From Candidatus Magasanikiibacteriota bacterium (GTDB taxonomy: Bacteria; Patescibacteriota; Patescibacteriia; Magasanikbacterales; GWA2-37-8): a DNA stretch of 34,763 nt. The stretch lies in the NCBI GenBank assembly GCA_036170335.1, contig JAVHOZ010000065.1, forward strand, positions 524 to 35,286. Direction: 5' to 3'. A model generated the notes under the pieces. That model did no database searches. It was not told where the DNA came from and was given only the letters and a program-made list of their open reading frames with translations. Of this stretch, positions 1 through 34,763 are shown one piece after another. Position 1 is the first letter of the stretch, and each line of letters opens with the position of its first letter. The translations under genes were made by a program, and so were the position numbers.

Positions 1-244
1 GCGTCGACGGCAAGGACGGCAAGAATGGCACCAACGGCACCAACGGGACCGATGGTGTCAACGGCACCAACGGCAAAGACGGTGCAACAGGCGCCAACGG
101 GACCAATGGCAAGGACGGCGCCAACGGTGCGAACGGCACCAACGGCGTCGACGGCAAGGACGGCAAGAATGGCACCAACGGCACCAACGGGACCGATGGC
201 GTCAATGGCACCAACGGCAAAGACGGTGCAACAGGCGCCAACGG
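1..244 (+). repeat. 144-bp tandem duplication (16 Gly triplets, 48 aa) inside the collagen-like region
   Basis: gcgtcgacggcaaggacggcaagaatggcaccaacggcaccaacgggaccgatgg... at 1-100 recurs at 145-244 with only two substitutions seen by eye (ggtgtcaac versus ggcgtcaat). Confidence 0.85.
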
Positions 245-839
245 CGCCAACGGTAAGGACGCGCAGCCCTGCTCTGTCAGCCTCTCGGCGGACGGTTGCA
301 AGGTCAGCATCATCTGCCCGCTTTCGTCCGTCATCTACGCCGTGCCCTGTGGCAGCGCCGATGCTGGCAGTTCCGACACGAGTTCGGCAGATGCTGGAAG
401 CACCGATGCTGCCAGCGCCGACGTCGCCGCCGACATCACCGCTACCGACATCGCAGCCGACACCACAGTGGTGGCGGCGTTCAAGGCTGATCTCAGCTTC
501 ATTTCGCCAGTCGCGGCAGAAATCCACGTGTACTACAACGTGGACCAAGCCGATCCGGCCAAGAGCTCTGAGTCCAGTGGCCTCGCGCCGCTGGCTATCA
601 GTCTGAACATTGTCCAGGCTTGTCTGGGCTTTGACGGTGTCGACATTGCTGTCCGCACTCCGACCGCCCCAATGGTCTGGTGGTGTGGAATCGGCGACGG
701 AACGCCGAGCAAGTCGCAGATTGCGGTGAAGGTCAACGGAGTGTTGGTGGCCCCAACGTTCCAGATCGAACCACAAGCCTGCAGCGGAGGACAGGAGGGC
801 AACCTTCACCTCAGCAAGGCCCAACTCGGCTGTCCGTAA
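3..839 (+). CDS. Collagen-like (Gly-X-Y) repeat protein, C-terminal part; the 5' end lies outside the window
   Basis: Frame 3 is open from the window edge to TAA at 837-839. Positions 3 to about 257 translate as uninterrupted X-Y-Gly triplets (VDGKDGKNGTNGTNGTDGVNGTNGKDGATGANG...). An Asp/Ser/Ala-rich linker follows (SADAGSSDTSSADAGSTDAASADVAADITATD), then a non-repetitive Cys/Trp-containing C-terminal domain. Track ORF 342-839 is only the part after the first in-frame Met. Confidence 0.8.
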   Translation, partial: VDGKDGKNGTNGTNGTDGVNGTNGKDGATGANGTNGKDGANGANGTNGVDGKDGKNGTNGTNGTDGVNGTNGKDGATGANGANGKDAQPCSVSLSADGCKVSIICPLSSVIYAVPCGSADAGSSDTSSADAGSTDAASADVAADITATDIAADTTVVAAFKADLSFISPVAAEIHVYYNVDQADPAKSSESSGLAPLAISLNIVQACLGFDGVDIAVRTPTAPMVWWCGIGDGTPSKSQIAVKVNGVLVAPTFQIEPQACSGGQEGNLHLSKAQLGCP

Positions 840-894
840 AGAAGTATTCCGCTTCACCCGGTTTTCACACCAACCGGTCTAACAAAAAAGTGAA

Positions 895-1130
895 GGTTTT
901 TCGCACCTTGTGTAAAAGCGAACGTTAGAGTGCGTTGATGGAACGCGCCCTACGATAGGCCATTTCGGCCAGCCATGTTCGTCGGCGAGAGATCGCTAGC
1001 GGATCGGTTCACCGGGGCACGCAAGTGCCCCACCATCTTGAATTCATAATCCCGATTGTGAGTTGAAGATGGAAATATAACTATCTCCATGACAAAAAAT
1101 ATCACCCTTCTCTCGGGTGATTTTTTGTTT
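895..1130 (+). repeat. 3' module copy A: shared left arm (about 895-958), 110-nt GC-rich insert (959-1068), shared right arm with hairpin and terminator (1069-1130)
   Basis: 911-958 (tgtaaaagcgaacgttagagtgcgttgatggaacgcgccctacgatag) matches 1930-1977. 1069-1130 (atggaaatataactatctccatgacaaaaaatatcacccttctctcgggtgattttttgtt) matches 1978-2037. The segment 959-1068 is absent from copy B and contains the hairpin ggggcac-gcaa-gtgcccc at 1014-1031. Confidence 0.85.
1101..1128 (+). terminator. Intrinsic terminator after the collagen-like gene
   Basis: Stem atcaccc (1101-1107) pairs with gggtgat (1115-1121). A T-run follows and an A-run precedes. Confidence 0.75.
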
Positions 1131-1157
1131 TGTATGTTTCTCGAACAATACAAGCGA

Positions 1158-1186
1158 TAGACAAAAAACATAATTTATGTTATATT
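1158..1186 (+). promoter_or_regulatory. Putative sigma70-type promoter for the HEPN/NTase pair
   Basis: TAGACA (1158-1163), 17-nt spacer, TATATT (1181-1186), about 22 nt upstream of the ATG at 1209. Confidence 0.45.
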
Positions 1187-1208
1187 TTATCTGACCTATC
1201 AACATATT

Positions 1209-1619
1209 ATGTCAGAAGAGTTAAATATTAATAAAGTAATAAAATATTGGTTGGAAACAGCTAAACATGACTTTGAAACAATGTCCGGTTTGTATAAAAT
1301 AAAACGTTATTCTGATTCTCTTTTTTTCGGTCATATTGTTTTGGAGAAAATTTTAAAAGCTCACGTTGTTGCCACCACAAATGATCACGCTCCTCGTTTG
1401 CACGATTTGGCCAGATTGAGCGTGTTGGCCAAAATTAATTTAACAAAAGAACAACTAATATTTTTAAAACAAGTTAGTGATTTTAATATTGCCACTCGTT
1501 ATCCGGATTTTAAGTTTAATTTTTATAAAAAATGTACACCAAAGTTTACCAAAGAATATTTAGATGAGATCAAAAAGATATATTTTGAATTATGTCAAAA
1601 GTTGAAGCCAAAAAAATAA
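1209..1619 (+). CDS. HEPN domain protein (putative toxin partner of a HEPN/minimal-nucleotidyltransferase module)
   Basis: 136 aa. Pattern A..D......L......S.LFFGHIVLEKILKAHVV....HDLARL....ATRYPD matches the classical HEPN fold signature (helix with EK.LKA, HDL, C-terminal RYP). It overlaps the downstream NTase gene by 28 nt. Confidence 0.8.
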   Translation: MSEELNINKVIKYWLETAKHDFETMSGLYKIKRYSDSLFFGHIVLEKILKAHVVATTNDHAPRLHDLARLSVLAKINLTKEQLIFLKQVSDFNIATRYPDFKFNFYKKCTPKFTKEYLDEIKKIYFELCQKLKPKK

Positions 1620-1903
1620 TCCAGCAGTATATTCAAGTATTAAGAACAAATGGTTTTAAAATCACTTCTGTTTATCTTTTTGGTTCTATGATAAATGGAA
1701 AATCAACCAAGTATAGTGATATTGATGTGGCGGTAGTTACTCAAAAGAAAGGAAACCACAATCAAGATCGTCGACGTTTGTTTTTGGCTGGTCTACAGGT
1801 AGATAATAGGATTGAATCACATTTATTTTCAAAAAAAGATTTCTCGGATATTAACAATCCCTTGGTGTACGAAATTCGTAAAACCGGGATAAAAATACTG
1901 TAA
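1592..1903 (+). CDS. Minimal nucleotidyltransferase (MNT / NTP_transf_2-like), partner of the HEPN protein
   Basis: 103 aa with the pol-beta-type NTase motif LFGSMINGKSTKYSDIDVAVV (G-S ... D-x-D). Translationally coupled to the HEPN gene. Confidence 0.8.
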   Translation: MSKVEAKKIIQQYIQVLRTNGFKITSVYLFGSMINGKSTKYSDIDVAVVTQKKGNHNQDRRRLFLAGLQVDNRIESHLFSKKDFSDINNPLVYEIRKTGIKIL

Positions 1904-1910
1904 TATAATA

Positions 1911-2037
1911 TCACGACCTTGCTTCTTAGTGTAAAAGCGAACGTTAGAGTGCATTGATGGAACGCGCTCTACGATAGATGGAAATATAACTATCTCCATG
2001 ACAAAAAATATCACCCTTCTCTCGGGTGATTTTTTGT
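1911..2037 (+). repeat. 3' module copy B (uninterrupted version of 895-1130), including the terminator
   Basis: accttg...tgtaaaagcgaacgttagagtgcattgatggaacgcgctctacgatag is joined directly to atggaaatataactatctccatgac...atcacccttctctcgggtgattttttgtt. The junction lies between 1977 and 1978. Confidence 0.85.
2010..2037 (+). terminator. Intrinsic terminator after the HEPN/NTase pair
   Basis: Stem atcaccc (2010-2016) pairs with gggtgat (2024-2030), followed by a T-run. Sequence is identical to the terminator at 1101-1128. Confidence 0.75.
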
Positions 2038-2053
2038 TATCCACAGTTTAGCG

Positions 2054-2082
2054 TTGGTTTGTGGGGTAAAAAGGTGTATAAT
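2054..2082 (+). promoter_or_regulatory. Putative promoter for the AbiEi/AbiEii pair
   Basis: TTGGTT (2054-2059), 17-nt spacer, TATAAT (2077-2082). Confidence 0.45.
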
Positions 2083-2125
2083 ATGAAGGTATACGTTTCT
2101 GTTTTTTATTATTTTTAATAATAAA

Positions 2126-2752
2126 ATGAAATATGATGATCTAGAAAATAGCTTATTTAAGCAAAAACCAGTTTTTGATGCCAAAGATATCAAATTGGCT
2201 GGTTTTCGTGTTTTTCCTTATCAATTTAGTTATTGGGTTAAAGATGGAAAAATTAAAAAATTGGCTAATGGTTTTTATGCTTTTGCTAAAGCTGAAATCA
2301 AGACAGAGTATATAGCCAATTTATTACAGCAGCCTTCTTATATTTCATTACAATATGCTTTATATTATTACAATTTAATAGTGGATATTCCGTTTCATAT
2401 CACTTCTGTCACCACCAAAAATACTAGAAAAACAAAAGTTGATGACGCGGTTTATTTTTATCAACATGTTAAGCCATCACTATTCAACGGTTTTGTGATA
2501 GCAGGTAGTCAAGAAAAAATAGCTGGAAATTCATTTATGATTGCCACTCCCGAAAAAGCATTGGTGGATTTGTTTTATTTAAATCCCACACGTTTCAAAG
2601 TTGAAAGTGATTTTTTTGAGGCACGTTTTCATGAAGATGAAATGAAGAAAAAAATTGATTGGCGCGGTGTTTTTAATATAGCCGCTTTGTACAAGAATAA
2701 AAATTTAGAAAAAAGATTACACAATTTTAAAAATTACATTTTTTCCAATTGA
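2126..2752 (+). CDS. AbiEi-like antitoxin / transcriptional regulator (type IV TA, abortive-infection AbiE family)
   Basis: 208 aa. The N-terminal segment (FDAKDIKLAGFRVFPYQFSYWVKDGKIKKLANGFYAF) looks like the AbiEi winged-helix domain. It sits directly upstream of, and is coupled to, an AbiEii-type NTase gene. Confidence 0.7.
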   Translation: MKYDDLENSLFKQKPVFDAKDIKLAGFRVFPYQFSYWVKDGKIKKLANGFYAFAKAEIKTEYIANLLQQPSYISLQYALYYYNLIVDIPFHITSVTTKNTRKTKVDDAVYFYQHVKPSLFNGFVIAGSQEKIAGNSFMIATPEKALVDLFYLNPTRFKVESDFFEARFHEDEMKKKIDWRGVFNIAALYKNKNLEKRLHNFKNYIFSN

Positions 2753-2754
2753 TT

Positions 2755-3537
2755 ATGATGAATTTGGAACAAATTATTTTATTTTCCAAAGAAACCGGGT
2801 TGCCGTCTGGTCGTGATAAACAAGCTTTGGCTGAGTATTTACAGTGTATTATTTTGCAGATAATTGCCAATAGTGACTTTGTTGATAAATTAAGCTTTAT
2901 TGGTGGCACTAGTTTGAGATTTTTTTATGGATTACCTAGGTTTTCTGAAGATTTGGATTTTGATAATTTTGGATTATCTCAGGATAATTTTACCAAATTA
3001 ATAAATGTAGTGAGTAAAAATCTCATCAATCAAGGTTTTGTAGTTGAATGTAGTATCAAGATAAAAGGTGCGTATCATTGTTATGTTCGATTTGATAATT
3101 TATTATTTCAAAATAAACTGTCGTTGCATGCTAACGAAAAAATATTGGTAAAAATTGACACGGTACAACAAGATTTTACTGTTCAAAAAGATCATAAGTT
3201 TTTTAATCGATATGGTATTGTAGAGGAAATGAATATTAATTCACTCGATATTTTGATGGCACAAAAAGTATTGGCTATTTTGGGTAGAAAGACTTCCAAA
3301 GGTAGAGATTTTTTTGATTTTACTTTTTTGGATGGTTTGACCAAACCAAATCTGAATTATTTAGATCACAAGATAGGTATCAAGACTATGTCACAGCTCA
3401 AAGAGCGTTTGTTGCAACGTTGTGCCGAAGTTGATTTTAAAGAAATGGCGCGCGACGTGGAACCGTTTTTATTTAATCACGATGACGTGATCCGGATTAC
3501 CAAATTTCCACAATATATTACGGGGTGGAATGTATAG
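2755..3537 (+). CDS. AbiEii/AbiGii-family nucleotidyltransferase toxin (DUF1814-like)
   Basis: Hallmark motif FIGGTSLRFFYGLPRFSEDLDFD. The track start at 2749 is TTG; the first ATG is at 2755, 3 nt after the AbiEi stop (2750-2752). Confidence 0.8.
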   Translation: MMNLEQIILFSKETGLPSGRDKQALAEYLQCIILQIIANSDFVDKLSFIGGTSLRFFYGLPRFSEDLDFDNFGLSQDNFTKLINVVSKNLINQGFVVECSIKIKGAYHCYVRFDNLLFQNKLSLHANEKILVKIDTVQQDFTVQKDHKFFNRYGIVEEMNINSLDILMAQKVLAILGRKTSKGRDFFDFTFLDGLTKPNLNYLDHKIGIKTMSQLKERLLQRCAEVDFKEMARDVEPFLFNHDDVIRITKFPQYITGWNV

Positions 3538-3554
3538 TTTTGAAAACTAAAAAT

Positions 3555-5003
3555 ATGTTTAAAAAATCCAGACAAGACAATCACCCCAATTTGCTGTTTC
3601 CGCGGTTGTCGCCTTGGGAGCAGGAGTTTACTTTGGGGGCGGGGGCGATTTTGTTGTTTTGGTCGTTGTTGTTGCTTTTGCCGTTGCAGTTGTTTGTGAG
3701 TTTTGGTTTGGTGTTGCTGGGCTTGTTTTTGGTGACCGCTTTTATTTTTAAACTTGAATTACTTTTTTATATTTTAACCACAGTTTCTTTTTTTACCGGT
3801 TGGGAAATTTCTTTTTCCAAATATGAATGGGCGAGAAATATTGTGTATCTATCTTCGGTCAATGCACCACTGGGAGATTTTATCGGAGCGATGTTGTTGG
3901 GGTTGTCGACGCTCGCGATTGTTTTTGGATTTTTGCATCCCGCTTGGAAAGATAAAAAAATATTATTAAAAGTTTCTGGTTGGTATAGTTTGTTTTTGGT
4001 GTGGTCGTTGGTTTGCGCATTGCTGGCAATGGATCATAATTGGATAATCAGTTTAAAATATCTGGTGCGCAATATGTTGTTTGTCTATTTGGCGTTTGTA
4101 ATTTTGCCGGTGATTTTGATAGACAAATTAGACACGATAAAAAATATTTTAAAAATTTGGTTTGGGGTGGGGTTGTTGACGGCACTATTTGGTTTTTCTT
4201 CGCTATACTTTTTTGCGCAGAGCGGTTGGCCGCGGGTGACGCCGTATGGTATCGCTGGGTTTGCTCCGTTGGGATACAATCACAATTTGATCGCGGAGAT
4301 GCTGGTAGTGGTTTTACCGGCCGGTCTGTATTTATTTTTTAAAGCTAAAAACAAGCAACAAAAACGATGGTATTTTTTTGGATTGATTTTTACACTGCTC
4401 GCGGCGTTGTTGACATTGTCGCGCGCGGCGTGGATTACTATTTTTGCGCAATTAGCGGTGTTGGGAGTGGTGTATTTTTCGCAGGTAAAGACTATTTTAA
4501 AGAAAATTAGTCATCTCAATTTTTATTTGTTTTTAGTGGGGTTGATATTGTTTGGATATATGATTTTCTTTTTGACTTCACCGATCGTGCATAGTTCAAA
4601 CAGTTCACGTTTTGCGATGACCGACATTTCATTTTTTATGGCCAACCGTTCACCGCTTCATGGCTATGGTCCGGGGATGTTTATGGAGATACTTGGCAGC
4701 GTGCGCGATTGGACTCAGGAATATGGCGATGCGCTGGATTCACATGGTATTGTGCAGAAGATAATTGTCGAGGACGGCTATGTTGGATTAATTTTTATTT
4801 TATTATTTTTTGTTTATTTATTTAAAAAATTGTGGTTGGTATATCGGATGTCGGATGATAAAGAATTATATATGATATTATTCATGTCAGCGGTAGGGGC
4901 GGTGGTGTTTCAATTTTTCAACACTTCATATTTTGTCAGTGTGATGTGGTTGCCAATTGGTTTGGCCTTGAGCGCCGCGACATTATTGAAAAAAGATTTG
5001 TAA
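3555..5003 (+). CDS. O-antigen ligase / Wzy-like polytopic membrane protein
   Basis: Many predicted TM segments plus the Wzy_C-like motif LLTLSRAAWITIFAQ. The track start at 3525 overlaps the AbiEii stop; the ATG at 3555 (MFKKSRQ) avoids the overlap. Either start is possible. Confidence 0.7.
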   Translation: MFKKSRQDNHPNLLFPRLSPWEQEFTLGAGAILLFWSLLLLLPLQLFVSFGLVLLGLFLVTAFIFKLELLFYILTTVSFFTGWEISFSKYEWARNIVYLSSVNAPLGDFIGAMLLGLSTLAIVFGFLHPAWKDKKILLKVSGWYSLFLVWSLVCALLAMDHNWIISLKYLVRNMLFVYLAFVILPVILIDKLDTIKNILKIWFGVGLLTALFGFSSLYFFAQSGWPRVTPYGIAGFAPLGYNHNLIAEMLVVVLPAGLYLFFKAKNKQQKRWYFFGLIFTLLAALLTLSRAAWITIFAQLAVLGVVYFSQVKTILKKISHLNFYLFLVGLILFGYMIFFLTSPIVHSSNSSRFAMTDISFFMANRSPLHGYGPGMFMEILGSVRDWTQEYGDALDSHGIVQKIIVEDGYVGLIFILLFFVYLFKKLWLVYRMSDDKELYMILFMSAVGAVVFQFFNTSYFVSVMWLPIGLALSAATLLKKDL

Positions 5004-5006
5004 TAT

Positions 5007-6071
5007 ATGCAACATATTGTACAGGTGATACCGGCATTGGGATACGGGGGAGCCGAACGGTTGGTGGTGGATCTTGTTAATCATAGTGATAGCGCGAAAT
5101 ATCGATTTACGGTAATTGTTTTTTTTGATAATTTGCCGCTGAAGTCGTTGATTGAAAAAAAGGCCAATGTTATTTTGATAGAAAAAAAATCCAAATTTGA
5201 TTTTAGTTTTTTAAATAGATTGGAGAAAAAATTAGTGGAGTTGAAACCGGATCTTGTGCATGGACATCTTTTTGCCGGAGATTTTTGGGGACGACTCGCG
5301 GCCCATCGGTTGAGTGTGCCATATTTGAGTACTGAACACAATCTGAATTACGACGACGGTTGGTTGAAAAATTTTGTGAAAAAAATGGTGTCCAGTGAGC
5401 AAGATTATTTTGTGGCTTGTTCTTTGACGGTGTCGGATTATATGCGTACGGTTTATAATATTAAAAATGAAATCAGAGTAATATCCAACGGTATTGAATT
5501 GAATCGTTTTACCAATTTAACACCAATCACTTGGCACAACCCGCTGCGGTTTTTGATGATTGGCCGGTTGACAAAACAAAAAGGTCAGTTGGTAGCTTTG
5601 TCGGCCTTGAAGAAAATTACCAATCATCATTGGCATTTGACAATAGTAGGGTCGGGGATTGAGAAAAATAATTTGCTGGATTTTGTTAGAAAAAATAATT
5701 TACAAGATAGGGTGGAATTTGTGGAACCTTTGGTTCGGGTGGAAAAATATTTTGGTGAAGCGGATGTTTTTTTGATGCCCTCTGTTTGGGAGGGTTTGGG
5801 TGTGGTAGTGATGGAAGCAATGGCTAGTGAGCGAGTGGTGTTGGTGTCCAAAACCGGTGGACTGACGGAGCTGATTCAAGATCAAGAAACCGGTTATTTT
5901 TCAAAACCACAAAATATTTTGGATTGGGAGAAAAAAATAAAATATATTATTGAAAATAAAAACGAAGCACATCGATTGGCCAAAAATGCCAAAATTTATG
6001 CCAAAGAAAATTTTGGTGTTAAAAAAATGATCGAAAAATATGATAAGGTTTATTCTATAATTATACAATGA
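5007..6071 (+). CDS. Glycosyltransferase, GT4 (GT-B fold) family
   Basis: N-terminal GYGGAERLV motif and C-terminal E-x7-E region (PSVWEGLGVVVMEAMASERVVLVSKTGGLTELI). Confidence 0.85.
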   Translation: MQHIVQVIPALGYGGAERLVVDLVNHSDSAKYRFTVIVFFDNLPLKSLIEKKANVILIEKKSKFDFSFLNRLEKKLVELKPDLVHGHLFAGDFWGRLAAHRLSVPYLSTEHNLNYDDGWLKNFVKKMVSSEQDYFVACSLTVSDYMRTVYNIKNEIRVISNGIELNRFTNLTPITWHNPLRFLMIGRLTKQKGQLVALSALKKITNHHWHLTIVGSGIEKNNLLDFVRKNNLQDRVEFVEPLVRVEKYFGEADVFLMPSVWEGLGVVVMEAMASERVVLVSKTGGLTELIQDQETGYFSKPQNILDWEKKIKYIIENKNEAHRLAKNAKIYAKENFGVKKMIEKYDKVYSIIIQ

Positions 6072-6094
6072 TTCCCGTTTTCGCGGGAATGACA
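6070..6094. repeat. Single unit of the GTCATTCCCG...CGGGAATC palindromic repeat family
   Basis: gattcccgttttcgcgggaatgaca, with a 7-bp stem attcccg/cgggaat. It overlaps the last base and stop codon (6070-6071) of the GT4 gene and fills most of the spacer before the radical SAM gene. Confidence 0.85.
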
Positions 6095-6110
6095 ATTATT
6101 GCAAAAAAAT

Positions 6111-7103
6111 ATGAATACAAAAATGCCAATAGACTGTGTCTTGGCACTGACTTACGACTGCAATGCGCGTTGTACGATGTGTGATATTTGGAAAATAAAA
6201 GATTCTCCGGCCTTGTCTTTGACGGATTTGGCCAAATTACCCGATAGTCTTTTGGATGTGAATTTATCCGGTGGGGAACCATTTTTGAGGAAAGATTTAC
6301 CGGAAATTGTGGCGGTGATAAAAAAGGCTTGTCCAAAAGCGCGCTTGGTAATTTCTTCCAACGGATTTTTGACGCTGGTAATAAAAAAAGCGATGACGGA
6401 AATTTTGAAAATCGCACCCGACATTGGAGTGGCTTTTTCGATTGATGGTATCGGACAGATGCACAATGAGATGCGTGGCATACCGGGTGGTTTTGACAGG
6501 GTGATGGATTCGCTCAAACTGCTCAAAAGTATGGGCATGACCAATCTGCGTTTGGCTTTCACGATTACCGAATACAATGTGAATCATTTTGCCAAAGTTT
6601 ATGATTTGGCGCAGGAGCTGGGTGTGCAATTTACTCATAGTTTTGCTCAAAGCAGTGAATTTTATTTTGGTGGTAAAAAAAATATAAACAACCCGCGTAA
6701 AGATTTGCTGGAAGTGGCATACAAATATATTATCAATAGTGAACTGAAAAGTTGGAATGTGAAACGCTGGCTACGTGCTTATTTTGCCAATGGTATGTTT
6801 CGATTTATTACCAGTAAAAATCCGGTGTTGGACAATGCTCCGGGACGTGATTTTTTCTTCATCGATCCTAGTGGCGATATTTATCCATCGGTGATGCACA
6901 ATGTGATACTCGGAAATATTTCTCAAGTTGATGATTTTGCAAAATTTTGGCAAAGTGCAGAGGTGGAGGAAAAACGCAAAAAAGTAGATGAGTTGAAAAT
7001 GCCGGTTTGGATGATCTGCACTGCGCGTACAGCCATAAAAAGTCATCCGCTCGCAGTCGGTTGGTGGATTTTGAAAAATAAAATATTTGGATATAAATCG
7101 TAA
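6111..7103 (+). CDS. Radical SAM enzyme
   Basis: CX3CX2C cluster motif in LALTYDCNARCTMCDIWK and a downstream GGEPFL SAM-binding motif. The track start at 6099 is TTG; the first ATG is at 6111. Confidence 0.8.
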   Translation: MNTKMPIDCVLALTYDCNARCTMCDIWKIKDSPALSLTDLAKLPDSLLDVNLSGGEPFLRKDLPEIVAVIKKACPKARLVISSNGFLTLVIKKAMTEILKIAPDIGVAFSIDGIGQMHNEMRGIPGGFDRVMDSLKLLKSMGMTNLRLAFTITEYNVNHFAKVYDLAQELGVQFTHSFAQSSEFYFGGKKNINNPRKDLLEVAYKYIINSELKSWNVKRWLRAYFANGMFRFITSKNPVLDNAPGRDFFFIDPSGDIYPSVMHNVILGNISQVDDFAKFWQSAEVEEKRKKVDELKMPVWMICTARTAIKSHPLAVGWWILKNKIFGYKS

Positions 7104-7104
7104 C

Positions 7105-7166
7105 TGTCATTCCCGTGTAAACGGGAATCCAGAATTAATTAGATTCCCGTTTACACGGGAGTGACA
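7105..7166. repeat. Inverted pair of GTCATTCCCG...CGGGAATC units
   Basis: tgtcattcccgtgtaaacgggaatc (7105-7129), 12-nt spacer, gattcccgtttacacgggagtgaca (7142-7166). It fills the gap between the radical SAM stop and the GT4 start. Confidence 0.85.
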
Positions 7167-7172
7167 AAAAAT

Positions 7173-8372
7173 ATGAAAATAGTGTTAGTAAATAAATTTT
7201 GGTATGCGCGCGGTGGAGCGGAGAAAATCGCGTTATTAACCAAAGAGTTGCTGGAAAAAGCCGGACATCAGGTGAAGATTTTTGGTATGAATCATCCGGA
7301 CAATTTGTTTTCCAATAAATATTTTACGGATTTTGTAGATTATAAAAATTTGGGATTGTTGGCGAAAATAAAATTTGGCGCGCGTGTGATTTATAATGCT
7401 CAAGCCAAAAAGAATTTTGAGAAGTTACTGTCGGATTTTGCTCCGGACGTTGTGCATTTTCATAATATTTATCATCAGCTATCTTGTTCGGTGATTGAAG
7501 CGGTGGCGGAGAAAAAAATAAAATCAGTGATGACTTTGCACGATTACAAATTTATTAGTCCCAATTATAATTTGTATCATCATGGGAAAATTTCTGAGTG
7601 TGGGGTAAATGGAAAATATTATCAGTGTCTTTTGTCCGATTGCATGGAAAATTTTTCCGATAGTCTATTGGCGACGTTGGAGGCGTATTTTGTAGCTTGG
7701 AAAGGTTACAAAAACATGATAAATAAATTTATTAGCCCTAGTAATTTTTTACGTGATAAATTTGTTAAAGCGGGATTTATTGCCAAAAATATTTTGTATT
7801 TGCCAAATGCGATTGAGAATAATAATTTTAAAATGAATTCCGGCGATCTTGATTATGTCGCTTATGTCGGCCGGTTGTCTAGTGAAAAAGGATTAAAATA
7901 TTTATTGGGAGCAGCGGGGAAATTATCTAGTATTAGATTTGTAATAGTGGGCGACGGACCACAACGAGCTGAGTTGGAAAAAATAAAAAATGCCAATCAA
8001 CTAGATAACGTTGAATTTGTCGGACAAAAAAGCGGCGTAGAATTGCAGAGTTTGATTGCTGGTGCTCGTTTGTTGGTGTTACCATCGGTCTGGTATGAAA
8101 ATGCTCCGTTGAGTATTTTGGAAGCGAAAGCGCATGGCAAGATTGTAGTGGCTAGTGATATTGGTGGAATATCGGAAATTTTGCCAAAAGAATTGTTGGT
8201 AAAACCGGCCGATGCGATTATTTTAGCGCAAAAAATCGATGAATGGTTTAATAAAAACGAAACCGAACGTCAATCGATGAGTGAAAGATTGTTTGGCCAA
8301 GCTAGCGCTGAAAATAGACCGGAAATATATTTGCAAAGATTGTTAAAAATTTATTCAGATTTATCCAGTTAA
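7173..8372 (+). CDS. Glycosyltransferase, GT4 family
   Basis: MKIVLVNKFWYARGGAEK N-terminus and C-terminal PSVWYENAPLSILEAKAHGKIVVASDIGGISEI (E-x7-E). The track start at 7161 is GTG inside the repeat; the ATG is at 7173. Confidence 0.85.
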   Translation: MKIVLVNKFWYARGGAEKIALLTKELLEKAGHQVKIFGMNHPDNLFSNKYFTDFVDYKNLGLLAKIKFGARVIYNAQAKKNFEKLLSDFAPDVVHFHNIYHQLSCSVIEAVAEKKIKSVMTLHDYKFISPNYNLYHHGKISECGVNGKYYQCLLSDCMENFSDSLLATLEAYFVAWKGYKNMINKFISPSNFLRDKFVKAGFIAKNILYLPNAIENNNFKMNSGDLDYVAYVGRLSSEKGLKYLLGAAGKLSSIRFVIVGDGPQRAELEKIKNANQLDNVEFVGQKSGVELQSLIAGARLLVLPSVWYENAPLSILEAKAHGKIVVASDIGGISEILPKELLVKPADAIILAQKIDEWFNKNETERQSMSERLFGQASAENRPEIYLQRLLKIYSDLSS

Positions 8373-10351
8373 TGAAAAATTTTTTTTACAGATCAATCAC
8401 CGCAATTTTTATTGGCCTATTTGTGTCGGTATTTTGTTATTTTAGTTATTTTGCCAAGTCGGCGCCGATTTTGGCCAATTATTATCTGCGTTGGGATTTG
8501 CCGTCAAGTGAAATTGAAAATTTGGCCAAATGGGATTTGTTAATTTTGGATATGGAAAATCAGGTAACCAATCCGGAAAAAATAAAAAAAATTCGTCAGT
8601 TGCATCCCGGGATAAAAATATTGGCCTATGTGACTTCGCAAGAAATAAAAAATGGACAGCTGGGCACGATGCGCGCCAAATTAAAAAGTGGTATTAGTGA
8701 CAGTTGGTATTTACGTCGCAGTAATGGTGAAAAAATTTCTTTTTGGCCTGGCACAACGATGCTCAATCCGACAGATGTGTGTCCGATAAGTAATGGCCAA
8801 CGCTGGAATGATTATCTGGCCAGTTTTATGAACAACGAAGTTCTTTCTACTGGTTTGTGGGATGGGATTTTTTATGATAATGCTTGGGGTGATCTGACTT
8901 GGTTTTCCGGCAACAATGTGGATCTGAATTTGGATGGTCAACCGGATAGCGATATCAACAAACATTGGAATGCCGGTATGACAAATTTATTCAACATGAC
9001 GCGTGATTTATCGGGTGCGAATTATGTGATTGTCGGCAATGCGATGACACGTGAGTATGCCAATAATCTCAACGGTATGATGTATGAAAATTTTCAAAAC
9101 CATGTGTGGCGCGATGTAATGTATGCGATAAAAACAGAGATGAATGGCAATTTGCGGCCGCGAATTATTATCATCAATGGCAATACCAATAATACCGGCA
9201 ACAAACAGAGTTACCAAAATATGCGCTATGGTTTGGGGAGCGCACTAGTTGGTGGGGCGTATTTTTCTTATGATGATGGTGATCAAAGTCATAGCCAAAC
9301 TTGGTGGTACGATGAGTATAATGTGAAGCTGGGAAATCCGGTGGGTGAAGCTAGTACTATGGATGGTAATACTTTGATTACTGAAGATGTCTGGCGTCGT
9401 GATTATGAAAACGGTTTGGCCTTGGTAAATTCTACTGGCAATGAGCAGACAGTAAATTTGGGCAATGATTATGAAAAAATTATCGGAAAGCAAGATCCGG
9501 CGATAAATGATGGATCGATAGTCGACAGAGTAAAAATAAATTCGCGCGATGGTTTGGTGTTGCGCAAAGTAGTACAAAATCTTTTTGGTGCGTCTTTTAA
9601 AAATGGTAGCTTGGTGAGATTTTATGATGTGCGTGGCCAGAGAGTGCGTAATGGTTTTTTTGCTTTTGTACCGGATGTGGCTGGTGGTGCGCGTGTGTTT
9701 GTGGGTGATTTGAATGGTGATGGTAGTAATGAGCGAGTAGTCGGTGGGGCTGGGCGTTTTGAAATTTTTAATTCGGCCAATTTGCATTGGTTTGATAGTT
9801 ATCCCTTTGGTGGAAATAATTCCAAAGAATTGCGTTTTAGTGTAGGCAAAAGTTTGGCTGGTGAAGTGAAAATTTTGCTAACACCGACGGTTGGCAATCG
9901 GGCGGTTTTGTATGATTATCATGGTGAAGTTATCAAAGAAGATTTTTTGCCATTTGGTTCAAAATATAATGCTGGTTTTTATGGGGCGCTGGGAAATTTT
10001 AGTGGTGGCTCGAATCTGGAAGTGGCGATTGGTTCGGGTGGGGTGAGAGTGGGGGAGGTGTTGGTATTTGATGCGGATTTACAAAAAATAAAATATCGGT
10101 TTTTTCCATTTGATAAAAAATATTTTGGTAGAATAAAAGTAGCAGCCGGAGATGTCGATGGCGATGGCAAGGCGGAGATAATCACGATGGGAAAATTTGG
10201 AGCAAAAAATGTGGTGCGAATTTTTGACAATAAAGGTAAAAAATTGTCGGAGTTTTTGGTTAATAGTCAGTTTGGTGGGGCAGATTTGGGTATTGGTGCT
10301 ACTGATGTGAATTTTGATGGGAAGGATGAAATAGTGATGGATGGGGGATAG
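8372..10351 (+). CDS. Membrane-anchored or secreted protein with C-terminal FG-GAP/VCBS-like repeats; the N-terminal half may be a glycoside-hydrolase-like TIM-barrel domain
   Basis: N-terminal hydrophobic segment (ITAIFIGLFVSVFCYFSYFA). Repeated Ca-binding-like motifs GDLNGDGSNERVVG, GDVDGDGKAEIIT and TDVNFDGKDEIVM. The N-terminal domain call is weak and rests on recollection of GHL-type families only. ATG overlaps the upstream stop (TAATG). Confidence 0.6.
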   Translation: MKNFFYRSITAIFIGLFVSVFCYFSYFAKSAPILANYYLRWDLPSSEIENLAKWDLLILDMENQVTNPEKIKKIRQLHPGIKILAYVTSQEIKNGQLGTMRAKLKSGISDSWYLRRSNGEKISFWPGTTMLNPTDVCPISNGQRWNDYLASFMNNEVLSTGLWDGIFYDNAWGDLTWFSGNNVDLNLDGQPDSDINKHWNAGMTNLFNMTRDLSGANYVIVGNAMTREYANNLNGMMYENFQNHVWRDVMYAIKTEMNGNLRPRIIIINGNTNNTGNKQSYQNMRYGLGSALVGGAYFSYDDGDQSHSQTWWYDEYNVKLGNPVGEASTMDGNTLITEDVWRRDYENGLALVNSTGNEQTVNLGNDYEKIIGKQDPAINDGSIVDRVKINSRDGLVLRKVVQNLFGASFKNGSLVRFYDVRGQRVRNGFFAFVPDVAGGARVFVGDLNGDGSNERVVGGAGRFEIFNSANLHWFDSYPFGGNNSKELRFSVGKSLAGEVKILLTPTVGNRAVLYDYHGEVIKEDFLPFGSKYNAGFYGALGNFSGGSNLEVAIGSGGVRVGEVLVFDADLQKIKYRFFPFDKKYFGRIKVAAGDVDGDGKAEIITMGKFGAKNVVRIFDNKGKKLSEFLVNSQFGGADLGIGATDVNFDGKDEIVMDGG

Positions 10352-10411
10352 ACCTATTACCTTGAATTTTTATAGTCATTTTTTTGGCTAAAATTAGCCC
10401 ATGCTAGACCA

Positions 10412-10440
10412 TTGACAAATGGTCGTTTTTGTGCTATGCT
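10412..10440 (+). promoter_or_regulatory. Putative promoter with extended -10, upstream of GC-rich gene 2
   Basis: TTGACA (10412-10417), 17-nt spacer ending in TGC, TATGCT (10435-10440). This implies a leader of about 300 nt before the ATG at 10750. Confidence 0.5.
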
Positions 10441-10503
10441 ATGTAGTTATTCTGTGCAAGAATAATGACTGAATTTAGCTTTTTTCAAATCAAACGAATA
10501 CTT

Positions 10504-10612
10504 ACCTGCGTGGAAGTAAACACATGTCATTCCTAATATTGTCATTCCAGTGAAGCTTGTCCTCACGAAAGTGGTGAACGGGAATCTAAGATGTTTTTAC
10601 TCCCATGCAGGT
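10504..10612. mobile_element. MITE-like 109-bp element: 22-bp terminal inverted repeats enclosing degenerate GTCATTCC...GGGAATC units
   Basis: acctgcgtggaagtaaacacat (10504-10525) versus the reverse complement of 10591-10612 (acctgcatgggagtaaaaacat): 19 of 22 matches. The interior carries gtcattcc twice and cgggaatc once. Confidence 0.6.
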
Positions 10613-10749
10613 TCTAGCATTGGGAGGTGGTTGCCTAGTTGGTAACAGTCCTTCCCAGTGTTGGGTAAAATTCGTCAGTGTTAGCGCAACTTTTTCGTCT
10701 TGTCAGAGGTAACCAACCCATCTGCACAGGACATGCTCTGGAGGATACC

Positions 10750-11325
10750 ATGACGGAGAATACCTACACCGGTCCGAACATCGATTCGGAGAAGAAGTTT
10801 TTTGGCGCCGGCGCTCCGATGAGTGGCGGACTGTTCGTCGCGATTGGCTTGGCGGTGGTGGCGGTGGTTTTGGCCATCGTCGGCATCAACATGGCCAACA
10901 ACGCCGACACCCACGCCACTTCGATCGAGAAGTCGGTCAGCAAGCTGGGCGATGCGCATGACGCGCTCGCCAAGTACGTCCATGAGGAGCACGACTGGGT
11001 CGTCGCTCGGCTCGCGACGAAAGCCACGGCGACGACGGTCGACGAAGCGATCGCGACTCTGACGGCGAAGGCCGACAAGAGCGTGGTCGACAAGTTGACC
11101 GAGGAGTTGAAGACGAAAGCGTCTAGCTCCACCGTCACGAGGCTGGCCAGCGATCTCCTGATGAAGGCTGACGCGCAAGCGGTCAAGCGGATCGCGCGGC
11201 GAGTTCAAAAGATGGACACGCGTGTCAACAATCTGGTTGACTTGAACAAGTTGATCGAGGTTGCTCCCGCTGCTCCGCCCGCAGCCAAGCCGCCGCTTCC
11301 GGCCGCGGCACCGGCTGCCAAGTAG
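10750..11325 (+). CDS. GC-rich membrane-anchored repeat protein (N-terminal TM segment, about 16-aa K-A-D-type repeats, Pro/Ala-rich C-terminal tail)
   Basis: GGAGG at 10740-10744, 5 nt before the ATG at 10750 (the track ORF starts upstream at 10678). TM segment GGLFVAIGLAVVAVVLAIVGI. Repeats LATKATATTVDEAIAT / LTAKADKSVVDKLTEE / LKTKASSSTVTRLASD / LLMKADAQAVKRIARR. Tail APAAPPAAKPPLPAAAPAAK. GC3-rich codons throughout. Confidence 0.75.
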   Translation: MTENTYTGPNIDSEKKFFGAGAPMSGGLFVAIGLAVVAVVLAIVGINMANNADTHATSIEKSVSKLGDAHDALAKYVHEEHDWVVARLATKATATTVDEAIATLTAKADKSVVDKLTEELKTKASSSTVTRLASDLLMKADAQAVKRIARRVQKMDTRVNNLVDLNKLIEVAPAAPPAAKPPLPAAAPAAK

Positions 11326-11460
11326 TCCGTCCCACGCAACGTGGGCATCGTAGTCAGTACACCATGTTTTTTGATGGTGATGACTCGATGAGGACGCAAA
11401 ATCCCCAAAAGGGTGCCTGTGACGCAAGTCACAGGCATACCGCTTAGTAAATAAAATTTG
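11326..11460 (+). other. Conserved structured 3' module (copy 1) between the stop codon and the terminator
   Basis: Hairpins cccacg-caa-cgtggg (11331-11345), caccat-gttttttg-atggtg (11360-11379) and cctgtgac-gcaa-gtcacagg (11416-11435). Invariant 25-mer aggacgcaaaatccccaaaagggtg (11391-11415). Conserved trailer acc-gcttagtaaataa. Homologous to 12420-12552. Confidence 0.7.
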
Positions 11461-11480
11461 TTTATTGAGCCGATTAAAAA

Positions 11481-11508
11481 ATCACCAAATCAATCTGGTG
11501 ATTTTTTA
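11481..11508 (+). terminator. Intrinsic terminator after GC-rich gene 2
   Basis: Stem atcacca (11481-11487) pairs with tggtgat (11496-11502), followed by a T-run and preceded by an A-run. Confidence 0.75.
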
Positions 11509-11520
11509 TTTTTTTTAAAT

Positions 11521-11545
11521 TGTCATTCCCGTGCAAACGGGAATC
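11521..11545. repeat. Single GTCATTCCCG...CGGGAATC unit
   Basis: tgtcattcccgtgcaaacgggaatc in the AT-rich spacer between the two GC-rich genes. Confidence 0.85.
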
Positions 11546-11663
11546 TTATTTTTGACAAAACACATCAATTGTGGTTTTATAGTATCCAGTGCGAATAGTG
11601 GCTAGTTTGGAATTTCCAATCGGCCAGGCTCAATTGGTCAAGTTTTTGGAGGAAAAGAGGAAC

Positions 11664-12419
11664 ATGGATACTCAACCTTTTGTTATTGGTGCTACGGCGC
11701 CTAAACCCCCGGTGTCTGATCCTGACGAAAGTCGTCATGGTCAAGTTCTCGATCTTCAAGAGATGCGTCGGCGTCTGGCGGAAAAGAAGAATCCGACTGT
11801 CAAGGATGCACTTGAAGCGTTGAGTGTTGAACGCGCTCAAACGGACCAGCTGACCATTCGGGTTGCCGATCTGGAGAACGACAAGCTCAAGGACAACAAG
11901 CACTTCGGTGCCAATGTGTCCGAGGTCGCCAAGCCGCTCATCGCTACGGCTGTTCAGACTTCATACCGGAAGATCTGGAGTGTCGCGGTTGTGGCTGGCT
12001 TGGTTCTGCTGGCTGTGGTCACGGTCGGCGTCTGGTCGCATCAGGCACTCAAGTCTCGGGTTTCACTGGTGGAGTACGGTTTGACCGCTAAGGCCGATCA
12101 GGCTCAGGTGGACAAGATCGTGTCTCAACTCACGACCAAGGCGGACAAGTCCGAGCTCAAGGCTATTGAAGCCAAGGCAGACCGCTCGGTTGTCGAACGT
12201 CTCAGCCAAGAGCTCAAGGAGAAGGACGGCGCGCACGACGCACGTCTCAACGATCTGGCCACGGATCTGATGTCCAAGGCCAATCAAGAGGAGGTTGAAA
12301 AGCTCTCCGCTCGTCTGCGCTCAACTCGCTCCAAAATTCGCTCGCTCGAACAGCGGATGAAGGAGTTCTCGACTTCGGTTCCAGCGCCGGCTCCAGCCGT
12401 TCCGCCCAAGACCATGTAG
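11664..12419 (+). CDS. GC-rich membrane-anchored repeat protein, paralog of 10750-11325 with a longer N-terminal cytoplasmic-type region
   Basis: ATG at 11664 is preceded by ggaggaaaagagg (the track start at 11589 is GTG). Central TM segment IWSVAVVAGLVLLAVVTVGVW. Repeats LTAKADQAQVDKIVSQ / LTTKADKSELKAIEA / KADRSVVERLSQE / LMSKANQEEVEKLSAR. Pro/Ala tail VPAPAPAVPPKTM. Confidence 0.75.
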   Translation: MDTQPFVIGATAPKPPVSDPDESRHGQVLDLQEMRRRLAEKKNPTVKDALEALSVERAQTDQLTIRVADLENDKLKDNKHFGANVSEVAKPLIATAVQTSYRKIWSVAVVAGLVLLAVVTVGVWSHQALKSRVSLVEYGLTAKADQAQVDKIVSQLTTKADKSELKAIEAKADRSVVERLSQELKEKDGAHDARLNDLATDLMSKANQEEVEKLSARLRSTRSKIRSLEQRMKEFSTSVPAPAPAVPPKTM

Positions 12420-12552
12420 TCCACCCATGCAATGTGGGCAATGAGATCTGTTTGCTTTGTTTTTGAAAGCGAACTACTCTAGAAGGACGCAAAATCCCCA
12501 AAAGGGTGTCCCGACTTAGTCGGGACTACCTGCTTAGTAAATAATTTTTTTG
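12420..12552 (+). other. Conserved structured 3' module (copy 2)
   Basis: Hairpins cccatg-caa-tgtggg (12424-12438), gtttgcttt-gtttttg-aaagcgaac (12450-12474) and tcccgac-tta-gtcggga (12509-12525). The identical 25-mer lies at 12484-12508. Trailer acc-tgcttagtaaataa. Confidence 0.7.
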
Positions 12553-12572
12553 TTTATTTAGTATATTAAAAA

Positions 12573-12598
12573 ATCCACCGTTGTTTGGTGGATTTTTT
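12573..12598. terminator. Bidirectional intrinsic terminator between convergent genes
   Basis: Stem atccacc (12573-12579) pairs with ggtggat (12587-12593). An A-run lies upstream and a T-run downstream. It sits between the plus-strand gene ending at 12419 and the minus-strand gene ending at 12611. Confidence 0.7.
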
Positions 12599-12610
12599 AA
12601 TTGATACAAA

Positions 12611-13537
12611 TTATTTACCGGTGATTAAACATACCACTGATCCATCAAATTTCCAATTTTGTTTTATGGCTTGTTGTAATCCAACAATTGCGAGCGCGCT
12701 ATTTGGTGATAATTTTATTTTTTCAGTTTCTTCTACTAGTTTGATTGTATTTTTTATTTGTTGGTCGTCGGCTATCCAACCAAAACCGTGACTGTTTGTT
12801 ATATCGGCGGTTACCATTTCTTTGCGGTGAGCAATGTTATCCACGATTGCGCCGGCCAGTGATGTCTTTGTCATTCCCGCAAAAGCGGGAATCTTGGTTG
12901 TGTCGACAGATTCCCGCTTTTGCGGGAATGACAATAAAAATTTTTCTGTAATCGGATGCACTGCGCTAGTTTGTACAATATGAATTTGAGGATTTAGTTT
13001 TAATTTTTTAAAAGCAGCGTGAAGTCCTTGGGCGGTAGTACCACTGGATGTTGGGATAAAAATTGCCGATAGATTTTTTATTTTATTCAATTCCAGAGCA
13101 AGTTGTTCGTATCCGGTTAGGGCAGTATCATCTATCGACTGGCGTAATATTTTGGCCTTGCCGGATTTGTCGATTTGAAAAGCTGATTGTTTTGGATTTT
13201 TTATTTTTATTAAAAATATATTTTTGGATAATATTTTTGTTAATATTTTTTCTTTGGCTTTGTCAATTTTTTCACCCACAAAAATTTGTAAAGTCAGTTT
13301 GTTTTTGTGTGTCCGATTAAATTTTTTAATATACAAACCAGCGGCCAAAGCGGCATTTCCGGAAGAAGATATTACAAAATTAGCAAGTCCTTGTTTGACA
13401 TAAAAATCTACCATCAGTGGTATAGAACGGCCTTTGTGTGACCCAAGCGGGTGTAAATCTTCTCTTTTGAAGTAAAGAGGCGCTTCCAAACCCAGTGTTT
13501 TAGCCAATTTTTGATGTTTTGTTTGAGGGGTTATCAT
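12611..13537 (-). CDS. PLP-dependent enzyme of the tryptophan-synthase-beta / threonine-synthase-like fold, carrying an in-frame repeat-derived insertion
   Basis: Lys-containing motif EDLHPLGSHKGRS (compare the S-F-K-D-R PLP-lysine motif), a Gly-rich loop FIPTSSGTTAQG and a C-terminal CLITG. The track start at 13549 is TTG; the ATG is at 13537. Residues LSFPQKRESVDTTKIPAFAGMTK are encoded by the repeat pair at 12869-12933. Confidence 0.7.
   Translation of the reverse strand: MITPQTKHQKLAKTLGLEAPLYFKREDLHPLGSHKGRSIPLMVDFYVKQGLANFVISSSGNAALAAGLYIKKFNRTHKNKLTLQIFVGEKIDKAKEKILTKILSKNIFLIKIKNPKQSAFQIDKSGKAKILRQSIDDTALTGYEQLALELNKIKNLSAIFIPTSSGTTAQGLHAAFKKLKLNPQIHIVQTSAVHPITEKFLLSFPQKRESVDTTKIPAFAGMTKTSLAGAIVDNIAHRKEMVTADITNSHGFGWIADDQQIKNTIKLVEETEKIKLSPNSALAIVGLQQAIKQNWKFDGSVVCLITGK
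12869..12933. repeat. Inverted pair of GTCATTCCCG...CGGGAATC units located inside a coding sequence
   Basis: tgtcattcccgcaaaagcgggaatc (12869-12893), 15-nt spacer, gattcccgcttttgcgggaatgaca (12909-12933). The host ORF stays open through it. Confidence 0.85.
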
Positions 13538-13608
13538 AGGTCTTGCCAAAAGTGATTATTTTTGATATACTTGTTTTTGCTTTCGTAATTTAGTTTAATT
13601 ATGCTCTT

Positions 13609-13773
13609 ATGATTTTAACTTGTCTTGAATGTAAAAATCCAGTCGATCTTACTTCTTATCCGGATTTGGATATCGGTCATGTGATAGAATGTGAGATGTG
13701 TGGCATTACTTTGGAGGTCATCTCGATTGATGGTGATAAAGTAAAAGCGGAAGTTGTTGACGAGGGAAAATAA
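13609..13773 (+). CDS. LysW-like zinc-ribbon small protein (54 aa), absent from the ORF track
   Basis: Translates as MILTCLECKNPVDLTSYPDLDIGHVIECEMCGITLEVISIDGDKVKAEVVDEGK. It has two CxxC pairs with the spacing and the C..CG..LEV pattern of LysW-type amino-group carrier proteins, and an acidic C-terminus. Stop TAA at 13771-13773. Confidence 0.55.
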   Translation: MILTCLECKNPVDLTSYPDLDIGHVIECEMCGITLEVISIDGDKVKAEVVDEGK

Positions 13774-13807
13774 ATATTTTGAAAGGCTCTGAAAATTAAG
13801 GGCTTTT

Positions 13808-14365
13808 TTATTTTCCAAAAATTTGTTTTCTAAATTTATCCAGTTCTTTTTTTCCTTTTAGTTGCATTCTTAAAATATCACATACAAATTGATTGTTCCA
13901 TGATTGTAATGCGGTCGCGTCTTTGATAAATTGTTCAAAACTTTTTTTGTGAATAGTTATTTTTTCTCCGGCGTCTAGGTTTTGTTTCGCGACGACTTGA
14001 CAATCTGATGCGAGATAATAATATACAGTCCAATCCATTTTGTGTATAGGTTGGAATGTTTTTAGTAGTTTCCATTTTTTGGCCACCAGGCCGGATTCTT
14101 CCAGTAGTTCGCGTTTGGCCGCGGCCAATGGTTTTTCGCCTGGGTCGACGCGACCACCAATCAGTCCGTGATCACGTTTTTGGTTTGGTTGAAATTCTTT
14201 GGTGGTAAAAATTTTATTATCTCTCGTGGCGATGATTTGGACAGTATCGGGACGTTTGATCATTTCAAAAGTAGCCAAAGACCCATCGAACATTTTTTGT
14301 GGCCATTGATAGGTGTCAAAAATTTCTCCGGTAAAAATCTTTTTTGCTTGTTTTGGTATTTTCAT
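13808..14365 (-). CDS. NUDIX hydrolase
   Basis: Nudix box GGRVDPGEKPLAAAKRELLEESG (G-x5-E-x7-REUxEExGU). Confidence 0.85.
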   Translation of the reverse strand: MKIPKQAKKIFTGEIFDTYQWPQKMFDGSLATFEMIKRPDTVQIIATRDNKIFTTKEFQPNQKRDHGLIGGRVDPGEKPLAAAKRELLEESGLVAKKWKLLKTFQPIHKMDWTVYYYLASDCQVVAKQNLDAGEKITIHKKSFEQFIKDATALQSWNNQFVCDILRMQLKGKKELDKFRKQIFGK

Positions 14366-14389
14366 AATTTGTTAGGTTCCTGATGAAAA

Positions 14390-15757
14390 TTATATTTTCA
14401 TCAAATTTTCTATCATCCCTCTAAAACTATGGCTACCCATAAAAACAATGGCGTCATTAATCTTAGCGGCATGTTTTAGATAATTTATTAGTTCTTCGTC
14501 AACATCAAAATATTTTACATTAGAATGGGTTTTTGAAATTATATTGGCGAGTTCTTCGCCTTCAATACTACCGGGAGTTTTTACTTTTGTAAGACGGGGG
14601 ATGATGACTTCAGTGGCGTCGGCGAATTGGTGGTCGTAATCTGGAAGTGATTCTACTTGCCGGTTGCCGGTGTTTGGTTCAAAGATGGCAAAAATTTTTC
14701 CGGAATAAATATTTTTTAAAGTTGCCAGTACCGATTTGGCTTTGATAGGTGAGTGAGCAATATCGTCATAGATGTCAGCACCAGAAGTGGTGGTGCCACG
14801 TTTTTCTAAGCGGCGTTTGATACCATCAAATTTTGCTATCGCCGATATTATTTTATCTGGTTCAATTCCAATTTCTTTGGCCATAACAAAAGCGCCACAA
14901 ATATTTTCGGCCATGTAGTCACCGAGCATCGGAGAAGAAATTTCAAAAACTTCGCCGACGTTTTCTATGGTAAAAGTGAGATCGGATTTTGTTTGTACAA
15001 CATCTTCATAAATATAATTACTTTTTTCTTTACCGTAAGTTGCTATTTTAGATTTGGATTTTTGAATTATATTTTTTACGTTGTTGTCATCAGTACAAGC
15101 AACTATCAACCCAGTCGGTGGAACCAGCTGAATTAATTTTTCAAAAGCTTCCAAATAAGATTGTTCGGTCGGATAGACATCGGCATGATCCCAACGTACT
15201 GCTGTAAGTAAAAGATGAGTTGGTTTGTATGAAAAAAATTTGGCACGCATATCGTCGCGACTAGTTTTGTATTCGTCACCTTCAATCACACTCCAATCAC
15301 CACCGAGATCATCAGCGCTGAGTTCAAGACTGTTGGCCAAACCACCAAACATATAAGCCGGATCAAGGCCGGCTTCTTTGAGGATCCAAGCAAGCAGGGC
15401 AGTAGTAGTGGTTTTGCCGTAGGTACCGGCACAGACAATCGAATTTTCTTTTAACAAATACTTCGCAATAAGTTCCGGATAAGAAACATGAGGAATATTA
15501 TTTTTCAATACAAAATTTAATTCCGGGTTGGAACTGCTAGCCACATTGCCGACCACAACTAAATCTGGTATGCCCATTTTTTCAGTGTGCCAACCAGGAT
15601 AATATTCGATATTATGGTTAGTAAGATGAGTGGAAATAGGCGGGTAAAACCCAACATCCGAACCGGTAACGTGCCAGCCTTTTTTTTGCCACAAAATAGC
15701 CAAGGCACTCATCCCGACCCCACAGATTCCGATAAAATGAATATGTTTTTTTGTCAT
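14390..15757 (-). CDS. mpl: Mur ligase, Mpl/MurC type (resembles UDP-N-acetylmuramate:L-alanyl-gamma-D-glutamyl-meso-DAP ligase more than canonical MurC)
   Basis: N-terminus HIHFIGICGVGMSALA...VTGSDVGFYPPIS, P-loop AGTYGKTTTT, and IEGDEYKTSRDDMRAKFFSYKP, which matches the Mpl-type EADEYD.AFFDKRSKF.HY block as I recall it from E. coli Mpl. Assigning the symbol mpl rather than murC is tentative. Confidence 0.6.
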   Translation of the reverse strand: MTKKHIHFIGICGVGMSALAILWQKKGWHVTGSDVGFYPPISTHLTNHNIEYYPGWHTEKMGIPDLVVVGNVASSSNPELNFVLKNNIPHVSYPELIAKYLLKENSIVCAGTYGKTTTTALLAWILKEAGLDPAYMFGGLANSLELSADDLGGDWSVIEGDEYKTSRDDMRAKFFSYKPTHLLLTAVRWDHADVYPTEQSYLEAFEKLIQLVPPTGLIVACTDDNNVKNIIQKSKSKIATYGKEKSNYIYEDVVQTKSDLTFTIENVGEVFEISSPMLGDYMAENICGAFVMAKEIGIEPDKIISAIAKFDGIKRRLEKRGTTTSGADIYDDIAHSPIKAKSVLATLKNIYSGKIFAIFEPNTGNRQVESLPDYDHQFADATEVIIPRLTKVKTPGSIEGEELANIISKTHSNVKYFDVDEELINYLKHAAKINDAIVFMGSHSFRGMIENLMKI

Positions 15758-16407
15758 TTTATTTCCTTTTTCAATTTTTCCAAATCAGTGCTCCATTTTT
15801 TGCCATCGAACCATTCTAGTCCGTCAAATTGTAATTTGTAAGTATCGGTTTTGCGTGTTACCGAACCAAGATAAATATATTTTTTATTATTTTCTTTGGC
15901 ACAAACAATCGCTTTGGTCATCATACCTAGTCCAAGGTTTTTTATTTTGGAATTCAGATCGTAAAATGGATAGCAATAATGTAACAATTTAGAGTTATCA
16001 AAACAGATTACATAACCGATCGCCAAGTTGTCTTCTTTTTGTCTGTAAATAAACAATTTGTTAAAATTACTTTCGTCCGGTTCGGTGATGAGAGTCTTGA
16101 TTTTTTGTGCGGAAAAAGTTTTTTCACCAAATTTGGTAGCATAAAAATCTTTGCCAAGTTTGTGTATGCCCCAGTGATAATTGTCGTACGAAATATTGGC
16201 GACTTCCATGTTCACATTTTCAGTGTGTTTCAAAACCCTTCTATTCTCACTATTGAGCTCAAATTTGGACAAATCAATACGCAAACTTCTGGTTTGATAC
16301 ATTTCACCCTTTCCAATACGAGTAAACAAAAAACCGCCATCATAAAGATCATTTATATTGTTATCAGAAAAGTCAGTTACAGTTTTTGAGTTCCATTTTA
16401 AATACAT
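15754..16407 (-). CDS. Arginyl/leucyl-tRNA--protein transferase-like (ATE/Bpt family, GNAT/Fem-like fold)
   Basis: C-terminal block LGLGMMTKAIVCAKENNKKYIYLGSVTRKTDTYKLQFDGLEWFDGKKW resembles the ATE_C signature (LG...........Y.YLGY.......YK..F.P.E.....W). The stop overlaps the downstream ligase start (ATGA). Confidence 0.55.
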   Translation of the reverse strand: MYLKWNSKTVTDFSDNNINDLYDGGFLFTRIGKGEMYQTRSLRIDLSKFELNSENRRVLKHTENVNMEVANISYDNYHWGIHKLGKDFYATKFGEKTFSAQKIKTLITEPDESNFNKLFIYRQKEDNLAIGYVICFDNSKLLHYCYPFYDLNSKIKNLGLGMMTKAIVCAKENNKKYIYLGSVTRKTDTYKLQFDGLEWFDGKKWSTDLEKLKKEIK

Positions 16408-16410
16408 AAT

Positions 16411-16578
16411 GTTTTTGAAATTAAGTTTTTTTAATTGTGAAACACTCAGGTAATTTGTGACTCATTTCACTCTGGCTCTGAACTCGCCTGCGGGCTCAAA
16501 CAGCAGAGCCAGCCACGTTCAATTCGTCTACAAATTAAACTTCGCTTTTTCAATATTAAAAAAACCTAATTTCAAACG
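16411..16578. repeat. About 168-bp long imperfect palindrome filling the mraY / Bpt-like intergenic space (MITE-like or structured RNA)
   Basis: Outer arm 16411-16442 (gtttttgaaattaagtttttttaattgtgaaa) matches the reverse complement of 16548-16577, about 28 of 32 with one indel. Inner 9-bp stem ctggctctg (16472-16480) pairs with cagagccag (16504-16512). A shared taatttgt block lies between. Confidence 0.65.
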
Positions 16579-16583
16579 ATTCC

Positions 16584-17699
16584 TTATTTATATATCGCCA
16601 TCCAAATCCCCACCACCACCATCAAAGCATGAATAATCCAAAATCTCATTACAATTTTTTCTTCACTCCAGCCATTAAACTCCAGATGATGATGTAGTGG
16701 GGCCATTTTGAACAAACGACGTCCAAATAAACGGCGAGAAGCTACTTGTAAAATTACAGCAATAGTTTCAACGTAAAAAATAAATCCAAAAATAGGAATA
16801 TATAAAGTTTTATCAATTGAGATCATATTGATAGCCAGTAGCGCGCCCAGTCCCAGAGAACCAACATCACCCATTTGAAATCGCGCTGGTTTGATATTAA
16901 AGTAAGTATAAGCGAGTAGTGAGCCAGCAACCGTAGCATTAAGTGGAGCAAAAGCTGTACGTCCCTCTATCCAACTAATAACCGTTAATCCAACAAAAGT
17001 AATAAGCAACGACCCTCCTGCTAAACCATCTAATCCGTCAGCGATATTTACCGCGTTGGCCGTAAACATTACAAATAAAATAATAATTGGCACAATCCAA
17101 ACGCCGGCATAAATTCGGTCATCAAATGGAATAGCGAGTGAGTGCCAATGTGGGTCAAGTTTGGTGTAAACCCACCAAGCGGCTACTGCTCCGGCTAAAA
17201 ATTGAAAAATTAATTTTTCATGAACTTGAATTCCGCGACCGGGGTGTGATCCAAGCATATGAGTGAGATGTTTAAAAAATTCCCACGGTAGTATCAGAAT
17301 ATACCAAACACGCATATACCAATTGCGATGGATTTTTATCAAAATAATAGTTTGTTTTAAAGTGCGTAAACGGCGTTTAGCGCCAAAGGTGTTGAGTAAA
17401 TCATCAGCCGCGCCCAGCAGTGCAGCGATAGTCATCACACCGATTGGTACATAAGTATATTTACGACTCCAATTAAAAATCAGTGTGATGGCTGTTACCA
17501 TCAAAATTACCAAAAGACCACCCATAATCGGGGTGCCAACTTTGACTTGACGGTCGCCGTATAAGGTAAAATCATAATCATTACGGCGAGTAATTTTTAA
17601 TTTGTATAATATTTTTATTAAAATTGGCGCAAATACAAAAGACGACAGGCAAGCGCCAATAAAAAACAGCAAAGATGTTTGTAATAGGGTGGTTTGCAT
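16584..17699 (-). CDS. mraY: Phospho-N-acetylmuramoyl-pentapeptide transferase
   Basis: Motifs GAADDLLN, NAVNIADGLDGLAGG and APLHHHLE; about 10 TM segments. Confidence 0.9.
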   Translation of the reverse strand: MQTTLLQTSLLFFIGACLSSFVFAPILIKILYKLKITRRNDYDFTLYGDRQVKVGTPIMGGLLVILMVTAITLIFNWSRKYTYVPIGVMTIAALLGAADDLLNTFGAKRRLRTLKQTIILIKIHRNWYMRVWYILILPWEFFKHLTHMLGSHPGRGIQVHEKLIFQFLAGAVAAWWVYTKLDPHWHSLAIPFDDRIYAGVWIVPIIILFVMFTANAVNIADGLDGLAGGSLLITFVGLTVISWIEGRTAFAPLNATVAGSLLAYTYFNIKPARFQMGDVGSLGLGALLAINMISIDKTLYIPIFGFIFYVETIAVILQVASRRLFGRRLFKMAPLHHHLEFNGWSEEKIVMRFWIIHALMVVVGIWMAIYK

Positions 17700-17744
17700 G
17701 GATAAATCTTACTCCAAGTTAGCCAAAAAATCAAGCCGACCTGC

Positions 17745-19037
17745 TTATTTTAGCCATTCTTTGGTTTGGCGAACCAATAGTTTTGAAGCTTCCAAAGGTT
17801 CGGCCATAACTTCTTTGACGATTTTTTCCATTCGCAGTCCTTGTGAGCCTTTGATAAGTATCACATCTCCTTGATGTATTTTTTCTTGTAAAAATTTCCC
17901 GGCACTGACACTTTCCGCAAAAGAAACTATTTGGTTATCGTCTAGTCCAGCCTCACGAGCGGCGATGGCGGTATGTTTGCTAGCTTCACCAACGGTGATA
18001 AGAAAATCAATTCCCAGTTCGGCTACTTTGAAACCAATTTCGCGGTGAGTATTTTCGGTTTCTGGTCCGAGTTCCAGCATGTCGGCCAAAACGGCGATAC
18101 GTTTTGATCCTTGTGAAATAATTATTTTGGATAAAGTAGTTAAAGCGGATTTGGTAGGTTCCGGACTGGAATTGTAAGTATCGTCAATTAATAAAGTATT
18201 TTTTATTCCTTTGATAATACACATGTGTCCAGGTAGCGGTTGTAAATTGCGCAAAGAGTGTACTGAATCTAGCATGTTTACTCCCAAAATATTTCCTACT
18301 GCAATAGCGGCCAACGCCGAAGGAATCAGATGTTGCGCAATTGCTCCGGGAAGAAATACCGGCACAATATTACCTTTATAATTTAATTTAAAATTTAACC
18401 CGGTTGGCCAATTGGTTTTTTCATCAGTAATAATGTTGATATCGGTAGCACAAAAATCAGCCCCGTCTTTAAAACCATAAGTCGTAATTTCTGCTTTGGT
18501 AGTATTGGCATTTTGCATCACCATTTCATTGTCAAAATTCAAAACCGCGAAACCATCACGTTGCAAATGCGAAATAATAACCCGTTTTTCTTGGGAAATT
18601 TTTTTAATAGTTTTAAAAGCCTCGGTGTGAGCATGAGAAATATAAGTTAGCACTCCGATTTTACATGGCGCAATATCTACCAGATAGGGGATATCACCGG
18701 GTTTATCGGCACCCATTTCCAAAATTAAAATTTCCGGATAATTTTTATCTTTTATAAAAAGTAAATTTTTGGCTTTTAAAAATACTTTGAGCCAACCAAA
18801 TATAGAACTGCCGGGAGTTTTTTCAATACCAATAATAGTCAACGGCACACCAATTTCATTGTTATAATTTTTTTGACTTTTTCGAACGTTAAAATTATTT
18901 TCTAATACCACCGCGATCGCTTCTTTGGTAGAACTTTTCCCAATCGATCCGGTGATACCAATAACGTCTGGATGGTATTTGTTAATTATTTTTTTAGAAA
19001 AATATTTTAACAGAGAATGTAAAAGTGTCTTGATCAT
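17745..19037 (-). CDS. murF: UDP-N-acetylmuramoyl-tripeptide--D-alanyl-D-alanine ligase
   Basis: P-loop GITGSIGKSSTKE, a Mur ligase central/C-terminal layout (DDTYNSSPEPT), and its position between ftsI and mraY. Confidence 0.8.
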   Translation of the reverse strand: MIKTLLHSLLKYFSKKIINKYHPDVIGITGSIGKSSTKEAIAVVLENNFNVRKSQKNYNNEIGVPLTIIGIEKTPGSSIFGWLKVFLKAKNLLFIKDKNYPEILILEMGADKPGDIPYLVDIAPCKIGVLTYISHAHTEAFKTIKKISQEKRVIISHLQRDGFAVLNFDNEMVMQNANTTKAEITTYGFKDGADFCATDINIITDEKTNWPTGLNFKLNYKGNIVPVFLPGAIAQHLIPSALAAIAVGNILGVNMLDSVHSLRNLQPLPGHMCIIKGIKNTLLIDDTYNSSPEPTKSALTTLSKIIISQGSKRIAVLADMLELGPETENTHREIGFKVAELGIDFLITVGEASKHTAIAAREAGLDDNQIVSFAESVSAGKFLQEKIHQGDVILIKGSQGLRMEKIVKEVMAEPLEASKLLVRQTKEWLK

Positions 19038-19061
19038 AAATTTTAATTAAATAAGATTATA

Positions 19062-20792
19062 CTACCGATCATTCGGCACCGCATAATATTGCAAAGCAAA
19101 TTTCATCAAATCACGGAATACAAACAAAGCAGTCTGTTCCGCCCATTTACGTTGTGGCTCTTCATATTTTACCACCAAAACAAATTGGGGGTTAGCGGCG
19201 GGCGCAAAACCGGCAAAAGTATGGTTGGTGCGTTCTGCGCTAATATATTTTCCACCCTCGGCAATTTGAGCGGTGCCGGTTTTTCCGGCGACATAATAAC
19301 CTTTTATTTTGGCAATTTTATAATGATTTTCTACTACCGATGTCAACATGCCACTAAGTAATTTGGCGGTACGCTGCGAAAAAATTTGTTCGGATTTTTC
19401 TGTTGGTGTAATTTCTTTTTTACCATTTGGATATCTAGTTTCCGCCACAATGTGTGGTTTTGGTAAAAAGCCTTGATTAGCAATAGCACTGTAGGCAGTG
19501 GCGATCTGTATGGGAGTGACAGTGAGACCTTGACCAAATGAACCTACCGCACCAAATATTTCACCTTTTCTATCCAAAGAGGAAATATCACCGGTGGCTT
19601 CTGGACCAAGTTCGATACCAGTTTTTTCTCCAAAACCAAATTTTTTAACATAATCTCTAAAACGTTCATGTCCTAATTTGTCTTCAATAAACATCATGCC
19701 AGTGTTAATAGAATTTTCCAAAACCTGCGTCATAGTTTTTGTACCGTAACATTTGTTTTGAGCGTTGTGTACAGAATAACCATTAATAACGCGTACACAC
19801 GGATCGACATAAGTAGTGTCGGGCGAAACTAATCCTAAATTTAAACCGGCTGCCATAGTGATAGGTTTAAATACTGATCCAGGTTCATAAGGAGTAAAAA
19901 TAGCGTTGTTGCTAAACACTCTCAAATCTTTTACTTCTGAATATTTATTGGGATTAAAGTCCGGTAAACTGCACATCGCCAAAATTGCGCCAGTTTTTGG
20001 ATTCATCATCACTAGCGAGGCGCTTTTGGCTCCGTATTCTTCCAAACCTTTTTGTAATAATTGACAAGCTTTGTATTGCAATGATCGGTCGATAGTCAAA
20101 AGCAGATCGGCGCCATCTTGGGCGTTGACTTGTGAATGCATTGCCATGGTGATCCAGCTACCAAGCGCTCCACGTTCTCCGGAAATAAAACCTTGGTGAC
20201 CGGTTAAGATTTTGTTCCAATAACTTTCGATGCCATAACTGCCGATCTGTTGAGTGCCATCATCATTGAGTCGGCAAAAACCCAAAATCGGGGCGGCCAG
20301 ATTTTCTTCCGGATAGTAACGATATTCTTGGGGAGTAAAATAAATACCTGGTAATTTTTCCGCTTTTAATTTTTGAACAACTTCGTCAGTGATTTTTTTG
20401 GTTACCGGTTCGTAAAGATCGTTTGTTTTGGAAAATTTTTTGGTTAATATTTCACGATCGGTTTCCGGTAGTGATAAAATTTGTATCAGTTTATCAATAG
20501 TGTTAGAAGCCATTTCCGGTTTTATTTCTTTGGGTACAGCGTAGATCAAAAAATATTGACGATTGATAGCGGCGGGATATTCTTTTTTGGTTCTAGTGTC
20601 TTGAAAAAAAATCTCACCACGTTTGGGATGTAGTTGTTTGTAAATTTCGTGAGCGGTCAAAGCAAAAGTACGGTAGTATTCGGCTTGTACTACTTGTAAC
20701 ATAAACAACTTGCTAATAATTACGATTGTAACAATAATAAAAAAAATAGCAATTAGGCGCAGACGTTGATTGTCTTTATCTTGATGTCGCAT
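19062..20792 (-). CDS. ftsI: Class B penicillin-binding protein / peptidoglycan D,D-transpeptidase (FtsI/PBP2 type)
   Basis: N-terminal TM anchor. Active-site motifs S-x-x-K (GSVFKP), S-x-N (ENSINTG) and K-T-G (AGKTGTAQ). Confidence 0.85.
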   Translation of the reverse strand: MRHQDKDNQRLRLIAIFFIIVTIVIISKLFMLQVVQAEYYRTFALTAHEIYKQLHPKRGEIFFQDTRTKKEYPAAINRQYFLIYAVPKEIKPEMASNTIDKLIQILSLPETDREILTKKFSKTNDLYEPVTKKITDEVVQKLKAEKLPGIYFTPQEYRYYPEENLAAPILGFCRLNDDGTQQIGSYGIESYWNKILTGHQGFISGERGALGSWITMAMHSQVNAQDGADLLLTIDRSLQYKACQLLQKGLEEYGAKSASLVMMNPKTGAILAMCSLPDFNPNKYSEVKDLRVFSNNAIFTPYEPGSVFKPITMAAGLNLGLVSPDTTYVDPCVRVINGYSVHNAQNKCYGTKTMTQVLENSINTGMMFIEDKLGHERFRDYVKKFGFGEKTGIELGPEATGDISSLDRKGEIFGAVGSFGQGLTVTPIQIATAYSAIANQGFLPKPHIVAETRYPNGKKEITPTEKSEQIFSQRTAKLLSGMLTSVVENHYKIAKIKGYYVAGKTGTAQIAEGGKYISAERTNHTFAGFAPAANPQFVLVVKYEEPQRKWAEQTALFVFRDLMKFALQYYAVPNDR

Positions 20793-20793
20793 T

Positions 20794-21801
20794 TTAAAAA
20801 GATTGTTTTAAAAGTTTTTTTAGCGATCTTTCAGGATTGGTATTTTTCCAGATTATTTGGTGTATGGTTTGAGCGAGCGGCATTTTTGTTTTATATTTTT
20901 TTGCCAAAGCCATAGTGATTTTACAAGCTTCAATTCCTTCTACCACTTGGCCAACTTCTTTGACGGCCAATTCTTTGTTTAGATATTTTGGAAAACATTG
21001 ACCGAAACGGCGATTGCGTGATTGATTTGATAGGGCAGTACAAATCAGATCGCCAAGTCCGGCTAGATCGGTAGCAGTTTTTTCGTGACCACCCATTTTT
21101 TTTATTATAGCGGTCATTTCTTGTATAGCCAAAACAACAATAGTCGCTTTGGTATTCATCGACCATTCATAATAGTCAGCCATACCGATGGCGATCGCAT
21201 AAATATTTTTAAATGAACCGGCAATTTCAGTTCCGATGAGATCAGTTGTTTCTTTTAAACGTAAATTATCATTACATAAAACTTTTTTTACTAATTTTAT
21301 TGCTTCTTTGCTTTTGCTTGATATGTTCATAGCAGTAAAACCACCTTTGATTATATCAACAGCAATCGCCGGTCCGGAAATTGCGGTGATGAATGATTGT
21401 GAATTAGAGGGAAGAAACTTTTTAAAAACAGTTGTAGTAAGTTCTAGCGTTTTTTTATCCATTCCTTTGGAAACATCAACGCAGATAGTTTTTGGTGAAA
21501 TGAATTTGGCGGTGCGTTTTATAATGTCGGTAATAAAACTACTTGGAATCACAAGGAATATTATCTTTGTATTATGTACAGCATCTTCTAGATTTTTTTC
21601 TACAATAATATTGTTGGATAAACTGACTCCCGATAAATATTTTTTATTTTCGTGAAGATCATTAATTTGATCCAGCGGTTCGGTGTCGCCCTCGTAGTTC
21701 CAAATTTTTACCTTATAGCCGTTTGATCCGATTATGTGAGCGAGTGCCGTACCCATATTTCCGGCGCCTAATATTGTAATGGAAATGTTTTGTTTTGACA
21801 T
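20794..21801 (-). CDS. gpsA: NAD(P)H-dependent glycerol-3-phosphate dehydrogenase
   Basis: Rossmann motif ITILGAGNMGTALA and GpsA-like central/C-terminal blocks. The start was moved to the ATG at 21799-21801 (MSKQNISI) so it does not overlap rlmN; the track start is 21834. Confidence 0.8.
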   Translation of the reverse strand: MSKQNISITILGAGNMGTALAHIIGSNGYKVKIWNYEGDTEPLDQINDLHENKKYLSGVSLSNNIIVEKNLEDAVHNTKIIFLVIPSSFITDIIKRTAKFISPKTICVDVSKGMDKKTLELTTTVFKKFLPSNSQSFITAISGPAIAVDIIKGGFTAMNISSKSKEAIKLVKKVLCNDNLRLKETTDLIGTEIAGSFKNIYAIAIGMADYYEWSMNTKATIVVLAIQEMTAIIKKMGGHEKTATDLAGLGDLICTALSNQSRNRRFGQCFPKYLNKELAVKEVGQVVEGIEACKITMALAKKYKTKMPLAQTIHQIIWKNTNPERSLKKLLKQSF

Positions 21802-21805
21802 ATTT

Positions 21806-22846
21806 TTATTTATTTTTGTTAGCCAGCTGTCCACACGCCGCGTTAATATCTAGTCCTTGTGAGCGACGAATGGTACAGGTGACATCGTGGTCGTTCATCT
21901 TTTGTTGCCAAGCTTGGATGGTGGCAAAATCCGTCCCTTCAAAAAAATCATTGCAGGAACTGGCATTGTAGGGGATAAGGTTGACGCGAATTGATCCTAG
22001 TTTTAAGGCTAATTTAATCAAGGCTTTGAGATGATTACTGTCGTCGTTGACATCTTTCAACATAATATATTCCAAACCAATAAAATGAGTGCGACTAGGA
22101 AAAGCAGTGTGATATTTTTTTGTCCATTCTACGAGAAAATCCAAAAAGCCGGGACGATTGGAGGGAATAATTGCCAAGCGACTTTGCGGCAAGGCGCTGT
22201 GTAAAGATAGGGCAAAACGAACGGCTGGAAAATCTTTTTCGGTTACCATCTTGTTCATACTTTCAGGTACACCAACGGTGGATAAAGTGATTTTACGTTG
22301 TCCTATTTTAGCATATTTTACTAAAATTTTTAAAGTTAATTTAACATTTTCATAATTTAACAATGGTTCGCCTTGACCCATAAAAACGATATTGTCTATT
22401 TCTCCTTCATCTTTTTCCCATAATATTTGTTGCCAATAGCGCATCTGATCAATAATTTCGCGATAAGTCAAATTACGAGTAAAACCCAGTTTGCCGGTTG
22501 CGCAAAAAGTACAACCCATTGGACAGCCAACTTGAGAGGATACACAAATAGTAAAGCGGGGACGGTCACCTGGAATTTGTTTTTTACTGACACGTGGCAT
22601 CAGGACACTTTCTACTACTTTGCCATCTGCAAATTCTAGTAGTGCTTTGCGCGTACCGTCGATCTCACTAGTTTGTAAAACTTTTTCTTTGACTGTCATC
22701 CACGGTTCGTCGATTAGCTGTTCACGTAATTTTTTTGATAGGGTGGTGATGTCCGAAAAATTATGGATATTTTTATCAAACCATCCAAGATATATTTGAT
22801 CAAGACGATAAGTGGGTTCAGACTTTATAATTTCTTCTAAAGACAT
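21806..22846 (-). CDS. rlmN: 23S rRNA/tRNA (adenine-C2)-methyltransferase, radical SAM RlmN/Cfr family
   Basis: CVSSQVGCPMGCTFCATG radical SAM motif, MGQGEPL, and C-terminal ...INAACGQL with the conserved Cys. Confidence 0.85.
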   Translation of the reverse strand: MSLEEIIKSEPTYRLDQIYLGWFDKNIHNFSDITTLSKKLREQLIDEPWMTVKEKVLQTSEIDGTRKALLEFADGKVVESVLMPRVSKKQIPGDRPRFTICVSSQVGCPMGCTFCATGKLGFTRNLTYREIIDQMRYWQQILWEKDEGEIDNIVFMGQGEPLLNYENVKLTLKILVKYAKIGQRKITLSTVGVPESMNKMVTEKDFPAVRFALSLHSALPQSRLAIIPSNRPGFLDFLVEWTKKYHTAFPSRTHFIGLEYIMLKDVNDDSNHLKALIKLALKLGSIRVNLIPYNASSCNDFFEGTDFATIQAWQQKMNDHDVTCTIRRSQGLDINAACGQLANKNK

Positions 22847-22848
22847 AT

Positions 22849-25356
22849 TTATTTATATTTAAGTTTTTTGGATATTAATGTCGTTGCTATCATTGCTAAT
22901 AGTGGTACTGTACATAGTAAAATAATTTGATTTAGATTCAATGTTTCTAGGTGAAATATACGATGTAGTGATGGTAAATAAATAATCAAAGCCAAAACAA
23001 AAATTGTTAATAAAGAAATGACTAATAATAAAATATTGCTTTTCACTTGTACCCATTCACGGCTGATTAAAATCAAAATAGTTTGAGATAATACCAATGA
23101 AGAAAAAGCCATCGTCCGACCGATATCTATTTGCCCTAAATTTATAGCATAATAAAAATAAAATCCAAATGATACAGCGAGAATGGAAAATCCCTGAAGC
23201 AGAATTTTATTGATAAGTTTTAAATTGATAAGCGGTTCATCGGTTGGTCGAGGTTTTTCGGTCATCAAATTTTGTCTGGATTTTTCTCGTTCAAAACCAA
23301 GCACGGTCGCTGGATCACAAAATAATTCTAAAAAGATTATGTTGATTGGAAAAAAAATCAGAGGATGTCCAAACAAAAGCGGTAAAATAGCCAGACCCAC
23401 AATCGGCAAATGAAAAGAAAATAAAAATACAAATGCTTGGCGTAAATTGTCGTAGATGTGACGACCTTCTTGGATTGTTTTGACAATGGTAGAAAAATTG
23501 TCATCCATCAATACGATGCCAGCTGCGGCACGCGCTACCTCGGTACCTTTTTTCCCCATCGCGATACCGATGTTGGCCTTTTTAAGCGCGGGTGCGTCAT
23601 TGACACCATCACCGGTCATCGCTACAATCTCGCCCATACTTTGCAGGGCTTGCACAATATTAAATTTTTGTTCAGGTTTAACGCGAGTAAAAATATCATG
23701 ACGACGCACGGTTTCTTGTAGAGCCTCGTCTGATAAATTGTCCAAATCTGATCCAATAATAATTTCTTCGTTGTGTTTGAGTCCGATATTTTCGGCAATA
23801 TTATGAGCGGTCAGTTTGTTGTCACCGGTGATCATTATTACTCGGATACCGGCCTTTTGACAAGTATCGATGGCTTCTTTTACTCCTTCGCGTGGTGGGT
23901 CGCTCATCGCCAAGAGGCCAACAAATTCTAGATTTTTGACTATAATAGATTCGTCGGCTTCGCAATCTCGTTTGGCTACGGCTATTACTCGATAACCACT
24001 ATCAGCCATATTTTCGTAGGCTTTGGTAGCTTTGTTTTTTTCTTCATCAGATAGTGAACTATTTTTTATAATAAATTCAGGAGCGCCGGCGCTATATTGA
24101 ACGCAAGCATTTTTTGTATCTTTCCACAAATGATGAACCATTTTATTTTTTGATTCAAAAGGCAGATCTTGGAGTAAGGTATGTTCTCTAAAAAAATCGG
24201 AAATGTTCACTCCTATTTTAGTGGCGAAATTTTGCACTTCAATTTCCATCGGGTCAATAGCGATTTGTTCCAATGATAATAAAGATGTTTTTATTAACGA
24301 TAAAAATTCCGTTGAATGTTTTTTGATTTCTTTGACTGTATGAGTTTTGCTTTTAAAAAAAATTTGTTCCAAAGACATTTTTCCTTCGGTCAGAGTGCCG
24401 GTTTTGTCAGTGCAAATAACAGTCGCTGATCCTAAAGTTTCAATCATTGCCATTTTGCGAGTAAGAGCATTTTGTTTGGTCATACGCCAGACACCCATAA
24501 TTAAAAACACACTGAAAACAATCGGAAACTCTTCTGGTATTAAAGACATCGCCATCGCTATTCCGCTCAGCAAACCTTGTGACCAGCCATATCTATAAGT
24601 AATTATTATCCCAACAAAAACAGACACAGCAATAGCGATAATTGCTATTGTTTTTACTAATGAATGTATTTTTTTCTGAAGTGGAGTGTCGATCTGTTCA
24701 ATTTTTTCCAATAAATTTCCGAGTTTTCCATAGGCGGTGTGTCCACCGGTAGCGGTGACGACAAAAGTACCTTCGCCTTGTACGATCATTGTACCTTGAA
24801 ATAATTTATTTTCGTCTTTGAGAGCTGATGATTTTTTAATGGCGTTTTTTTGAGCGGTGACTGATTCGCCGGTCAACATCGCCTCGTCAACCAATAAACC
24901 AAAAGAGTTTAACAAAAATCCATCAGCGGGGACTTTGTCGCCGGCCGTGACATAAATCAAATCTCCCGGAACAATATATTTTGCTTCCATTTTTTTTACT
25001 TCACTATCACGATATACTTCACAAAAATCCACCATCATTTTATCCAAAGCTTTTATGGCTTCATCGGTGCGCTGTTCTTGAATAAATTCAATGATTAAAA
25101 CTGGTACTATGGAAATCAAAAGAATTACAGCTTCGATTTTATCACCAATGAAAAAATAGATTATAGCTGATATCAAAAGCAAAAGAATCATTGGCTCACT
25201 GATGATGCCCCACAGTGTGTCCAACCAAGTTTTCCGCTTTCCGATTGGGCGAATATTAAGACCGTAAGTAGTTTGAGCGGTTTGAAATTCAGTGGAGGTT
25301 AGTCCAGTGTATTTTTTGTCCAATGATTGAATTTTTTTTAAAATCTCATCACTCAT
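22849..25356 (-). CDS. Cation-transporting P-type ATPase (P2-like, Ca2+/Mg2+ type)
   Basis: TGES, phosphorylation site ICTDKTGTLT, MITGDN and GDGVNDAPALKKA, with 10 TM-type hydrophobic segments. Confidence 0.85.
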   Translation of the reverse strand: MSDEILKKIQSLDKKYTGLTSTEFQTAQTTYGLNIRPIGKRKTWLDTLWGIISEPMILLLLISAIIYFFIGDKIEAVILLISIVPVLIIEFIQEQRTDEAIKALDKMMVDFCEVYRDSEVKKMEAKYIVPGDLIYVTAGDKVPADGFLLNSFGLLVDEAMLTGESVTAQKNAIKKSSALKDENKLFQGTMIVQGEGTFVVTATGGHTAYGKLGNLLEKIEQIDTPLQKKIHSLVKTIAIIAIAVSVFVGIIITYRYGWSQGLLSGIAMAMSLIPEEFPIVFSVFLIMGVWRMTKQNALTRKMAMIETLGSATVICTDKTGTLTEGKMSLEQIFFKSKTHTVKEIKKHSTEFLSLIKTSLLSLEQIAIDPMEIEVQNFATKIGVNISDFFREHTLLQDLPFESKNKMVHHLWKDTKNACVQYSAGAPEFIIKNSSLSDEEKNKATKAYENMADSGYRVIAVAKRDCEADESIIVKNLEFVGLLAMSDPPREGVKEAIDTCQKAGIRVIMITGDNKLTAHNIAENIGLKHNEEIIIGSDLDNLSDEALQETVRRHDIFTRVKPEQKFNIVQALQSMGEIVAMTGDGVNDAPALKKANIGIAMGKKGTEVARAAAGIVLMDDNFSTIVKTIQEGRHIYDNLRQAFVFLFSFHLPIVGLAILPLLFGHPLIFFPINIIFLELFCDPATVLGFEREKSRQNLMTEKPRPTDEPLINLKLINKILLQGFSILAVSFGFYFYYAINLGQIDIGRTMAFSSLVLSQTILILISREWVQVKSNILLLVISLLTIFVLALIIYLPSLHRIFHLETLNLNQIILLCTVPLLAMIATTLISKKLKYK

Positions 25357-25367
25357 AGTGTATTTAT

Positions 25368-26768
25368 TTATCCAAAATATTTTTCTTCCAAAAGTTTTAT
25401 TTTTTCGTCGACTTGTTCAGAATTTAATGGGGGAGTTTCTCCGGATTTTTTAATCAATTCAATCATTATTTTTAATAAATATTTTACACCGGGGATAATG
25501 TGATTGTTTCTATCTTCGGCATATGAAAAACGGATGTAACCTTCACCGCCACTGCCAAAATCGCTACCGGCTAGGGTGGCAATACCTTTTTCGTGTAATA
25601 ACCAACGACTCAATTCTTTATCAGTTTTTATTTTTAAAGTTTCGTTGAGATATTTCAATTTTAAAATGTTGGCAAAATTTGGAAATAAATAAAATGCGCC
25701 TTCCGGTTCATTTGGTAAAATAAAAGGGGATAACAGTTTTAGTGCATCTGACAAAAATCTACCTTTTTTCTCATATTCGACAAAGTCGGCTTGCAAGATT
25801 GGTTTTATCTTTTCGGCGACACTATCGTAATGTTTTCCGTCCAGATCAACATCGCCAAAAATCGTGCCGGCGACAATTTGATTGATGCGGCTAACACAAC
25901 TCCACTTATTGACAGCCAACTGACCAAAAATTTCTATCAGCCACTCTGGGGCGATAATAAAACCTATTCGCCAGCCAGTCATGGCATAATTTTTGGAACA
26001 GCCACTCAAGTTAATGGTGTAATCGAGCATCTTTGGAATAGACAGCAAACTAAAATGTTTATTGCCTCCAAAAGTTATTTGATCATAAATATCATCAAAC
26101 ACGACCATAAATTTATGTTTCATTGCCAAAGTAGCTATCATCTCCAATTTTTGTTGACTCATCATCATACCAGTCGGATTTTGGGGGGTATTTAAAAATA
26201 ATAATTTTATATTTTGATTATTTTCAATAATTTGTGCGAGATCATCAACGTTAAAATCTAAAGTCATATCACTGGGATTTTGGCGAGCAGTCCAGTCGAG
26301 ACATTTTCCTTGGGTATAAAAATTTGCTAGCGATCCATAAATCGGATAACTGGGATTTTGGACAATAATTTTATCACCGTGTCCTACTAATGTTTGAATA
26401 GATAATTCGATCGCCGGTTTTCCACCCGGTTCCAAAATTATATTTTCTGTTTTAATTTCCACTCCGCGAGTTTGTGACCAATAGTGGGCAATATTGGCAC
26501 GGACTTGGGGATAGCCCATAAAGTGTCCGTATTTTGTTTGTTTGTCTTTGAGGGCTTGAATACCGACTTCGATAATTGGCTCAGGTGTTTTTGGTCCGGT
26601 ATCACCGATATGGAATTTATAAATTTGGGGAAATTTTTTGGTGGCTTCCAAAGCGGTTACTTCTGCACCAAATCCAAAAGATGTTTCGGTACCTAAATAT
26701 TCCAGATCATGGTTGTAATCTACTTTTGGCGAGAGATCAGAATTGATAAATTTATCGGAAAGTTTCAT
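25368..26768 (-). CDS. PLP-dependent aminotransferase, class I/II
   Basis: LNTPQNPTG and the PLP-lysine block CSKNYAMTGWRIGF. Confidence 0.8.
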   Translation of the reverse strand: MKLSDKFINSDLSPKVDYNHDLEYLGTETSFGFGAEVTALEATKKFPQIYKFHIGDTGPKTPEPIIEVGIQALKDKQTKYGHFMGYPQVRANIAHYWSQTRGVEIKTENIILEPGGKPAIELSIQTLVGHGDKIIVQNPSYPIYGSLANFYTQGKCLDWTARQNPSDMTLDFNVDDLAQIIENNQNIKLLFLNTPQNPTGMMMSQQKLEMIATLAMKHKFMVVFDDIYDQITFGGNKHFSLLSIPKMLDYTINLSGCSKNYAMTGWRIGFIIAPEWLIEIFGQLAVNKWSCVSRINQIVAGTIFGDVDLDGKHYDSVAEKIKPILQADFVEYEKKGRFLSDALKLLSPFILPNEPEGAFYLFPNFANILKLKYLNETLKIKTDKELSRWLLHEKGIATLAGSDFGSGGEGYIRFSYAEDRNNHIIPGVKYLLKIMIELIKKSGETPPLNSEQVDEKIKLLEEKYFG

Positions 26769-26769
26769 A

Positions 26770-29007
26770 CTAAAGAGATTTAATAATTTTATTTTTTATA
26801 TCCTCTGGGCTCAATCCGGCCACCTCATAGACTTCCTGTACATTACCGGATTTGAGATAAGTATTGATACCGATAGAGCGTTTTTCGTAATCAGCCGGCA
26901 ATAAGAAAGAATTCAAAAATCCGGTCCAACCGTTGTGAATAGTCGTTACTAGAGGACGTTCTTCGTCAGTCAAAACTTCTTGTGCACCAACTGGATTATT
27001 TTGTCGATATTCTTCAAATAATTCTGGAGAAGTGACGGCAATGATTTTTACATCATAATTTTTTTTCAAATCAGATAAAATTTCCAAAGTATTTAGCAAT
27101 ACTTGAGTACCGGAAATTGCCAAAACTATTTTTTTATTTCCATTTTTGGAAAATTGTTTATAAACATAAGCGCCGTTGATAGCCGCTTTGGCTGGTGGTA
27201 CTCCTTGGCCACGTGTTAGCACCATCGTATCCGGACGAGTTACTGACAAAGCAATCGGTTCGCCTTTTTCCAGAGCATAAAATAACATTTCCACAGTTTC
27301 ATTGGCATCAAATGGTTTGTATACTTTGATACCCGGTAGAGCGCTGTACAGACTCATCCAATATAGACCCTGATGTGTAGGACCATCTTCACCGGTTTCC
27401 GGACCGTCATGAGCGGCTAGCATAATAAAAAATCCTTTAGAGTTTGGTTTGAGATGATTGCCTATCAAAGCGAGGCGCACACAATTGCCAATCATAGTAG
27501 TAAATACGGCATAAGTACCAAAGACAGAGACCGGTTGAAATCCTCCCGGCAAAATATCTTGCGTCATGGCCGCTGACATCATCGCCATATTTTGTTCGGC
27601 AATTCCAAAGCGAATACCGCGTCCGTATGGATTTTTTTCATTGATAACGCCGTAAACATTTTCAGCTTGATTTAGCAACACCGAACCGCTAAGATCACCA
27701 GCGCCAGCATAAAAAAAGGCGGTTTGTTGCATAAGCCATTTAAACCAAGCGGCGGATGCTTTTCTAGTGGCTGTTTTTTCACCTTCTTTAAAAATTAATT
27801 CCGGCGGTAATGTTTCCGGTCGACGTAAAACAGTCGGATTTACCAACGGACGATTGGGGAGAGCGACAACCATTTGTTTTATCAAATCTGATTCAGTTTT
27901 TATTTTTTGGGTAGCTACATTTAGTCTATCAATCAGATAATGTTCATCCTCGGCAGTGATTTGCTCGCAAATTTTTTCAATGTCGTTGATTGTTTGTCCG
28001 GCAGTTCCCGGAATATCAAAACTAAGATTTTTCATGATAGCGACATATTCATCATGTTTGGCGGGAGTTCCATGGGAGGCGGCAGAATTTTCTTTAGTAC
28101 CGTATGACTTGCCTTTGAGAGTGTGAGCAATTACGACGGTTGGCAAATTATTTCCAAAACCATTGGTGGCCAAACGATAAGCGTGTATTAATTCCAAAAT
28201 TTTATGGCCATCTACCTCTATTACATTCCAACCCATTCCCAACCAGTGATTAATATAGGTAGAATTGATAACTTCTTCTATATGACCATCAATCCCAAAA
28301 TGATTATAATCCAAACTGACTATCAAATTGTCGCTGTGGGTAGAAGACAAAACATTGCGCGCTTCATAACTCATCCCTTCTTCACTTTCCGCATCGCCCA
28401 TTAAAACAAAAACTTTGGTATCGAGTCCGCAAGATTTGTGGGCAATAGCTATACCACCAGCGGCCGATAATCCGTGACCGGAGGGCCCGGTCGAAGTGTC
28501 AGCAAGCGGATAATAACTTTCAACATGTCCTTGGGGACCGTCTGAATGTCTAAAACGAATGAGGTCTTCCGGAAAAACCGGCTGTACTACTGCTTTGGAA
28601 AATTGTCGTCCGGTACGACGTAAACATTCGTAAATTAATGAATTAATGGAGAACAAAGCTGGTGTACAATGACCAGCACTCCAGATTAGACGGTCGCGTC
28701 CCGGATTTTTGGGATTGATTGGGTCAAAGGCCAAATTTTCACCAAGTAATAAGGCTAAAATTTGTTCGACTTTCGCGCTACTACCACCGGGATGTCCGGA
28801 TTGTCCGGCTTCCACGGCAGCAAAAATAAAACCACGCATTATACGAGCTAAATTGGATAAACGTGCCGAATCAAACCACGACGGTTCGGTTAATTCTAAT
28901 TTTTGTAAATTTAAATATTGAGATCCGAATTGGCAAAATTTAAATCTTTCCGGTTGTTCTTTTTTTAATTTTTCTAAATCGGTTTTTTCTTTTAGATCAA
29001 ATGGCAT
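26770..29007 (-). CDS. tkt: Transketolase (single-chain, with an N-terminal extension)
   Basis: TPP motifs SGHPGGS and GDAESEEGMSYEA; pyrimidine-binding and C-terminal domains are present in one 745-aa ORF. Confidence 0.8.
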   Translation of the reverse strand: MPFDLKEKTDLEKLKKEQPERFKFCQFGSQYLNLQKLELTEPSWFDSARLSNLARIMRGFIFAAVEAGQSGHPGGSSAKVEQILALLLGENLAFDPINPKNPGRDRLIWSAGHCTPALFSINSLIYECLRRTGRQFSKAVVQPVFPEDLIRFRHSDGPQGHVESYYPLADTSTGPSGHGLSAAGGIAIAHKSCGLDTKVFVLMGDAESEEGMSYEARNVLSSTHSDNLIVSLDYNHFGIDGHIEEVINSTYINHWLGMGWNVIEVDGHKILELIHAYRLATNGFGNNLPTVVIAHTLKGKSYGTKENSAASHGTPAKHDEYVAIMKNLSFDIPGTAGQTINDIEKICEQITAEDEHYLIDRLNVATQKIKTESDLIKQMVVALPNRPLVNPTVLRRPETLPPELIFKEGEKTATRKASAAWFKWLMQQTAFFYAGAGDLSGSVLLNQAENVYGVINEKNPYGRGIRFGIAEQNMAMMSAAMTQDILPGGFQPVSVFGTYAVFTTMIGNCVRLALIGNHLKPNSKGFFIMLAAHDGPETGEDGPTHQGLYWMSLYSALPGIKVYKPFDANETVEMLFYALEKGEPIALSVTRPDTMVLTRGQGVPPAKAAINGAYVYKQFSKNGNKKIVLAISGTQVLLNTLEILSDLKKNYDVKIIAVTSPELFEEYRQNNPVGAQEVLTDEERPLVTTIHNGWTGFLNSFLLPADYEKRSIGINTYLKSGNVQEVYEVAGLSPEDIKNKIIKSL

Positions 29008-29043
29008 ATTAAAAAAAATTAATTATTTTATTATTTTTATTTA

Positions 29044-31305
29044 TTATTTTTCCCAAAAACGTCCGTCGGCAAAAACTTGTTTTTTCCATTGGTAGTAATT
29101 TAAAAATTCACACAAAGTAAGTGGTTTGGTGGCATCGGTATCGTATTGATATTTTGTGCAATCAAGTTTATTTGGCATACTATAATTTATCATTCTTTTG
29201 CCGCTTTGATCAAGTTGATTGATATATAACCCAAATTCGTGCATTCCTAGAATATTAGGAAAATTTTGACGTTCATTAAATATCGAATGGCCTTCAAAGG
29301 CATTGGTGGTATTAATATTGAGCAAATTTAAAATAGTCGGTGCAAAATCTATGCCGGAAGAAAATTGGTCAATGTTTTTAGGTAAAATACTTTTTGGCAC
29401 ATAAACCATAAATAAATTCTCATCATAAAAACTTAATTTACCGACAATATCAGTAAAATAATCTTTGGTATAAGAAACTGGAAAAACGGCATGATCAGCG
29501 ACGGTAATTACGATAGTGTTGTCATAAAACGGGCTGCGAATAAATTCTTCCCAAAATTTGGAAAAGGCATCATCGGTAGTATGAACGGAATTTAATAAAT
29601 TATTTTTTTCATCGCTATATTTCACCATATCCTTAGCCAAATTAAACGGTGGGTGAGTATCCACAGTCGAGAGCATTATCAAAAATGGTTGTTTGGTTTG
29701 TTCTTGCATCATTTTCCAAGTAGCGGGAAAAAGTTGGTGATCAGAATAACCCCAAGACAGAGGTTCACCATCAATAAATTGTTTTAATTCATCGGTGCCA
29801 AAAAATTTCTGTGTACCCATGTCAGCAATGATAGTACCTTTATTGGCAAAATCTTTTTCTACAGCCGTGATATAGGCAGAATATTGATAACCGTTATTTT
29901 GCAAAATTTTTGGCAGACAAAGTAGATGGTGGTGACGTACACCACCGCTAGTAATTTCTTCATGTCCGGTTGGTGGTAAAAATGAGCACAGTTGAGAAAG
30001 CAGTCCGGTAACGGTTGGGGTGGAGGCGTTAAAATATTTGTGAAAAATCGTGGTGTTTTGATCTTTGGACATTTTGTCTAATCCCGGTGTCACGGCGACT
30101 AGATTTGGATTGTAAACTTCACTTAAACGACTGGAAAATGATTCCAAAAATACTATCAAAATATTTGGTTTTTGTTTTTGTAAAGCGGGCGGTAGCAATA
30201 TCGTCGAGCTAACTGGAAAAATGCTGTCATGATGGTTGATGCTAAATTCATTTAAATTGTATTTGACACCGAATCGTTCCAGTTTTTTTTGAACAATCGG
30301 ATTTAATTCTACGTGTGTGTTGTTGTCTGTAAAATAATTATAAAAATTTTTATAGATATTATATTCCGGAGTTGTTTTAAATGAAGAAAAGGCGACTAGA
30401 GAAACAATAGATATTATCAGGATTGCAAAATTGTAATAGCCCCAATATTTTTTTTGAATTTCTTTGTGAGCGGACAGTATTTTTCTTTTGAGAACGGTAT
30501 AAATAGCCAATAGCGTTAACAATACCATCAGCAAAATAACGCTCAAACTGTTGATTATTACTCCCGATGAACCTTTGGCGTGTTCTAGAATAATTGGGCT
30601 CAAATTCAGGCCGGAAAAAAATAAAATTCCGGCGTTGGCTGACCATAAAATTAGAAAAAACGCAAAGGCCAAAATCCAAGTAGTTTTAACAATAATGGCT
30701 GGGATTTTTTTTAATTGCCAGTAAACAAGATCGGAAATGGAATAAAGTAACAGCCAAAACATAGTAATTGACCACGCGCGAAAGACAATTACATTATAAA
30801 ATTTTGTGCCGGTATTCACGACCGCGTAGCGATATGTCCAAGATTGCAAACCAAGATTTATTGAAAAAATAAATAAAAAGAAAACAAAATAGAGGGTGTT
30901 GATTTTTTTCCAAATTATGGAATTAGGATGTAATGAAAGAGTTTTTTGAGTATGCCAAAAAATTAGGCATAAAATAAAAATGGCATAAATAATACTTAAT
31001 ATTTCTTGGCGAATAAAATAGATTAGGAAGGTGAGAGAAAAAACAAGAAATAATTTGTCCAGTTGATGATAAAATTCATTTTCCCAATAGGGATGACGCT
31101 TGGTTTTGTTAACTAAATATTTAAAAAATTTCTTAAATATTTGATAACCAATAAAAATAACTAACATTAATGTCGTGGCTTTAAACACAAACTGTCCGTG
31201 GTTGTGTTTAAAAAAATGATACCAACTCCAGCCGGCGGCAATAACAAAAGCGCCAATTAAAGAATTGGACGCTTGTGCTATTTTTTTTGTTAGATTACGC
31301 AGCAT
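29044..31305 (-). CDS. LTA-synthase/phosphoglycerol-transferase-like membrane sulfatase-family protein
   Basis: The N-terminal half is polytopic. The C-terminal half has alkaline-phosphatase-superfamily blocks NILIVFLESFSS, STVDTHPPF and ITVADHA. Confidence 0.7.
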   Translation of the reverse strand: MLRNLTKKIAQASNSLIGAFVIAAGWSWYHFFKHNHGQFVFKATTLMLVIFIGYQIFKKFFKYLVNKTKRHPYWENEFYHQLDKLFLVFSLTFLIYFIRQEILSIIYAIFILCLIFWHTQKTLSLHPNSIIWKKINTLYFVFFLFIFSINLGLQSWTYRYAVVNTGTKFYNVIVFRAWSITMFWLLLYSISDLVYWQLKKIPAIIVKTTWILAFAFFLILWSANAGILFFSGLNLSPIILEHAKGSSGVIINSLSVILLMVLLTLLAIYTVLKRKILSAHKEIQKKYWGYYNFAILIISIVSLVAFSSFKTTPEYNIYKNFYNYFTDNNTHVELNPIVQKKLERFGVKYNLNEFSINHHDSIFPVSSTILLPPALQKQKPNILIVFLESFSSRLSEVYNPNLVAVTPGLDKMSKDQNTTIFHKYFNASTPTVTGLLSQLCSFLPPTGHEEITSGGVRHHHLLCLPKILQNNGYQYSAYITAVEKDFANKGTIIADMGTQKFFGTDELKQFIDGEPLSWGYSDHQLFPATWKMMQEQTKQPFLIMLSTVDTHPPFNLAKDMVKYSDEKNNLLNSVHTTDDAFSKFWEEFIRSPFYDNTIVITVADHAVFPVSYTKDYFTDIVGKLSFYDENLFMVYVPKSILPKNIDQFSSGIDFAPTILNLLNINTTNAFEGHSIFNERQNFPNILGMHEFGLYINQLDQSGKRMINYSMPNKLDCTKYQYDTDATKPLTLCEFLNYYQWKKQVFADGRFWEK

Positions 31306-31670
31306 GATGATTGTTCCTCAATCTTATATTCCTTGTTGTCGCGTACTACATGTTTATCCTTTTTATCTTTTTCTCGTTGTGTAGTTTTGTGTTTTTTTAG
31401 TTCTTCTTCTAGGTGGTTGTGTACTTTATCAATGGCCTTGTATAAGTCTTGTTCGGTTTTTGATACAAACAAATCGTTCCCAGATAAATCCAGTTTACAT
31501 TCACATATAAAGACGTCGCCTTTTAGATGATGTTGGTTTTCCTTGCCGACTATTATATGCGCACGAACGATTTTATCATAAAATTTTTCAAGACCGGTAA
31601 ATTTTTTCTCGGCATAATCTTTGATCGCTTCGGTAAGCTCGATATTTTTTCCGGTGAGGTTGATTTGCAT
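31290..31670 (-). CDS. hpf: Ribosome hibernation-promoting factor / RaiA family
   Basis: MQINLTGKNIELTEAIKDYAEKKF...KIVRAHIIV is the typical HPF N-terminus. The start was taken at the second Met (31670). Confidence 0.8.
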   Translation of the reverse strand: MQINLTGKNIELTEAIKDYAEKKFTGLEKFYDKIVRAHIIVGKENQHHLKGDVFICECKLDLSGNDLFVSKTEQDLYKAIDKVHNHLEEELKKHKTTQREKDKKDKHVVRDNKEYKIEEQSSCCVI

Positions 31671-31697
31671 ACACAATAATAAATAAATTAATAAATT

Positions 31698-32636
31698 TTA
31701 TTGAACGATTTCTACTTCGGTTTCTAATTCCACCTTGAATTTATTATACGCTTTCTCTTTCATTATATCAACAATTTTTAAGACATCCGCTTGTTTGGCT
31801 TCGTTATAGTTGACGATAAAATTTCCGTGTTCATCAGATATTTTGGCGCCACCGATTGTTAGACCTTTTAAATTCAGCTGTTCCATGACCCAGCCGACTG
31901 GTACAGTGCCACGTTGCTGAAATAATTCCGGTAATTCTTTGGGGTCGCCCGGCCATTTGGCCAATTTAATATTTTTGAAAAAACTGCCAGCGGATGGGTG
32001 TCGAGGATAGCGTCCGGTGCGGTGTTTCATGTATCCTTGGACTTTTTCCATTATCTCTTTGCGATCTCCCGGTTGTAGTTCAAACCAAGTGCGCAAAACG
32101 ACGTCTTTATTAAACTTAAAGAGACTTTCGCGATAGCCAAATTCACAATCACTGTTGGTCACTTCGACAACTTCACCGTTGCGCCAGATTTCTACTTTGG
32201 AAATACTATGAGCGATATCCAAGCCCATAGCCCCGGCGTTACCCCTTACCGCACCGCCGACTGTCCCCGGTACACCAATTGTCCATTCCAAACCGGCCAG
32301 ACTGTTTTTACAAGCCCAATTTAGCACAGCACCAAGTTGGGCGCCGGCTTCAGTAATAATAGTGTTGCCAATTAATTCGATTTTGGTAGTTTGTACTTTG
32401 ATTGTGACACCTTCTATACCCTCGTCTGGCATCAACAAGTTTGAACCACCGCCAATGATAAAATAGTTGATTCCCACGCCACTGAGATAGTTCAACAAAG
32501 CAACTAATTTTTGAGTATCAGTGACCAATACGAGGTATTGAGCTGGTCCACCAACCGCAAAAGTGGTTAATTTGGAAAAAGGAGAATTGAGCTTTAAGTC
32601 GCCGTAGTTTTTTAATTCAGTGTATAATTCGTCCAT
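31698..32636 (-). CDS. murB: UDP-N-acetylenolpyruvoylglucosamine reductase
   Basis: FAD-binding GGGSNLL, catalytic-region GSFFKN and ISDEHGNFIVN. The track start at 32657 is TTG; the ATG is at 32634-32636. Confidence 0.85.
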   Translation of the reverse strand: MDELYTELKNYGDLKLNSPFSKLTTFAVGGPAQYLVLVTDTQKLVALLNYLSGVGINYFIIGGGSNLLMPDEGIEGVTIKVQTTKIELIGNTIITEAGAQLGAVLNWACKNSLAGLEWTIGVPGTVGGAVRGNAGAMGLDIAHSISKVEIWRNGEVVEVTNSDCEFGYRESLFKFNKDVVLRTWFELQPGDRKEIMEKVQGYMKHRTGRYPRHPSAGSFFKNIKLAKWPGDPKELPELFQQRGTVPVGWVMEQLNLKGLTIGGAKISDEHGNFIVNYNEAKQADVLKIVDIMKEKAYNKFKVELETEVEIVQ

Positions 32637-32687
32637 AAAAGCGTATTTAATTGCCAAAACAGTAATATTTTAGTATAATCTGGTAGT

Positions 32688-33920
32688 ATGAAATTTTCCC
32701 TCAACCAACCGGTTATATATGTAGCTCGCGATTTAGAGCGGGCTTTGGGTTTGCCGATAACAACTAAAGGTTACTATATTATCTCAAATTATACCACCTT
32801 TGCCAATAGTTTGATAAAAGGTAGGAAAAATATTTTGTTAATAAAGGGTGATGGTCTTTTGGATACTCGAGAATTGCTAGCACAAGACAAAGTCGTCAAA
32901 TATATTAACGAAATTGAAGACGCTCAAATTTTAGTTTTTAAAAACACTATACAAATTGAAAAGATTTGTTTGGAGCATGATTGGAAATTATTAAATCCGC
33001 CAGCGGAACTGGTATCAAAAATTGAAGAAAAAATTACTCAAGTAGAATGGCTTGATAATTTTAAAAAATATTTACCGCCATTTGAAATAAAAATTTCTAA
33101 AAAAATAAAATGGTCCGGTAATAAATTTATTTTGCAATTTAATCGCACTCATACTGGTAATGGTACATTGCTGATTGAAAATGAAAGTCAATTAAAAGAA
33201 ATTCAAACAAAATTTCCCAATAGGGAAGTGCGGGTTACCAAATTTGTGGAGGGAATAATGTTTACCAATAATAATATTGTTTGTGGAAAAAAAGTGTTGG
33301 GTGGTAATATTAGCTACCAAATTACCGGGTTAAAACCATTTACCAATTTTCCATTTGCGACAGTGGGAAATGATTGGGCTTTGCCTCATAAAATTTTATC
33401 GATTAAACAAAAAAAAGACTACGATAAAATGGTTCAAGATATCGGTAAAAAAATGATGTTATCCGATTGGAAAGGCTTGTTTGGTGTCGATATAGTCTGC
33501 GAGAAAAAAACCGGTAAATTGTATTTGATTGAAATTAACGCTCGTCAGCCAGCTAGCACTAGTTTTGAATCGCAGTTACAAATGGAAAAAAATAAAAATG
33601 GTTCGACGACTTTTCAGGCACATCTTTTGGCTTTATTGGGTGAACAGAAAGCCTCTCCAAAATTAATTGTAATTAAAGACGGCGCTCAAATCACACAAAA
33701 AGTAATATCGATGAAAAACAAAATCACTTCAGTTGGATTGTCAAACAAAATTAAAATTTTAAAAAAGAAAAAAATTCAGGTTTTTCTTTATGACAATATC
33801 AAACCCGAATCAGATTGGATCAGGATGCAATCTAATAGTGGTCTGATAGATAGTCCCAATGTTTTAAACAAATTAGGTCAAGAACTGAAAAGTTTTTCAG
33901 TTTCTATTTTAAATAATTAA
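32688..33920 (+). CDS. ATP-grasp fold protein
   Basis: C-terminal ATP-grasp block GLFGVDIVCEKKTGKLYLIEINARQPAS. Divergent from murB. Confidence 0.6.
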   Translation: MKFSLNQPVIYVARDLERALGLPITTKGYYIISNYTTFANSLIKGRKNILLIKGDGLLDTRELLAQDKVVKYINEIEDAQILVFKNTIQIEKICLEHDWKLLNPPAELVSKIEEKITQVEWLDNFKKYLPPFEIKISKKIKWSGNKFILQFNRTHTGNGTLLIENESQLKEIQTKFPNREVRVTKFVEGIMFTNNNIVCGKKVLGGNISYQITGLKPFTNFPFATVGNDWALPHKILSIKQKKDYDKMVQDIGKKMMLSDWKGLFGVDIVCEKKTGKLYLIEINARQPASTSFESQLQMEKNKNGSTTFQAHLLALLGEQKASPKLIVIKDGAQITQKVISMKNKITSVGLSNKIKILKKKKIQVFLYDNIKPESDWIRMQSNSGLIDSPNVLNKLGQELKSFSVSILNN

Positions 33921-33922
33921 AT

Positions 33923-34720
33923 ATGCTTTCCCTTAAGGCACAAAAGATATTAGATAATTATTTTAACTTACCCTTTGAAGGGGTAAAAGGCGTACGTTGT
34001 CCATATTTCAATAATGTTAGATTAAAACAGCGCGCTCAATTGCGAGTGCTCATTGGTAAAGGTACTCCAAAAGAAATTGTGGAGGAATCAAAAATTATTT
34101 CTATCCAATATCACGCCGGTTTGTTTGATAAAGCCGGGTATTGTTGTTTGCATAATGAACATACTGGTAAAGAGGTTAACAGTGATGAAGTCAGGAAATT
34201 TTTGATTGATCACAATTTAGGAGTAGAGTGTTCTGGTTTTGTCACTCAAATTTTACGCGTCCATTTTCAAGAAACAAAAAATATTGATATCGCTTGTAAG
34301 TTTTTTATTGTTTCACCACGATATTTTTTGCGTTGGTTAATTGCGCTACTACGGCCGATCGAAAATATTGGTGTCCGTCGTTATATTGACGATCATAACA
34401 CTAAACAAATTGCATGGAATGAGGCGCAGGTCGGTGATGTGATTGTGATGCTTGAAACTGGTATAAAAAATAACTATAATCATATTTTGTTGATTATAGA
34501 TAGAACGGGTGACACGTTAAAATATGCACATGCTCGGGCTTGGAATAGTGAAGGAAAATATGGGCATGGGGTGGCTATGGGAGAAATAAAAATTTCTAAT
34601 CCAAGTGACGCGCTACTAGATCAAGTTTGGACAGAGTTGTCCTATGTAAACGAAAAAAATGAAACTTGGCAAGAAGCCAAACGAGCCAAAATTTTACAAG
34701 TGCGTCGGATAAATTTTTAA
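33923..34720 (+). CDS. Hypothetical protein, possibly a papain-like (NlpC/P60-type) Cys-His hydrolase
   Basis: VECSGFVTQIL (Cys nucleophile context) followed by GDVIVML....NHILLI (His context), reminiscent of the NlpC/P60 order. Weak, motif-level only. It starts 3 nt after the ATP-grasp gene. Confidence 0.35.
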   Translation: MLSLKAQKILDNYFNLPFEGVKGVRCPYFNNVRLKQRAQLRVLIGKGTPKEIVEESKIISIQYHAGLFDKAGYCCLHNEHTGKEVNSDEVRKFLIDHNLGVECSGFVTQILRVHFQETKNIDIACKFFIVSPRYFLRWLIALLRPIENIGVRRYIDDHNTKQIAWNEAQVGDVIVMLETGIKNNYNHILLIIDRTGDTLKYAHARAWNSEGKYGHGVAMGEIKISNPSDALLDQVWTELSYVNEKNETWQEAKRAKILQVRRINF

Positions 34721-34763
34721 ATTTAAACTACAACCTCAATGTTTGTTTTATTTCTTTCACTTT

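Follow-up and report, generated by a model that had tools for sequence, protein, structure and literature searches.

The collagen-like gene at the start of the analyzed DNA (34,763 nucleotides from a Candidatus Magasanikiibacteriota bacterium, hereafter the window) probably encodes a lipid-anchored surface fiber in which a collagen stalk carries a distal ligand-binding head and which forms part of a GC-rich gene module. The gene is a resident of its genome with a deviant base composition and not a recent arrival. Most CPR/Patescibacteria cells are thought to be attached to other microbes; to our knowledge, it is poorly understood how they make contact with these partners, and descriptions of their surface proteins are scarce. 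The locus is a concrete, conserved candidate for such contact, as it combines a putative lipid-anchored fiber, an exchangeable stalk and a confidently modeled head of an undescribed family, and the candidate fiber gene adjoins genes for surface glycans. The literature searched contained no account of this module, nor any of GC-rich islands within the genomes of CPR bacteria.

On the forward strand, frame 3 runs without interruption from base 3 up to the TAA stop codon at 837-839, and stops interrupt both other forward frames. The gene at 3-839 represents the 3' three-quarters, with the 5' part lying beyond the window edge. The initial annotation described an X-Y-Gly frame open from this edge, followed by an acidic Ser/Ala/Asp linker and a C-terminal domain (CTD) with Cys and Trp residues, and all of these elements were recovered. 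The collagen-like region (3..254, plus strand), delimited from the ORF and the Pfam Collagen match and cut by the window edge, contains 28 consecutive Gly-X-Y triplets that are built from G, N, T, D, K, A and V only, with no Pro. It matches PF01391 at 54.2 bits, above the family cut-off of 27.2 (E 1.2e-14). A tandem repeat of 144 nt (48 aa), present in 1.8 copies with a 94% match and likewise cut by the edge, covers 1..261 (plus strand). Immediately after the triplets follow, on the same strand, a 4-Cys module of the form KDAQPC-x8-C-x5-C-x10-CG (255..353; Cys residues 90, 99, 105 and 116) and an acidic low-complexity linker of Ser, Ala, Asp and Thr (354..470, residues 118-156, pLDDT below 50). 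The CTD (471..836, plus strand) has 122 aa, is predicted to form a beta-sandwich and contains four conserved Cys (residues 207, 228, 260 and 277), a WW pair within the motif WWCG and the C-terminal end EGNLHLSKAQLGCP.

Two independent Logan contigs, derived from other sequencing runs, are 100% identical to window positions 215-1879 and 116-1096 and cover the stop codon, the 3' UTR and the transition to the AT-rich HEPN gene. In addition, the dN/dS of the CTD is ~0.25 among the three orthologs compared, which shows that frame 3 is under selection. The location of the island at a contig end could point to a chimeric assembly, and long chance ORFs are expected in GC-rich DNA, with frame 1 being open for ~200 codons, which could point to a chance ORF within GC-rich non-coding DNA. 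This explanation deserves virtually no credence and has already been refuted by the independent contigs and the dN/dS: the junction is reproduced at 100% identity by independent assemblies and recurs in three further loci, and the homologs, the dN/dS of ~0.25 and the order GC3 > GC1 > GC2 all favor frame 3. Upstream of the window, the frame was found not to be closed, a point on which the initial annotation had made its reading depend.

The missing N-terminus is supplied by a full-length copy on another contig (P0001/L006), which begins MFNKNTKLIASFIAMLVAMAICGC and carries a lipoprotein signal peptide with the lipobox ...LVAMAICG|C (pattern [LVI][ASTVI..][GAS]C); this part is thus taken from L006 and lies outside the window. 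A PROSITE-type lipobox directly after the N-terminal hydrophobic stretch is present in 13 family members, and near-matches are present in four more. The signal peptide that the initial annotation proposed to look for upstream is present in this copy. The collagen-like protein is almost certainly exported, and the lipobox signal peptide indicates that it would be lipidated and surface-exposed. Export would proceed via Sec, and the N-terminal Cys would anchor the product by a lipid on the outside of the cell membrane. The genes lgt and lspA are not among the genes of the 34.7-kb window.

The CTD family came to light only through an exhaustive phmmer search of 1.84 billion protein representatives, which returned 28 matches. 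One of these (P0019), a spurious eukaryote-type repeat protein, was dropped, leaving 27 related clusters. In the CTD alignment, the Cys, W and GNL positions are invariant or near-invariant. The initial description of the product as collagen-like, with Cys residues in its C-terminal domain, is upheld. The family is rare, with a match in 1/185,579 GTDB species representatives. A word-index protein search yielded no match with the CTD and two fragments only with the family alignment; scanning the GTDB genomes with a single protein gave no match, and a search with a 5-sequence alignment returned one GTDB genome and two metagenome contigs, one of which is the same record.

AlphaFold2 predicts the CTD as a beta-sandwich (pLDDT 92.9, pTM 0.87), and the full-length monomer model has a pLDDT below 50 in the stalk and is uninformative beyond the CTD. 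The CTD has no match in Pfam, NCBIfam or the PDB, and a profile search of PDB sequences returned noise only. Foldseek with the CTD model found no neighbor in the PDB or among viral structures (BFVD), the best E values being 0.14 and 0.07, respectively; the best query-normalized TM was 0.40, no PDB match reached E <= 0.001, and C1q/TNF structures were not in the top 50. The C1q/TNF-like head that had been proposed as a possibility is therefore unsupported, because a confidently modeled CTD has no Foldseek neighbor. Judged from this model, the CTD is a previously undescribed head domain with a predicted beta-sandwich fold.

Within the protein, it is the head that is conserved and under selection. 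In two family members (P0002 and P0003), the signal peptide and the CTD are shared with the window protein and the middle consists of Dicty_CTDC repeats. MopE repeats also occur among the stalk modules of the family, and two further members (P0013 and P0018) carry Asp-rich repeats, recognized by eye, which we take to be of the Ca-binding, thrombospondin-3-like type. By comparison of these sequences, the stalk is interchangeable between lineages, with collagen triplets in some and Dicty_CTDC Cys repeats in others. The stalk length can also vary through the 144-nt repeat, of which L006 has a single copy, meaning that either the length is polymorphic or the repeat has been collapsed. A 4-Cys module of the same kind follows every collagen segment of P0001 and P0004. 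The collagen-like stalk would presumably form trimers. Against this speaks the lack of Pro in the triplet region, which lowers its triple-helix propensity; collagen triple helices are usually nucleated by a neighboring trimerization domain. A DGR/retroelement was also considered and rejected, as the window contains neither a reverse transcriptase nor a template/variable repeat pair.

The lipoprotein gene is GC-rich in 10/10 loci read, and AT-richer DNA follows wherever the contig reaches far enough. Every related locus that extends as far as Wzy has the gene upstream of it: Wzy_C is found downstream in L003, L005, L007/L008 and L013/L014, and L010 has a Wzy-like partial ORF (six loci). Wzy directly adjoins the lipoprotein gene in L005 and L010, and elsewhere TA, GIY-YIG or NYN genes lie in between. 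In the window and in L007/L008, the module is followed by GT4 and GHL15 genes; in L005, Wzy, GT4 and radical-SAM genes follow before the contig ends. The gene neighbors in the window are TA genes and envelope-glycan genes. In each case with a known flank, the module precedes a Wzy gene of the O-antigen-ligase type. L003 belongs to a named Candidatus Magasanikiibacteriota MAG, and the other loci are called CPR-like from gene content and composition only.

Two other GC-rich genes of the window encode K-A-D repeat proteins. KAD1 (10678..11325, plus strand), a TM-anchored coiled-coil repeat protein, is of the gene-1 type of the module, and its 5' leader (10499..10677, plus strand) has a homolog in L003, where it precedes the first gene of the island (blastn E 6e-11). 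KAD2 (11589..12419, plus strand) is a paralog of KAD1 (27% identity, E 2e-10), and the 3' UTRs of both genes share an 85-nt element. The 3' UTR of the collagen gene does not align with those of the KAD genes, and the idea of a shared 3' UTR was rejected. The lipoprotein gene of L003 shares its GC-rich island with a TM/coiled-coil repeat gene whose leader is of the KAD1 type. This bears out the proposed link between the collagen-like gene and the K-A-D genes, which belong to the same type of module. GC-rich partner genes are found upstream in L003, L005, L007-L009, L011 and L013; in L003 and L005, a large host protein is also encoded upstream. The module comprises two or three GC-rich genes, of which the lipoprotein gene is the last. 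The others code for a coiled-coil protein anchored by a TM segment and for a secreted coiled-coil protein whose C-terminus is rich in Gly and aromatic residues. Searches with the partner genes g1 and g2 against Pfam and NCBIfam gave coiled-coil noise only, and PADLOC did not recognize the island proteins as defense genes.

The GC content of the collagen-like gene is 0.59/0.54/0.75 by codon position, with C- and G-ending codons both enriched. In the window, GC3 is 0.62-0.76 in the island genes and 0.23-0.46 in the host genes (all 26). The GC-richness extends beyond the coding region: from the stop codon to ~1050 the GC content is 0.48-0.56, and afterwards it is 0.22-0.35. The initial annotation had noted GC-rich codons, GC-rich sequence past the stop to ~1068, an abrupt drop and then an AT-rich hairpin and terminator, and this succession was confirmed, with the fall after ~1050 and an intrinsic-terminator-like hairpin (1101-1121) with a T-run (1101..1129, plus strand), an identical copy of which is present at 2010-2038. 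The 3' UTR (840..1100, plus strand) is GC-rich, contains multiple hairpins and is kept in L003 and L005. Together with the terminator (837-1135), it folds at -113 kcal/mol (z = -7.1), and double-sided changes are observed in 10/72 predicted pairs. No Rfam family was found in the UTRs, at either gathering or relaxed thresholds. A dedicated transcription unit is suggested because the UTRs are structured and conserved. A minus-strand ORF at 950-1171, which is also open in L003, was rejected as a gene: its differences are mostly non-synonymous and compensatory pairs occur in the hairpins, and its openness is read here as reflecting RNA structure and not coding.

Atypical composition is routinely taken as a mark of recent horizontal transfer, and the initial annotation had called the gene compositionally foreign. 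A recent arrival from a GC-rich donor, for example a Myxococcota-like bacterium or the host of the symbiont, with a composition that has not yet drifted, would agree with the GC3 of 0.75 against 0.23-0.46 in the host genes, with the enrichment of C- and G-ending codons, with the atypical base composition by which genomic islands are recognized (GC3 0.62-0.76) and with the rarity of the family. Dicty_CTDC, MopE and thrombospondin-3-like repeats, the kinds of modules found in the stalks, are common in GC-rich bacteria, and a GC-rich Ser/Thr-kinase gene is also present on the P0018 contig. This origin is nevertheless unlikely and has already been weakened. The gene keeps its place before Wzy throughout six loci, very divergent ones among them (Wzy identity down to 22-33%), and its GC3 is 0.73-0.89 in 7/7 loci measured, whereas that of Wzy is 0.32-0.56. 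CTD identity tracks that of the host: with Wzy identities of 81-84%, the CTDs are 67-78% identical, and with Wzy identities of 22-33%, they are 39-49% identical. Synonymous sites of the orthologs have turned over (pS 0.58-0.79, 4-fold identity 0.31-0.52), yet GC4 is 0.69-0.76 in all three, showing no decay towards the recipient composition. No integrase, transposase or tRNA was found at the island borders in the window, none of the loci could be assigned to a GC-rich genome, and the intergenic DNA of the P0018 contig is AT-rich with a terminator. Homologs in low-GC relatives with native codon usage had been named as evidence against a foreign gene; homologs in low-GC relatives do exist, but their codons are GC-rich and not native.

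The island is thus a long-term resident, since CTD identity falls with that of Wzy and GC remains high despite synonymous turnover, and it is not a fresh import, since the module is GC-rich in AT-rich CPR genomes across deep divergence. It is quite possible, if somewhat short of probable, that the module serves the envelope of Magasanikbacteria-like CPR bacteria and is ancient and vertically inherited, that its GC-richness is actively maintained and that its head represents a new fold family with which these symbionts contact their surroundings. Selection may be the maintaining force and may act on the DNA or the mRNA, favoring for instance transcripts that are very stable, highly expressed and heavily structured; alternatively, the force may be GC-biased gene conversion at a recombination hotspot. 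If true, these protein-coding genes would form a compositional island that persists and does not stem from recent horizontal transfer. If confirmed, third positions 25-40 points GC-richer than those of the neighbors, despite Wzy identities of 22-33%, would provide a clear counter-example and a natural test case for the forces that hold bacterial base composition off the genomic equilibrium.

With regard to function, the protein begins at its putative lipid anchor with a small N-terminal domain that contains Cys. Further outward follow short Gly-X-Y segments, with a 4-Cys module at the end of each, then a flexible acidic linker and a compact, disulfide-containing beta-sandwich head. The 4-Cys modules would staple the trimeric stalk by disulfides, and the distal head would bind a partner cell, a surface or the cell's own glycan layer, which is consistent with a role as a surface fiber or adhesin. 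On the other hand, the three proteins of the module might be structural envelope components that build or tether a wall, an S-layer-like layer or a glycan layer, the latter being the product of the adjacent Wzy, GT and GHL15 genes, with the head binding the cell's own polysaccharide. The constant nearness to the Wzy cluster and the coiled-coil partners with membrane or secretion signals fit this role, as do the structured 5' and 3' UTRs, which are reminiscent of the long-lived mRNAs of S-layer genes. It is a less likely role for the module, however: no SLH, LysM or other wall-binding domains were detected with Pfam and NCBIfam, and a stalk that is exchanged freely among close relatives is more in line with a molecule that is exposed and diversifies than with a scaffold. 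A collagen-like tail fiber left by a prophage, the phage-type fiber that the initial annotation had brought up, is highly improbable and already close to refuted. PHROG tail and tail-fiber families do match (E 2e-12 to 1e-5), but all within residues 90-190, which are the Gly-X-Y stretch; the CTD has no match in phages (tblastn), viral contigs or BFVD, a lipoprotein signal peptide is present, and phage genes occur neither in the 34.7-kb window nor in the related loci. Searches of phage genomes, viral contigs and plasmids returned triplet-level similarity only.

The proposed lipid-anchored fiber resembles several known systems in part. As with the variable surface lipoprotein loci of host-associated bacteria, such as those of Borrelia or Mycoplasma, the exposed part of the lipoprotein is interchangeable or varies in its repeats, and the locus is one at which assemblies break and gene trees conflict with host trees. 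There is no sequence relationship to these loci and no evidence of a switching mechanism here, and they lack the persistent GC-richness in an AT-rich genome. Bacillus BclA shares the variable-length collagen-like repeat followed by a C-terminal beta-sandwich head, but the CTD studied here has no C1q/TNF match (PDB E 0.14, TM 0.40 or less) and contains two conserved Cys pairs, and the protein is a lipoprotein without GPT triplets. Streptococcal Scl1/Scl2 and pneumococcal PclA are also surface-anchored proteins in which a Gly-X-Y stalk presents a globular domain, and their NCBIfam models give weak matches (E 1e-11) that lie far under the cut-offs (44.5 vs 325 bits). In contrast to their N-terminal head and C-terminal LPXTG sortase anchor, the polarity is reversed here, with an N-terminal lipid anchor and a C-terminal head. 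Lcl of Legionella pneumophila has a signal peptide, a tandem-repeat collagen region of variable copy number and a non-collagen C-terminal head, and lcl is GC-richer than its AT-rich Legionella genome. The triplets of P0008 also match the NCBIfam Lcl model, although with a score far below its cut-off (32.7 vs 500 bits). Unlike in Lcl, the CTD here is unrelated by sequence and has no PDB match, the anchor is a lipobox, the collagen is interrupted by 4-Cys modules, and the gene resides in a conserved multi-gene GC-rich module.

The left edge of the window is occupied by a gene whose 5' end is cut off. Frame 3 is free of stops from base 3 to the TAA at 837-839, and both other forward frames contain stops. 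Residues 1-84 form 28 perfect Gly-X-Y triplets limited to G, N, T, D, K, A and V, which are matched by Pfam Collagen (E 1.2e-14). The DNA encoding them is repeated in tandem with a unit of 144 nt (1.8 copies, 94% match), and the window edge truncates this array. These triplets are followed by a 4-Cys module (C-x8-C-x5-C-x10-C), an acidic Ser/Ala/Asp/Thr linker of 39 residues and a C-terminal domain (CTD; 471-836) of 122 residues that includes four Cys and two adjacent Trp (WW). The open triplet frame, acidic linker and Cys- and Trp-containing CTD of the initial annotation are thus confirmed. The same holds for the GC-rich tail past the stop, where GC stays at about 0.5 over roughly 230 nt before falling abruptly into an AT-rich terminator (1101-1129). 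Two Logan contigs from other runs reproduce 215-1879 and 116-1096 at 100% across the GC-rich/AT-rich junction, so the island edge is not a chimera and chimeric assembly was ruled out.

Word-index protein searches gave no hits. When 1.84 billion representative proteins were searched exhaustively with phmmer, 28 matches emerged, and 27 real relatives remained after P0019 was dropped as a spurious eukaryote-type repeat protein. The best match, P0001 (376 aa), is 100% identical across its last 192 residues and is encoded on a contig (L006) identical to window 116-1096. The sequence at the start of P0001, MFNKNTKLIASFIAMLVAMAICGC, is a lipobox-containing signal peptide, and the N-terminus that had been proposed for recovery could be read in this way. 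A PROSITE-type lipobox lies right behind the N-terminal hydrophobic stretch in 13 family members, with near-matches in four more, and the protein is predicted to be lipidated. The 48-residue collagen unit is present in one copy in P0001 versus at least 1.8 in the window; either the length is polymorphic or the repeat was collapsed.

The signal peptide and CTD are kept across the family, and the middle part is exchanged. In P0001 and P0004 it has collagen segments with a 4-Cys module behind each; P0002, P0003, P0014, P0017 and P0025 carry Dicty_CTDC Cys repeats; and P0007 and P0015 combine collagen segments with Dicty_CTDC repeats. In the family alignment, Cys51, Gly110, Asn111 and Cys121 of the CTD are invariant, further Cys, Trp and Gly positions are nearly so, and the ending EGNLxLSxAQLGCP is conserved. 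The CTD is under selection, with a dN/dS of about 0.25 between the three closest orthologues. The domain has no Pfam or NCBIfam family and no sequence relative in the PDB. AlphaFold2 models it from the alignment as a beta-sandwich (pLDDT 92.9, pTM 0.87), which is the sole confident part of the full-length monomer model. A C1q/TNF-like head had been suggested for this part; it is not supported, since Foldseek found nothing at E <= 0.001 in PDB and BFVD (best query-normalised TM-score 0.40).

Judged from sequence, the product is most likely a lipid-anchored surface fibre, in which collagen segments stapled by Cys modules would trimerise into a stalk. Together with the acidic linker, the beta-sandwich head would make up a distal, possibly ligand-binding unit. 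The protein falls within a known class, the collagen-like surface proteins of bacteria, as a variant whose head domain is new and whose anchor is that of a lipoprotein; its polarity is opposite to that of Scl.

A GTDB genome scan gave a single further locus, L003, which belongs to a MAG of Candidatus Magasanikiibacteriota (Patescibacteria group); L005 was found by a metagenome scan and L007-L016 by exact-protein look-up. In loci that extend upstream, the lipoprotein gene closes an island of two or three genes. The gene 1 product is a TM-anchored coiled-coil or repeat protein, and the gene 2 product has a signal peptide and a coiled coil. In four loci (L003 5766-6464, L007 1482-2456, L011 879-1787, L013 3278-4267), gene 2 has a Gly/aromatic-rich C-terminal part whose endings (...FRF, ...VRF, ...IWF) resemble the signature at the C-terminus of outer-membrane beta-barrels, a feature not expected in CPR bacteria. 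Downstream, a Wzy_C gene is present in L003, L005, L007/L008 and L013/L014, and a Wzy-like partial ORF in L010. GT4 and GHL15 genes lie further on in the window and L007/L008; L005 carries Wzy, GT4 and radical-SAM genes up to the contig end. The lipoprotein would work with the two coiled-coil envelope proteins, beside these surface-glycan genes. Immediately upstream of the island, a 1363-1401-aa protein of host composition without a Pfam match (L003 9-4214, L005 1-4092) may be part of the same surface apparatus. In L016 (331-2709), two tandem lipoprotein paralogues, P0017 and P0020, are adjacent, and the next ORF is a homologue of the small coiled-coil ORF behind the L003 lipoprotein gene (8711-9079).

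The composition of the gene deviates strongly from its surroundings. GC by codon position is 0.59/0.54/0.75, and GC3 is 0.23-0.46 in all 26 host genes of the window; island genes are richer than host genes in C-ending codons (0.66 versus 0.22) and in G-ending codons (0.73 versus 0.24). Host genes on the plus strand (2500-10500) show a strong positive GC skew of 0.2-0.48, and the islands one near zero, so that strand asymmetry differs in addition to GC content. All ten loci read have a GC-rich lipoprotein gene (total GC about 0.55-0.75). Its GC3 is 0.73-0.89 in all seven loci measured, versus 0.32-0.56 for adjoining Wzy genes. Flanks are AT-richer in most loci (0.30-0.45); in L010 and L015, GC content is fairly high in the downstream ORFs too (GC3 0.56 and 0.67).

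The initial annotation called such genes compositionally foreign. The deviant composition stands, but the evidence argues against recent import. Identity in close relatives is 81-84% for Wzy, 87% for radical-SAM and 67-78% for the CTD, and in distant relatives 22-33% for Wzy and 39-49% for the CTD, so CTD divergence tracks host divergence. Synonymous sites of the CTD are largely turned over in three genomes (pS 0.58-0.79, 4-fold-site identity 0.31-0.52), yet 4-fold-site GC remains 0.69-0.76 in all three, versus 0.27-0.62 in host genes. No tRNA, integrase or transposase was found at the island borders, and none of the loci read was shown to sit in a GC-rich genome; even on the P0018 contig, where a GC-rich kinase gene lies next door, the intergenic DNA is AT-rich and contains a terminator and sigma-70-like promoter. 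Most simply read, this is a module of long residence whose GC-richness is maintained. Candidate causes are selection on transcript or DNA, gene conversion biased towards GC at a hypervariable locus that recombines, and repeated replacement from an unseen GC-rich reservoir. The stalk mosaic across the family hints at recombination; CTD amino-acid identity groups L003 with L005, host genes group the window with L003, and contigs often end in or near the island (window, L007-L009, L011, L014). A long-lived GC-rich island within CPR genomes is the unexpected element, and literature searches gave no earlier description of one.

The transcript ends also appear structured. Positions 837-1135, from stop through terminator, fold at -113 kcal/mol (z = -7.1 versus shuffles), and the 3' region is conserved in L003 and L005 with both sides changed in 10 of 72 predicted pairs, which is suggestive of a conserved RNA structure across these three sequences. 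The structure has no Rfam match, and an nhmmer search of the more distant loci gave no match to the element. The 5' leader of the lipoprotein gene is likewise conserved between L006 and L003. Direct repeats (910-958 vs 1929-1977, 96%; 1067-1129 = 1976-2038, 100%) bracket a HEPN (1209-1619)/MNT (1592-1903) toxin-antitoxin pair, and the upstream copy has an extra 108 nt (959-1066) belonging to the conserved 3' UTR; by its repeats, the cassette looks as if insertion or recombination brought it into the UTR/terminator region. The lipoprotein-to-Wzy gap is an insertion hotspot for small cassettes that differ between loci: HEPN/MNT and AbiEi/AbiEii in the window (840-3537), a coiled-coil ORF and AbiE in L003 (8650-10650), GIY-YIG in L007 (4000-5400), DUF6922/AbiEii and NYN in L013 (5650-8900), and none in L005 (8350-8630). 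The island proteins themselves match no known defence proteins.

A common origin or function with two GC-rich K-A-D repeat genes, KAD1 (10678-11325) and KAD2 (11589-12419), had also been proposed. These are paralogues (27% identity, E 2e-10) in which coiled-coil repeats come after a TM segment, as in island gene 1, and the KAD1 5' leader is homologous to that of L003 gene 1 (77% over 95 nt, E 6e-11; plus 89% over 36 nt), which together support a common system. The 3' sides of both KAD genes share an 85-nt element (11331-11415 and 12424-12508, 72% identity) that is unrelated to the collagen gene 3' UTR and unmatched in Rfam, and that did not turn up in the other loci. It contains an invariant GGACGCAAAATCCCCAAAAGGGTG and hairpins with compensatory changes (cccacgcaacgtggg vs cccatgcaatgtggg; cctgtgac..gtcacagg vs tcccgac..gtcggga). 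REP-like palindromes (TGTCATTCCCG....CGGGAATC) are spread over intergenic DNA of the window (6065-6095, 7104-7167, 10530-10590, 11520-11546). An inverted palindrome pair (12868-12935) also lies in frame within a minus-strand PLP-enzyme ORF (12611-13549), encoding ...SFPQKRESVDTTKIPAFAGMTK..., and recalls the Rickettsia palindromic elements inserted in genes.

Follow-up and report, generated by a model that had tools for sequence, protein, structure and literature searches.

Two near-identical copies of a structured 3′ module bracket a HEPN/nucleotidyltransferase gene pair in the stretch of Candidatus Magasanikbacteria DNA analysed here (34,763 nt, the window), and the upstream copy carries 110 nt that the downstream copy lacks. 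Very probably the upstream copy (copy A) belongs to a native, conserved trailer, module A, of which the 110 nt are an ancestral part, while copy B is a recent duplicate that was deleted internally. The features on which this reading is built are the following.

3..839, + strand: 3′ part of a GC-rich collagen-repeat gene (Pfam Collagen, E = 1.2e-14)
840..899, + strand: strain-specific start of the trailer (fold; alignment A3, columns 10-56, in the window only)
900..1130, + strand: module A, a conserved multi-hairpin 3′ trailer (RNAalifold consensus, terminator scan, strand folding energies)
959..1068, + strand: the “110-nt insert”, with hairpins d, e and 3 and the 5′ arm and loop of hairpin f; an ancestral, conserved part of module A
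1131..1157, + strand: left junction (alignment A2; similarity to the upstream region of the related cassette L003)
1158..1186, + strand: the cassette's own promoter-like site, TAGACA-17-TATATT with a TG extension (kept in L003)
1209..1619, + strand: HEPN-domain protein, 136 aa (PF05168, 59 bits; cutoff 22)
1592..1903, + strand: minimal nucleotidyltransferase (MNT), 103 aa (PF18765, 47.2 bits; cutoff 26.9; also PF01909)
1929..2038, + strand: copy B, a probable internally deleted duplicate of module A (repeat finder, fold, alignment, terminator scan, nhmmer)
2126-2752, + strand: AbiEi of a second inserted toxin-antitoxin pair (PADLOC, E = 1.4e-45)
2749-3537, + strand: AbiEii of the same second pair (PADLOC, E = 7.7e-80)
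3555..5003, + strand: wzy-like O-antigen ligase gene (PF04932), which directly follows the module in relatives

The repeat finder aligned the upstream half of the two copies (X1) at 910-958 and 1929-1977 with 96% identity (47/49), and the downstream half (X2) at 1067-1129 and 1976-2038 with 100% identity (63/63), which bears out the near-identity of a split copy A and copy B reported in a preliminary description of this DNA. The two X1 mismatches are G934/A1953 and C949/T1968 (copy A/copy B). Copy A spans 220 nt (910-1129) and copy B 110 nt (1929-2038); weak similarity may extend the upstream limit of the latter by another 8-18 nt (nhmmer start at 1921). The extra 110 nt of the upstream copy, the junction ...ctacgatag|atggaaata... 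and its ambiguous AG were likewise found as described. This dinucleotide is present at both segment edges in copy A (957-958 and 1067-1068) and once in copy B (1976-1977), so that the limits of the 110 nt can be written as 957-1066, 958-1067 or 959-1068. Could a repeat-induced misjoin during assembly have created the second copy, or the deletion? The contigs of relatives and the Logan unitigs do break at or near the module, but two Logan contigs from other sequencing runs show every junction exactly. The first (L001, SRR25490541) runs from the GC-rich gene through copy A, 110 nt included, into the HEPN gene, the second (L002, SRR25490523) covers the toxin-antitoxin pair and a copy B from which the 110 nt are missing, and both are identical to the window. 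Moreover, the X1 copies differ at two bases and therefore represent distinct loci, and we attach next to no weight to an assembly artefact.

The 110 nt are in place in four related Candidatus Magasanikbacteria loci (L010, which is GCA_943359595.1, and L014, L015 and L016), with a mean column identity of 89%. In all four, the full-length module is found where it is in the window, following a GC-rich gene whose product has a homologous C-terminal domain. The wzy gene lies about 45 nt downstream of the terminator in relatives; in L014, L015 and L016 it follows directly, with no toxin-antitoxin genes between, and its N-terminus in the window, MFKKSRQDNHPNLLFPRLSPWEQEF, matches those of these three loci. 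L010 has an unrelated AbiE pair at the toxin-antitoxin site, to which the AbiE pair of the window (2126..3537) is not orthologous. The gap between gene and wzy measures 288 nt in a more distant relative, a length compatible with a full module. The collagen-repeat gene of the window has 63% GC and a GC3 of 0.75, and its C-terminal domain ends in GNLHLSKAQLGCP before the stop codon. A word-indexed search returned no homologues of this domain of the collagen-like protein; pairwise comparison then related its C-terminal ~110 aa (35% identity, E = 2e-17) to the Cys-rich protein of the GC-rich gene at the same position in L014. We found no papers on GC-rich genes in Magasanikbacteria. As far as the aligned loci go, the toxin-antitoxin genes of the window are shown to be absent from the relatives, and the same comparison shows the 110 nt as the ancestral, GC-rich central domain of the trailer and not as an insertion.

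The fold of the trailer comprises a strain-specific hairpin and, within module A, hairpins b to g and a terminator.

852-895, + strand: hairpin a, within the trailer start, absent from relatives (fold)
900-922, + strand: hairpin b
923-954, + strand: hairpin c, with the loop UUGAUGGAA
958-970, + strand: hairpin d
973-1007, + strand: hairpin e
1014-1031, + strand: hairpin 3 (ggggcac-gcaa-gtgcccc)
1033-1072, + strand: hairpin f
1069-1090, + strand: hairpin g, an alternative
1101-1121, with a T-tract to 1130: predicted bidirectional intrinsic terminator (terminator scan)

Module A folds as a row of separate hairpins, and its 5′ and 3′ ends are unpaired with each other. In the RNAalifold consensus of four species, 98.4% of the cells are paired, and double-sided (compensatory) changes occur in 10 pairs, compared to 0-2 in slid controls; these values were reached by 0/500 shuffles and by none of the slid controls. 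Helices 5 and 6, which lie inside the 110 nt, contain three compensatory pairs, and hairpin f pairs across the 3′ boundary of the segment with the flanking ATGG. No variation is seen among the orthologues in hairpin 3 or in most of hairpin f, which are hence uninformative on covariation. Because only four sequences entered the test, the support for compensatory conservation is moderate, and it is at this strength that the substitutions across species mark module A as a probable conserved structured RNA element. The about 24 G-U cells of the consensus and the folding energies, which are better for the + strand than for the − strand by 13-20 kcal/mol in three of the four orthologues, point to the + strand as the probable sense strand, and the terminator at the 3′ end fits this. 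A conserved GAUGGAA motif occurs twice, in the loop of hairpin c and at the f/g switch. Searches of Rfam gave no match anywhere in the window at gathering thresholds, and over 800-2150 at E<=5 they returned only weak chance matches, none of them to an intron or ribozyme. Based on these predictions, module A would be an RNA co-transcribed with the upstream gene and acting as its terminator and stabilising trailer.

The ggggcac-gcaa-gtgcccc hairpin was indeed found inside the segment. Its supposed common architecture with the modules behind other GC-rich genes proved to be no more than generic: when nhmmer and a covariance model were applied to the 3′ modules at 11326-11500 and 12420-12600, neither linked them to module A, and the loop varies, being GCAA in the window and ATTAA in two relatives.

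Among the options of the preliminary description is that the 110 nt are a small insertion element or resemble an intron. On this view, a mobile (MITE-like) or intron-like piece would have invaded copy A, and copy B would represent the empty site. Filled and empty versions 1 kb apart, the 2-nt ambiguity at the junction and the GC-rich, strongly folded nature of the segment could be taken to suggest this. However, all four related loci carry the segment at the same place, with compensatory helix changes and no empty site, and hairpin f crosses its 3′ boundary. Terminal inverted repeats are absent: gccatttcgg... at one end and ...gagttgaag at the other do not form such a pair, and the 2-nt AG is all that the two edges share. 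Searches for further copies, as recommended in the preliminary description, led to orthologous sites only. The window itself holds one copy. The exact X1 22-mer GTAAAAGCGAACGTTAGAGTGC had 0 matches in GTDB genomes and 0 in JGI metagenomes; as it was too strict, it was replaced by an X2 pattern consisting of sequence conserved between the window and L010, with which the GTDB species genomes and JGI metagenomes yielded orthologous copies only. A covariance model (R1) run over 118 kb of related loci placed the segment at orthologous sites alone. In IMG/VR, a 17-mer from the segment gave two chance matches, unconfirmed by R1, and GC-rich gene 3 one spurious match. The copies at non-orthologous sites by which a MITE is recognised were therefore not found in any of these collections, nor did Rfam contain a covariance model of a self-splicing intron or ribozyme that matched the 110 nt. 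In addition, copy B appears to be the younger, derived sequence. Taken together, an insert or intron is already largely refuted, and we consider it highly improbable. A genuine multi-copy palindromic element does exist in the window, GATTCCCG-N5-CGGGAATGACAA, and differs in sequence from the 110-nt segment.

Copy B retains the 3′ arm of hairpin b, hairpin c, hairpin g and the terminator, whose prediction is identical in the two copies. Copies A and B differ at 2/112 positions, with one private change in each copy for which the relatives show the other state, compared to 8/112 between copy A and L015. Three derived states are common to copies A and B and missing from the relatives, namely GCGAACG (vs GCGGACG), TATCACCC and GGGTGAT. 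Since the two copies share derived bases that the relatives do not have, copy B is most simply a recent, internally deleted duplicate of copy A, and the duplication is shown to be recent as judged from this base pattern. Copy B would have lost a segment that copy A keeps, and so points to an ordinary local rearrangement and not to a mobile element or intron. Of the options given in the preliminary description, it is thus the third, a deletion from copy B, that stands, given four relatives in the “filled” state, covarying helices and lineage-specific bases common to both copies; the options of an insertion or intron and of a portable cassette do not. The outcome is essentially the one that had been named there as contrary to those options, with the segment occurring elsewhere only in orthologous modules and copy B as a probable local deletion derivative. 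In the predicted transcript, copy B is now the 3′ end and terminator of the toxin-antitoxin operon.

Copy B could instead stem from another locus of the genome with a short paralogous module, having been imported together with the cassette and kept similar to copy A by gene conversion. Only 35 kb of the genome are visible, and a crossover or conversion tract could also give the observed pattern of 100% over 63 nt in X2 and two differences in X1. Such an origin nevertheless requires an additional, unseen locus, the single X2-pattern match in a related GTDB MAG is orthologous, and one private change per copy fits simple divergence after duplication; we therefore think it unlikely. Returning to local duplication, we found no intermediates, be it a cassette without copy B or a copy B with the 110 nt, and for this reason the order and mechanism of the events can only be inferred.

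The genes between the repeats have the layout of a HEPN/MNT pair. The two reading frames overlap by 28 nt, and the same pair with the same overlap is present in L003-L005. The HEPN protein has 334 homologues, mostly from Patescibacteria, and an exact look-up of the MNT protein added nothing new. MNT falls below the MntA equivalog of type VII antitoxins (NCBIfam NF047752, 37.6 bits vs the 60-bit cutoff). The promoter-like site at 1158..1186 has also been kept in L003, ahead of a HEPN gene with 80% identity. To the left of the site in the window, TTGTAT (1131-1136) corresponds to the −35 element of the promoter that relatives have for wzy downstream of the terminator; the order in L014 and L015 is terminator, TTGTAT-17-TACAAT, wzy ATG. 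The cassette DNA starts shortly after the left junction (1131..1157), and because 1131-1164 is short, AT-rich and similar both to the ancestral wzy promoter and to the region upstream of the cassette, the left breakpoint is ambiguous. A DnaA-box-like motif, TGTGGATAA, beside copy B and upstream of related cassettes was considered and rejected, since the window, with 12 occurrences against 11.4 expected, shows no enrichment of it.

The arrangement also invites comparison with a portable cassette end or an attC-like recombination site of an integron, with HEPN/MNT arriving together with its own module. Direct repeats bracket the toxin-antitoxin pair, different toxin-antitoxin cassettes occupy the same intergenic site in two lineages, and the neighbouring GC-rich genes likewise have structured 3′ ends. 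Yet the promoter and the two genes, but not the module, are present in the most similar HEPN/MNT cassettes (80% and 77% identity), each related genome gives one match, which in the GTDB MAG lies at the orthologous site, and the other 3′ modules are not detectably homologous. A Pfam analysis of the 28 larger ORFs in the 35-kb window yielded cell-envelope and metabolic genes only, with no IntI or other recombinase or integrase. Separate hairpins in a row replace the single imperfect palindrome of attC, and its R″/L″-L′/R′ core sites were not found in the module folds, an R″/R′ pair also being absent by eye. Finally, copy B carries the derived bases of this strain and was therefore copied locally, which argues against arrival with the cassette. 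The cassette organisation put forward in the preliminary description thus appears very unlikely. Its suggestion that the repeats would permit excision of the toxin-antitoxin pair by homologous recombination holds in principle, but no such variant was seen; strain variants without the pair were sought by exact look-up of AbiEi and the glycosyltransferase, and neither protein is on record.

The following course of events would account for the recent duplicate. Module A would be native to a Candidatus Magasanikbacteria chromosome, as the 3′ trailer of a GC-rich gene for a surface protein. In the lineage of this strain, the stretch between the terminator and wzy would have received HEPN/MNT together with its promoter and, in a separate event, the AbiE pair, and part of the trailer (roughly 900/910-1130) would have been placed a second time, behind HEPN/MNT. 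During the duplication or later, copy B may have lost the 110 nt between two AG dinucleotides, and with them hairpins d, e and 3 and one half of f; it would now provide the toxin-antitoxin operon with hairpin c, hairpin g and the terminator. The rearrangement was presumably replicative, either by template switching or by a tandem duplication with the cassette at the junction.

A bolder idea, and in our view an improbable one, is that module A is an undescribed functional RNA and copy B a selected minimal version (c + g + terminator) for the HEPN/MNT transcript. Module A would then be, for example, a protein-binding or regulatory 3′ UTR RNA with the GC-rich central domain as a separable sub-domain, and copy B would have been recruited to control or stabilise the HEPN/MNT transcript instead of being a decaying duplicate. 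A more extreme version takes the match between the 3′ edge of copy B and the predicted transcript end as a hint that copy B arose as DNA copied from a processed RNA.

The outcome is a deflationary one: the analysis brought to light no novel small mobile element in the window, nor an intron or a cassette system akin to integrons, and the filled/empty pair is best explained by a recent duplication with a microhomology deletion beside an inserted toxin-antitoxin cassette. In this Magasanikbacteria clade, different toxin-antitoxin cassettes have repeatedly inserted in the gap between terminator and wzy. The trailer itself is a candidate for a conserved, covarying multi-hairpin RNA of roughly 230 nt that is absent from Rfam, and the transcription units it belongs to have kept a high GC content in different species of this AT-rich CPR lineage, synonymous sites and UTRs included.

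Compared with known systems, the region resembles integron attC cassettes in its superficial layout of ORFs and structured repeats, with toxin-antitoxin cassettes between the repeats. It differs in having no integrase in the 35-kb window, no single imperfect palindrome and no core sites, and in that the repeat is a local duplicate and not common to homologous cassettes elsewhere. Like MITEs and palindromic elements (Rickettsia RPEs, REP/BIME), the 110-nt segment is short and folded and exceeds the flanking DNA in GC content; unlike them, it is single-copy and orthologously conserved, without terminal inverted repeats or target duplication. The gene pair recalls HepT/MntA type VII systems and their relatives, with HEPN and a minimal nucleotidyltransferase in overlapping genes, and such pairs are widespread in Patescibacteria. 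Here, in contrast, HEPN precedes MNT, the HEPN is of the PF05168 type and the MntA score is below the cutoff; toxicity of the pair is predicted from its genes. Module A is reminiscent of structured 3′ UTR or terminator-proximal RNAs (3′ stabilisers, 3′ UTR-derived sRNAs) in its location behind a stop codon on the sense strand and in its hairpin series, which ends in an intrinsic terminator and shows compensatory conservation. It departs from them in belonging to no Rfam family and being predicted from sequence, in its unusual length of about 230 nt with six to seven hairpins, and in the high GC content of its whole transcription unit, which contrasts with the AT-rich genome. For copy B, the closest parallel is a segmental duplication with microhomology deletion of the template-switch type. 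The mechanism is here inferred, no intermediate states or polymorphic junctions having been found, but the marks it would leave are present: direct repeats of 49 + 63 nt around an 800-bp insertion, a 2-nt microhomology at the junction, and near-identical repeats with shared strain-specific bases.

The structured segment behind the first gene of the window is present in two copies, A and B, which bracket a toxin-antitoxin pair. The features involved are the following.

3-839: GC-rich collagen-like gene, upstream of copy A
1101-1121: predicted bidirectional intrinsic terminator of copy A
1209-1619: HEPN gene (PF05168), between the copies
1592-1903: minimal nucleotidyltransferase (MNT) gene (PF18765, PF01909), overlapping the HEPN gene, between the copies
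2010-2030: predicted bidirectional intrinsic terminator of copy B, identical to that of copy A
Downstream of copy B: AbiE pair found by PADLOC, AbiEi of 208 aa (E=1e-45) and AbiEii of 262 aa (E=8e-80), then wzy

A repeat finder matched 910-958 to 1929-1977 (47 of 49 positions identical) and 1067-1129 to 1976-2038 (63 of 63), and copy A therefore contains 110 nt for which copy B has no counterpart. In copy A the dinucleotide AG stands on both edges of this segment (957-958 and 1067-1068), against a single AG in copy B, so that the segment may be written as 959-1068, the choice of the preliminary description. The filled and empty copies reported there are real: two Logan contigs, which come from other runs and match the window at every base, reproduce both. 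L001 runs from the GC-rich gene through copy A, its 110 nt included, into HEPN, and L002 has the toxin-antitoxin pair followed by copy B, in which the 110 nt are missing. Together they exclude an assembly artefact.

The window comes from the chromosome of a Patescibacteria (CPR) bacterium and carries mur ligases, MraY, PBP, MurB, glycosyltransferases and wzy; no recombinase was seen among its scanned genes, and the nearest GTDB genome is a Candidatus Magasanikbacteria MAG. Relatives were recovered first through genes homologous to 11664-12419, a GC-rich neighbour, and then with a conserved pattern from the 3' half of the module, yielding four related loci: L010/L013 (GCA_943359595.1), L014 and L016 (JGI Ga0066640 and Ga0066639) and L015 (OBEQ012998036.1). 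All four carry a full-length module with the 110 nt in the same position, directly 3' of a GC-rich gene. Over its C-terminal ~110 aa, the product of that gene is homologous to the protein of the window (35% identity, E=2e-17), and both proteins end in SKAQLGCP. Towards the N-terminus the upstream proteins are wholly different, with collagen repeats in the window and Cys-rich DNNPCT repeats in L014 and L015. In L014, L015 and L016, the terminator is followed by ~45 nt containing a promoter-like TTGTAT-17-TACAAT and then by the wzy start codon, with no toxin-antitoxin genes, while L010 has at this site a different AbiE pair that is not orthologous to that of the window. In a more distant relative, 288 nt separate the upstream gene from wzy, a size that fits the full module. 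The layout of the four loci thus gives the ancestral order as GC-rich gene, full module and wzy; HEPN/MNT, copy B and the AbiE genes were added in the lineage of the window. The terminator-wzy gap (window 1131-3554; L010 215-1115) looks like a local insertion hotspot, having gained unrelated toxin-antitoxin cassettes independently (HEPN/MNT and the AbiE pair in the window, a 68-aa protein and a 221-aa AbiEii in L010, none in L014, L015 and L016).

Copies A and B have three states in common that are absent from all relatives: GCGAACG (versus GCGGACG), TATCACCC and GGGTGAT. They differ at 2 of 112 aligned bases, compared with 8 of 112 between copy A and L015, and at both A/B differences one copy has the L015 state (A keeps G934, B keeps T1968). 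These shared derived states and distances show that B was copied from A or its immediate ancestor, and is thus a recent local duplicate, made once the nearest sampled relative had diverged. Since the relatives keep the 110 nt and B shares the derived bases of A, the segment was lost from copy B, as one option of the preliminary description had it. A 2-nt AG microhomology at the internal deletion, together with a jump over those GC-rich hairpins that fold most stably, is typical of slippage or template switching. With only 35 kb of genome in view, import of copy B from a paralogous short module outside the visible sequence is conceivable, but it needs one more locus, and the related MAG holds a single copy of the module.

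The nearest HEPN/MNT cassettes (L003, L004 and L005; HEPN identity 80%, 77% and 57%) keep both genes, and the closest, L003, also keeps the promoter region TAGACA-17-TATATT (from ~1158 in the window). Module-like sequence is absent from both flanks in all three, so that the module is not part of the toxin-antitoxin cassette. The cassette brings a promoter with it but probably no characteristic terminator, as L003 and L004 have different 3' ends; its 3' flank in the window, ~8-25 nt past the MNT stop codon, is a copy of the trailer ~900/910-1130 minus the 110 nt. The portable cassette end proposed earlier, read here as integron-like, is contradicted by these homologous cassettes without the module, by an architecture unlike that of attC sites and by the local origin of copy B, and no integrase is in view. 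The arrangement could have arisen when the trailer was duplicated in tandem and the cassette came to lie at the junction, or through a replicative template switch during insertion; both routes are compatible with the data. The TTGTAT straight after copy A is similar to the ancestral wzy -35 and therefore suggests that A is resident and B displaced, although the stretch is too short and AT-rich for certainty. The 49- and 63-nt direct repeats could permit loss of the pair by homologous recombination; no contigs with such a loss were found. We conclude that a duplication and a deletion of an ordinary kind, specific to this lineage, account for the feature, which adjoins an inserted toxin-antitoxin cassette.

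RNAalifold, applied to the four orthologues, predicts these hairpins for the module (window coordinates), followed by the terminator.

900-922: hairpin b
923-954: hairpin c
958-970: hairpin d
973-1007: hairpin e
1014-1031: hairpin 3
1033-1072: hairpin f

Standard pairs occupy 98.4% of cells, and ten pairs show two-sided changes: hairpin c has six of them, helices 5 and 6 within the 110 nt have three, and the terminator has one. Sliding the structure by 1-3 columns left 0-2 such pairs, and none of 500 shuffles equalled the observed value; covariation support from these four sequences is moderate, but consistent. The ~24 G-U cells and the folding energies, 13-20 kcal/mol better for the plus than for the minus strand in three of four orthologues, point to an RNA in the same sense as the upstream gene. 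The AAGATGG that forms the 3' arm of hairpin f crosses the right edge of the 110 nt, and its ATGG can pair alternatively in hairpin g (ATGGAaATA/TATcTCCAT, 1069-1090), the form remaining in copy B. The heptamer GATGGAA occurs twice, in the hairpin c loop and at the f/g position. An extra segment of ~46 nt (840-897) right 3' of the collagen-like gene stop forms hairpin a (CTTCACCCGGTT...AACCGG...GTGAAG) and is absent in L014 and L015.

The conserved pattern matched a single site in the related MAG and, among metagenomes, three contigs, each time at an orthologous site. A profile HMM and covariance model of module or insert, run over 118-130 kb of window and related loci, returned nothing beyond orthologous copies and copy B, the latter as two halves; a 17-mer search of IMG/VR gave two matches, neither picked up by the covariance model. 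By these searches the module is not a dispersed repeat: other copies of the 110 nt do exist in relatives, but all at orthologous sites of the same module. That conservation, the covariation and the single-copy status contradict a mobile insert or intron in copy A, as had been considered; inverted ends are absent, and Rfam gave nothing at gathering thresholds, and only chance-level matches at E<=5. Module A probably acts as a structured 3' trailer of the GC-rich gene: it would terminate the mRNA and probably also stabilise it, and it may have an additional function. It represents a conserved structured RNA candidate not yet catalogued.

A second family of structured 3' modules lies behind two paralogous membrane/coiled-coil GC-rich genes.

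11326-11500: second-family module, window
12420-12600: second-family module, window
7855-8040: second-family module, L010
8905-9085: second-family module, L010

These modules, conserved in L010, comprise three hairpins in which compensatory changes occur, a single-stranded GGACGCAAAATCCCCAAAAGGGTG that is invariant and common to both, an AT-rich hairpin and a terminator. Their folding is much stronger than that of shuffled sequence (z = -10 and -6.3), and they have no Rfam match. The GCAA hairpin of module A had been likened to hairpin 3 of these modules; they form a different family, however, and homology between module A and either window module is not detectable. The GCAA loop is ATTAA in L010 and L015.

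The GC-rich genes of the window (3-839, 10750-11325 and 11664-12419) have a GC3 of 0.63-0.81, versus 0.22-0.47 in neighbouring host genes. Orthologues in four related genomes, with protein identity down to 53%, are equally GC-rich (GC3 0.61-0.90).

3494-5137: GC-rich gene region, L007
7132-8903: GC-rich gene region, L010
600-2120: GC-rich gene region, L014
1386-3147: GC-rich gene region, L017

The 5' and 3' UTRs are also GC-rich, with AT-rich promoters and terminators. Entire transcription units therefore stay GC-rich across species, and their composition is no sign of recent transfer.

The element of the window that truly behaves as a small dispersed repeat is a palindromic one, with six located copies.

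6065-6096: palindromic element
7101-7129: palindromic element
7142-7167: palindromic element
11518-11546: palindromic element
12868-12894: palindromic element
12908-12934: palindromic element

Inverted copies (GATTCCCG-N5-CGGGAATGACAA; 29-nt arms, 90% complementary), at 6065-6098 and 7101-7167, bracket a radical-SAM gene (6099-7103) that is absent in L010, where its two glycosyltransferase genes are adjacent, and present in a more distant relative (P0128 contig). A perfect inverted pair of the element, TTGTCATTCCCGCAAAAGCGGGAATCT, lies at 12868-12934, in frame inside a pyridoxal-phosphate (PALP) enzyme gene (12611-13549, minus strand); compared with its 81%-identical L010 orthologue, the protein is divergent at the element and 14 aa longer (...SFPQKRESVDTTKIPAFAGMT...). 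This is similar to the in-frame insertions of Rickettsia palindromic elements.

Follow-up and report, generated by a model that had tools for sequence, protein, structure and literature searches.

Structures at the 3' end of bacterial transcripts that stabilise the mRNA ('positive retroregulators') are known, examples being the 3' stem-loop of the Bacillus thuringiensis cry genes and, among UTRs more generally, the stabilising UTRs of S-layer mRNAs. C-rich seeds are known from small RNAs of Staphylococcus and Bacillus such as RsaE/RoxS, the Borrelia vls locus is a recombining antigen locus which is GC-rich in an AT-rich genome, and bldA/TTA control in Streptomyces follows a logic comparable to that of a codon-partitioned regulon. 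To our knowledge almost no regulatory RNAs have been described in the phylum considered here.

The locus under study comprises two adjacent genes, g1 and g2, in a 34,763-nucleotide stretch of DNA from a Candidatus Magasanikiibacteriota bacterium (GCA_036170335.1 JAVHOZ010000065.1:524-35286), the whole of which is referred to as the window. The source is a CPR bacterium, the related contigs bearing the title Candidatus Magasanikbacteria. A literature search found nothing on the locus or on the phenomenon. Like the cry and S-layer transcripts, those of g1 and g2 appear to be monocistronic, to carry a structured, GC-rich UTR next to an intrinsic terminator, and to specify a (presumably) abundant envelope or secreted protein. 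They differ in that the 3' element is larger (five helices, ~148 nt), possesses a near-invariant single-stranded core and starts at the stop codon, and in that the whole coding sequence is recoded. The reading preferred here, to which a probability of roughly 0.45 is given, supposes that selection acts on the RNA and favours a structured mRNA, probably long-lived, with a cis-acting 3' element.

Transcription units and codon usage

As read from the DNA, g1 and g2 are each a monocistronic unit of their own, made up of a putative AT-rich promoter, a leader, a GC-recoded coding sequence, the 3' RNA element and an intrinsic terminator (Table 1).

Table 1. Features of the g1/g2 locus and of a third GC-rich unit in the window
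Feature	Coordinates	Strand	Description
Third GC-rich unit	3..1126	+	3' end of a collagen-like gene (3-839, GC3 0.75), 250-nt structured 3' UTR, terminator ~1094-1126
Distal sigma-70-like promoter of g1	10412..10440	+	TTGACA, 17 nt spacer, TATGCT, TG before the -10; 10/12 matches
Short conserved leader segment	10443..10489	+	AGUUAUU...AAUAAU hairpin, second small hairpin, T-run; identified by eye
Palindromic (MITE/REP-like) repeat units in g1 leader	10526..10587	+	GTCATTCC(C/A)G...CGGGAATC
GC-richer proximal g1 leader	10600..10749	+	Hairpins CTCCCATGC...GCATTGGGAG and GGTTGCC...GGTAAC
g1 Shine-Dalgarno sequence	10740-10745	+	GGAGGA, in the proximal leader
g1	10750..11325	+	191-aa predicted bitopic protein; GC 0.62, GC3 0.81; dN/dS 0.25-0.47
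3'-UTR RNA element, copy 1 (behind g1)	11323..11470	+	179.9 bits to the covariance model
g1 intrinsic terminator	11475..11518	+	13-bp stem (11475-11508), then T-run
Palindromic repeat unit in the spacer	11521..11546	+	One unit, GTCATTCCCG...CGGGAAT, GTCATTCCCG at 11522
g2 promoter-like site	11552..11583	+	TTGACA 11552-11557, TG-n-TTTTAT 11572-11580 (17-nt spacer), overlapping TATAGT 11578-11583; identified by eye
g2 leader	11584..11663	+	Shine-Dalgarno sequence GGAGGA 11648-11653
g2	11664..12419	+	251-aa predicted bitopic protein; GC 0.56, GC3 0.63; dN/dS 0.14-0.32
3'-UTR RNA element, copy 2 (behind g2)	12417..12562	+	68.9 bits, E 1e-18
g2 intrinsic terminator	12568..12600	+	AAAAAATCCACC...GGTGGATTTTTT; convergent with the PALP gene ending at 12611

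Upstream of g1, the distal TTGACA stretch is kept in the related loci L001, L003, L005, L012 and L013, and in the same five the short leader segment, possibly an attenuator or else a tiny transcript, has the same place and form. At the position of the palindromic units L001 has a single unit, the other loci having a different proximal promoter and leader. The proximal g1 leader differs from that of L001 by a compensatory change (GGTTGCC/GGTAAC to GGTCACC/GGTGAC), these being the only two sequences of this leader type. The 5' leaders of the window are unlike the leader conserved in other genomes, so that no conserved 5'-3' design emerges for the window. The spacer between the genes had been described as holding a terminator, one GTCATTCCCG unit and a TTGACA site, and all three were located there (11475-11508, 11522 and 11552). 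The GTCATTCCCG unit is absent from the equivalent position in L001, L004 and L005; the equivalent TTGACA...TTTTATAAT of g2 is kept in these same loci. The g2 site was not listed by the promoter scan because the second position of its -10 hexamer is T. An intrinsic terminator is present behind all full-length copies of the 3' module.

The initial annotation had described GC-rich islands in an AT-rich genome, and its hand counts of G+C (37/60 at 10921-10980, 17/60 at 3001-3060) proved exact on recounting. The GC3 of g1 (0.81) and g2 (0.63) compares with 0.22-0.46 in all 26 backbone ORFs of the window, and rewriting the two genes with backbone codon usage gave a computed GC3 of only 0.36-0.38. 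In 50-nt windows GC rises near 10600 from 0.28-0.42 to 0.52-0.72, is 0.26-0.34 across the spacer (11451-11600), goes up again from ~11600 and is down to 0.24 at 12551. Composition switches on both sides of each gene and the spacer is backbone-like, as first noted; the GC-rich stretches have their edges at the promoter and the terminator and leave an AT-rich spacer of 150 nt between them.

Lysine is specified by AAA in 91% of cases in the backbone and by AAG in 88-91% in g1 and g2, and third-position A amounts to 0.05-0.10 in these genes against 0.30 in the backbone. Codon choice is nearly fully inverted for Lys in both genes and for Glu, Asp, Asn and Ile in g1, the shift in g2 being milder (GAG 56%, ATC 43%, T3 0.27). 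The codons TTA, ATA, GTA and CTA do not occur in any of the three GC-rich islands of the window. One explanation would make this inversion a regulatory device, in which genes written in codons rare in the genome (AAG, GAG, NNC/NNG) are translated through different tRNAs or modifications, or are spared when those fail. The near-complete inversion and the missing codons speak for it, and the same signature is found in a third, unrelated collagen-like gene and has been kept over a long divergence. It gives, however, no account of the conserved 3' element, the 5' leader or the excess folding of the coding sequences, and g2 is far less extreme than g1; such a codon regulon is accordingly considered improbable.

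The folding excess was estimated with 16-100 shuffles and for few genes: the mean z-score was -4.2 for coding sequences of g1 orthologues, -2.3 for those of g2 orthologues and -0.4 for backbone coding segments. On the antisense strand the means were -3.0 (so that g1 is also structured in this orientation) and -0.5, the sense strand folding better. Selection on the mRNA itself would be the likeliest cause of the high GC, giving g1 and g2 transcripts that are heavily base-paired, poor in A and U, and probably long-lived or specially handled.

Descent of the GC-rich genes

In more than 10 independent Magasanikbacteria-type assemblies the order is a GHL15/FG-GAP gene, the family gene or genes, and a PALP gene, and this fixed slot is occupied in L001, L004, L005, L008, L012, L013, L015 and L017. 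On one side of it are polysaccharide genes of the cell envelope and on the other the division/cell-wall (dcw) cluster, the neighbours being glycosyltransferases, the GHL15/FG-GAP protein, the PALP enzyme and Mur ligases. Since the arrangement recurs in independent assemblies (ENA, JGI, NCBI and Logan samples), chimeric assembly is excluded. Among 5.8e9 proteins there were 3 homologues of g1 and 15 of g2, and among 1.84e9 representatives 16 homologues, all in the same slot of related AT-rich genomes.

In the comparison of the window with L001, dS was 1.07 for g1, 0.58 for g2 and 0.66-0.67 for the neighbours; with L005, pS was 0.57 for g1 and 0.68-0.73, near saturation, for g2 and the neighbours. 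The dN/dS ratios of g1 and g2 (0.14-0.47) indicate coding constraint, those of the neighbours being 0.06-0.17, and amino-acid identity across genomes is 48-79% for g1 and g2 and 73-90% for the neighbours. GC3 is 0.61-0.89 in every lineage compared, including homologues at 28-38% protein identity, and the suggestion in the initial annotation that the cassettes might be 'compositionally protected' is in this respect borne out. Because GC3 has remained high through long vertical descent and the 3' RNA element is shared, the composition is read as a maintained property of the transcript: to judge from these genomes, the high GC of g1 and g2 is vertically inherited and maintained in the transcribed region and is not the trace of a recent transfer. 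The two genes would then be a clean counter-example to the rule that atypical GC means recent horizontal transfer, the anomaly being gene-sized. Synonymous singletons scored by crude parsimony at few sites gave GC-to-AT:AT-to-GC ratios of 15:0 in g1 and 19:8 in g2; the excess is opposite in backbone genes, suggesting a parsimony artefact, and could otherwise mean slow decay and not equilibrium.

The initial annotation had also proposed that the cassettes were acquired from a high-GC partner or its phage, in which case the acquisition would have to be recent and the composition not yet drifted. The islands do have the codon usage of an organism of 60-65% GC and sharp composition boundaries, and g1 shows a weak, repeat-level likeness to a phage virion structural family (phrog_2824, E 1.6e-6). 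Against this, all the related genomes that were examined have the genes in synteny, the slot being filled and not patchily occupied in all related loci retrieved; their dS is like that of the neighbours and, where the comparison is deepest, close to saturation, with GC3 undiminished; the two protein collections held no homologue from outside the clade, so that the search for high-GC or viral relatives came back empty; neither a pattern search for the module nor a protein profile search of viral contigs gave a match; and the genes have promoters and terminators like those of the backbone. Foreign origin is thus largely refuted already and very improbable.

The likeness to horizontally acquired islands lies in the sharp local departure of GC and codon usage on the scale of single genes, and the difference in a slot common to all related genomes, co-divergence with the neighbours and the lack of mobility genes and of donor homologues. 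As a genomic island, then, the locus has the atypical composition, and neither patchy presence and discordant dS nor a mobility gene or donor was found. The window has no tRNA genes. A Pfam scan of 20 of its backbone ORFs showed no integrase or transposase domain, and for the other six (13808-20792) the apparent counterparts in the syntenic L001 have ordinary precomputed Pfam matches. The only direct repeats at the locus are the two 3' modules, and flanking att repeats were not seen. Integron cassettes with attC sites do not fit, since g1 and g2 both come with a promoter-like site and an intrinsic terminator of their own, the spacer is AT-rich, the 20 ORFs include no integrase domain and the fold is on the sense strand. 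A diversity-generating retroelement target was likewise rejected, there being no TR/VR-like repeat in or near the genes and no reverse transcriptase domain among the 20 ORFs scanned.

The cassettes had further been described as duplicated in place. They are indeed tandem paralogues; the duplication is old, however, and not a recent event, since identity between the copies is down to 27%, members of both types are spread over the clade, and a single copy or the opposite gene order is found in some genomes.

A further possibility is that the GC enrichment is a by-product, at the DNA level, of frequent recombination or GC-biased conversion at a fast-evolving surface-protein locus, which would place it near Borrelia vls, likewise a surface-protein locus with stable GC far above the genome average. 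The g1 and g2 proteins do evolve faster than their neighbours, as the identities and dN/dS ratios given above indicate, and there are several signs of exchange: in L004 the module of g2 has a 5' half of g1 type and scores 139.7 bits with the g1-based model, where that of the window's g2 scores 68.9, the CAUACCG and CUACCUG types of P4 junction are mixed among g1 and g2 copies, the proximal promoter and leader have been replaced in the lineage of the window and L001, and gene order and copy number vary. Conversion tracts, however, are not expected to respect transcript ends, where the composition boundaries lie, or to spare a ~150-nt spacer of 26-34% GC. The coding sequences, being 27% identical and sharing no DNA repeats outside the 3' module, provide no donor for their conversion within the locus; the dS of g2 is not above that of the neighbours; and it is the sense strand that shows the larger folding excess. 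Borrelia vls, moreover, consists of an expression site and arrays of silent cassettes, whereas the present locus has one or two expressed-type genes with no silent copies, no repeats at the level of the coding sequence and a spacer that has stayed AT-rich. Conversion as the source of the high GC is hence judged rather unlikely.

A conserved RNA element starting at the stop codon

The first helix of the element, P0, begins with the G of the UAG stop codon, GUCC pairing with GGAC, and encloses the hairpins P1 and P2 (the latter with a U-rich loop). There follow a single-stranded AAAAUCCCCAAAAGGGU, hairpin P4 and an AU hairpin, P5 (CUUAGUAAAUAA...UUGUUUAUUGAG). That the same structured 3' module stands behind both genes, as the initial annotation held, was substantiated by direct repeats of 72% identity (11331-11415 and 12424-12508, in copies 1 and 2) and by the covariance-model matches. 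Twenty instances are known, every one of them directly behind a gene of the g1/g2 family, and searches that covered 596 Gb of genomes as well as the metagenome collection and viral contigs found none elsewhere.

In the alignment of the 20 instances, which was fitted to the covariance model, base pairing holds in 93.6% of cells, and both sides have changed in 32 of the 52 pairs, compared with 33-46% and 9-17 such pairs in slid controls. The alignment contains 112 G·U and 5 A·C cells; therefore the fold is on the sense (mRNA) strand. With compensatory changes on one strand, the element is a conserved structured RNA in the generic sense. The single-stranded core, AAAUCCCCA(AAA)GGGU, is unchanged in 19 of 20 copies, the three A's being missing in L007, and is conserved more strictly than any segment of the proteins, in genomes where these are ~30% identical. 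The stop codon is UAG in 17 of 18 family genes, compared with 4 of 26 backbone genes. Against Rfam 15 the whole window gave no match at the gathering score, and at E values up to 10 only sub-threshold matches dominated by the terminator. The element is a well-supported, undescribed structured RNA motif, and its interest lies in the 20 copies, the strong covariation and the near-invariant single-stranded core.

The hammerhead and other known ribozymes were discarded as candidates, the element having no conserved catalytic core and no Rfam match. Programmed readthrough or recoding of the UAG (PYLIS/SECIS-like) was set aside as well, since there is no conserved in-frame extension and the peptides that readthrough would add to g1 and g2 bear no relation to each other. 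Change in the region behind the stop takes the form of RNA covariation and of indels whose length is not divisible by three (e.g. UAGAGUCC in L001 as compared with UAGUCC).

Under the reading preferred here the element would have its effect in cis, by stabilising the mRNA or forming a barrier to processing, and the core would be where a protein or a second RNA recognises it. A cis role is suggested by P0, which joins the element physically to the stop codon. Both the stability of the mRNA and the cis action are inferred from features of the sequence.

A trans-acting role would make the element mainly the precursor of a 3'-UTR-derived sRNA, the GC-rich coding sequences being a separate issue. 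Cleavage in the A-rich linker would free UCCCC...GGGU together with P4, P5 and the terminator, and the C-rich single strand would find its partners in G-rich or Shine-Dalgarno-like stretches of other mRNAs, these target sites being complementary to UCCCCAAAAGGG. The strictness of the core, its setting between stable hairpins ahead of a terminator with a U-tract, and its identity in both copies of a genome are all consistent with such a role; sRNAs of the RsaE/RoxS type likewise have an unpaired UCCC(C) between stable hairpins, then a terminator, and occur as duplicates with the same seed. They differ in that the element has no sequence or structure match in Rfam, either to RsaE or to other sRNAs. 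No internal promoter is evident, the sole promoter-like match (11428-11457) being one from which a transcript would start a few nucleotides from the terminator; sites complementary to the core in the 35-kb window number 15 against 14.3 expected, which is chance level; and the tie of P0 to the stop codon favours cis. An sRNA precursor is on balance unlikely.

The encoded proteins and a third GC-rich unit

The g1 and g2 proteins are paralogues (27% identity, E 2e-11), and the features that the initial annotation had assigned to both were found again: one hydrophobic segment, four to five 16-aa units of the form L-x-x-K-A-D/S-x-x-x-V-x-x-L, and a Pro/Ala tail. In g1 a short N-terminus is followed by the TM segment (residues ~27-50), four 16-aa K-A-D repeats and the tail; in g2 a cytoplasmic N-domain of ~105 aa, with the signature DLxEVRRRLxEKKxPTxKD...HFGANVxEV, precedes the TM segment (residues ~106-126), the K-A-D repeats and a Pro-rich tail ending in PKTM. 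The predicted topology has the N-terminus inside, one TM segment, and the long helical K-A-D domain and Pro-rich tail outside. The proteins, first taken to be fibrous membrane proteins, are likewise predicted to be bitopic, all-helical and elongated; an AlphaFold2 model of g2 is all-helical, showing two long helices at low confidence (pTM 0.21). Screening against Pfam, PHROGs, NCBIfam, PADLOC and PDB sequence profiles gave only sub-threshold matches of the coiled-coil type. On present sequence data this appears to be a small, unannotated family found only in Magasanikbacteria-type CPR bacteria, whose members may be abundant envelope components.

A cytoplasmic N-terminus, one TM segment and a helical extracytoplasmic region are also the layout of IcmG/DotF of type IVB secretion and of IncI1 TraP, and weak matches to NF033885 were obtained with 12 of 13 g2 family members and to NF038218 with 5 of 13. 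The best score in the g2 family is, however, 17.4 bits against a curated NCBIfam cut-off of 135, and no secretion-system genes occur among the neighbours examined. The proteins are not assigned to these families, and the resemblance is probably architectural or compositional. What sets the family apart is a bitopic coiled-coil envelope protein at a fixed site beside cell-wall and polysaccharide genes in ultra-small, probably host-dependent bacteria; its members are reasonable candidates for a part in surface architecture or host contact.

The third GC-rich island spans window positions 1-1090 and has the same design as the g1 and g2 units with an unrelated sequence. The element model (R1) found no match in it, and neither the protein database nor the viral contigs yielded a homologue of the C-terminal domain of the collagen-like protein. 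It is tentatively suggested, with the odds against it, that the clade keeps a small set of 'recoded' genes, whose high-GC, highly structured transcripts, tagged with the 3' element (core AAAAUCCCCAAAAGGGU), form a separate post-transcriptional class of mRNA for envelope or host-contact proteins. Such mRNAs might, for example, persist for an extremely long time, withstand RNases or toxins, or have a localisation or translation specific to them, and atypical composition would then be a signal of function and not of ancestry. Should the purpose of the GC recoding be a stable mRNA or its selective translation, gene-specific post-transcriptional control would be recognisable from sequence alone. 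The 3' UTR of the collagen-like gene folds with a z-score of -7.1.

Composition, descent and age of the paired genes

g1 and g2, the adjacent GC-rich genes of the window, form an old tandem pair of paralogues; their family, confined to one clade, consists of bitopic coiled-coil proteins. In 50-nt windows the GC content rises near nucleotide 10600, falls to 0.26-0.34 in the spacer (11451-11600), rises again and is 0.24 at 12551. The hand counts of the initial annotation (37 of 60 G+C at 10921-10980, 17 of 60 at 3001-3060) were exact, and the AT-rich spacer that it described, with a terminator, one repeat unit and a TTGACA site, was borne out (Table). Among 29 scored ORFs three were outliers in GC3, namely g1, g2 and the 3' end of a collagen-like gene, the 26 backbone genes of the window all lying at 0.22-0.46. 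Within 10300-12700, DNA-level repeats are limited to the two 3' modules. Long antisense ORFs in the islands are of the kind that a high GC content commonly produces; it is the sense frames that are under purifying selection (dN/dS 0.14-0.47).

Positions of features in the window
Feature	Position	Strand	Details
Collagen-like unit	1-1126
Collagen-like gene, 3' end	3-839		GC3 0.75
HEPN and minimal nucleotidyltransferase pair	1209-1903
AbiEi and AbiEii pair	2126-3537
Distal promoter ahead of g1	10412-10440		10/12 matches; strong
Distal promoter with two-hairpin segment	10412-10489
Long antisense ORF	10681-11427	minus
g1	10750-11325		GC 0.62, GC3 0.81
3' element of g1	11323-11470
Spacer, intrinsic terminator	11475-11508
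Spacer, one GTCATTCCCG palindromic unit	11522
Spacer, TTGACA	11552
g2	11664-12419		GC 0.56, GC3 0.63
3' element of g2	12417-12562
PALP gene	12611-13549	minus
Inverted repeat pair within PALP gene	12870-12932
ORFs beyond PALP	13808-20792

Recoding the g1 and g2 proteins with backbone codon frequencies gave a computed GC3 of only 0.36-0.38 (total GC 0.45-0.47); amino acid composition (12-19% Ala) thus accounts for no more than a share of the GC excess. Islands and backbone make opposite synonymous choices: for Lys the backbone uses AAA (91%) and the three islands AAG (88-91%), and for Glu the backbone uses GAA (84%) and g1 GAG (89%). The islands are devoid of TTA, ATA, GTA and CTA codons, with third-position A at 0.05-0.10 versus 0.30 in the backbone. 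Codon-partitioned translational control is one explanation of this usage, a rival to the RNA-level selection proposed below.

As had been noted, the two genes are paralogous (27% identity, E 2e-11). Only 2 relatives of g1 were found among 5.8e9 proteins; for g2 there were 15 in the same set and 16 among 1.84e9 cluster representatives (exhaustive HMMER). The family is unannotated: the Pfam library searched gave no domain for any homologue, none has an informative name, and a full-text literature search found nothing on the locus. The same locus occurs on contigs from Candidatus Magasanikbacteria, a CPR/Patescibacteria lineage. Every homologue on a long enough contig occupies one slot, in the order GHL15/FG-GAP, one or two family genes, PALP (opposite strand), LysW, NUDIX and Mur ligase, and the slot is kept by homologues as distant as P0008 (38% identity) and P0013 (28%). 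Certain genomes hold a single copy (L012, L015), and in L017 the order is reversed, a gene of the g2 type preceding a g1-like one. The shared slot and these variants argue for an old tandem pair in a vertically inherited family with some turnover. Of the proposed duplication in place, the tandem paralogy therefore stands; a recent event does not, given the synteny and the 27% identity.

Recent transfer, the other origin suggested for the GC-rich genes, is largely refuted by the syntenic slot, by synonymous divergence like that of the neighbours and by the GC3 kept in all lineages. Between the window and the syntenic contig L001, dS was 1.07 for g1 and 0.58 for g2, and 0.66 and 0.67 for the neighbours FG-GAP and PALP; against L005, where pS is near saturation, the values were 0.57, 0.73, 0.68 and 0.70, respectively. 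Amino acid identity to relatives was 48-66% (g1), 53-79% (g2) and 73-90% (the two neighbours), with dN/dS of 0.25-0.47, 0.14-0.32 and 0.06-0.17. Despite this synonymous turnover, family genes have a GC3 of 0.61-0.89 in every lineage versus 0.25-0.44 in the backbone. If the composition were left over from a recent transfer, it would have decayed at such divergence; the high GC is therefore being maintained through vertical descent. Polarised synonymous changes showed a GC-to-AT excess in g1 and g2 and the opposite excess in the backbone, a pattern expected from parsimony bias at high divergence.

The predicted proteins

The architecture described initially, one hydrophobic segment, four to five repeats and a Pro/Ala-rich tail, holds for both proteins; the repeat unit is 16 residues long (L-x-x-K-A-D/S-x-x-x-V-x-x-L). 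The AlphaFold2 model of g2 (13-sequence alignment; mean pLDDT 68.5, pTM 0.21) is predicted to be all-helical; one helix spans residues 46-158 and runs through the TM segment, another residues 163-236. Conserved among g2-type proteins are the predicted cytoplasmic N-domain (DLxEVRRRLxEKKxPTxKD...HFGANVxEV), the TM segment, the motifs KADxSVVERL and NDLATDLMSKA, and a C-terminal PKTM. Sequences in the PDB gave no match to the family. Weak matches were obtained to the virion structural protein family phrog_2824 (g1, E 1.6e-6), TraP (12 of 13 g2 members, best 9e-5, with 17 bits where the cut-off is 135), IcmG/DotF (5 of 13 g2 members) and the LmuB coiled-coil; the matches were read as likeness of architecture and composition rather than as membership in these families.

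Transcript signals and a 3' RNA element

Each of the two genes is a monocistronic unit. Behind the distal promoter of g1 lies a conserved ~45-nt segment, possibly an attenuator or tiny RNA, that contains two hairpins and a T-run; promoter and segment lie at equivalent positions ahead of the first family gene in L001, L003, L005, L012, L013, L015 and L017. A proximal promoter is present in most related genomes inside a conserved inverted repeat ATGACT...AGTCAT (GCGATGACTGTGGGTT...AGTCATCGTGC; ~180-235 in L003, with equivalents in L005, L008, L012, L013, L015 and L017), which looks like an operator or RNA stem. The ~100-nt leader 3' of it is closed by a stem (UCGUGC/GCACGA) and contains two hairpins, with both-side changes in 9 pairs among just five sequences compared. 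In the window and L001 the proximal promoter and leader segment have given way to an inserted palindromic repeat and a GC-rich leader of another type. For g2 there is a separate conserved promoter-like site, TTGACA...TTTTATAAT.

The shared module noted after both genes was found directly 3' of the stop codon and ahead of an intrinsic terminator. It is a new covarying sense-strand 3'-UTR RNA tied to that codon, with no match among the families of Rfam 15. A search with its conserved-core pattern was locus-restricted (3 matches in 596 Gb of species-representative genomes, 6 in a metagenome collection and 0 in viral contigs). The covariance model, built on four co-linear copies, found 20 copies in 13 loci, all of them immediately downstream of family genes; its only matches in the window were the expected two. 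P0 is formed by GUCC, which takes its first base (G) from the UAG stop, and by GGAC ~65 nt downstream; it encloses the hairpin P1 and the long two-tier hairpin P2 with a U-rich loop. The single-stranded stretch AAAAUCCCCAAAAGGGU follows, its core AAAUCCCCA…GGGU invariant except in L007, where three A's are missing; then come P4, a hairpin of variable sequence, P5, an AU-rich hairpin of conserved sequence (CUUAGUAAAUAA...UUGUUUAUUGAG), and the terminator.

Across the 20 copies, standard pairs occupy 93.6% of cells and 32 of 52 pairs have changed on both sides, in an alignment made by the covariance model, which favours its own structure. With partners slid by one to three columns, 33-46% of cells paired and 9-17 pairs changed on both sides; none of the column shuffles attained the observed pairing or covariation values. 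P0 itself covaries (GCCCC/GGGGC in L012, UCUGU/ACAGA in L005). In a 17-copy alignment, G·U (112 cells) far exceeds A·C (5 cells) and pairing is 94% on the sense versus 81% on the antisense strand; the fold is thus that of the mRNA strand rather than of a DNA cruciform or antisense RNA. UAG ends 17 of 18 family genes versus 4 of 26 backbone genes, a bias that fits constraint from P0. The element would act in cis and be recognised through its near-invariant single strand; the rival reading is a 3'-UTR-derived sRNA with a C-rich seed.

The element of g2 in L004 (6407-6552, minus strand) has a 5' half almost identical to that of the g1-type element of the window and scores 139.7 bits to a g1-based model, against 68.9 for the g2 element of the window. 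Together with P4 junction variants mixed among g1 and g2 copies across genomes, this points to gene conversion having exchanged sequence between the 3' UTRs of the tandem genes. A further rival explanation invokes a surface-protein locus that recombines and undergoes GC-biased conversion. A 4.9-kb contig labelled 'uncultured Gammaproteobacteria' (L006, CAYZHG010000001.1) carries a g2-type element followed by AT-rich DNA (~36% GC); it probably belongs to a CPR genome and was mis-binned.

The coding regions were scored for folding over 570 nt per sequence and are given as mean z-scores. Orthologues of g1 (n=5) gave -4.2 in sense (each <= -3.0) and -3.0 in antisense, those of g2 (n=6) -2.3 and -0.5, and backbone segments (n=8) -0.4 in sense; with 16 dinucleotide shuffles per sequence, the excess is suggestive rather than conclusive. 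RNA-level selection may act on both the GC recoding and the UTR structure, yielding a highly structured mRNA that would probably be long-lived or specially handled. Some of the rivals may be combined; an sRNA, for instance, could be compatible with such selection on the coding sequence. Each component (coiled-coil envelope protein, structured UTR, compositional island) is of a known kind; the combination is unusual in that a composition like that of horizontally transferred DNA is vertically maintained over the long term and bounded by transcript ends.

Neighbouring genes

The collagen-like gene (G-x-y repeat) at the left edge specifies a Cys-containing C-terminal domain with no detectable homologues. 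Behind it come a highly structured, GC-rich 3' UTR of 250 nt (z = -7.1) and then an intrinsic terminator. The unit has the design of g1 and g2, but its 3' UTR is unrelated in sequence to their element. Directly after it lie two pairs of toxin-antitoxin or abortive-infection type (Table).

The backbone genes are an ordinary housekeeping set of a reduced-genome bacterium, including a Wzy_C-like protein, GT4 glycosyltransferases, radical-SAM enzymes and a GHL15/FG-GAP protein. Downstream of g1 and g2, on the opposite strand, are a PALP enzyme and ORFs whose functions were read from precomputed Pfam matches of their L001 counterparts: NUDIX, Mur ligase, MraY-type (Glycos_transf_4) and FtsI-type transpeptidase. 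Further along are GpsA, a P-type ATPase, transketolase, a hibernation factor and MurB. At 3600-10500, over the genes for glycosyltransferases and the GHL15/FG-GAP protein, G strongly exceeds C on the plus strand (skew of 0.2-0.54 per 300 nt); the skew ends abruptly where the g1 island begins and is near zero in the remainder of the window.

The 10-mer of the palindromic repeat occurs in 7 copies in the window versus 1.5 expected. An inverted pair (GTCATTCCCG...CGGGAATGAC) lies in-frame within the PALP gene, adding ~14-18 residues (…SFPQKRESVDTTKIPAFAGMT…) absent from the L001, L004 and L005 orthologues, and resembles the in-frame gene insertions of Rickettsia palindromic elements.

Follow-up and report, generated by a model that had tools for sequence, protein, structure and literature searches.

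Two adjacent genes of the window (the whole 34,763-nucleotide stretch of Candidatus Magasanikiibacteriota DNA analysed here), designated A and B, are each followed directly on their 3′ side by a tail (11323-11515 and 12417-12600, respectively) with a fold of approximately 150 bases, and the question which this locus raises is what such a pair of tails represents, whether it acts as DNA or as RNA, and what it may do for the genes to which it is attached. The original prediction had regarded the combination of conserved structure and diverged stems as the signature of a functional folded nucleic acid, a view which is now borne out by covariation in approximately 24 copies and by evolution of the tails at a much slower rate than that of synonymous sites. 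It is, in our assessment, very probable that the tails constitute a functional sense-strand 3′-UTR RNA belonging to a new family.

Gene A (10750 to 11325, + strand) specifies, based on its open reading frame and translation, a protein of 191 amino acids with a membrane anchor, a coiled coil and a Pro/Ala-rich C-terminus, and gene B (11664 to 12419, + strand) a protein of 251 amino acids with a transmembrane segment in mid-protein and a conserved C-terminus ending in PKTM; both reading frames terminate in UAG. The two genes, arranged in tandem on the + strand, are distant paralogues (27% protein identity, E = 2e-11), and both products are membrane-anchored coiled-coil proteins. Neither protein could be assigned to a family, as Pfam returned no match and searches of NCBIfam, PHROGs and PDB sequences yielded weak coiled-coil noise only, while the AF2 model of protein B is all-helical and of low confidence (pLDDT 64). 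The family itself is tiny, a search of 1.84 billion proteins yielding 27 representatives at E <= 1e-10.

The composition of both genes is unusual for their surroundings. The GC content of the window lies at approximately 0.30-0.42 in 400-nt bins, with three GC-rich islands at 1-1000, 10800-11200 and 11600-12400; gene A has a GC content of 0.62 and a GC3 of 0.81, gene B has values of 0.56 and 0.63, and a collagen-like gene at the start of the window has a GC3 of 0.75, compared to 0.22-0.46 for the other 20 genes measured. Orthologues of A and B elsewhere are also GC-rich (0.50-0.69) within loci of GC 0.36-0.56. The neighbourhood of A and B is that of an ordinary chromosome, the ORFs and Pfam scans of 20 window ORFs indicating housekeeping, cell-wall and sugar genes, among which are O-antigen and glycosyltransferase genes and genes for a GHL15/FG-GAP protein, a PALP enzyme, a NUDIX protein, Mur ligases, MraY, a PBP, a P-type ATPase, a transketolase and MurB. 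The same scans revealed no integrase, transposase or reverse transcriptase in the 34.7 kb, and the neighbouring genes offered no RNA-binding clue. In many genomes the synteny is fixed, A and B being located between the GHL15/FG-GAP gene and the PALP gene. A strong, near-consensus promoter-like site was identified upstream of gene A by consensus scan, and the gene possesses a long, conserved and structured 5′ leader. For gene B, a TTGACA box is present 3′ of tail A, which was read directly from the sequence and had been missed by the consensus scan; expression of gene B may in part rely on read-through of the tail A terminator. No same-strand gene is present downstream of tail B.

On the sense strand, the elements of each tail follow one another in the same order, namely a three-way junction composed of helices P1 to P3, a linker, helix P4, an AU hairpin (P5) and an intrinsic terminator. 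In tail A, the junction domain (11325 to 11395, + strand), which is supported by the MFE fold and by covariation, is closed by P1 (GUCC/GGAC, 11325-11328 with 11392-11395), the first base of which is the G of the UAG stop codon. This helix was absent from the original prediction, and it encloses the two foremost hairpins of that prediction as a three-way junction. The first of these hairpins, P2 (cccacg-caa-cgtggg, 11331-11336 with 11340-11345), was found at 11331-11345 as described, and the second, caccat-gttttttg-atggtg, forms the end of P3 (11346-11365 with 11374-11390), whose U-rich loop spans 11366-11373; both helices are evident in the MFE fold and covary. The A/C-rich linker GCAAAAUCCCCAAAAG (11396 to 11411), identified through its conservation, is predicted by partition functions to be mostly unpaired. 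It leads into P4 (11412 to 11441), in which, according to fold and covariation, a GGU/ACC closure, a 2-nt bulge and a 9-bp stem are capped by a GCAA loop. P5 (11442 to 11470), defined from the alignment, is a 13-bp AU-rich helix with the near-invariant strands GCUUAGUAAAUAA and UUGUUUAUUGAGC and three G-U wobbles, and it is followed by an invariant spacer, (C)GAUUAAAAAAUC, and by a terminator hairpin with its U-tract (11471 to 11517). The consensus terminator scan lists the intrinsic terminator at 11475-11508, and its stem covaries. The module therefore extends further than 11326-11460, the limits originally proposed, reaching 11472 at the end of the AT hairpin and approximately 11515 if the terminator is included.

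Tail B, also on the + strand, is built likewise. Fold and covariation support its junction domain (12419 to 12488), consisting of P1 (12419-12422 with 12485-12488), P2 (cccatg-caa-tgtggg, 12424-12429 with 12433-12438, the counterpart at 12424-12438 of the first predicted hairpin) and P3 (12443-12445 with 12477-12479 and 12450-12458 with 12466-12474; loop 12459-12465), which contains the hairpin gtttgcttt-gtttttg-aaagcgaac that had been paired with that of tail A. The linker (12489 to 12504) is an exact match to that of tail A, with the same outcome in partition functions. P4 (12505 to 12531) has the stem GUCCCGAC / GUCGGGAC, a UUA loop, a GGU/ACC closure and a 1-nt bulge, and its stem sequence is unrelated to that of the P4 of tail A; P5, the AU hairpin, occupies 12532 to 12564, both helices being supported by fold and covariation. 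The fold further shows the spacer AUUAAAAAAUC, a terminator hairpin (CCACC...GGUGG) and a U-tract at 12565 to 12600, a terminator that is missing from the consensus scan because its A/U tracts are absorbed into the stem. The strands which connect the helices of the junction are 0-5 nt in length (GU, none and A in tail A; A, CAAU and UAGAA in tail B). The third predicted hairpin with its GGT...ACC closure and bulge, the subsequent GCTTAGTAAATAA AT hairpin and the terminator are thus all present, as is the 25-nt block AGGACGCAAAATCCCCAAAAGGGTG reported to be identical in both tails, which occurs exactly twice in the window (11391-11415 and 12484-12508), with 0 occurrences expected by chance.

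The tails are predicted to be very stable, with fold energies of -66 (A) and -44 (B) kcal/mol for approximately 148 nt, and they fold far better than shuffled sequences on the + strand (z = -8.0 and -4.0 for A and B, respectively) and to a lesser extent on the - strand (-5.6 and -2.8). As the element begins at the stop codon, P1 and P2 must be melted by the terminating ribosome. The stop codon is UAG in all but one of the copies read, and UAA is used by 19 of the 28 window genes; the UAG preference is consistent with P1 constraining the final G of that codon. We also considered a hidden small ORF and a read-through peptide past the UAG codon, and rejected both on reading, the frame being broken by 1-nt indels in loops (for example, in L003 relative to the window).

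Evidence that these helices have been maintained by selection on pairing was obtained from an alignment of 24 copies. In the model-fitted version, 89.3% of cells were paired, both-sided change was recorded in 31 of the 52 pairs (147 cells) and the covariation score was 0.372; in slid controls the corresponding figures were 8-16 pairs, 12-30 cells and 0.05-0.07, and none of 500 shuffles reached the observed values. Such a model-fitted alignment leans towards structure, and the count was repeated on a structure-blind MAFFT alignment, which returned 83.9% paired cells and both-sided change in 27 of the 52 pairs (90 cells, where slid controls gave 18-27); none of the 500 shuffles attained the observed value for four of the five measures. 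Both-sided change affected three of the four pairs of P1 (for instance, GUCC/GGAC is replaced by CCCC/GGGG in L011, and the P1 of L104, UAGUGU/ACACUA, is wholly different), all six pairs of P2, four of the six inner pairs of P3 and nine of the 13 pairs of P4. The outer pairs of P3 are found in A-type tails only, whereas B-type tails possess a 3-bp GAG/CUC helix and longer junction strands. With respect to the first hairpin, for which compensatory swaps had been claimed from the window pair, the differences between tails A and B proved to be one-sided changes to G-U wobbles; true double swaps did emerge once other genomes were added.

P5 hardly varies among the copies, and its three G-U or U-G pairs are kept in 16, 22 and 21 of the 24 copies. 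The conservation of this helix is one of sequence, beyond that of pairing alone. On the antisense strand, the G-U pairs of P5 would be A-C mismatches; together with the fold energies and the constant sense orientation of the element, they place it in the sense RNA. These observations bear directly on the suggestion that the tails function as DNA, either as a folded single-stranded recombination site resembling attC or as a protein-bound operator marking the end of a mobile cassette. The constancy of hairpin shape despite variable sequence, the position at the 3′ end of a gene and the foreign-looking GC content of the genes would all suit such an element. Apart from the preference of the G-U pairs and fold energies for the sense RNA strand, however, this suggestion is opposed by the lack of integrase, transposase and reverse transcriptase genes or a cassette array in the 34.7 kb, by the chromosomal synteny fixed across many genomes, by the promoter-like site upstream of gene A and by the lack of copies in viral contigs, such that a DNA-level element is considered extremely improbable. 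An attC site consists of an imperfect palindrome bounded by R'' (RYYYAAC) and R' (GTTRRRY) cores, within an array of promoterless cassettes beside intI; on reading, such R''/R' cores were not found at the ends of the module, and attC was rejected as a candidate. Among the roles originally suggested, those at the RNA level (a 3′-UTR element for stability or localisation, or a protein-binding site) are viable and belong to the class that we prefer, whereas that of a cassette-end recombination site, with no integrase and no array, is unsupported.

Approximately 29 copies were recovered from some 16 metagenomic populations (24 in alignment A8, together with L101, L103, L114, L007 and a fragment at L104:1-80), and each of them follows a gene of the A or B type on the sense strand, starting 0-8 nt past its stop codon, and has a terminator after it. 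The nearest protein homologue of A is encoded on a 174-kb groundwater contig (L001), where the gene order matches that of the window and both tails recur. A two-anchor DNA pattern matched four loci among 185,579 species genomes and seven metagenome loci (one of which was a chance match), the exact-pattern matches in species-representative genomes being to MAGs named Candidatus Magasanikbacteria. A profile search with A and B gave 18 homologues, none of them named, and the tail was present wherever downstream DNA was available. With the covariance model R1, genuine copies reached 104-166 bits and a single divergent one 70 bits; the model also revealed extra copies on the partner gene in L004, L005, L006, L104 and L113. 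In the window, R1 with filters off detected two copies (164 and 125 bits), and not the four related copies that had been anticipated; on the sense strand the next-best match reached 10.6 bits, and the 28.4 bits scored at 11440-11567 on the - strand are due simply to the palindrome formed by the AT hairpin and terminator of tail A. In viral contigs, a 15-mer of the core matched 86 loci, all by chance, and R1 found no copy among them. The collagen-like gene at the start of the window has a highly structured 300-nt tail of its own (840-1130; z = -7.1) which is unrelated, R1 giving no match there and a shared ACGCAAGU hairpin loop being the sole likeness noticed.

The claim that the module matches no known family also stood. 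A cmscan search of the whole window against Rfam 15 returned no hit at the gathering threshold, and the best sub-threshold hits (E <= 10) in the region 10350-12620, namely RNAI (25.7 versus 47 bits), FtrB (26.1 versus 66 bits) and BSnc120 (23.9 versus 114 bits), cover the AT hairpin and terminator only, lie far below threshold and are of no relevance. Scanning for tRNA and tmRNA genes yielded none, and no description of a CPR 3′-UTR motif or of CPR GC-rich gene islands was found in the literature.

The tails have changed more slowly than the coding regions to which they are attached. Between orthologues, tail identity is 0.74-0.96 against an identity of 0.47-0.70 at four-fold sites, and between paralogues A and B, for which protein identity is 0.32 and four-fold identity is at the random level (0.30), tail identity is 0.70. 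When A tails were compared to B tails within and between genomes, the identities of three segments were 0.53/0.54, 0.44/0.46 and 0.82/0.82, respectively. Because identity is equal within and between genomes and the coding sites are saturated, the likeness of the tails dates from an old duplication and has since been preserved by purifying selection. As within-genome identity does not exceed that between genomes, concerted evolution and gene conversion among the A and B tails were rejected as a general cause. In L006 (0.76) and L013 (0.70), an unusual resemblance of the A and B versions of P4 hints at occasional exchange. It could be argued that the tails have no function and are the residue of a recent tandem duplication or of tail-tail gene conversion, for which the adjacency of the paralogues and these similar P4 hairpins might be cited. 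That A and B tails are no more alike within genomes than between them, that compensatory changes are abundant and that the tails retain an identity of 0.70 next to saturated coding regions (27-32% protein identity, 0.30 at four-fold sites) nevertheless render such an explanation scarcely credible.

Conservation is not confined to helices. Among the unpaired positions, those shared by 90% of copies or more are the A before GGAC, AAAU-CCC, the A residues after it and parts of the U-rich P3 loop; moreover, the C after P2 (11346) is conserved to at least 90%, being paired at the base of P3 in A-type tails and an unpaired junction nucleotide in B-type tails. The linker represents the most conserved unpaired stretch, its AAAUCCC and GGGU motifs both reaching at least 90%, and divergent copies keep AUCCC and GGGU around a spacer that varies (AAAA, AUU, ACAA, UUGAAAAUA or A). 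A CCC:GGG mini-hairpin proposed by RNAalifold has, in partition functions, a probability of <=0.15 in most copies, compared to 0.3-0.9 for closure of P4 through GGU:ACC. A given molecule can adopt just one of these two pairings, of which CCC:GGG is not favoured; AAAUCCC(C), within the segment AAAUCCCC, is therefore predicted to be mostly unpaired. A switch between CCC:GGG and GGU:ACC may be conceivable on the basis of these models.

Such a displayed motif invites the proposal that the tail is the source of a 3′-UTR-derived trans-acting sRNA, cut free near the stop codon or in the linker, which would employ UCCCC as a seed against G-rich or SD regions of other mRNAs. Typical sRNAs of this kind (RsaE/RoxS and RNAIII in Firmicutes) combine an unpaired C-rich seed, flanking hairpins and a terminator of their own, and the linker motif, being C-rich, invariant, predicted to be unpaired and situated between stable hairpins ahead of a terminator, corresponds to this anatomy; indeed, its conservation would suit the seed of a processed sRNA equally well. 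We nevertheless hold this proposal to be rather unlikely. The GC-rich 3′ end of the coding sequence, which is variable in length, has no AT-rich promoter-like sequence, and release of the sRNA would thus need processing; a trans-acting product does not need two copies per genome, each bound to one paralogue; a covarying three-way junction of 70 nt has no obvious role in a seed-type sRNA; and sites complementary to the linker do not occur beyond chance in the 34.7-kb window. Pairing of the linker with the leaders of A or B is not above background either, the duplexes with their own leader or SD regions (A and B, in the window and L001) having energies of -11.6 to -13.0 kcal/mol against a background of -12.5 ± 4.1. 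On these same energies we rejected an arrangement of the type described for the Staphylococcus aureus icaR 3′ UTR, in which a UCCCC motif is complementary to the SD region of the same mRNA (PMC3868564).

The very high predicted stability of the tails (-66 and -44 kcal/mol) raises the alternative of a passive protector, in which 3′→5′ exonucleases are stopped by the stacked helices, or the 5′→3′ exonuclease RNase J is stopped by the junction and P4 as Xrn1 is by viral xrRNAs, with a longer mRNA life or a stable 3′ fragment as the outcome. Class 1a xrRNAs are composed of a P1-P3 three-way junction followed by P4, with a pseudoknot (PK2) between the P3 loop and the linker and a ring, involving PK1, that the 5′ end passes through, and they resist a 5′→3′ exonuclease (PMC8571300). 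The tails match this topology of junction, linker and additional P4, the conserved C after P2 (11346) has its place in the same comparison, and the U-rich P3 loop and the A-rich linker can pair. The highly structured tail (z = -7.1) of the other GC-rich gene of the window and the long structured 5′ leader of A would also be in keeping with protection. Conversely, neither an invariant single-stranded sequence nor an invariant P5 sequence is needed for a generic roadblock, P3 (12-16 bp) is much longer than that of xrRNAs, and even at E <= 10 the Rfam xrRNA models give no match. In the two registers inspected for a P3 loop-linker pseudoknot (one for each A-tract), 81-84% of cells pair; slid registers perform nearly equally or better, so that the pairing has no register specificity, and no covariation was supported. 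Passive protection, whichever of these outcomes it may have, is accordingly judged unlikely as the full explanation. Its most specific form, drawn by analogy, would make the junction, linker and P4 a bacterial xrRNA counterpart that stalls RNase J at the stop codon and leaves a 3′ fragment of approximately 190 nt displaying AAAUCCC, an idea which we regard as improbable; were it true, a cellular ‘sfRNA’ would be left by the decay of the A and B mRNAs. In a broader sense, the tail may belong to an ‘armoured mRNA’ design of these CPR bacteria, in which strong structure in leaders and tails flanks GC3-recoded coding regions; A, B and the collagen-like gene may constitute a class of such mRNAs.

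A catalytic or ligand-sensing RNA, that is, a new self-cleaving ribozyme or an aptamer which tunes termination and read-through, was also weighed. Some ribozymes and aptamers do likewise combine a three-way junction whose joining nucleotides are conserved with a single-stranded segment of invariant sequence. In Rfam, however, none of the ribozyme or riboswitch models matched at E <= 10; both P5 and the terminator form stable helices for which no competing anti-terminator pairing is apparent, and nothing lies downstream of tail B on its strand that could be regulated, all of which makes such an RNA very unlikely. The hammerhead ribozyme, itself a three-way junction with the core CUGANGA / GAAA, was rejected by name, its core being absent from the 0-5 nt junction strands and Rfam giving no hit.

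The reading that best accounts for these findings is that of a lineage-restricted structured RNA which serves as 3′ UTR to two monocistronic mRNAs, those of the paralogues A and B, in Magasanikbacteria-like CPR bacteria. A cis role common to both messages is suggested by the one-to-one tie of the tails to paralogous mRNAs, by their start at the stop codon and by the single-stranded motif which they display, and the presence of two copies on two paralogous mRNAs fits cis co-regulation better than a single trans-acting product. As to mechanism, we tentatively propose, at odds which we would place a little short of even, that the tails of the A and B mRNAs are cis-regulatory and recruit a factor. 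Each tail would work on its own carrier mRNA, the stable helix stack shielding the 3′ end against exonucleases, and the invariant linker between two rigid helical domains would serve as the putative docking site of a trans-acting factor, possibly an RNA-binding protein or a G-rich RNA. Once docked, such a factor could set the stability and/or translation of the A and B mRNAs jointly, whereby both paralogous membrane coiled-coil proteins would be co-regulated. Docking and a purely structural role as an exonuclease block are inseparable by sequence alone.

The tails would thus add to bacterial structured 3′-UTR elements, a known general kind of RNA, a new family of narrow distribution. To our knowledge, structured and covarying RNA domains are rare in bacterial 3′ UTRs, and we are aware of almost nothing concerning post-transcriptional control in CPR/Patescibacteria, organisms which cannot be cultured alone. 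The element has been conserved longer than the proteins that it follows and has an obvious candidate recognition site, and it may provide a handle by which the RNA-binding machinery of CPR bacteria can be found through metatranscriptomics, structure probing and pull-downs. Once solved, the tail RNA may also explain the compositionally foreign envelope-protein genes (GC3 of 0.63-0.81, against approximately 0.3 for the genome).

Several known systems share features with the tails. Integron attC sites are likewise found at the 3′ end of ORFs and keep structure more than sequence, as do several stems here; they lack the long invariant single- and double-stranded blocks of the present element, which is, in addition, specific to sense RNA through its G-U pairs. 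REP/BIME elements are short and occur in many dispersed copies. Stable hairpins past the stop codon and a possible hindrance of 3′ exonucleases are common to them and to the tails, which differ in being approximately 150 nt long and specific to a gene family, with two copies in the 34.7 kb, both after the A and B genes. The window does contain a real dispersed palindrome, which is of a different sequence (GTCATTCCCG...CGGGAAT). The flavivirus class 1a xrRNA is similar in its 3′-UTR location, its P1-P3 junction, short linker and P4, the complementary composition of loop and linker and the C after P2. It is set apart by a P3 which in the tails is two to three times longer, by the lack here of a covarying loop-linker pseudoknot and of an Rfam hit, and by the bacterial host, in which RNase J rather than Xrn1 would be the relevant nuclease; the resemblance is a lead and does not denote membership. 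With the C-rich-seed sRNAs (RsaE/RoxS and the hairpins of RNAIII), the tails have in common the unpaired, invariant UCCC(C), the flanking hairpins and a Rho-independent terminator, and from these they are distinguished by the one-to-one tie to paralogous genes, the extra 70-nt three-way junction and the lack of Rfam similarity. Finally, the tails bear no sequence relationship to the icaR 3′ UTR and differ from it in that a large, covarying fold of several helices, common to paralogues, surrounds the motif, but the two are alike in comprising a long 3′ UTR on a monocistronic mRNA with an unpaired UCCCC and an intrinsic terminator, and it is control in cis that is proposed here for the A and B messages.

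Three genes of the window, at 3-839, 10750-11325 (gene A) and 11664-12419 (its paralogue, gene B), are set apart by third-position GC contents (GC3) of 0.75, 0.81 and 0.63, respectively, against 0.22-0.46 in 20 neighbouring genes. Orthologues at the same syntenic position in other genomes display the same anomaly, and recent transfer is therefore rejected as its source. Selection on mRNA structure or stability is one candidate cause, biased gene conversion and rare-codon control being the others. A 248-aa antisense ORF, 10681-11427(-), covers gene A and part of its structured 3' tail, and is most likely a by-product of high GC, with its paucity of stop codons, rather than a gene.

Gene A is also preceded by a conserved leader of approximately 300 nt (window 10400-10750; 3170-3494 in L001, the syntenic 174-kb groundwater contig; 60-311 in contig L003). 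Its near-consensus promoter, TTGACA-17-TATGCT with TG, carries a palindrome, GACCATTGACAAATGGTC, which overlaps the -35 box and is followed by several hairpins in which compensatory changes are present. Two variants of the leader were apparent across genomes, one in the window and L001 and the other in L003, L102, L006 and L011, and the leader is possibly another unannotated regulatory RNA.

At the opposite end of the coding sequence, gene B (in its last codons, 12405-12419) and its orthologues encode a conserved ...PKTM C terminus directly before the UAG at which P1, the first stem of the tail, starts. This UAG is present in all tail-bearing genes read except L004_A, on another contig with A/B genes, where UAA is followed by G; UAA is the stop codon of 19 of the 28 window genes. 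One A-type copy, L006 2587-2740(-), has a degenerate P1/P2 region, and a P2-like hairpin, CCUC-CUAA-GAGG, is made up of the gene's final codons; the element can thus reach into coding sequence at its 5' boundary. Tails, A/B genes and the same synteny were also found in two MAG contigs titled 'uncultured Gammaproteobacteria', L005 (CAZXEV010000017.1) and L007 (CAYZHG010000001.1), which are probably mis-binned or mislabelled CPR contigs.

The tail of the collagen-like gene (837-1135, approximately 300 nt) is highly structured (z = -7.1) and differs from the A/B module; a hairpin loop, ACGCAAGU, is common to this tail and hairpin P4 of the module. Two segments from the 3' portion of the collagen-like gene's tail, 910-958 and 1067-1129, recur as duplicates of 96-100% identity at 1929-1977 and 1976-2038. 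These duplicates closely follow a HEPN/MNT toxin-antitoxin-like pair (1209-1903), an arrangement which looks as if the pair had inserted into the tail with duplication.

A palindromic hairpin repeat, GTCATTCCCG-N6-CGGGAAT, is dispersed through the window in five exact-pattern copies against zero expected: 6071-6093(-), 7106-7128, 11522-11544 (between the terminator of tail A and gene B), 12870-12892 and 12910-12932(-). A degenerate copy lies in the gene A leader (about 10537-10590). The last two exact copies form a head-to-head pair (12868-12935) inside a PALP-enzyme gene, ORF 12611-13549(-), representing an in-frame insertion of approximately 18 aa: the enzyme has 312 aa, against 294 aa for its syntenic orthologue in L001, with which it shares 78% identity. 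Rickettsia palindromic elements are known for in-frame insertion into coding genes, and it is these that the repeat pair resembles.

Follow-up and report, generated by a model that had tools for sequence, protein, structure and literature searches.

An in-frame pair of CGTC-1-like REP units in a loop of a PLP enzyme from a Patescibacteria bacterium

How does a palindromic repeat come to lie inside a protein gene without breaking its reading frame, and does the gene survive it? The question is raised by a stretch of 34,763 nucleotides, hereafter the window, from contig JAVHOZ010000065.1 of a Candidatus Magasanikiibacteriota bacterium. The window is AT-rich (G+C about 36%), and in it an inverted pair of REP units at 12869-12933 lies within a gene for a PALP-family, fold-type-II PLP enzyme on the minus strand. 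An earlier note on this DNA had likened the pair to the palindromic elements of Rickettsia and had considered that the enzyme may tolerate the insert or that the gene may be decaying. The answer which we regard as quite probable is that a CGTC-1-type REP dimer of a Magasanikbacteria-lineage family sits in a flexible loop of a functional PLP enzyme, is read through, and has spread as a cassette by recombination.

The repeat pair, its host gene and the other units of the window

The core element of 65 nt, which covers exactly 12869-12933, consists of two head-to-head copies of a REP of 25 nt with a TGTC tag, an 8-bp stem (ATTCCCGC) and a 4-nt loop. In the sense of the gene, that is, on the minus strand, it consists of unit 1 (TGTCATTCCCGCAAAAGCGGGAATC, 12909-12933), a spacer of 15 nt (TGTCGACACAACCAA, 12894-12908) and unit 2 (GATTCCCGCTTTTGCGGGAATGACA, 12869-12893). 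The repeat finder placed the arms at 12868-12894 and 12908-12934, each 27 nt long, with a complementarity of 100% and a gap of 13 nt, and each arm of the pair also folds alone as a hairpin of the form ATTCCCGC/AAAA/GCGGGAAT. The dimer starts at nucleotide 605 of the gene and is in frame, so that it encodes residues 202-223 in the context ...KFL-LSFPQKRESVDTTKIPAFAGMT-KTSL.... Its translation is LSFPQKRES-VDTTK-IPAFAGMT, unit 1 being read as L202-S210 (LSFPQKRES), the spacer as (S)VDTTK and unit 2 as I216-T223 (IPAFAGMT). Four of the six frames of the in-gene dimer are stop-free, and the gene uses one of these four. The starting observation of the earlier note, an inverted repeat pair in frame inside the ORF at 12611-13537, is thus confirmed by the sequence, by the repeat finder and by the intact ORF.

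The host gene (12611-13537, minus strand, ATG at 13537) is intact and encodes 308 aa. The protein matches the Pfam family PF00291 (E 1.2e-30). The best NCBIfam threonine synthase model gives it 57 bits, where the cut-off is 266, and it is far below the cut-offs of the threonine deaminase models too. The name threonine synthase was rejected because the score is below the equivalog cut-off; what the two share is no more than the fold and the PLP-lysine motif. The matches of the protein to PDB sequences are weak. Its AlphaFold2 model, for which 120 orthologues were the input, has a pLDDT of 92.4 and a pTM of 0.90, and the top match of this model in Foldseek is threonine synthase 2zsj (E 1.5e-18, TM 0.81). 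A database search gave 1869 relatives, and the closest of them are called "PLP-dependent lyase/thiolase" and belong to Magasanikbacteria and other Patescibacteria. The host gene always adjoins a divergently oriented gene for a LysW-like zinc-ribbon protein, and the neighbourhood is one of cell-wall genes (mur/mraY).

The same repeat occurs at other places in the window. The motif ATTCCCGC-N4-GCGGGAAT, with at most two mismatches allowed, was found five times, against 0.01 expected from 100 shuffles, and a fuzzy search of the window gave six units (6070-6094, 7105-7129, 7142-7166, 11521-11545, 12869-12893 and 12909-12933). Outside the gene the repeat had been described as intergenic, and this is true of the remaining four of the six units. 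Single intergenic units were found by the fuzzy search at 6070-6094 (minus strand) and 11521-11545 (plus strand), and a second intergenic head-to-head dimer (7105-7166, given without a strand) by both the repeat finder and the fuzzy search. This second dimer takes up the space from the stop of a radical-SAM gene at 7103 to the ATG of a glycosyltransferase gene at 7174; it has stop codons in all six frames, and its spacer is unrelated to that of the in-gene dimer. The stem and loop vary among the units of the window (ATTCCCGT/GTAA/ACGGGAAT and similar forms), and so does the tail, with CCA in the copy at 7105 and either CTT or CTG in the remaining ones. The first two bases of the unit at 6070-6094 double as the GA in the TGA stop codon of a glycosyltransferase gene that lies upstream. 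Neither the Rfam scan nor the tRNA scan of the window gave a match.

The loop and the condition of the gene

The loop between HPI(A/T) and S(L/I)AGAIVD has about 14 residues in most of 120 orthologues and 28 residues in the window protein, so the orthologue alignment that had been set as a check finds the segment to be extra relative to the family. About 22 inserted residues had been counted from the sequence; the element does encode 22, but the net gain over the repeat-free orthologues is 14 aa. At the site of the 65-nt element of the window, the closest repeat-free orthologues (P0003/L006, P0005/L001 and P0007/L007) have 23 nt, which gives a net change of +42 nt or 14 codons at the DNA level. 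Because the loop is only 42 nt longer, the element of 65 nt takes the place of native loop sequence of about 23 nt and is no clean addition, and for this reason the insertion event is a reconstruction. A clean empty site for the in-gene element was definable in none of the orthologues compared, and no target-site duplication is seen in the flanks TCTT/.../ATAA and TAAC/.../AAAA.

The way in which the pair was built is suggested by partial copies. Of two related orthologues, P0008 has unit 1 only and P0006 has both units, the difference being 27 nt. Moreover, the spacer TGTCGACACAACCAA resembles the native loop codons TGTACAACTACAACCAA of P0003, weakly, in a local alignment (shuffle p 0.02), and it may be original loop sequence. 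The difference in units between P0008 and P0006, together with the likeness of the spacer, indicates that the pair was probably assembled unit by unit around native codons and not as a single block. When empty loops were aligned locally with REP plus spacer, p was about 0.02 (uncorrected) for P0030 and P0003, and three others were not significant. It is possible that some of the "empty" loops of 14 aa are decayed REP relics, and the direction of change would then not be fully settled.

In the AlphaFold2 model the insert lies between a strand (184-190) and a helix (239-248), and past a short helix (197-203) the region is without secondary structure. The mean pLDDT is 64 for residues 201-210, 48 for 211-220 and 78 for 221-230, with residues 215-220 below 50. 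Exposure at the surface was judged from this low model confidence and from the absent secondary structure, not from coordinates. On these grounds, a flexible surface loop is supported by the model rather than proven, and the proposal that a mapping onto the structure would place the insertion in a tolerated loop agrees with the low-confidence coil found there. The SLAGAIVD motif (SLAsAIvD) just after the insert aligns with TIATAI of threonine synthases. Since the insert abuts this conserved motif, an effect on enzyme activity is conceivable; as regards the protein, a neutral or nearly neutral insert is the most likely case.

Is the gene nevertheless decaying, or is the pair an artefact? When the loop is left out, comparison with seven orthologues gives a dN/dS of 0.10-0.15. 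Of the 106 columns with a conservation of 90% or more, the window protein deviates in one, compared with a median of 2 for the family, and 103 of the 120 members have as many deviations or more. All invariant residues are present, the SHKGRS lysine motif included, and the gene has none of the further disabling lesions that would have marked a pseudogene. Purifying selection and the absence of other lesions lead to rejection of decay, the alternative of the earlier note; the gene is kept by purifying selection and is functional, as far as function can be read from sequence conservation. A pseudogene in which the insertion is one lesion among others would agree with an insert that borders a conserved motif and with the replacement of the near-invariant T135 by I. 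It is very improbable in view of the intact ORF, of these values for selection and conserved columns and of the confident fold prediction, and the insert also persists in two other lineages with a backbone dS of more than 1. An assembly artefact, that is, a repeat-induced metagenome chimera, deserves attention since all sequences compared are metagenome assemblies, REP arms are very abundant there (contigs with these arms reach a summed depth of 2000-4000 in the metagenomes of the source groundwater, versus about 5 for the gene) and assemblers are known to stumble on repeats. However, independent assemblies of other samples have the pair at the same codon in diverged sequence (L003 from JGI, L004 from ENA and L005 from Logan), and a Logan contig of 538 nt covers the pair and both junctions with zero differences. 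The frame is intact, and the window tract differs from L005 at six positions, so it is no splice of those contigs; a chimeric assembly would require a double switch within about 110 nt, and P0004 comes from other projects. P0002 and P0004, which are 78% identical and come from independent assemblies, carry the in-frame insert, and this excludes the artefact to the degree that we consider it scarcely credible, even less so than decay. When metagenomes were scanned for the left junction specific to the gene, the matches were the known contig (L134, the same as L003) and one unrelated intergenic REP only, and in the Logan contigs of the source samples, where the gene coverage is about 5x, no presence/absence variants were visible.

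Mosaic history and repeated colonisation of the loop

An approximate tract of the gene (12855-12963, minus strand) is like the distant filled orthologues P0002 and P0004, while the rest of the gene is like the close empty orthologue P0003; two conserved motifs, PQIHIVQT and AGAIVDN, form the limits of this mosaic tract. Over most of the gene the DNA identity is 88-93% to P0003 versus 66-81% to P0002, and in 90-nt sliding windows around the loop it is 36-71% to P0003 versus 85-93% to P0002. Informative sites in the flanks alone, counted only outside the doubtful loop alignment, are 12 versus 1 for P0002, and elsewhere they are 40 versus 142 (Fisher p 4.8e-7); other triplets gave similar results. 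In addition, dS between the window gene and P0002 is far lower in the insert (0.18) than in the backbone (1.39). Filled alleles found were three of the window type and two of a related type. In the loop-masked tree and by pairwise identity, each filled protein is nearest to an empty one (88-93%), and the filled proteins are 76-80% identical among themselves. The filled loop is present on three different gene backbones, together with flanking sequence of about 25 nt on the left and 15 nt on the right, and the flanking states which accompany the insert (V before HPI, EKF and SLAG) resemble a distant clade, P0029 and its relatives. Because the three backbones are each closest to an empty orthologue, the cassette has moved between diverged lineages by homologous recombination, and an exchange with breakpoints in PQIHIVQT and AGAIVDN is the simplest reading of the sequences.

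The pair also has a consequence for the transcript. The sense RNA forms a perfect hairpin of 27 bp at the pair (-49.7 kcal/mol, z -11.5); in the other filled orthologues the hairpin has -32 to -41 kcal/mol, and the empty orthologue has no such hairpin (-5.5 kcal/mol, z -0.2). Arm 2 of P0004 has the GTTTAC variant, as in the intergenic copy of the window, and the CCCGT...ACGGG stem still pairs. The hairpin could slow translation or attract a double-strand RNase. Among the RNA-seq runs searched for the gene, no run contained it.

Two other accounts of how the filled loop came to be so distributed have to be weighed against exchange of a cassette. The dimer might have inserted three times independently, at a sequence-specific target, to give the three filled alleles, an account favoured by the fact that REPs repeatedly strike the same loop in other orthologues and by an A/T run (GAAAAATTTTTA) beside the element, which could be a preferred target. 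However, the spacer is common to the three alleles (VDTTK, IDTTK, ADIAM), and changes in the flanks co-occur with the insert (V for C before HPI, EKF for INF, SLAG for SIAG). Independent insertions would import no flanks, so these substitutions argue for recombination, and three separate events are given only a small probability. It might also be supposed that the insert is kept for its usefulness, either because the mRNA hairpin adjusts the expression or stability of the gene or because the new surface loop has been exapted, and that its spread is due to selection. The arms are complementary at 27 of 27 positions in the window even though the cassette is common to lineages with a backbone dS of more than 1, the hairpin potential is kept in all five filled orthologues, including P0004 with its variant arm that still pairs, and the cassette is present on three backbones. 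On the other hand, family-level processes generally keep REP families palindromic, P0002 and P0006 have decaying arms, and the insert is absent from most orthologues. Furthermore, dN/dS inside the insert is not low (0.048/0.176; 0.155/0.392), which argues against constraint at the protein level. Usefulness is accordingly an unlikely explanation, if somewhat less so than repeated independent insertion.

Among the 120 orthologues the length of the loop is 9-63 residues, and many of the long loops resemble translations of REPs. At the DNA level the loop of P0076/L132 is a CGTC-1 head-to-head dimer, TGTCATTCCTGCGAAAGTAGGAATC...GATTCCAGCTTGCGCTGGAATGACA, which is read in a different frame (VIPAKVGI...SSLRWNDS), is slightly displaced and has compensated stem variants, and the loop of P0108/L131 has a different palindrome of the GTCATTGCGAG type. 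The loop tolerates REP inserts of several families, and these were independently acquired in different orthologues. A wider reading is that the loop of this CPR enzyme is a landing pad which different REP families have reached in at least three independent colonisations, that the cassette spreads by short-patch recombination and that some of the 14-aa loops are REP relics; we put this forward tentatively, as a possibility that is rather doubtful as a whole. If it were true, REPs would have a route of propagation without a transposase and would steadily supply these proteins with loop sequence, and the spread would span lineages with about 20-25% protein divergence.

Elsewhere in the alignment of the family, a second loop (columns 106-150) has REP-like inserts in P0031, P0054 and P0086.

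The repeat family and what the finding means

CGTC REPs are characterized by a CGTC or TGTC tag, stems of 8-9 bp starting with A-T and T-A, loops of 4-5 nt and a short tail, which is mostly CCA; their dimers are mostly head-to-head with the tags outside, and no transposase is associated with them (PMC3733652). CGTC-1 is the same as dRS3 of Neisseria and RPE-6 of R. conorii (Di Nocera et al. 2013, BMC Genomics 14:522; PMC3733652). Intragenic CGTC REPs occur in several species, the dimers encoding 20-30 aa, and the CGTC-1 peptides of R. conorii include SFPRKRES, MSFPQKRKS, VIPAKAGI, WIPAFTGMT, DSRFRGND and CHSRESGNP (Additional file 3 of PMC3733652). The repeat of the window fits this family. 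TGTC starts all six units; the stem has 8 bp with A-T and T-A first, and the loop has 4 nt; the tags are outside in both dimers of the window and in L003, L005, L008 and L132; and the open-frame peptides of the window unit closely match the R. conorii list. The likeness also includes the mostly intergenic position near gene ends, the occasional in-frame intragenic dimers and the peptides SFP[RQ]KRES, VIPAKAGI and IPAF[AT]GMT. The differences are that the host here belongs to the Patescibacteria/CPR, which are outside the 2013 survey, and that the tail is CTT or CTG in most copies, not CCA. Neither recurrent hits of a loop across orthologues nor recombinational spread of a cassette was described in that survey; the one comparable case reported is that of REPs at about the same recB site in two Xanthomonas species (PMC3733652).

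Since CGTC-1 is RPE-6 and the peptides are of the same kind, the analogy with Rickettsia amounts to the same repeat family, and the idea of an RPE-like in-frame palindromic insertion is well founded, like peptides being present in R. conorii. The picture of a simple insertion holds only in part: the insert is RPE-like, but its history is a multi-step one, with gain and loss of single units and recombination of the cassette. As with the Rickettsia palindromic elements (Ogata et al. 2000, 2002), the insert is in frame in a conserved protein gene, the host protein tolerates it and the gene stays functional, function being judged from selection. The host, however, to judge by the names of orthologues and of syntenic contigs, is Candidatus Magasanikbacteria/Patescibacteria and not the genus Rickettsia, that is, a free-living or epibiotic CPR bacterium of groundwater, whereas Rickettsia is an alphaproteobacterium with an obligate intracellular life. 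With about 100-150 bp, classical RPE-1 exceeds the repeat in length, and it constitutes a separate sequence family. The Neisseria dRS3/NIMEs have in common with the repeat the core ATTCCC-N8-GGGAAT with a CGTC tag. The dRS3 elements are clustered in intergenic mosaic arrays and act as integration targets, whereas the window has single units or simple dimers, one of them in a coding region.

REPINs, which RAYT transposases mobilise (Bertels and Rainey 2011), are similar in that two inverted REPs with a short spacer can form one long hairpin; they differ in having a GTAG tag and a RAYT gene. Assignment to REPIN/RAYT was rejected because the tag here is TGTC and not GTAG and because Pfam scans of the 20 ORFs of the window found no RAYT or other transposase. 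A MITE was rejected as well, on account of the absent target-site duplication and the unrelated spacers of the two window dimers.

A search for the exact dimer pattern in one genome per GTDB species gave at least 120 loci, and among the matches listed are CPR groups, Pseudomonadota, Bacteroidota, Chloroflexota, Planctomycetota, Firmicutes and others. Among these listed matches, 8 of 129 dimer copies are inside long ORFs. The clearest ORF-internal copy is in UvrA of Liptonbacteria (residues 517-541), with Pfam domains on either side, which agrees with a remark on repair genes (PMC3733652). A doubled repeat-peptide query of 50 aa against other proteins gave five word candidates and no matches. 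The number of units varies: the syntenic contig (15 kb) of L001, a close relative, has none, L007 has one and L008 has six.

The locus can be accounted for by the following course of events. REP units would enter the gene by the REP dispersal mechanism, a dedicated transposase for CGTC REPs not being known, and they would enter probably one at a time and not as a ready dimer. Only frame-restoring, stop-free events would survive in genes, and the four open frames of six in the gene versus none of six in the intergenic dimer fit such a survival filter. The loop grows from 14 to 28 residues by read-through in a stop-free frame, and the filled cassette has passed between lineages, the conserved coding motifs that flank it being the likely homology arms. 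The resulting hairpin of 27 bp in the coding region might act at the RNA level, by slower translation or recruitment of a double-strand RNase.

The kind of insertion is already known, and knowledge of the element kind itself is unchanged; what is new is the host phylum and the host gene. The recurrent colonisation of the loop and the recombinational spread, as they are read from the sequences, may add some interest, for which a larger sample of DNA is needed. The CGTC-1 repeat has a near-identical form across many phyla. For annotation, SFPQKRES, IPAFAGMT, VIPAKAGI and DSRFRGND in CPR proteins stand for repeat-derived loops, not for domains or errors. The mosaic pattern provides a concrete case for the spread of a REP without a known transposase and for recombination between diverged CPR lineages. 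Finally, in-frame "selfish DNA in proteins" of the REP/RPE type now extends to the CPR, whose small genomes are usually called streamlined.

Spread of the REP dimer and a stop codon completed by a REP unit

The genome contig scan, in which one genome was taken per GTDB species, found the exact head-to-head dimer of the CGTC-1 type REP unit (TGTCATTCCCG-N6-CGGGAAT...ATTCCCG-N6-CGGGAATGACA) at at least 120 loci (L011-L130) in very different phyla, and among the matches listed are CPR, Pseudomonadota, Bacteroidota, Chloroflexota, Planctomycetota, Firmicutes, Omnitrophota and Rickettsiales. Across these loci, numbering at least 120, the 25-nt repeat is near-identical from phylum to phylum. The same CGTC-1 dimer also lies in frame in a UvrA gene of Candidatus Liptonbacteria (L072, 510-3269) at residues 517-541, where the insert reads VSFPRTRES...DSRFHGND and is flanked on both sides by UvrA/ABC domains.

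Within the window, the TGA stop codon (6069-6071) of a glycosyltransferase gene (5007-6071) takes its final two bases from a single REP unit (6070-6094), and this is analogous to the REPs of the GTAG class, which supply TAG stops (PMC3733652).

Other genes, repeats and ORFs of raised G+C content

A HEPN gene (1209-1619) is paired with a nucleotidyltransferase gene (1592-1903), and this pair within 910-2038 looks like a toxin-antitoxin module. The repeat finder showed that direct repeats flank the pair, that is, 910-958 and 1067-1129 recur at 1929-2038 with 96-100% identity, with a terminator-like hairpin at the end of each copy; the stretch 910-2038 looks like a cassette that entered via duplication of a 3' untranslated element. 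An AbiEii-type nucleotidyltransferase toxin gene (2749-3537) adjoins an O-antigen-ligase-like (Wzy_C) gene within the glycosyltransferase cluster, and two syntenic contigs, L001 and L008, keep it at the same position beside the Wzy_C gene.

The window begins with a partial ORF (1-840; 61% G+C versus about 36% for the genome), in which a 9-nt periodic repeat detected by the repeat finder encodes collagen-like G-x-x triplets (NGTNGKDGANG...), and after these comes an Ala/Asp/Ser-rich portion; the Pfam scan of this ORF gave no match. The region 10678-12510 (46-52% G+C) holds two ORFs, 10678-11325 (or its antisense 10681-11427) and 11589-12419, neither of which matched Pfam, and the Rfam search of the region also gave no match. 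An 85-nt element occurs after each ORF (11331-11415 and 12424-12508, the two copies being 72% identical by the repeat finder), and downstream of each copy are a GC-rich hairpin and then CGCTTAGTAAATAA.

Neighbour of the PALP gene

The PALP gene is adjoined in divergent orientation by a gene for a LysW-like zinc-ribbon protein of 54 aa (13609-13773, plus strand; Pfam PF21344, E 3.5e-7), and of the related contigs that were compared, most have the same divergent pair (L001, L003, L006, L007, L009, L132 and L133). This arrangement hints that the uncharacterised PALP enzyme works together with an amino-group carrier protein.
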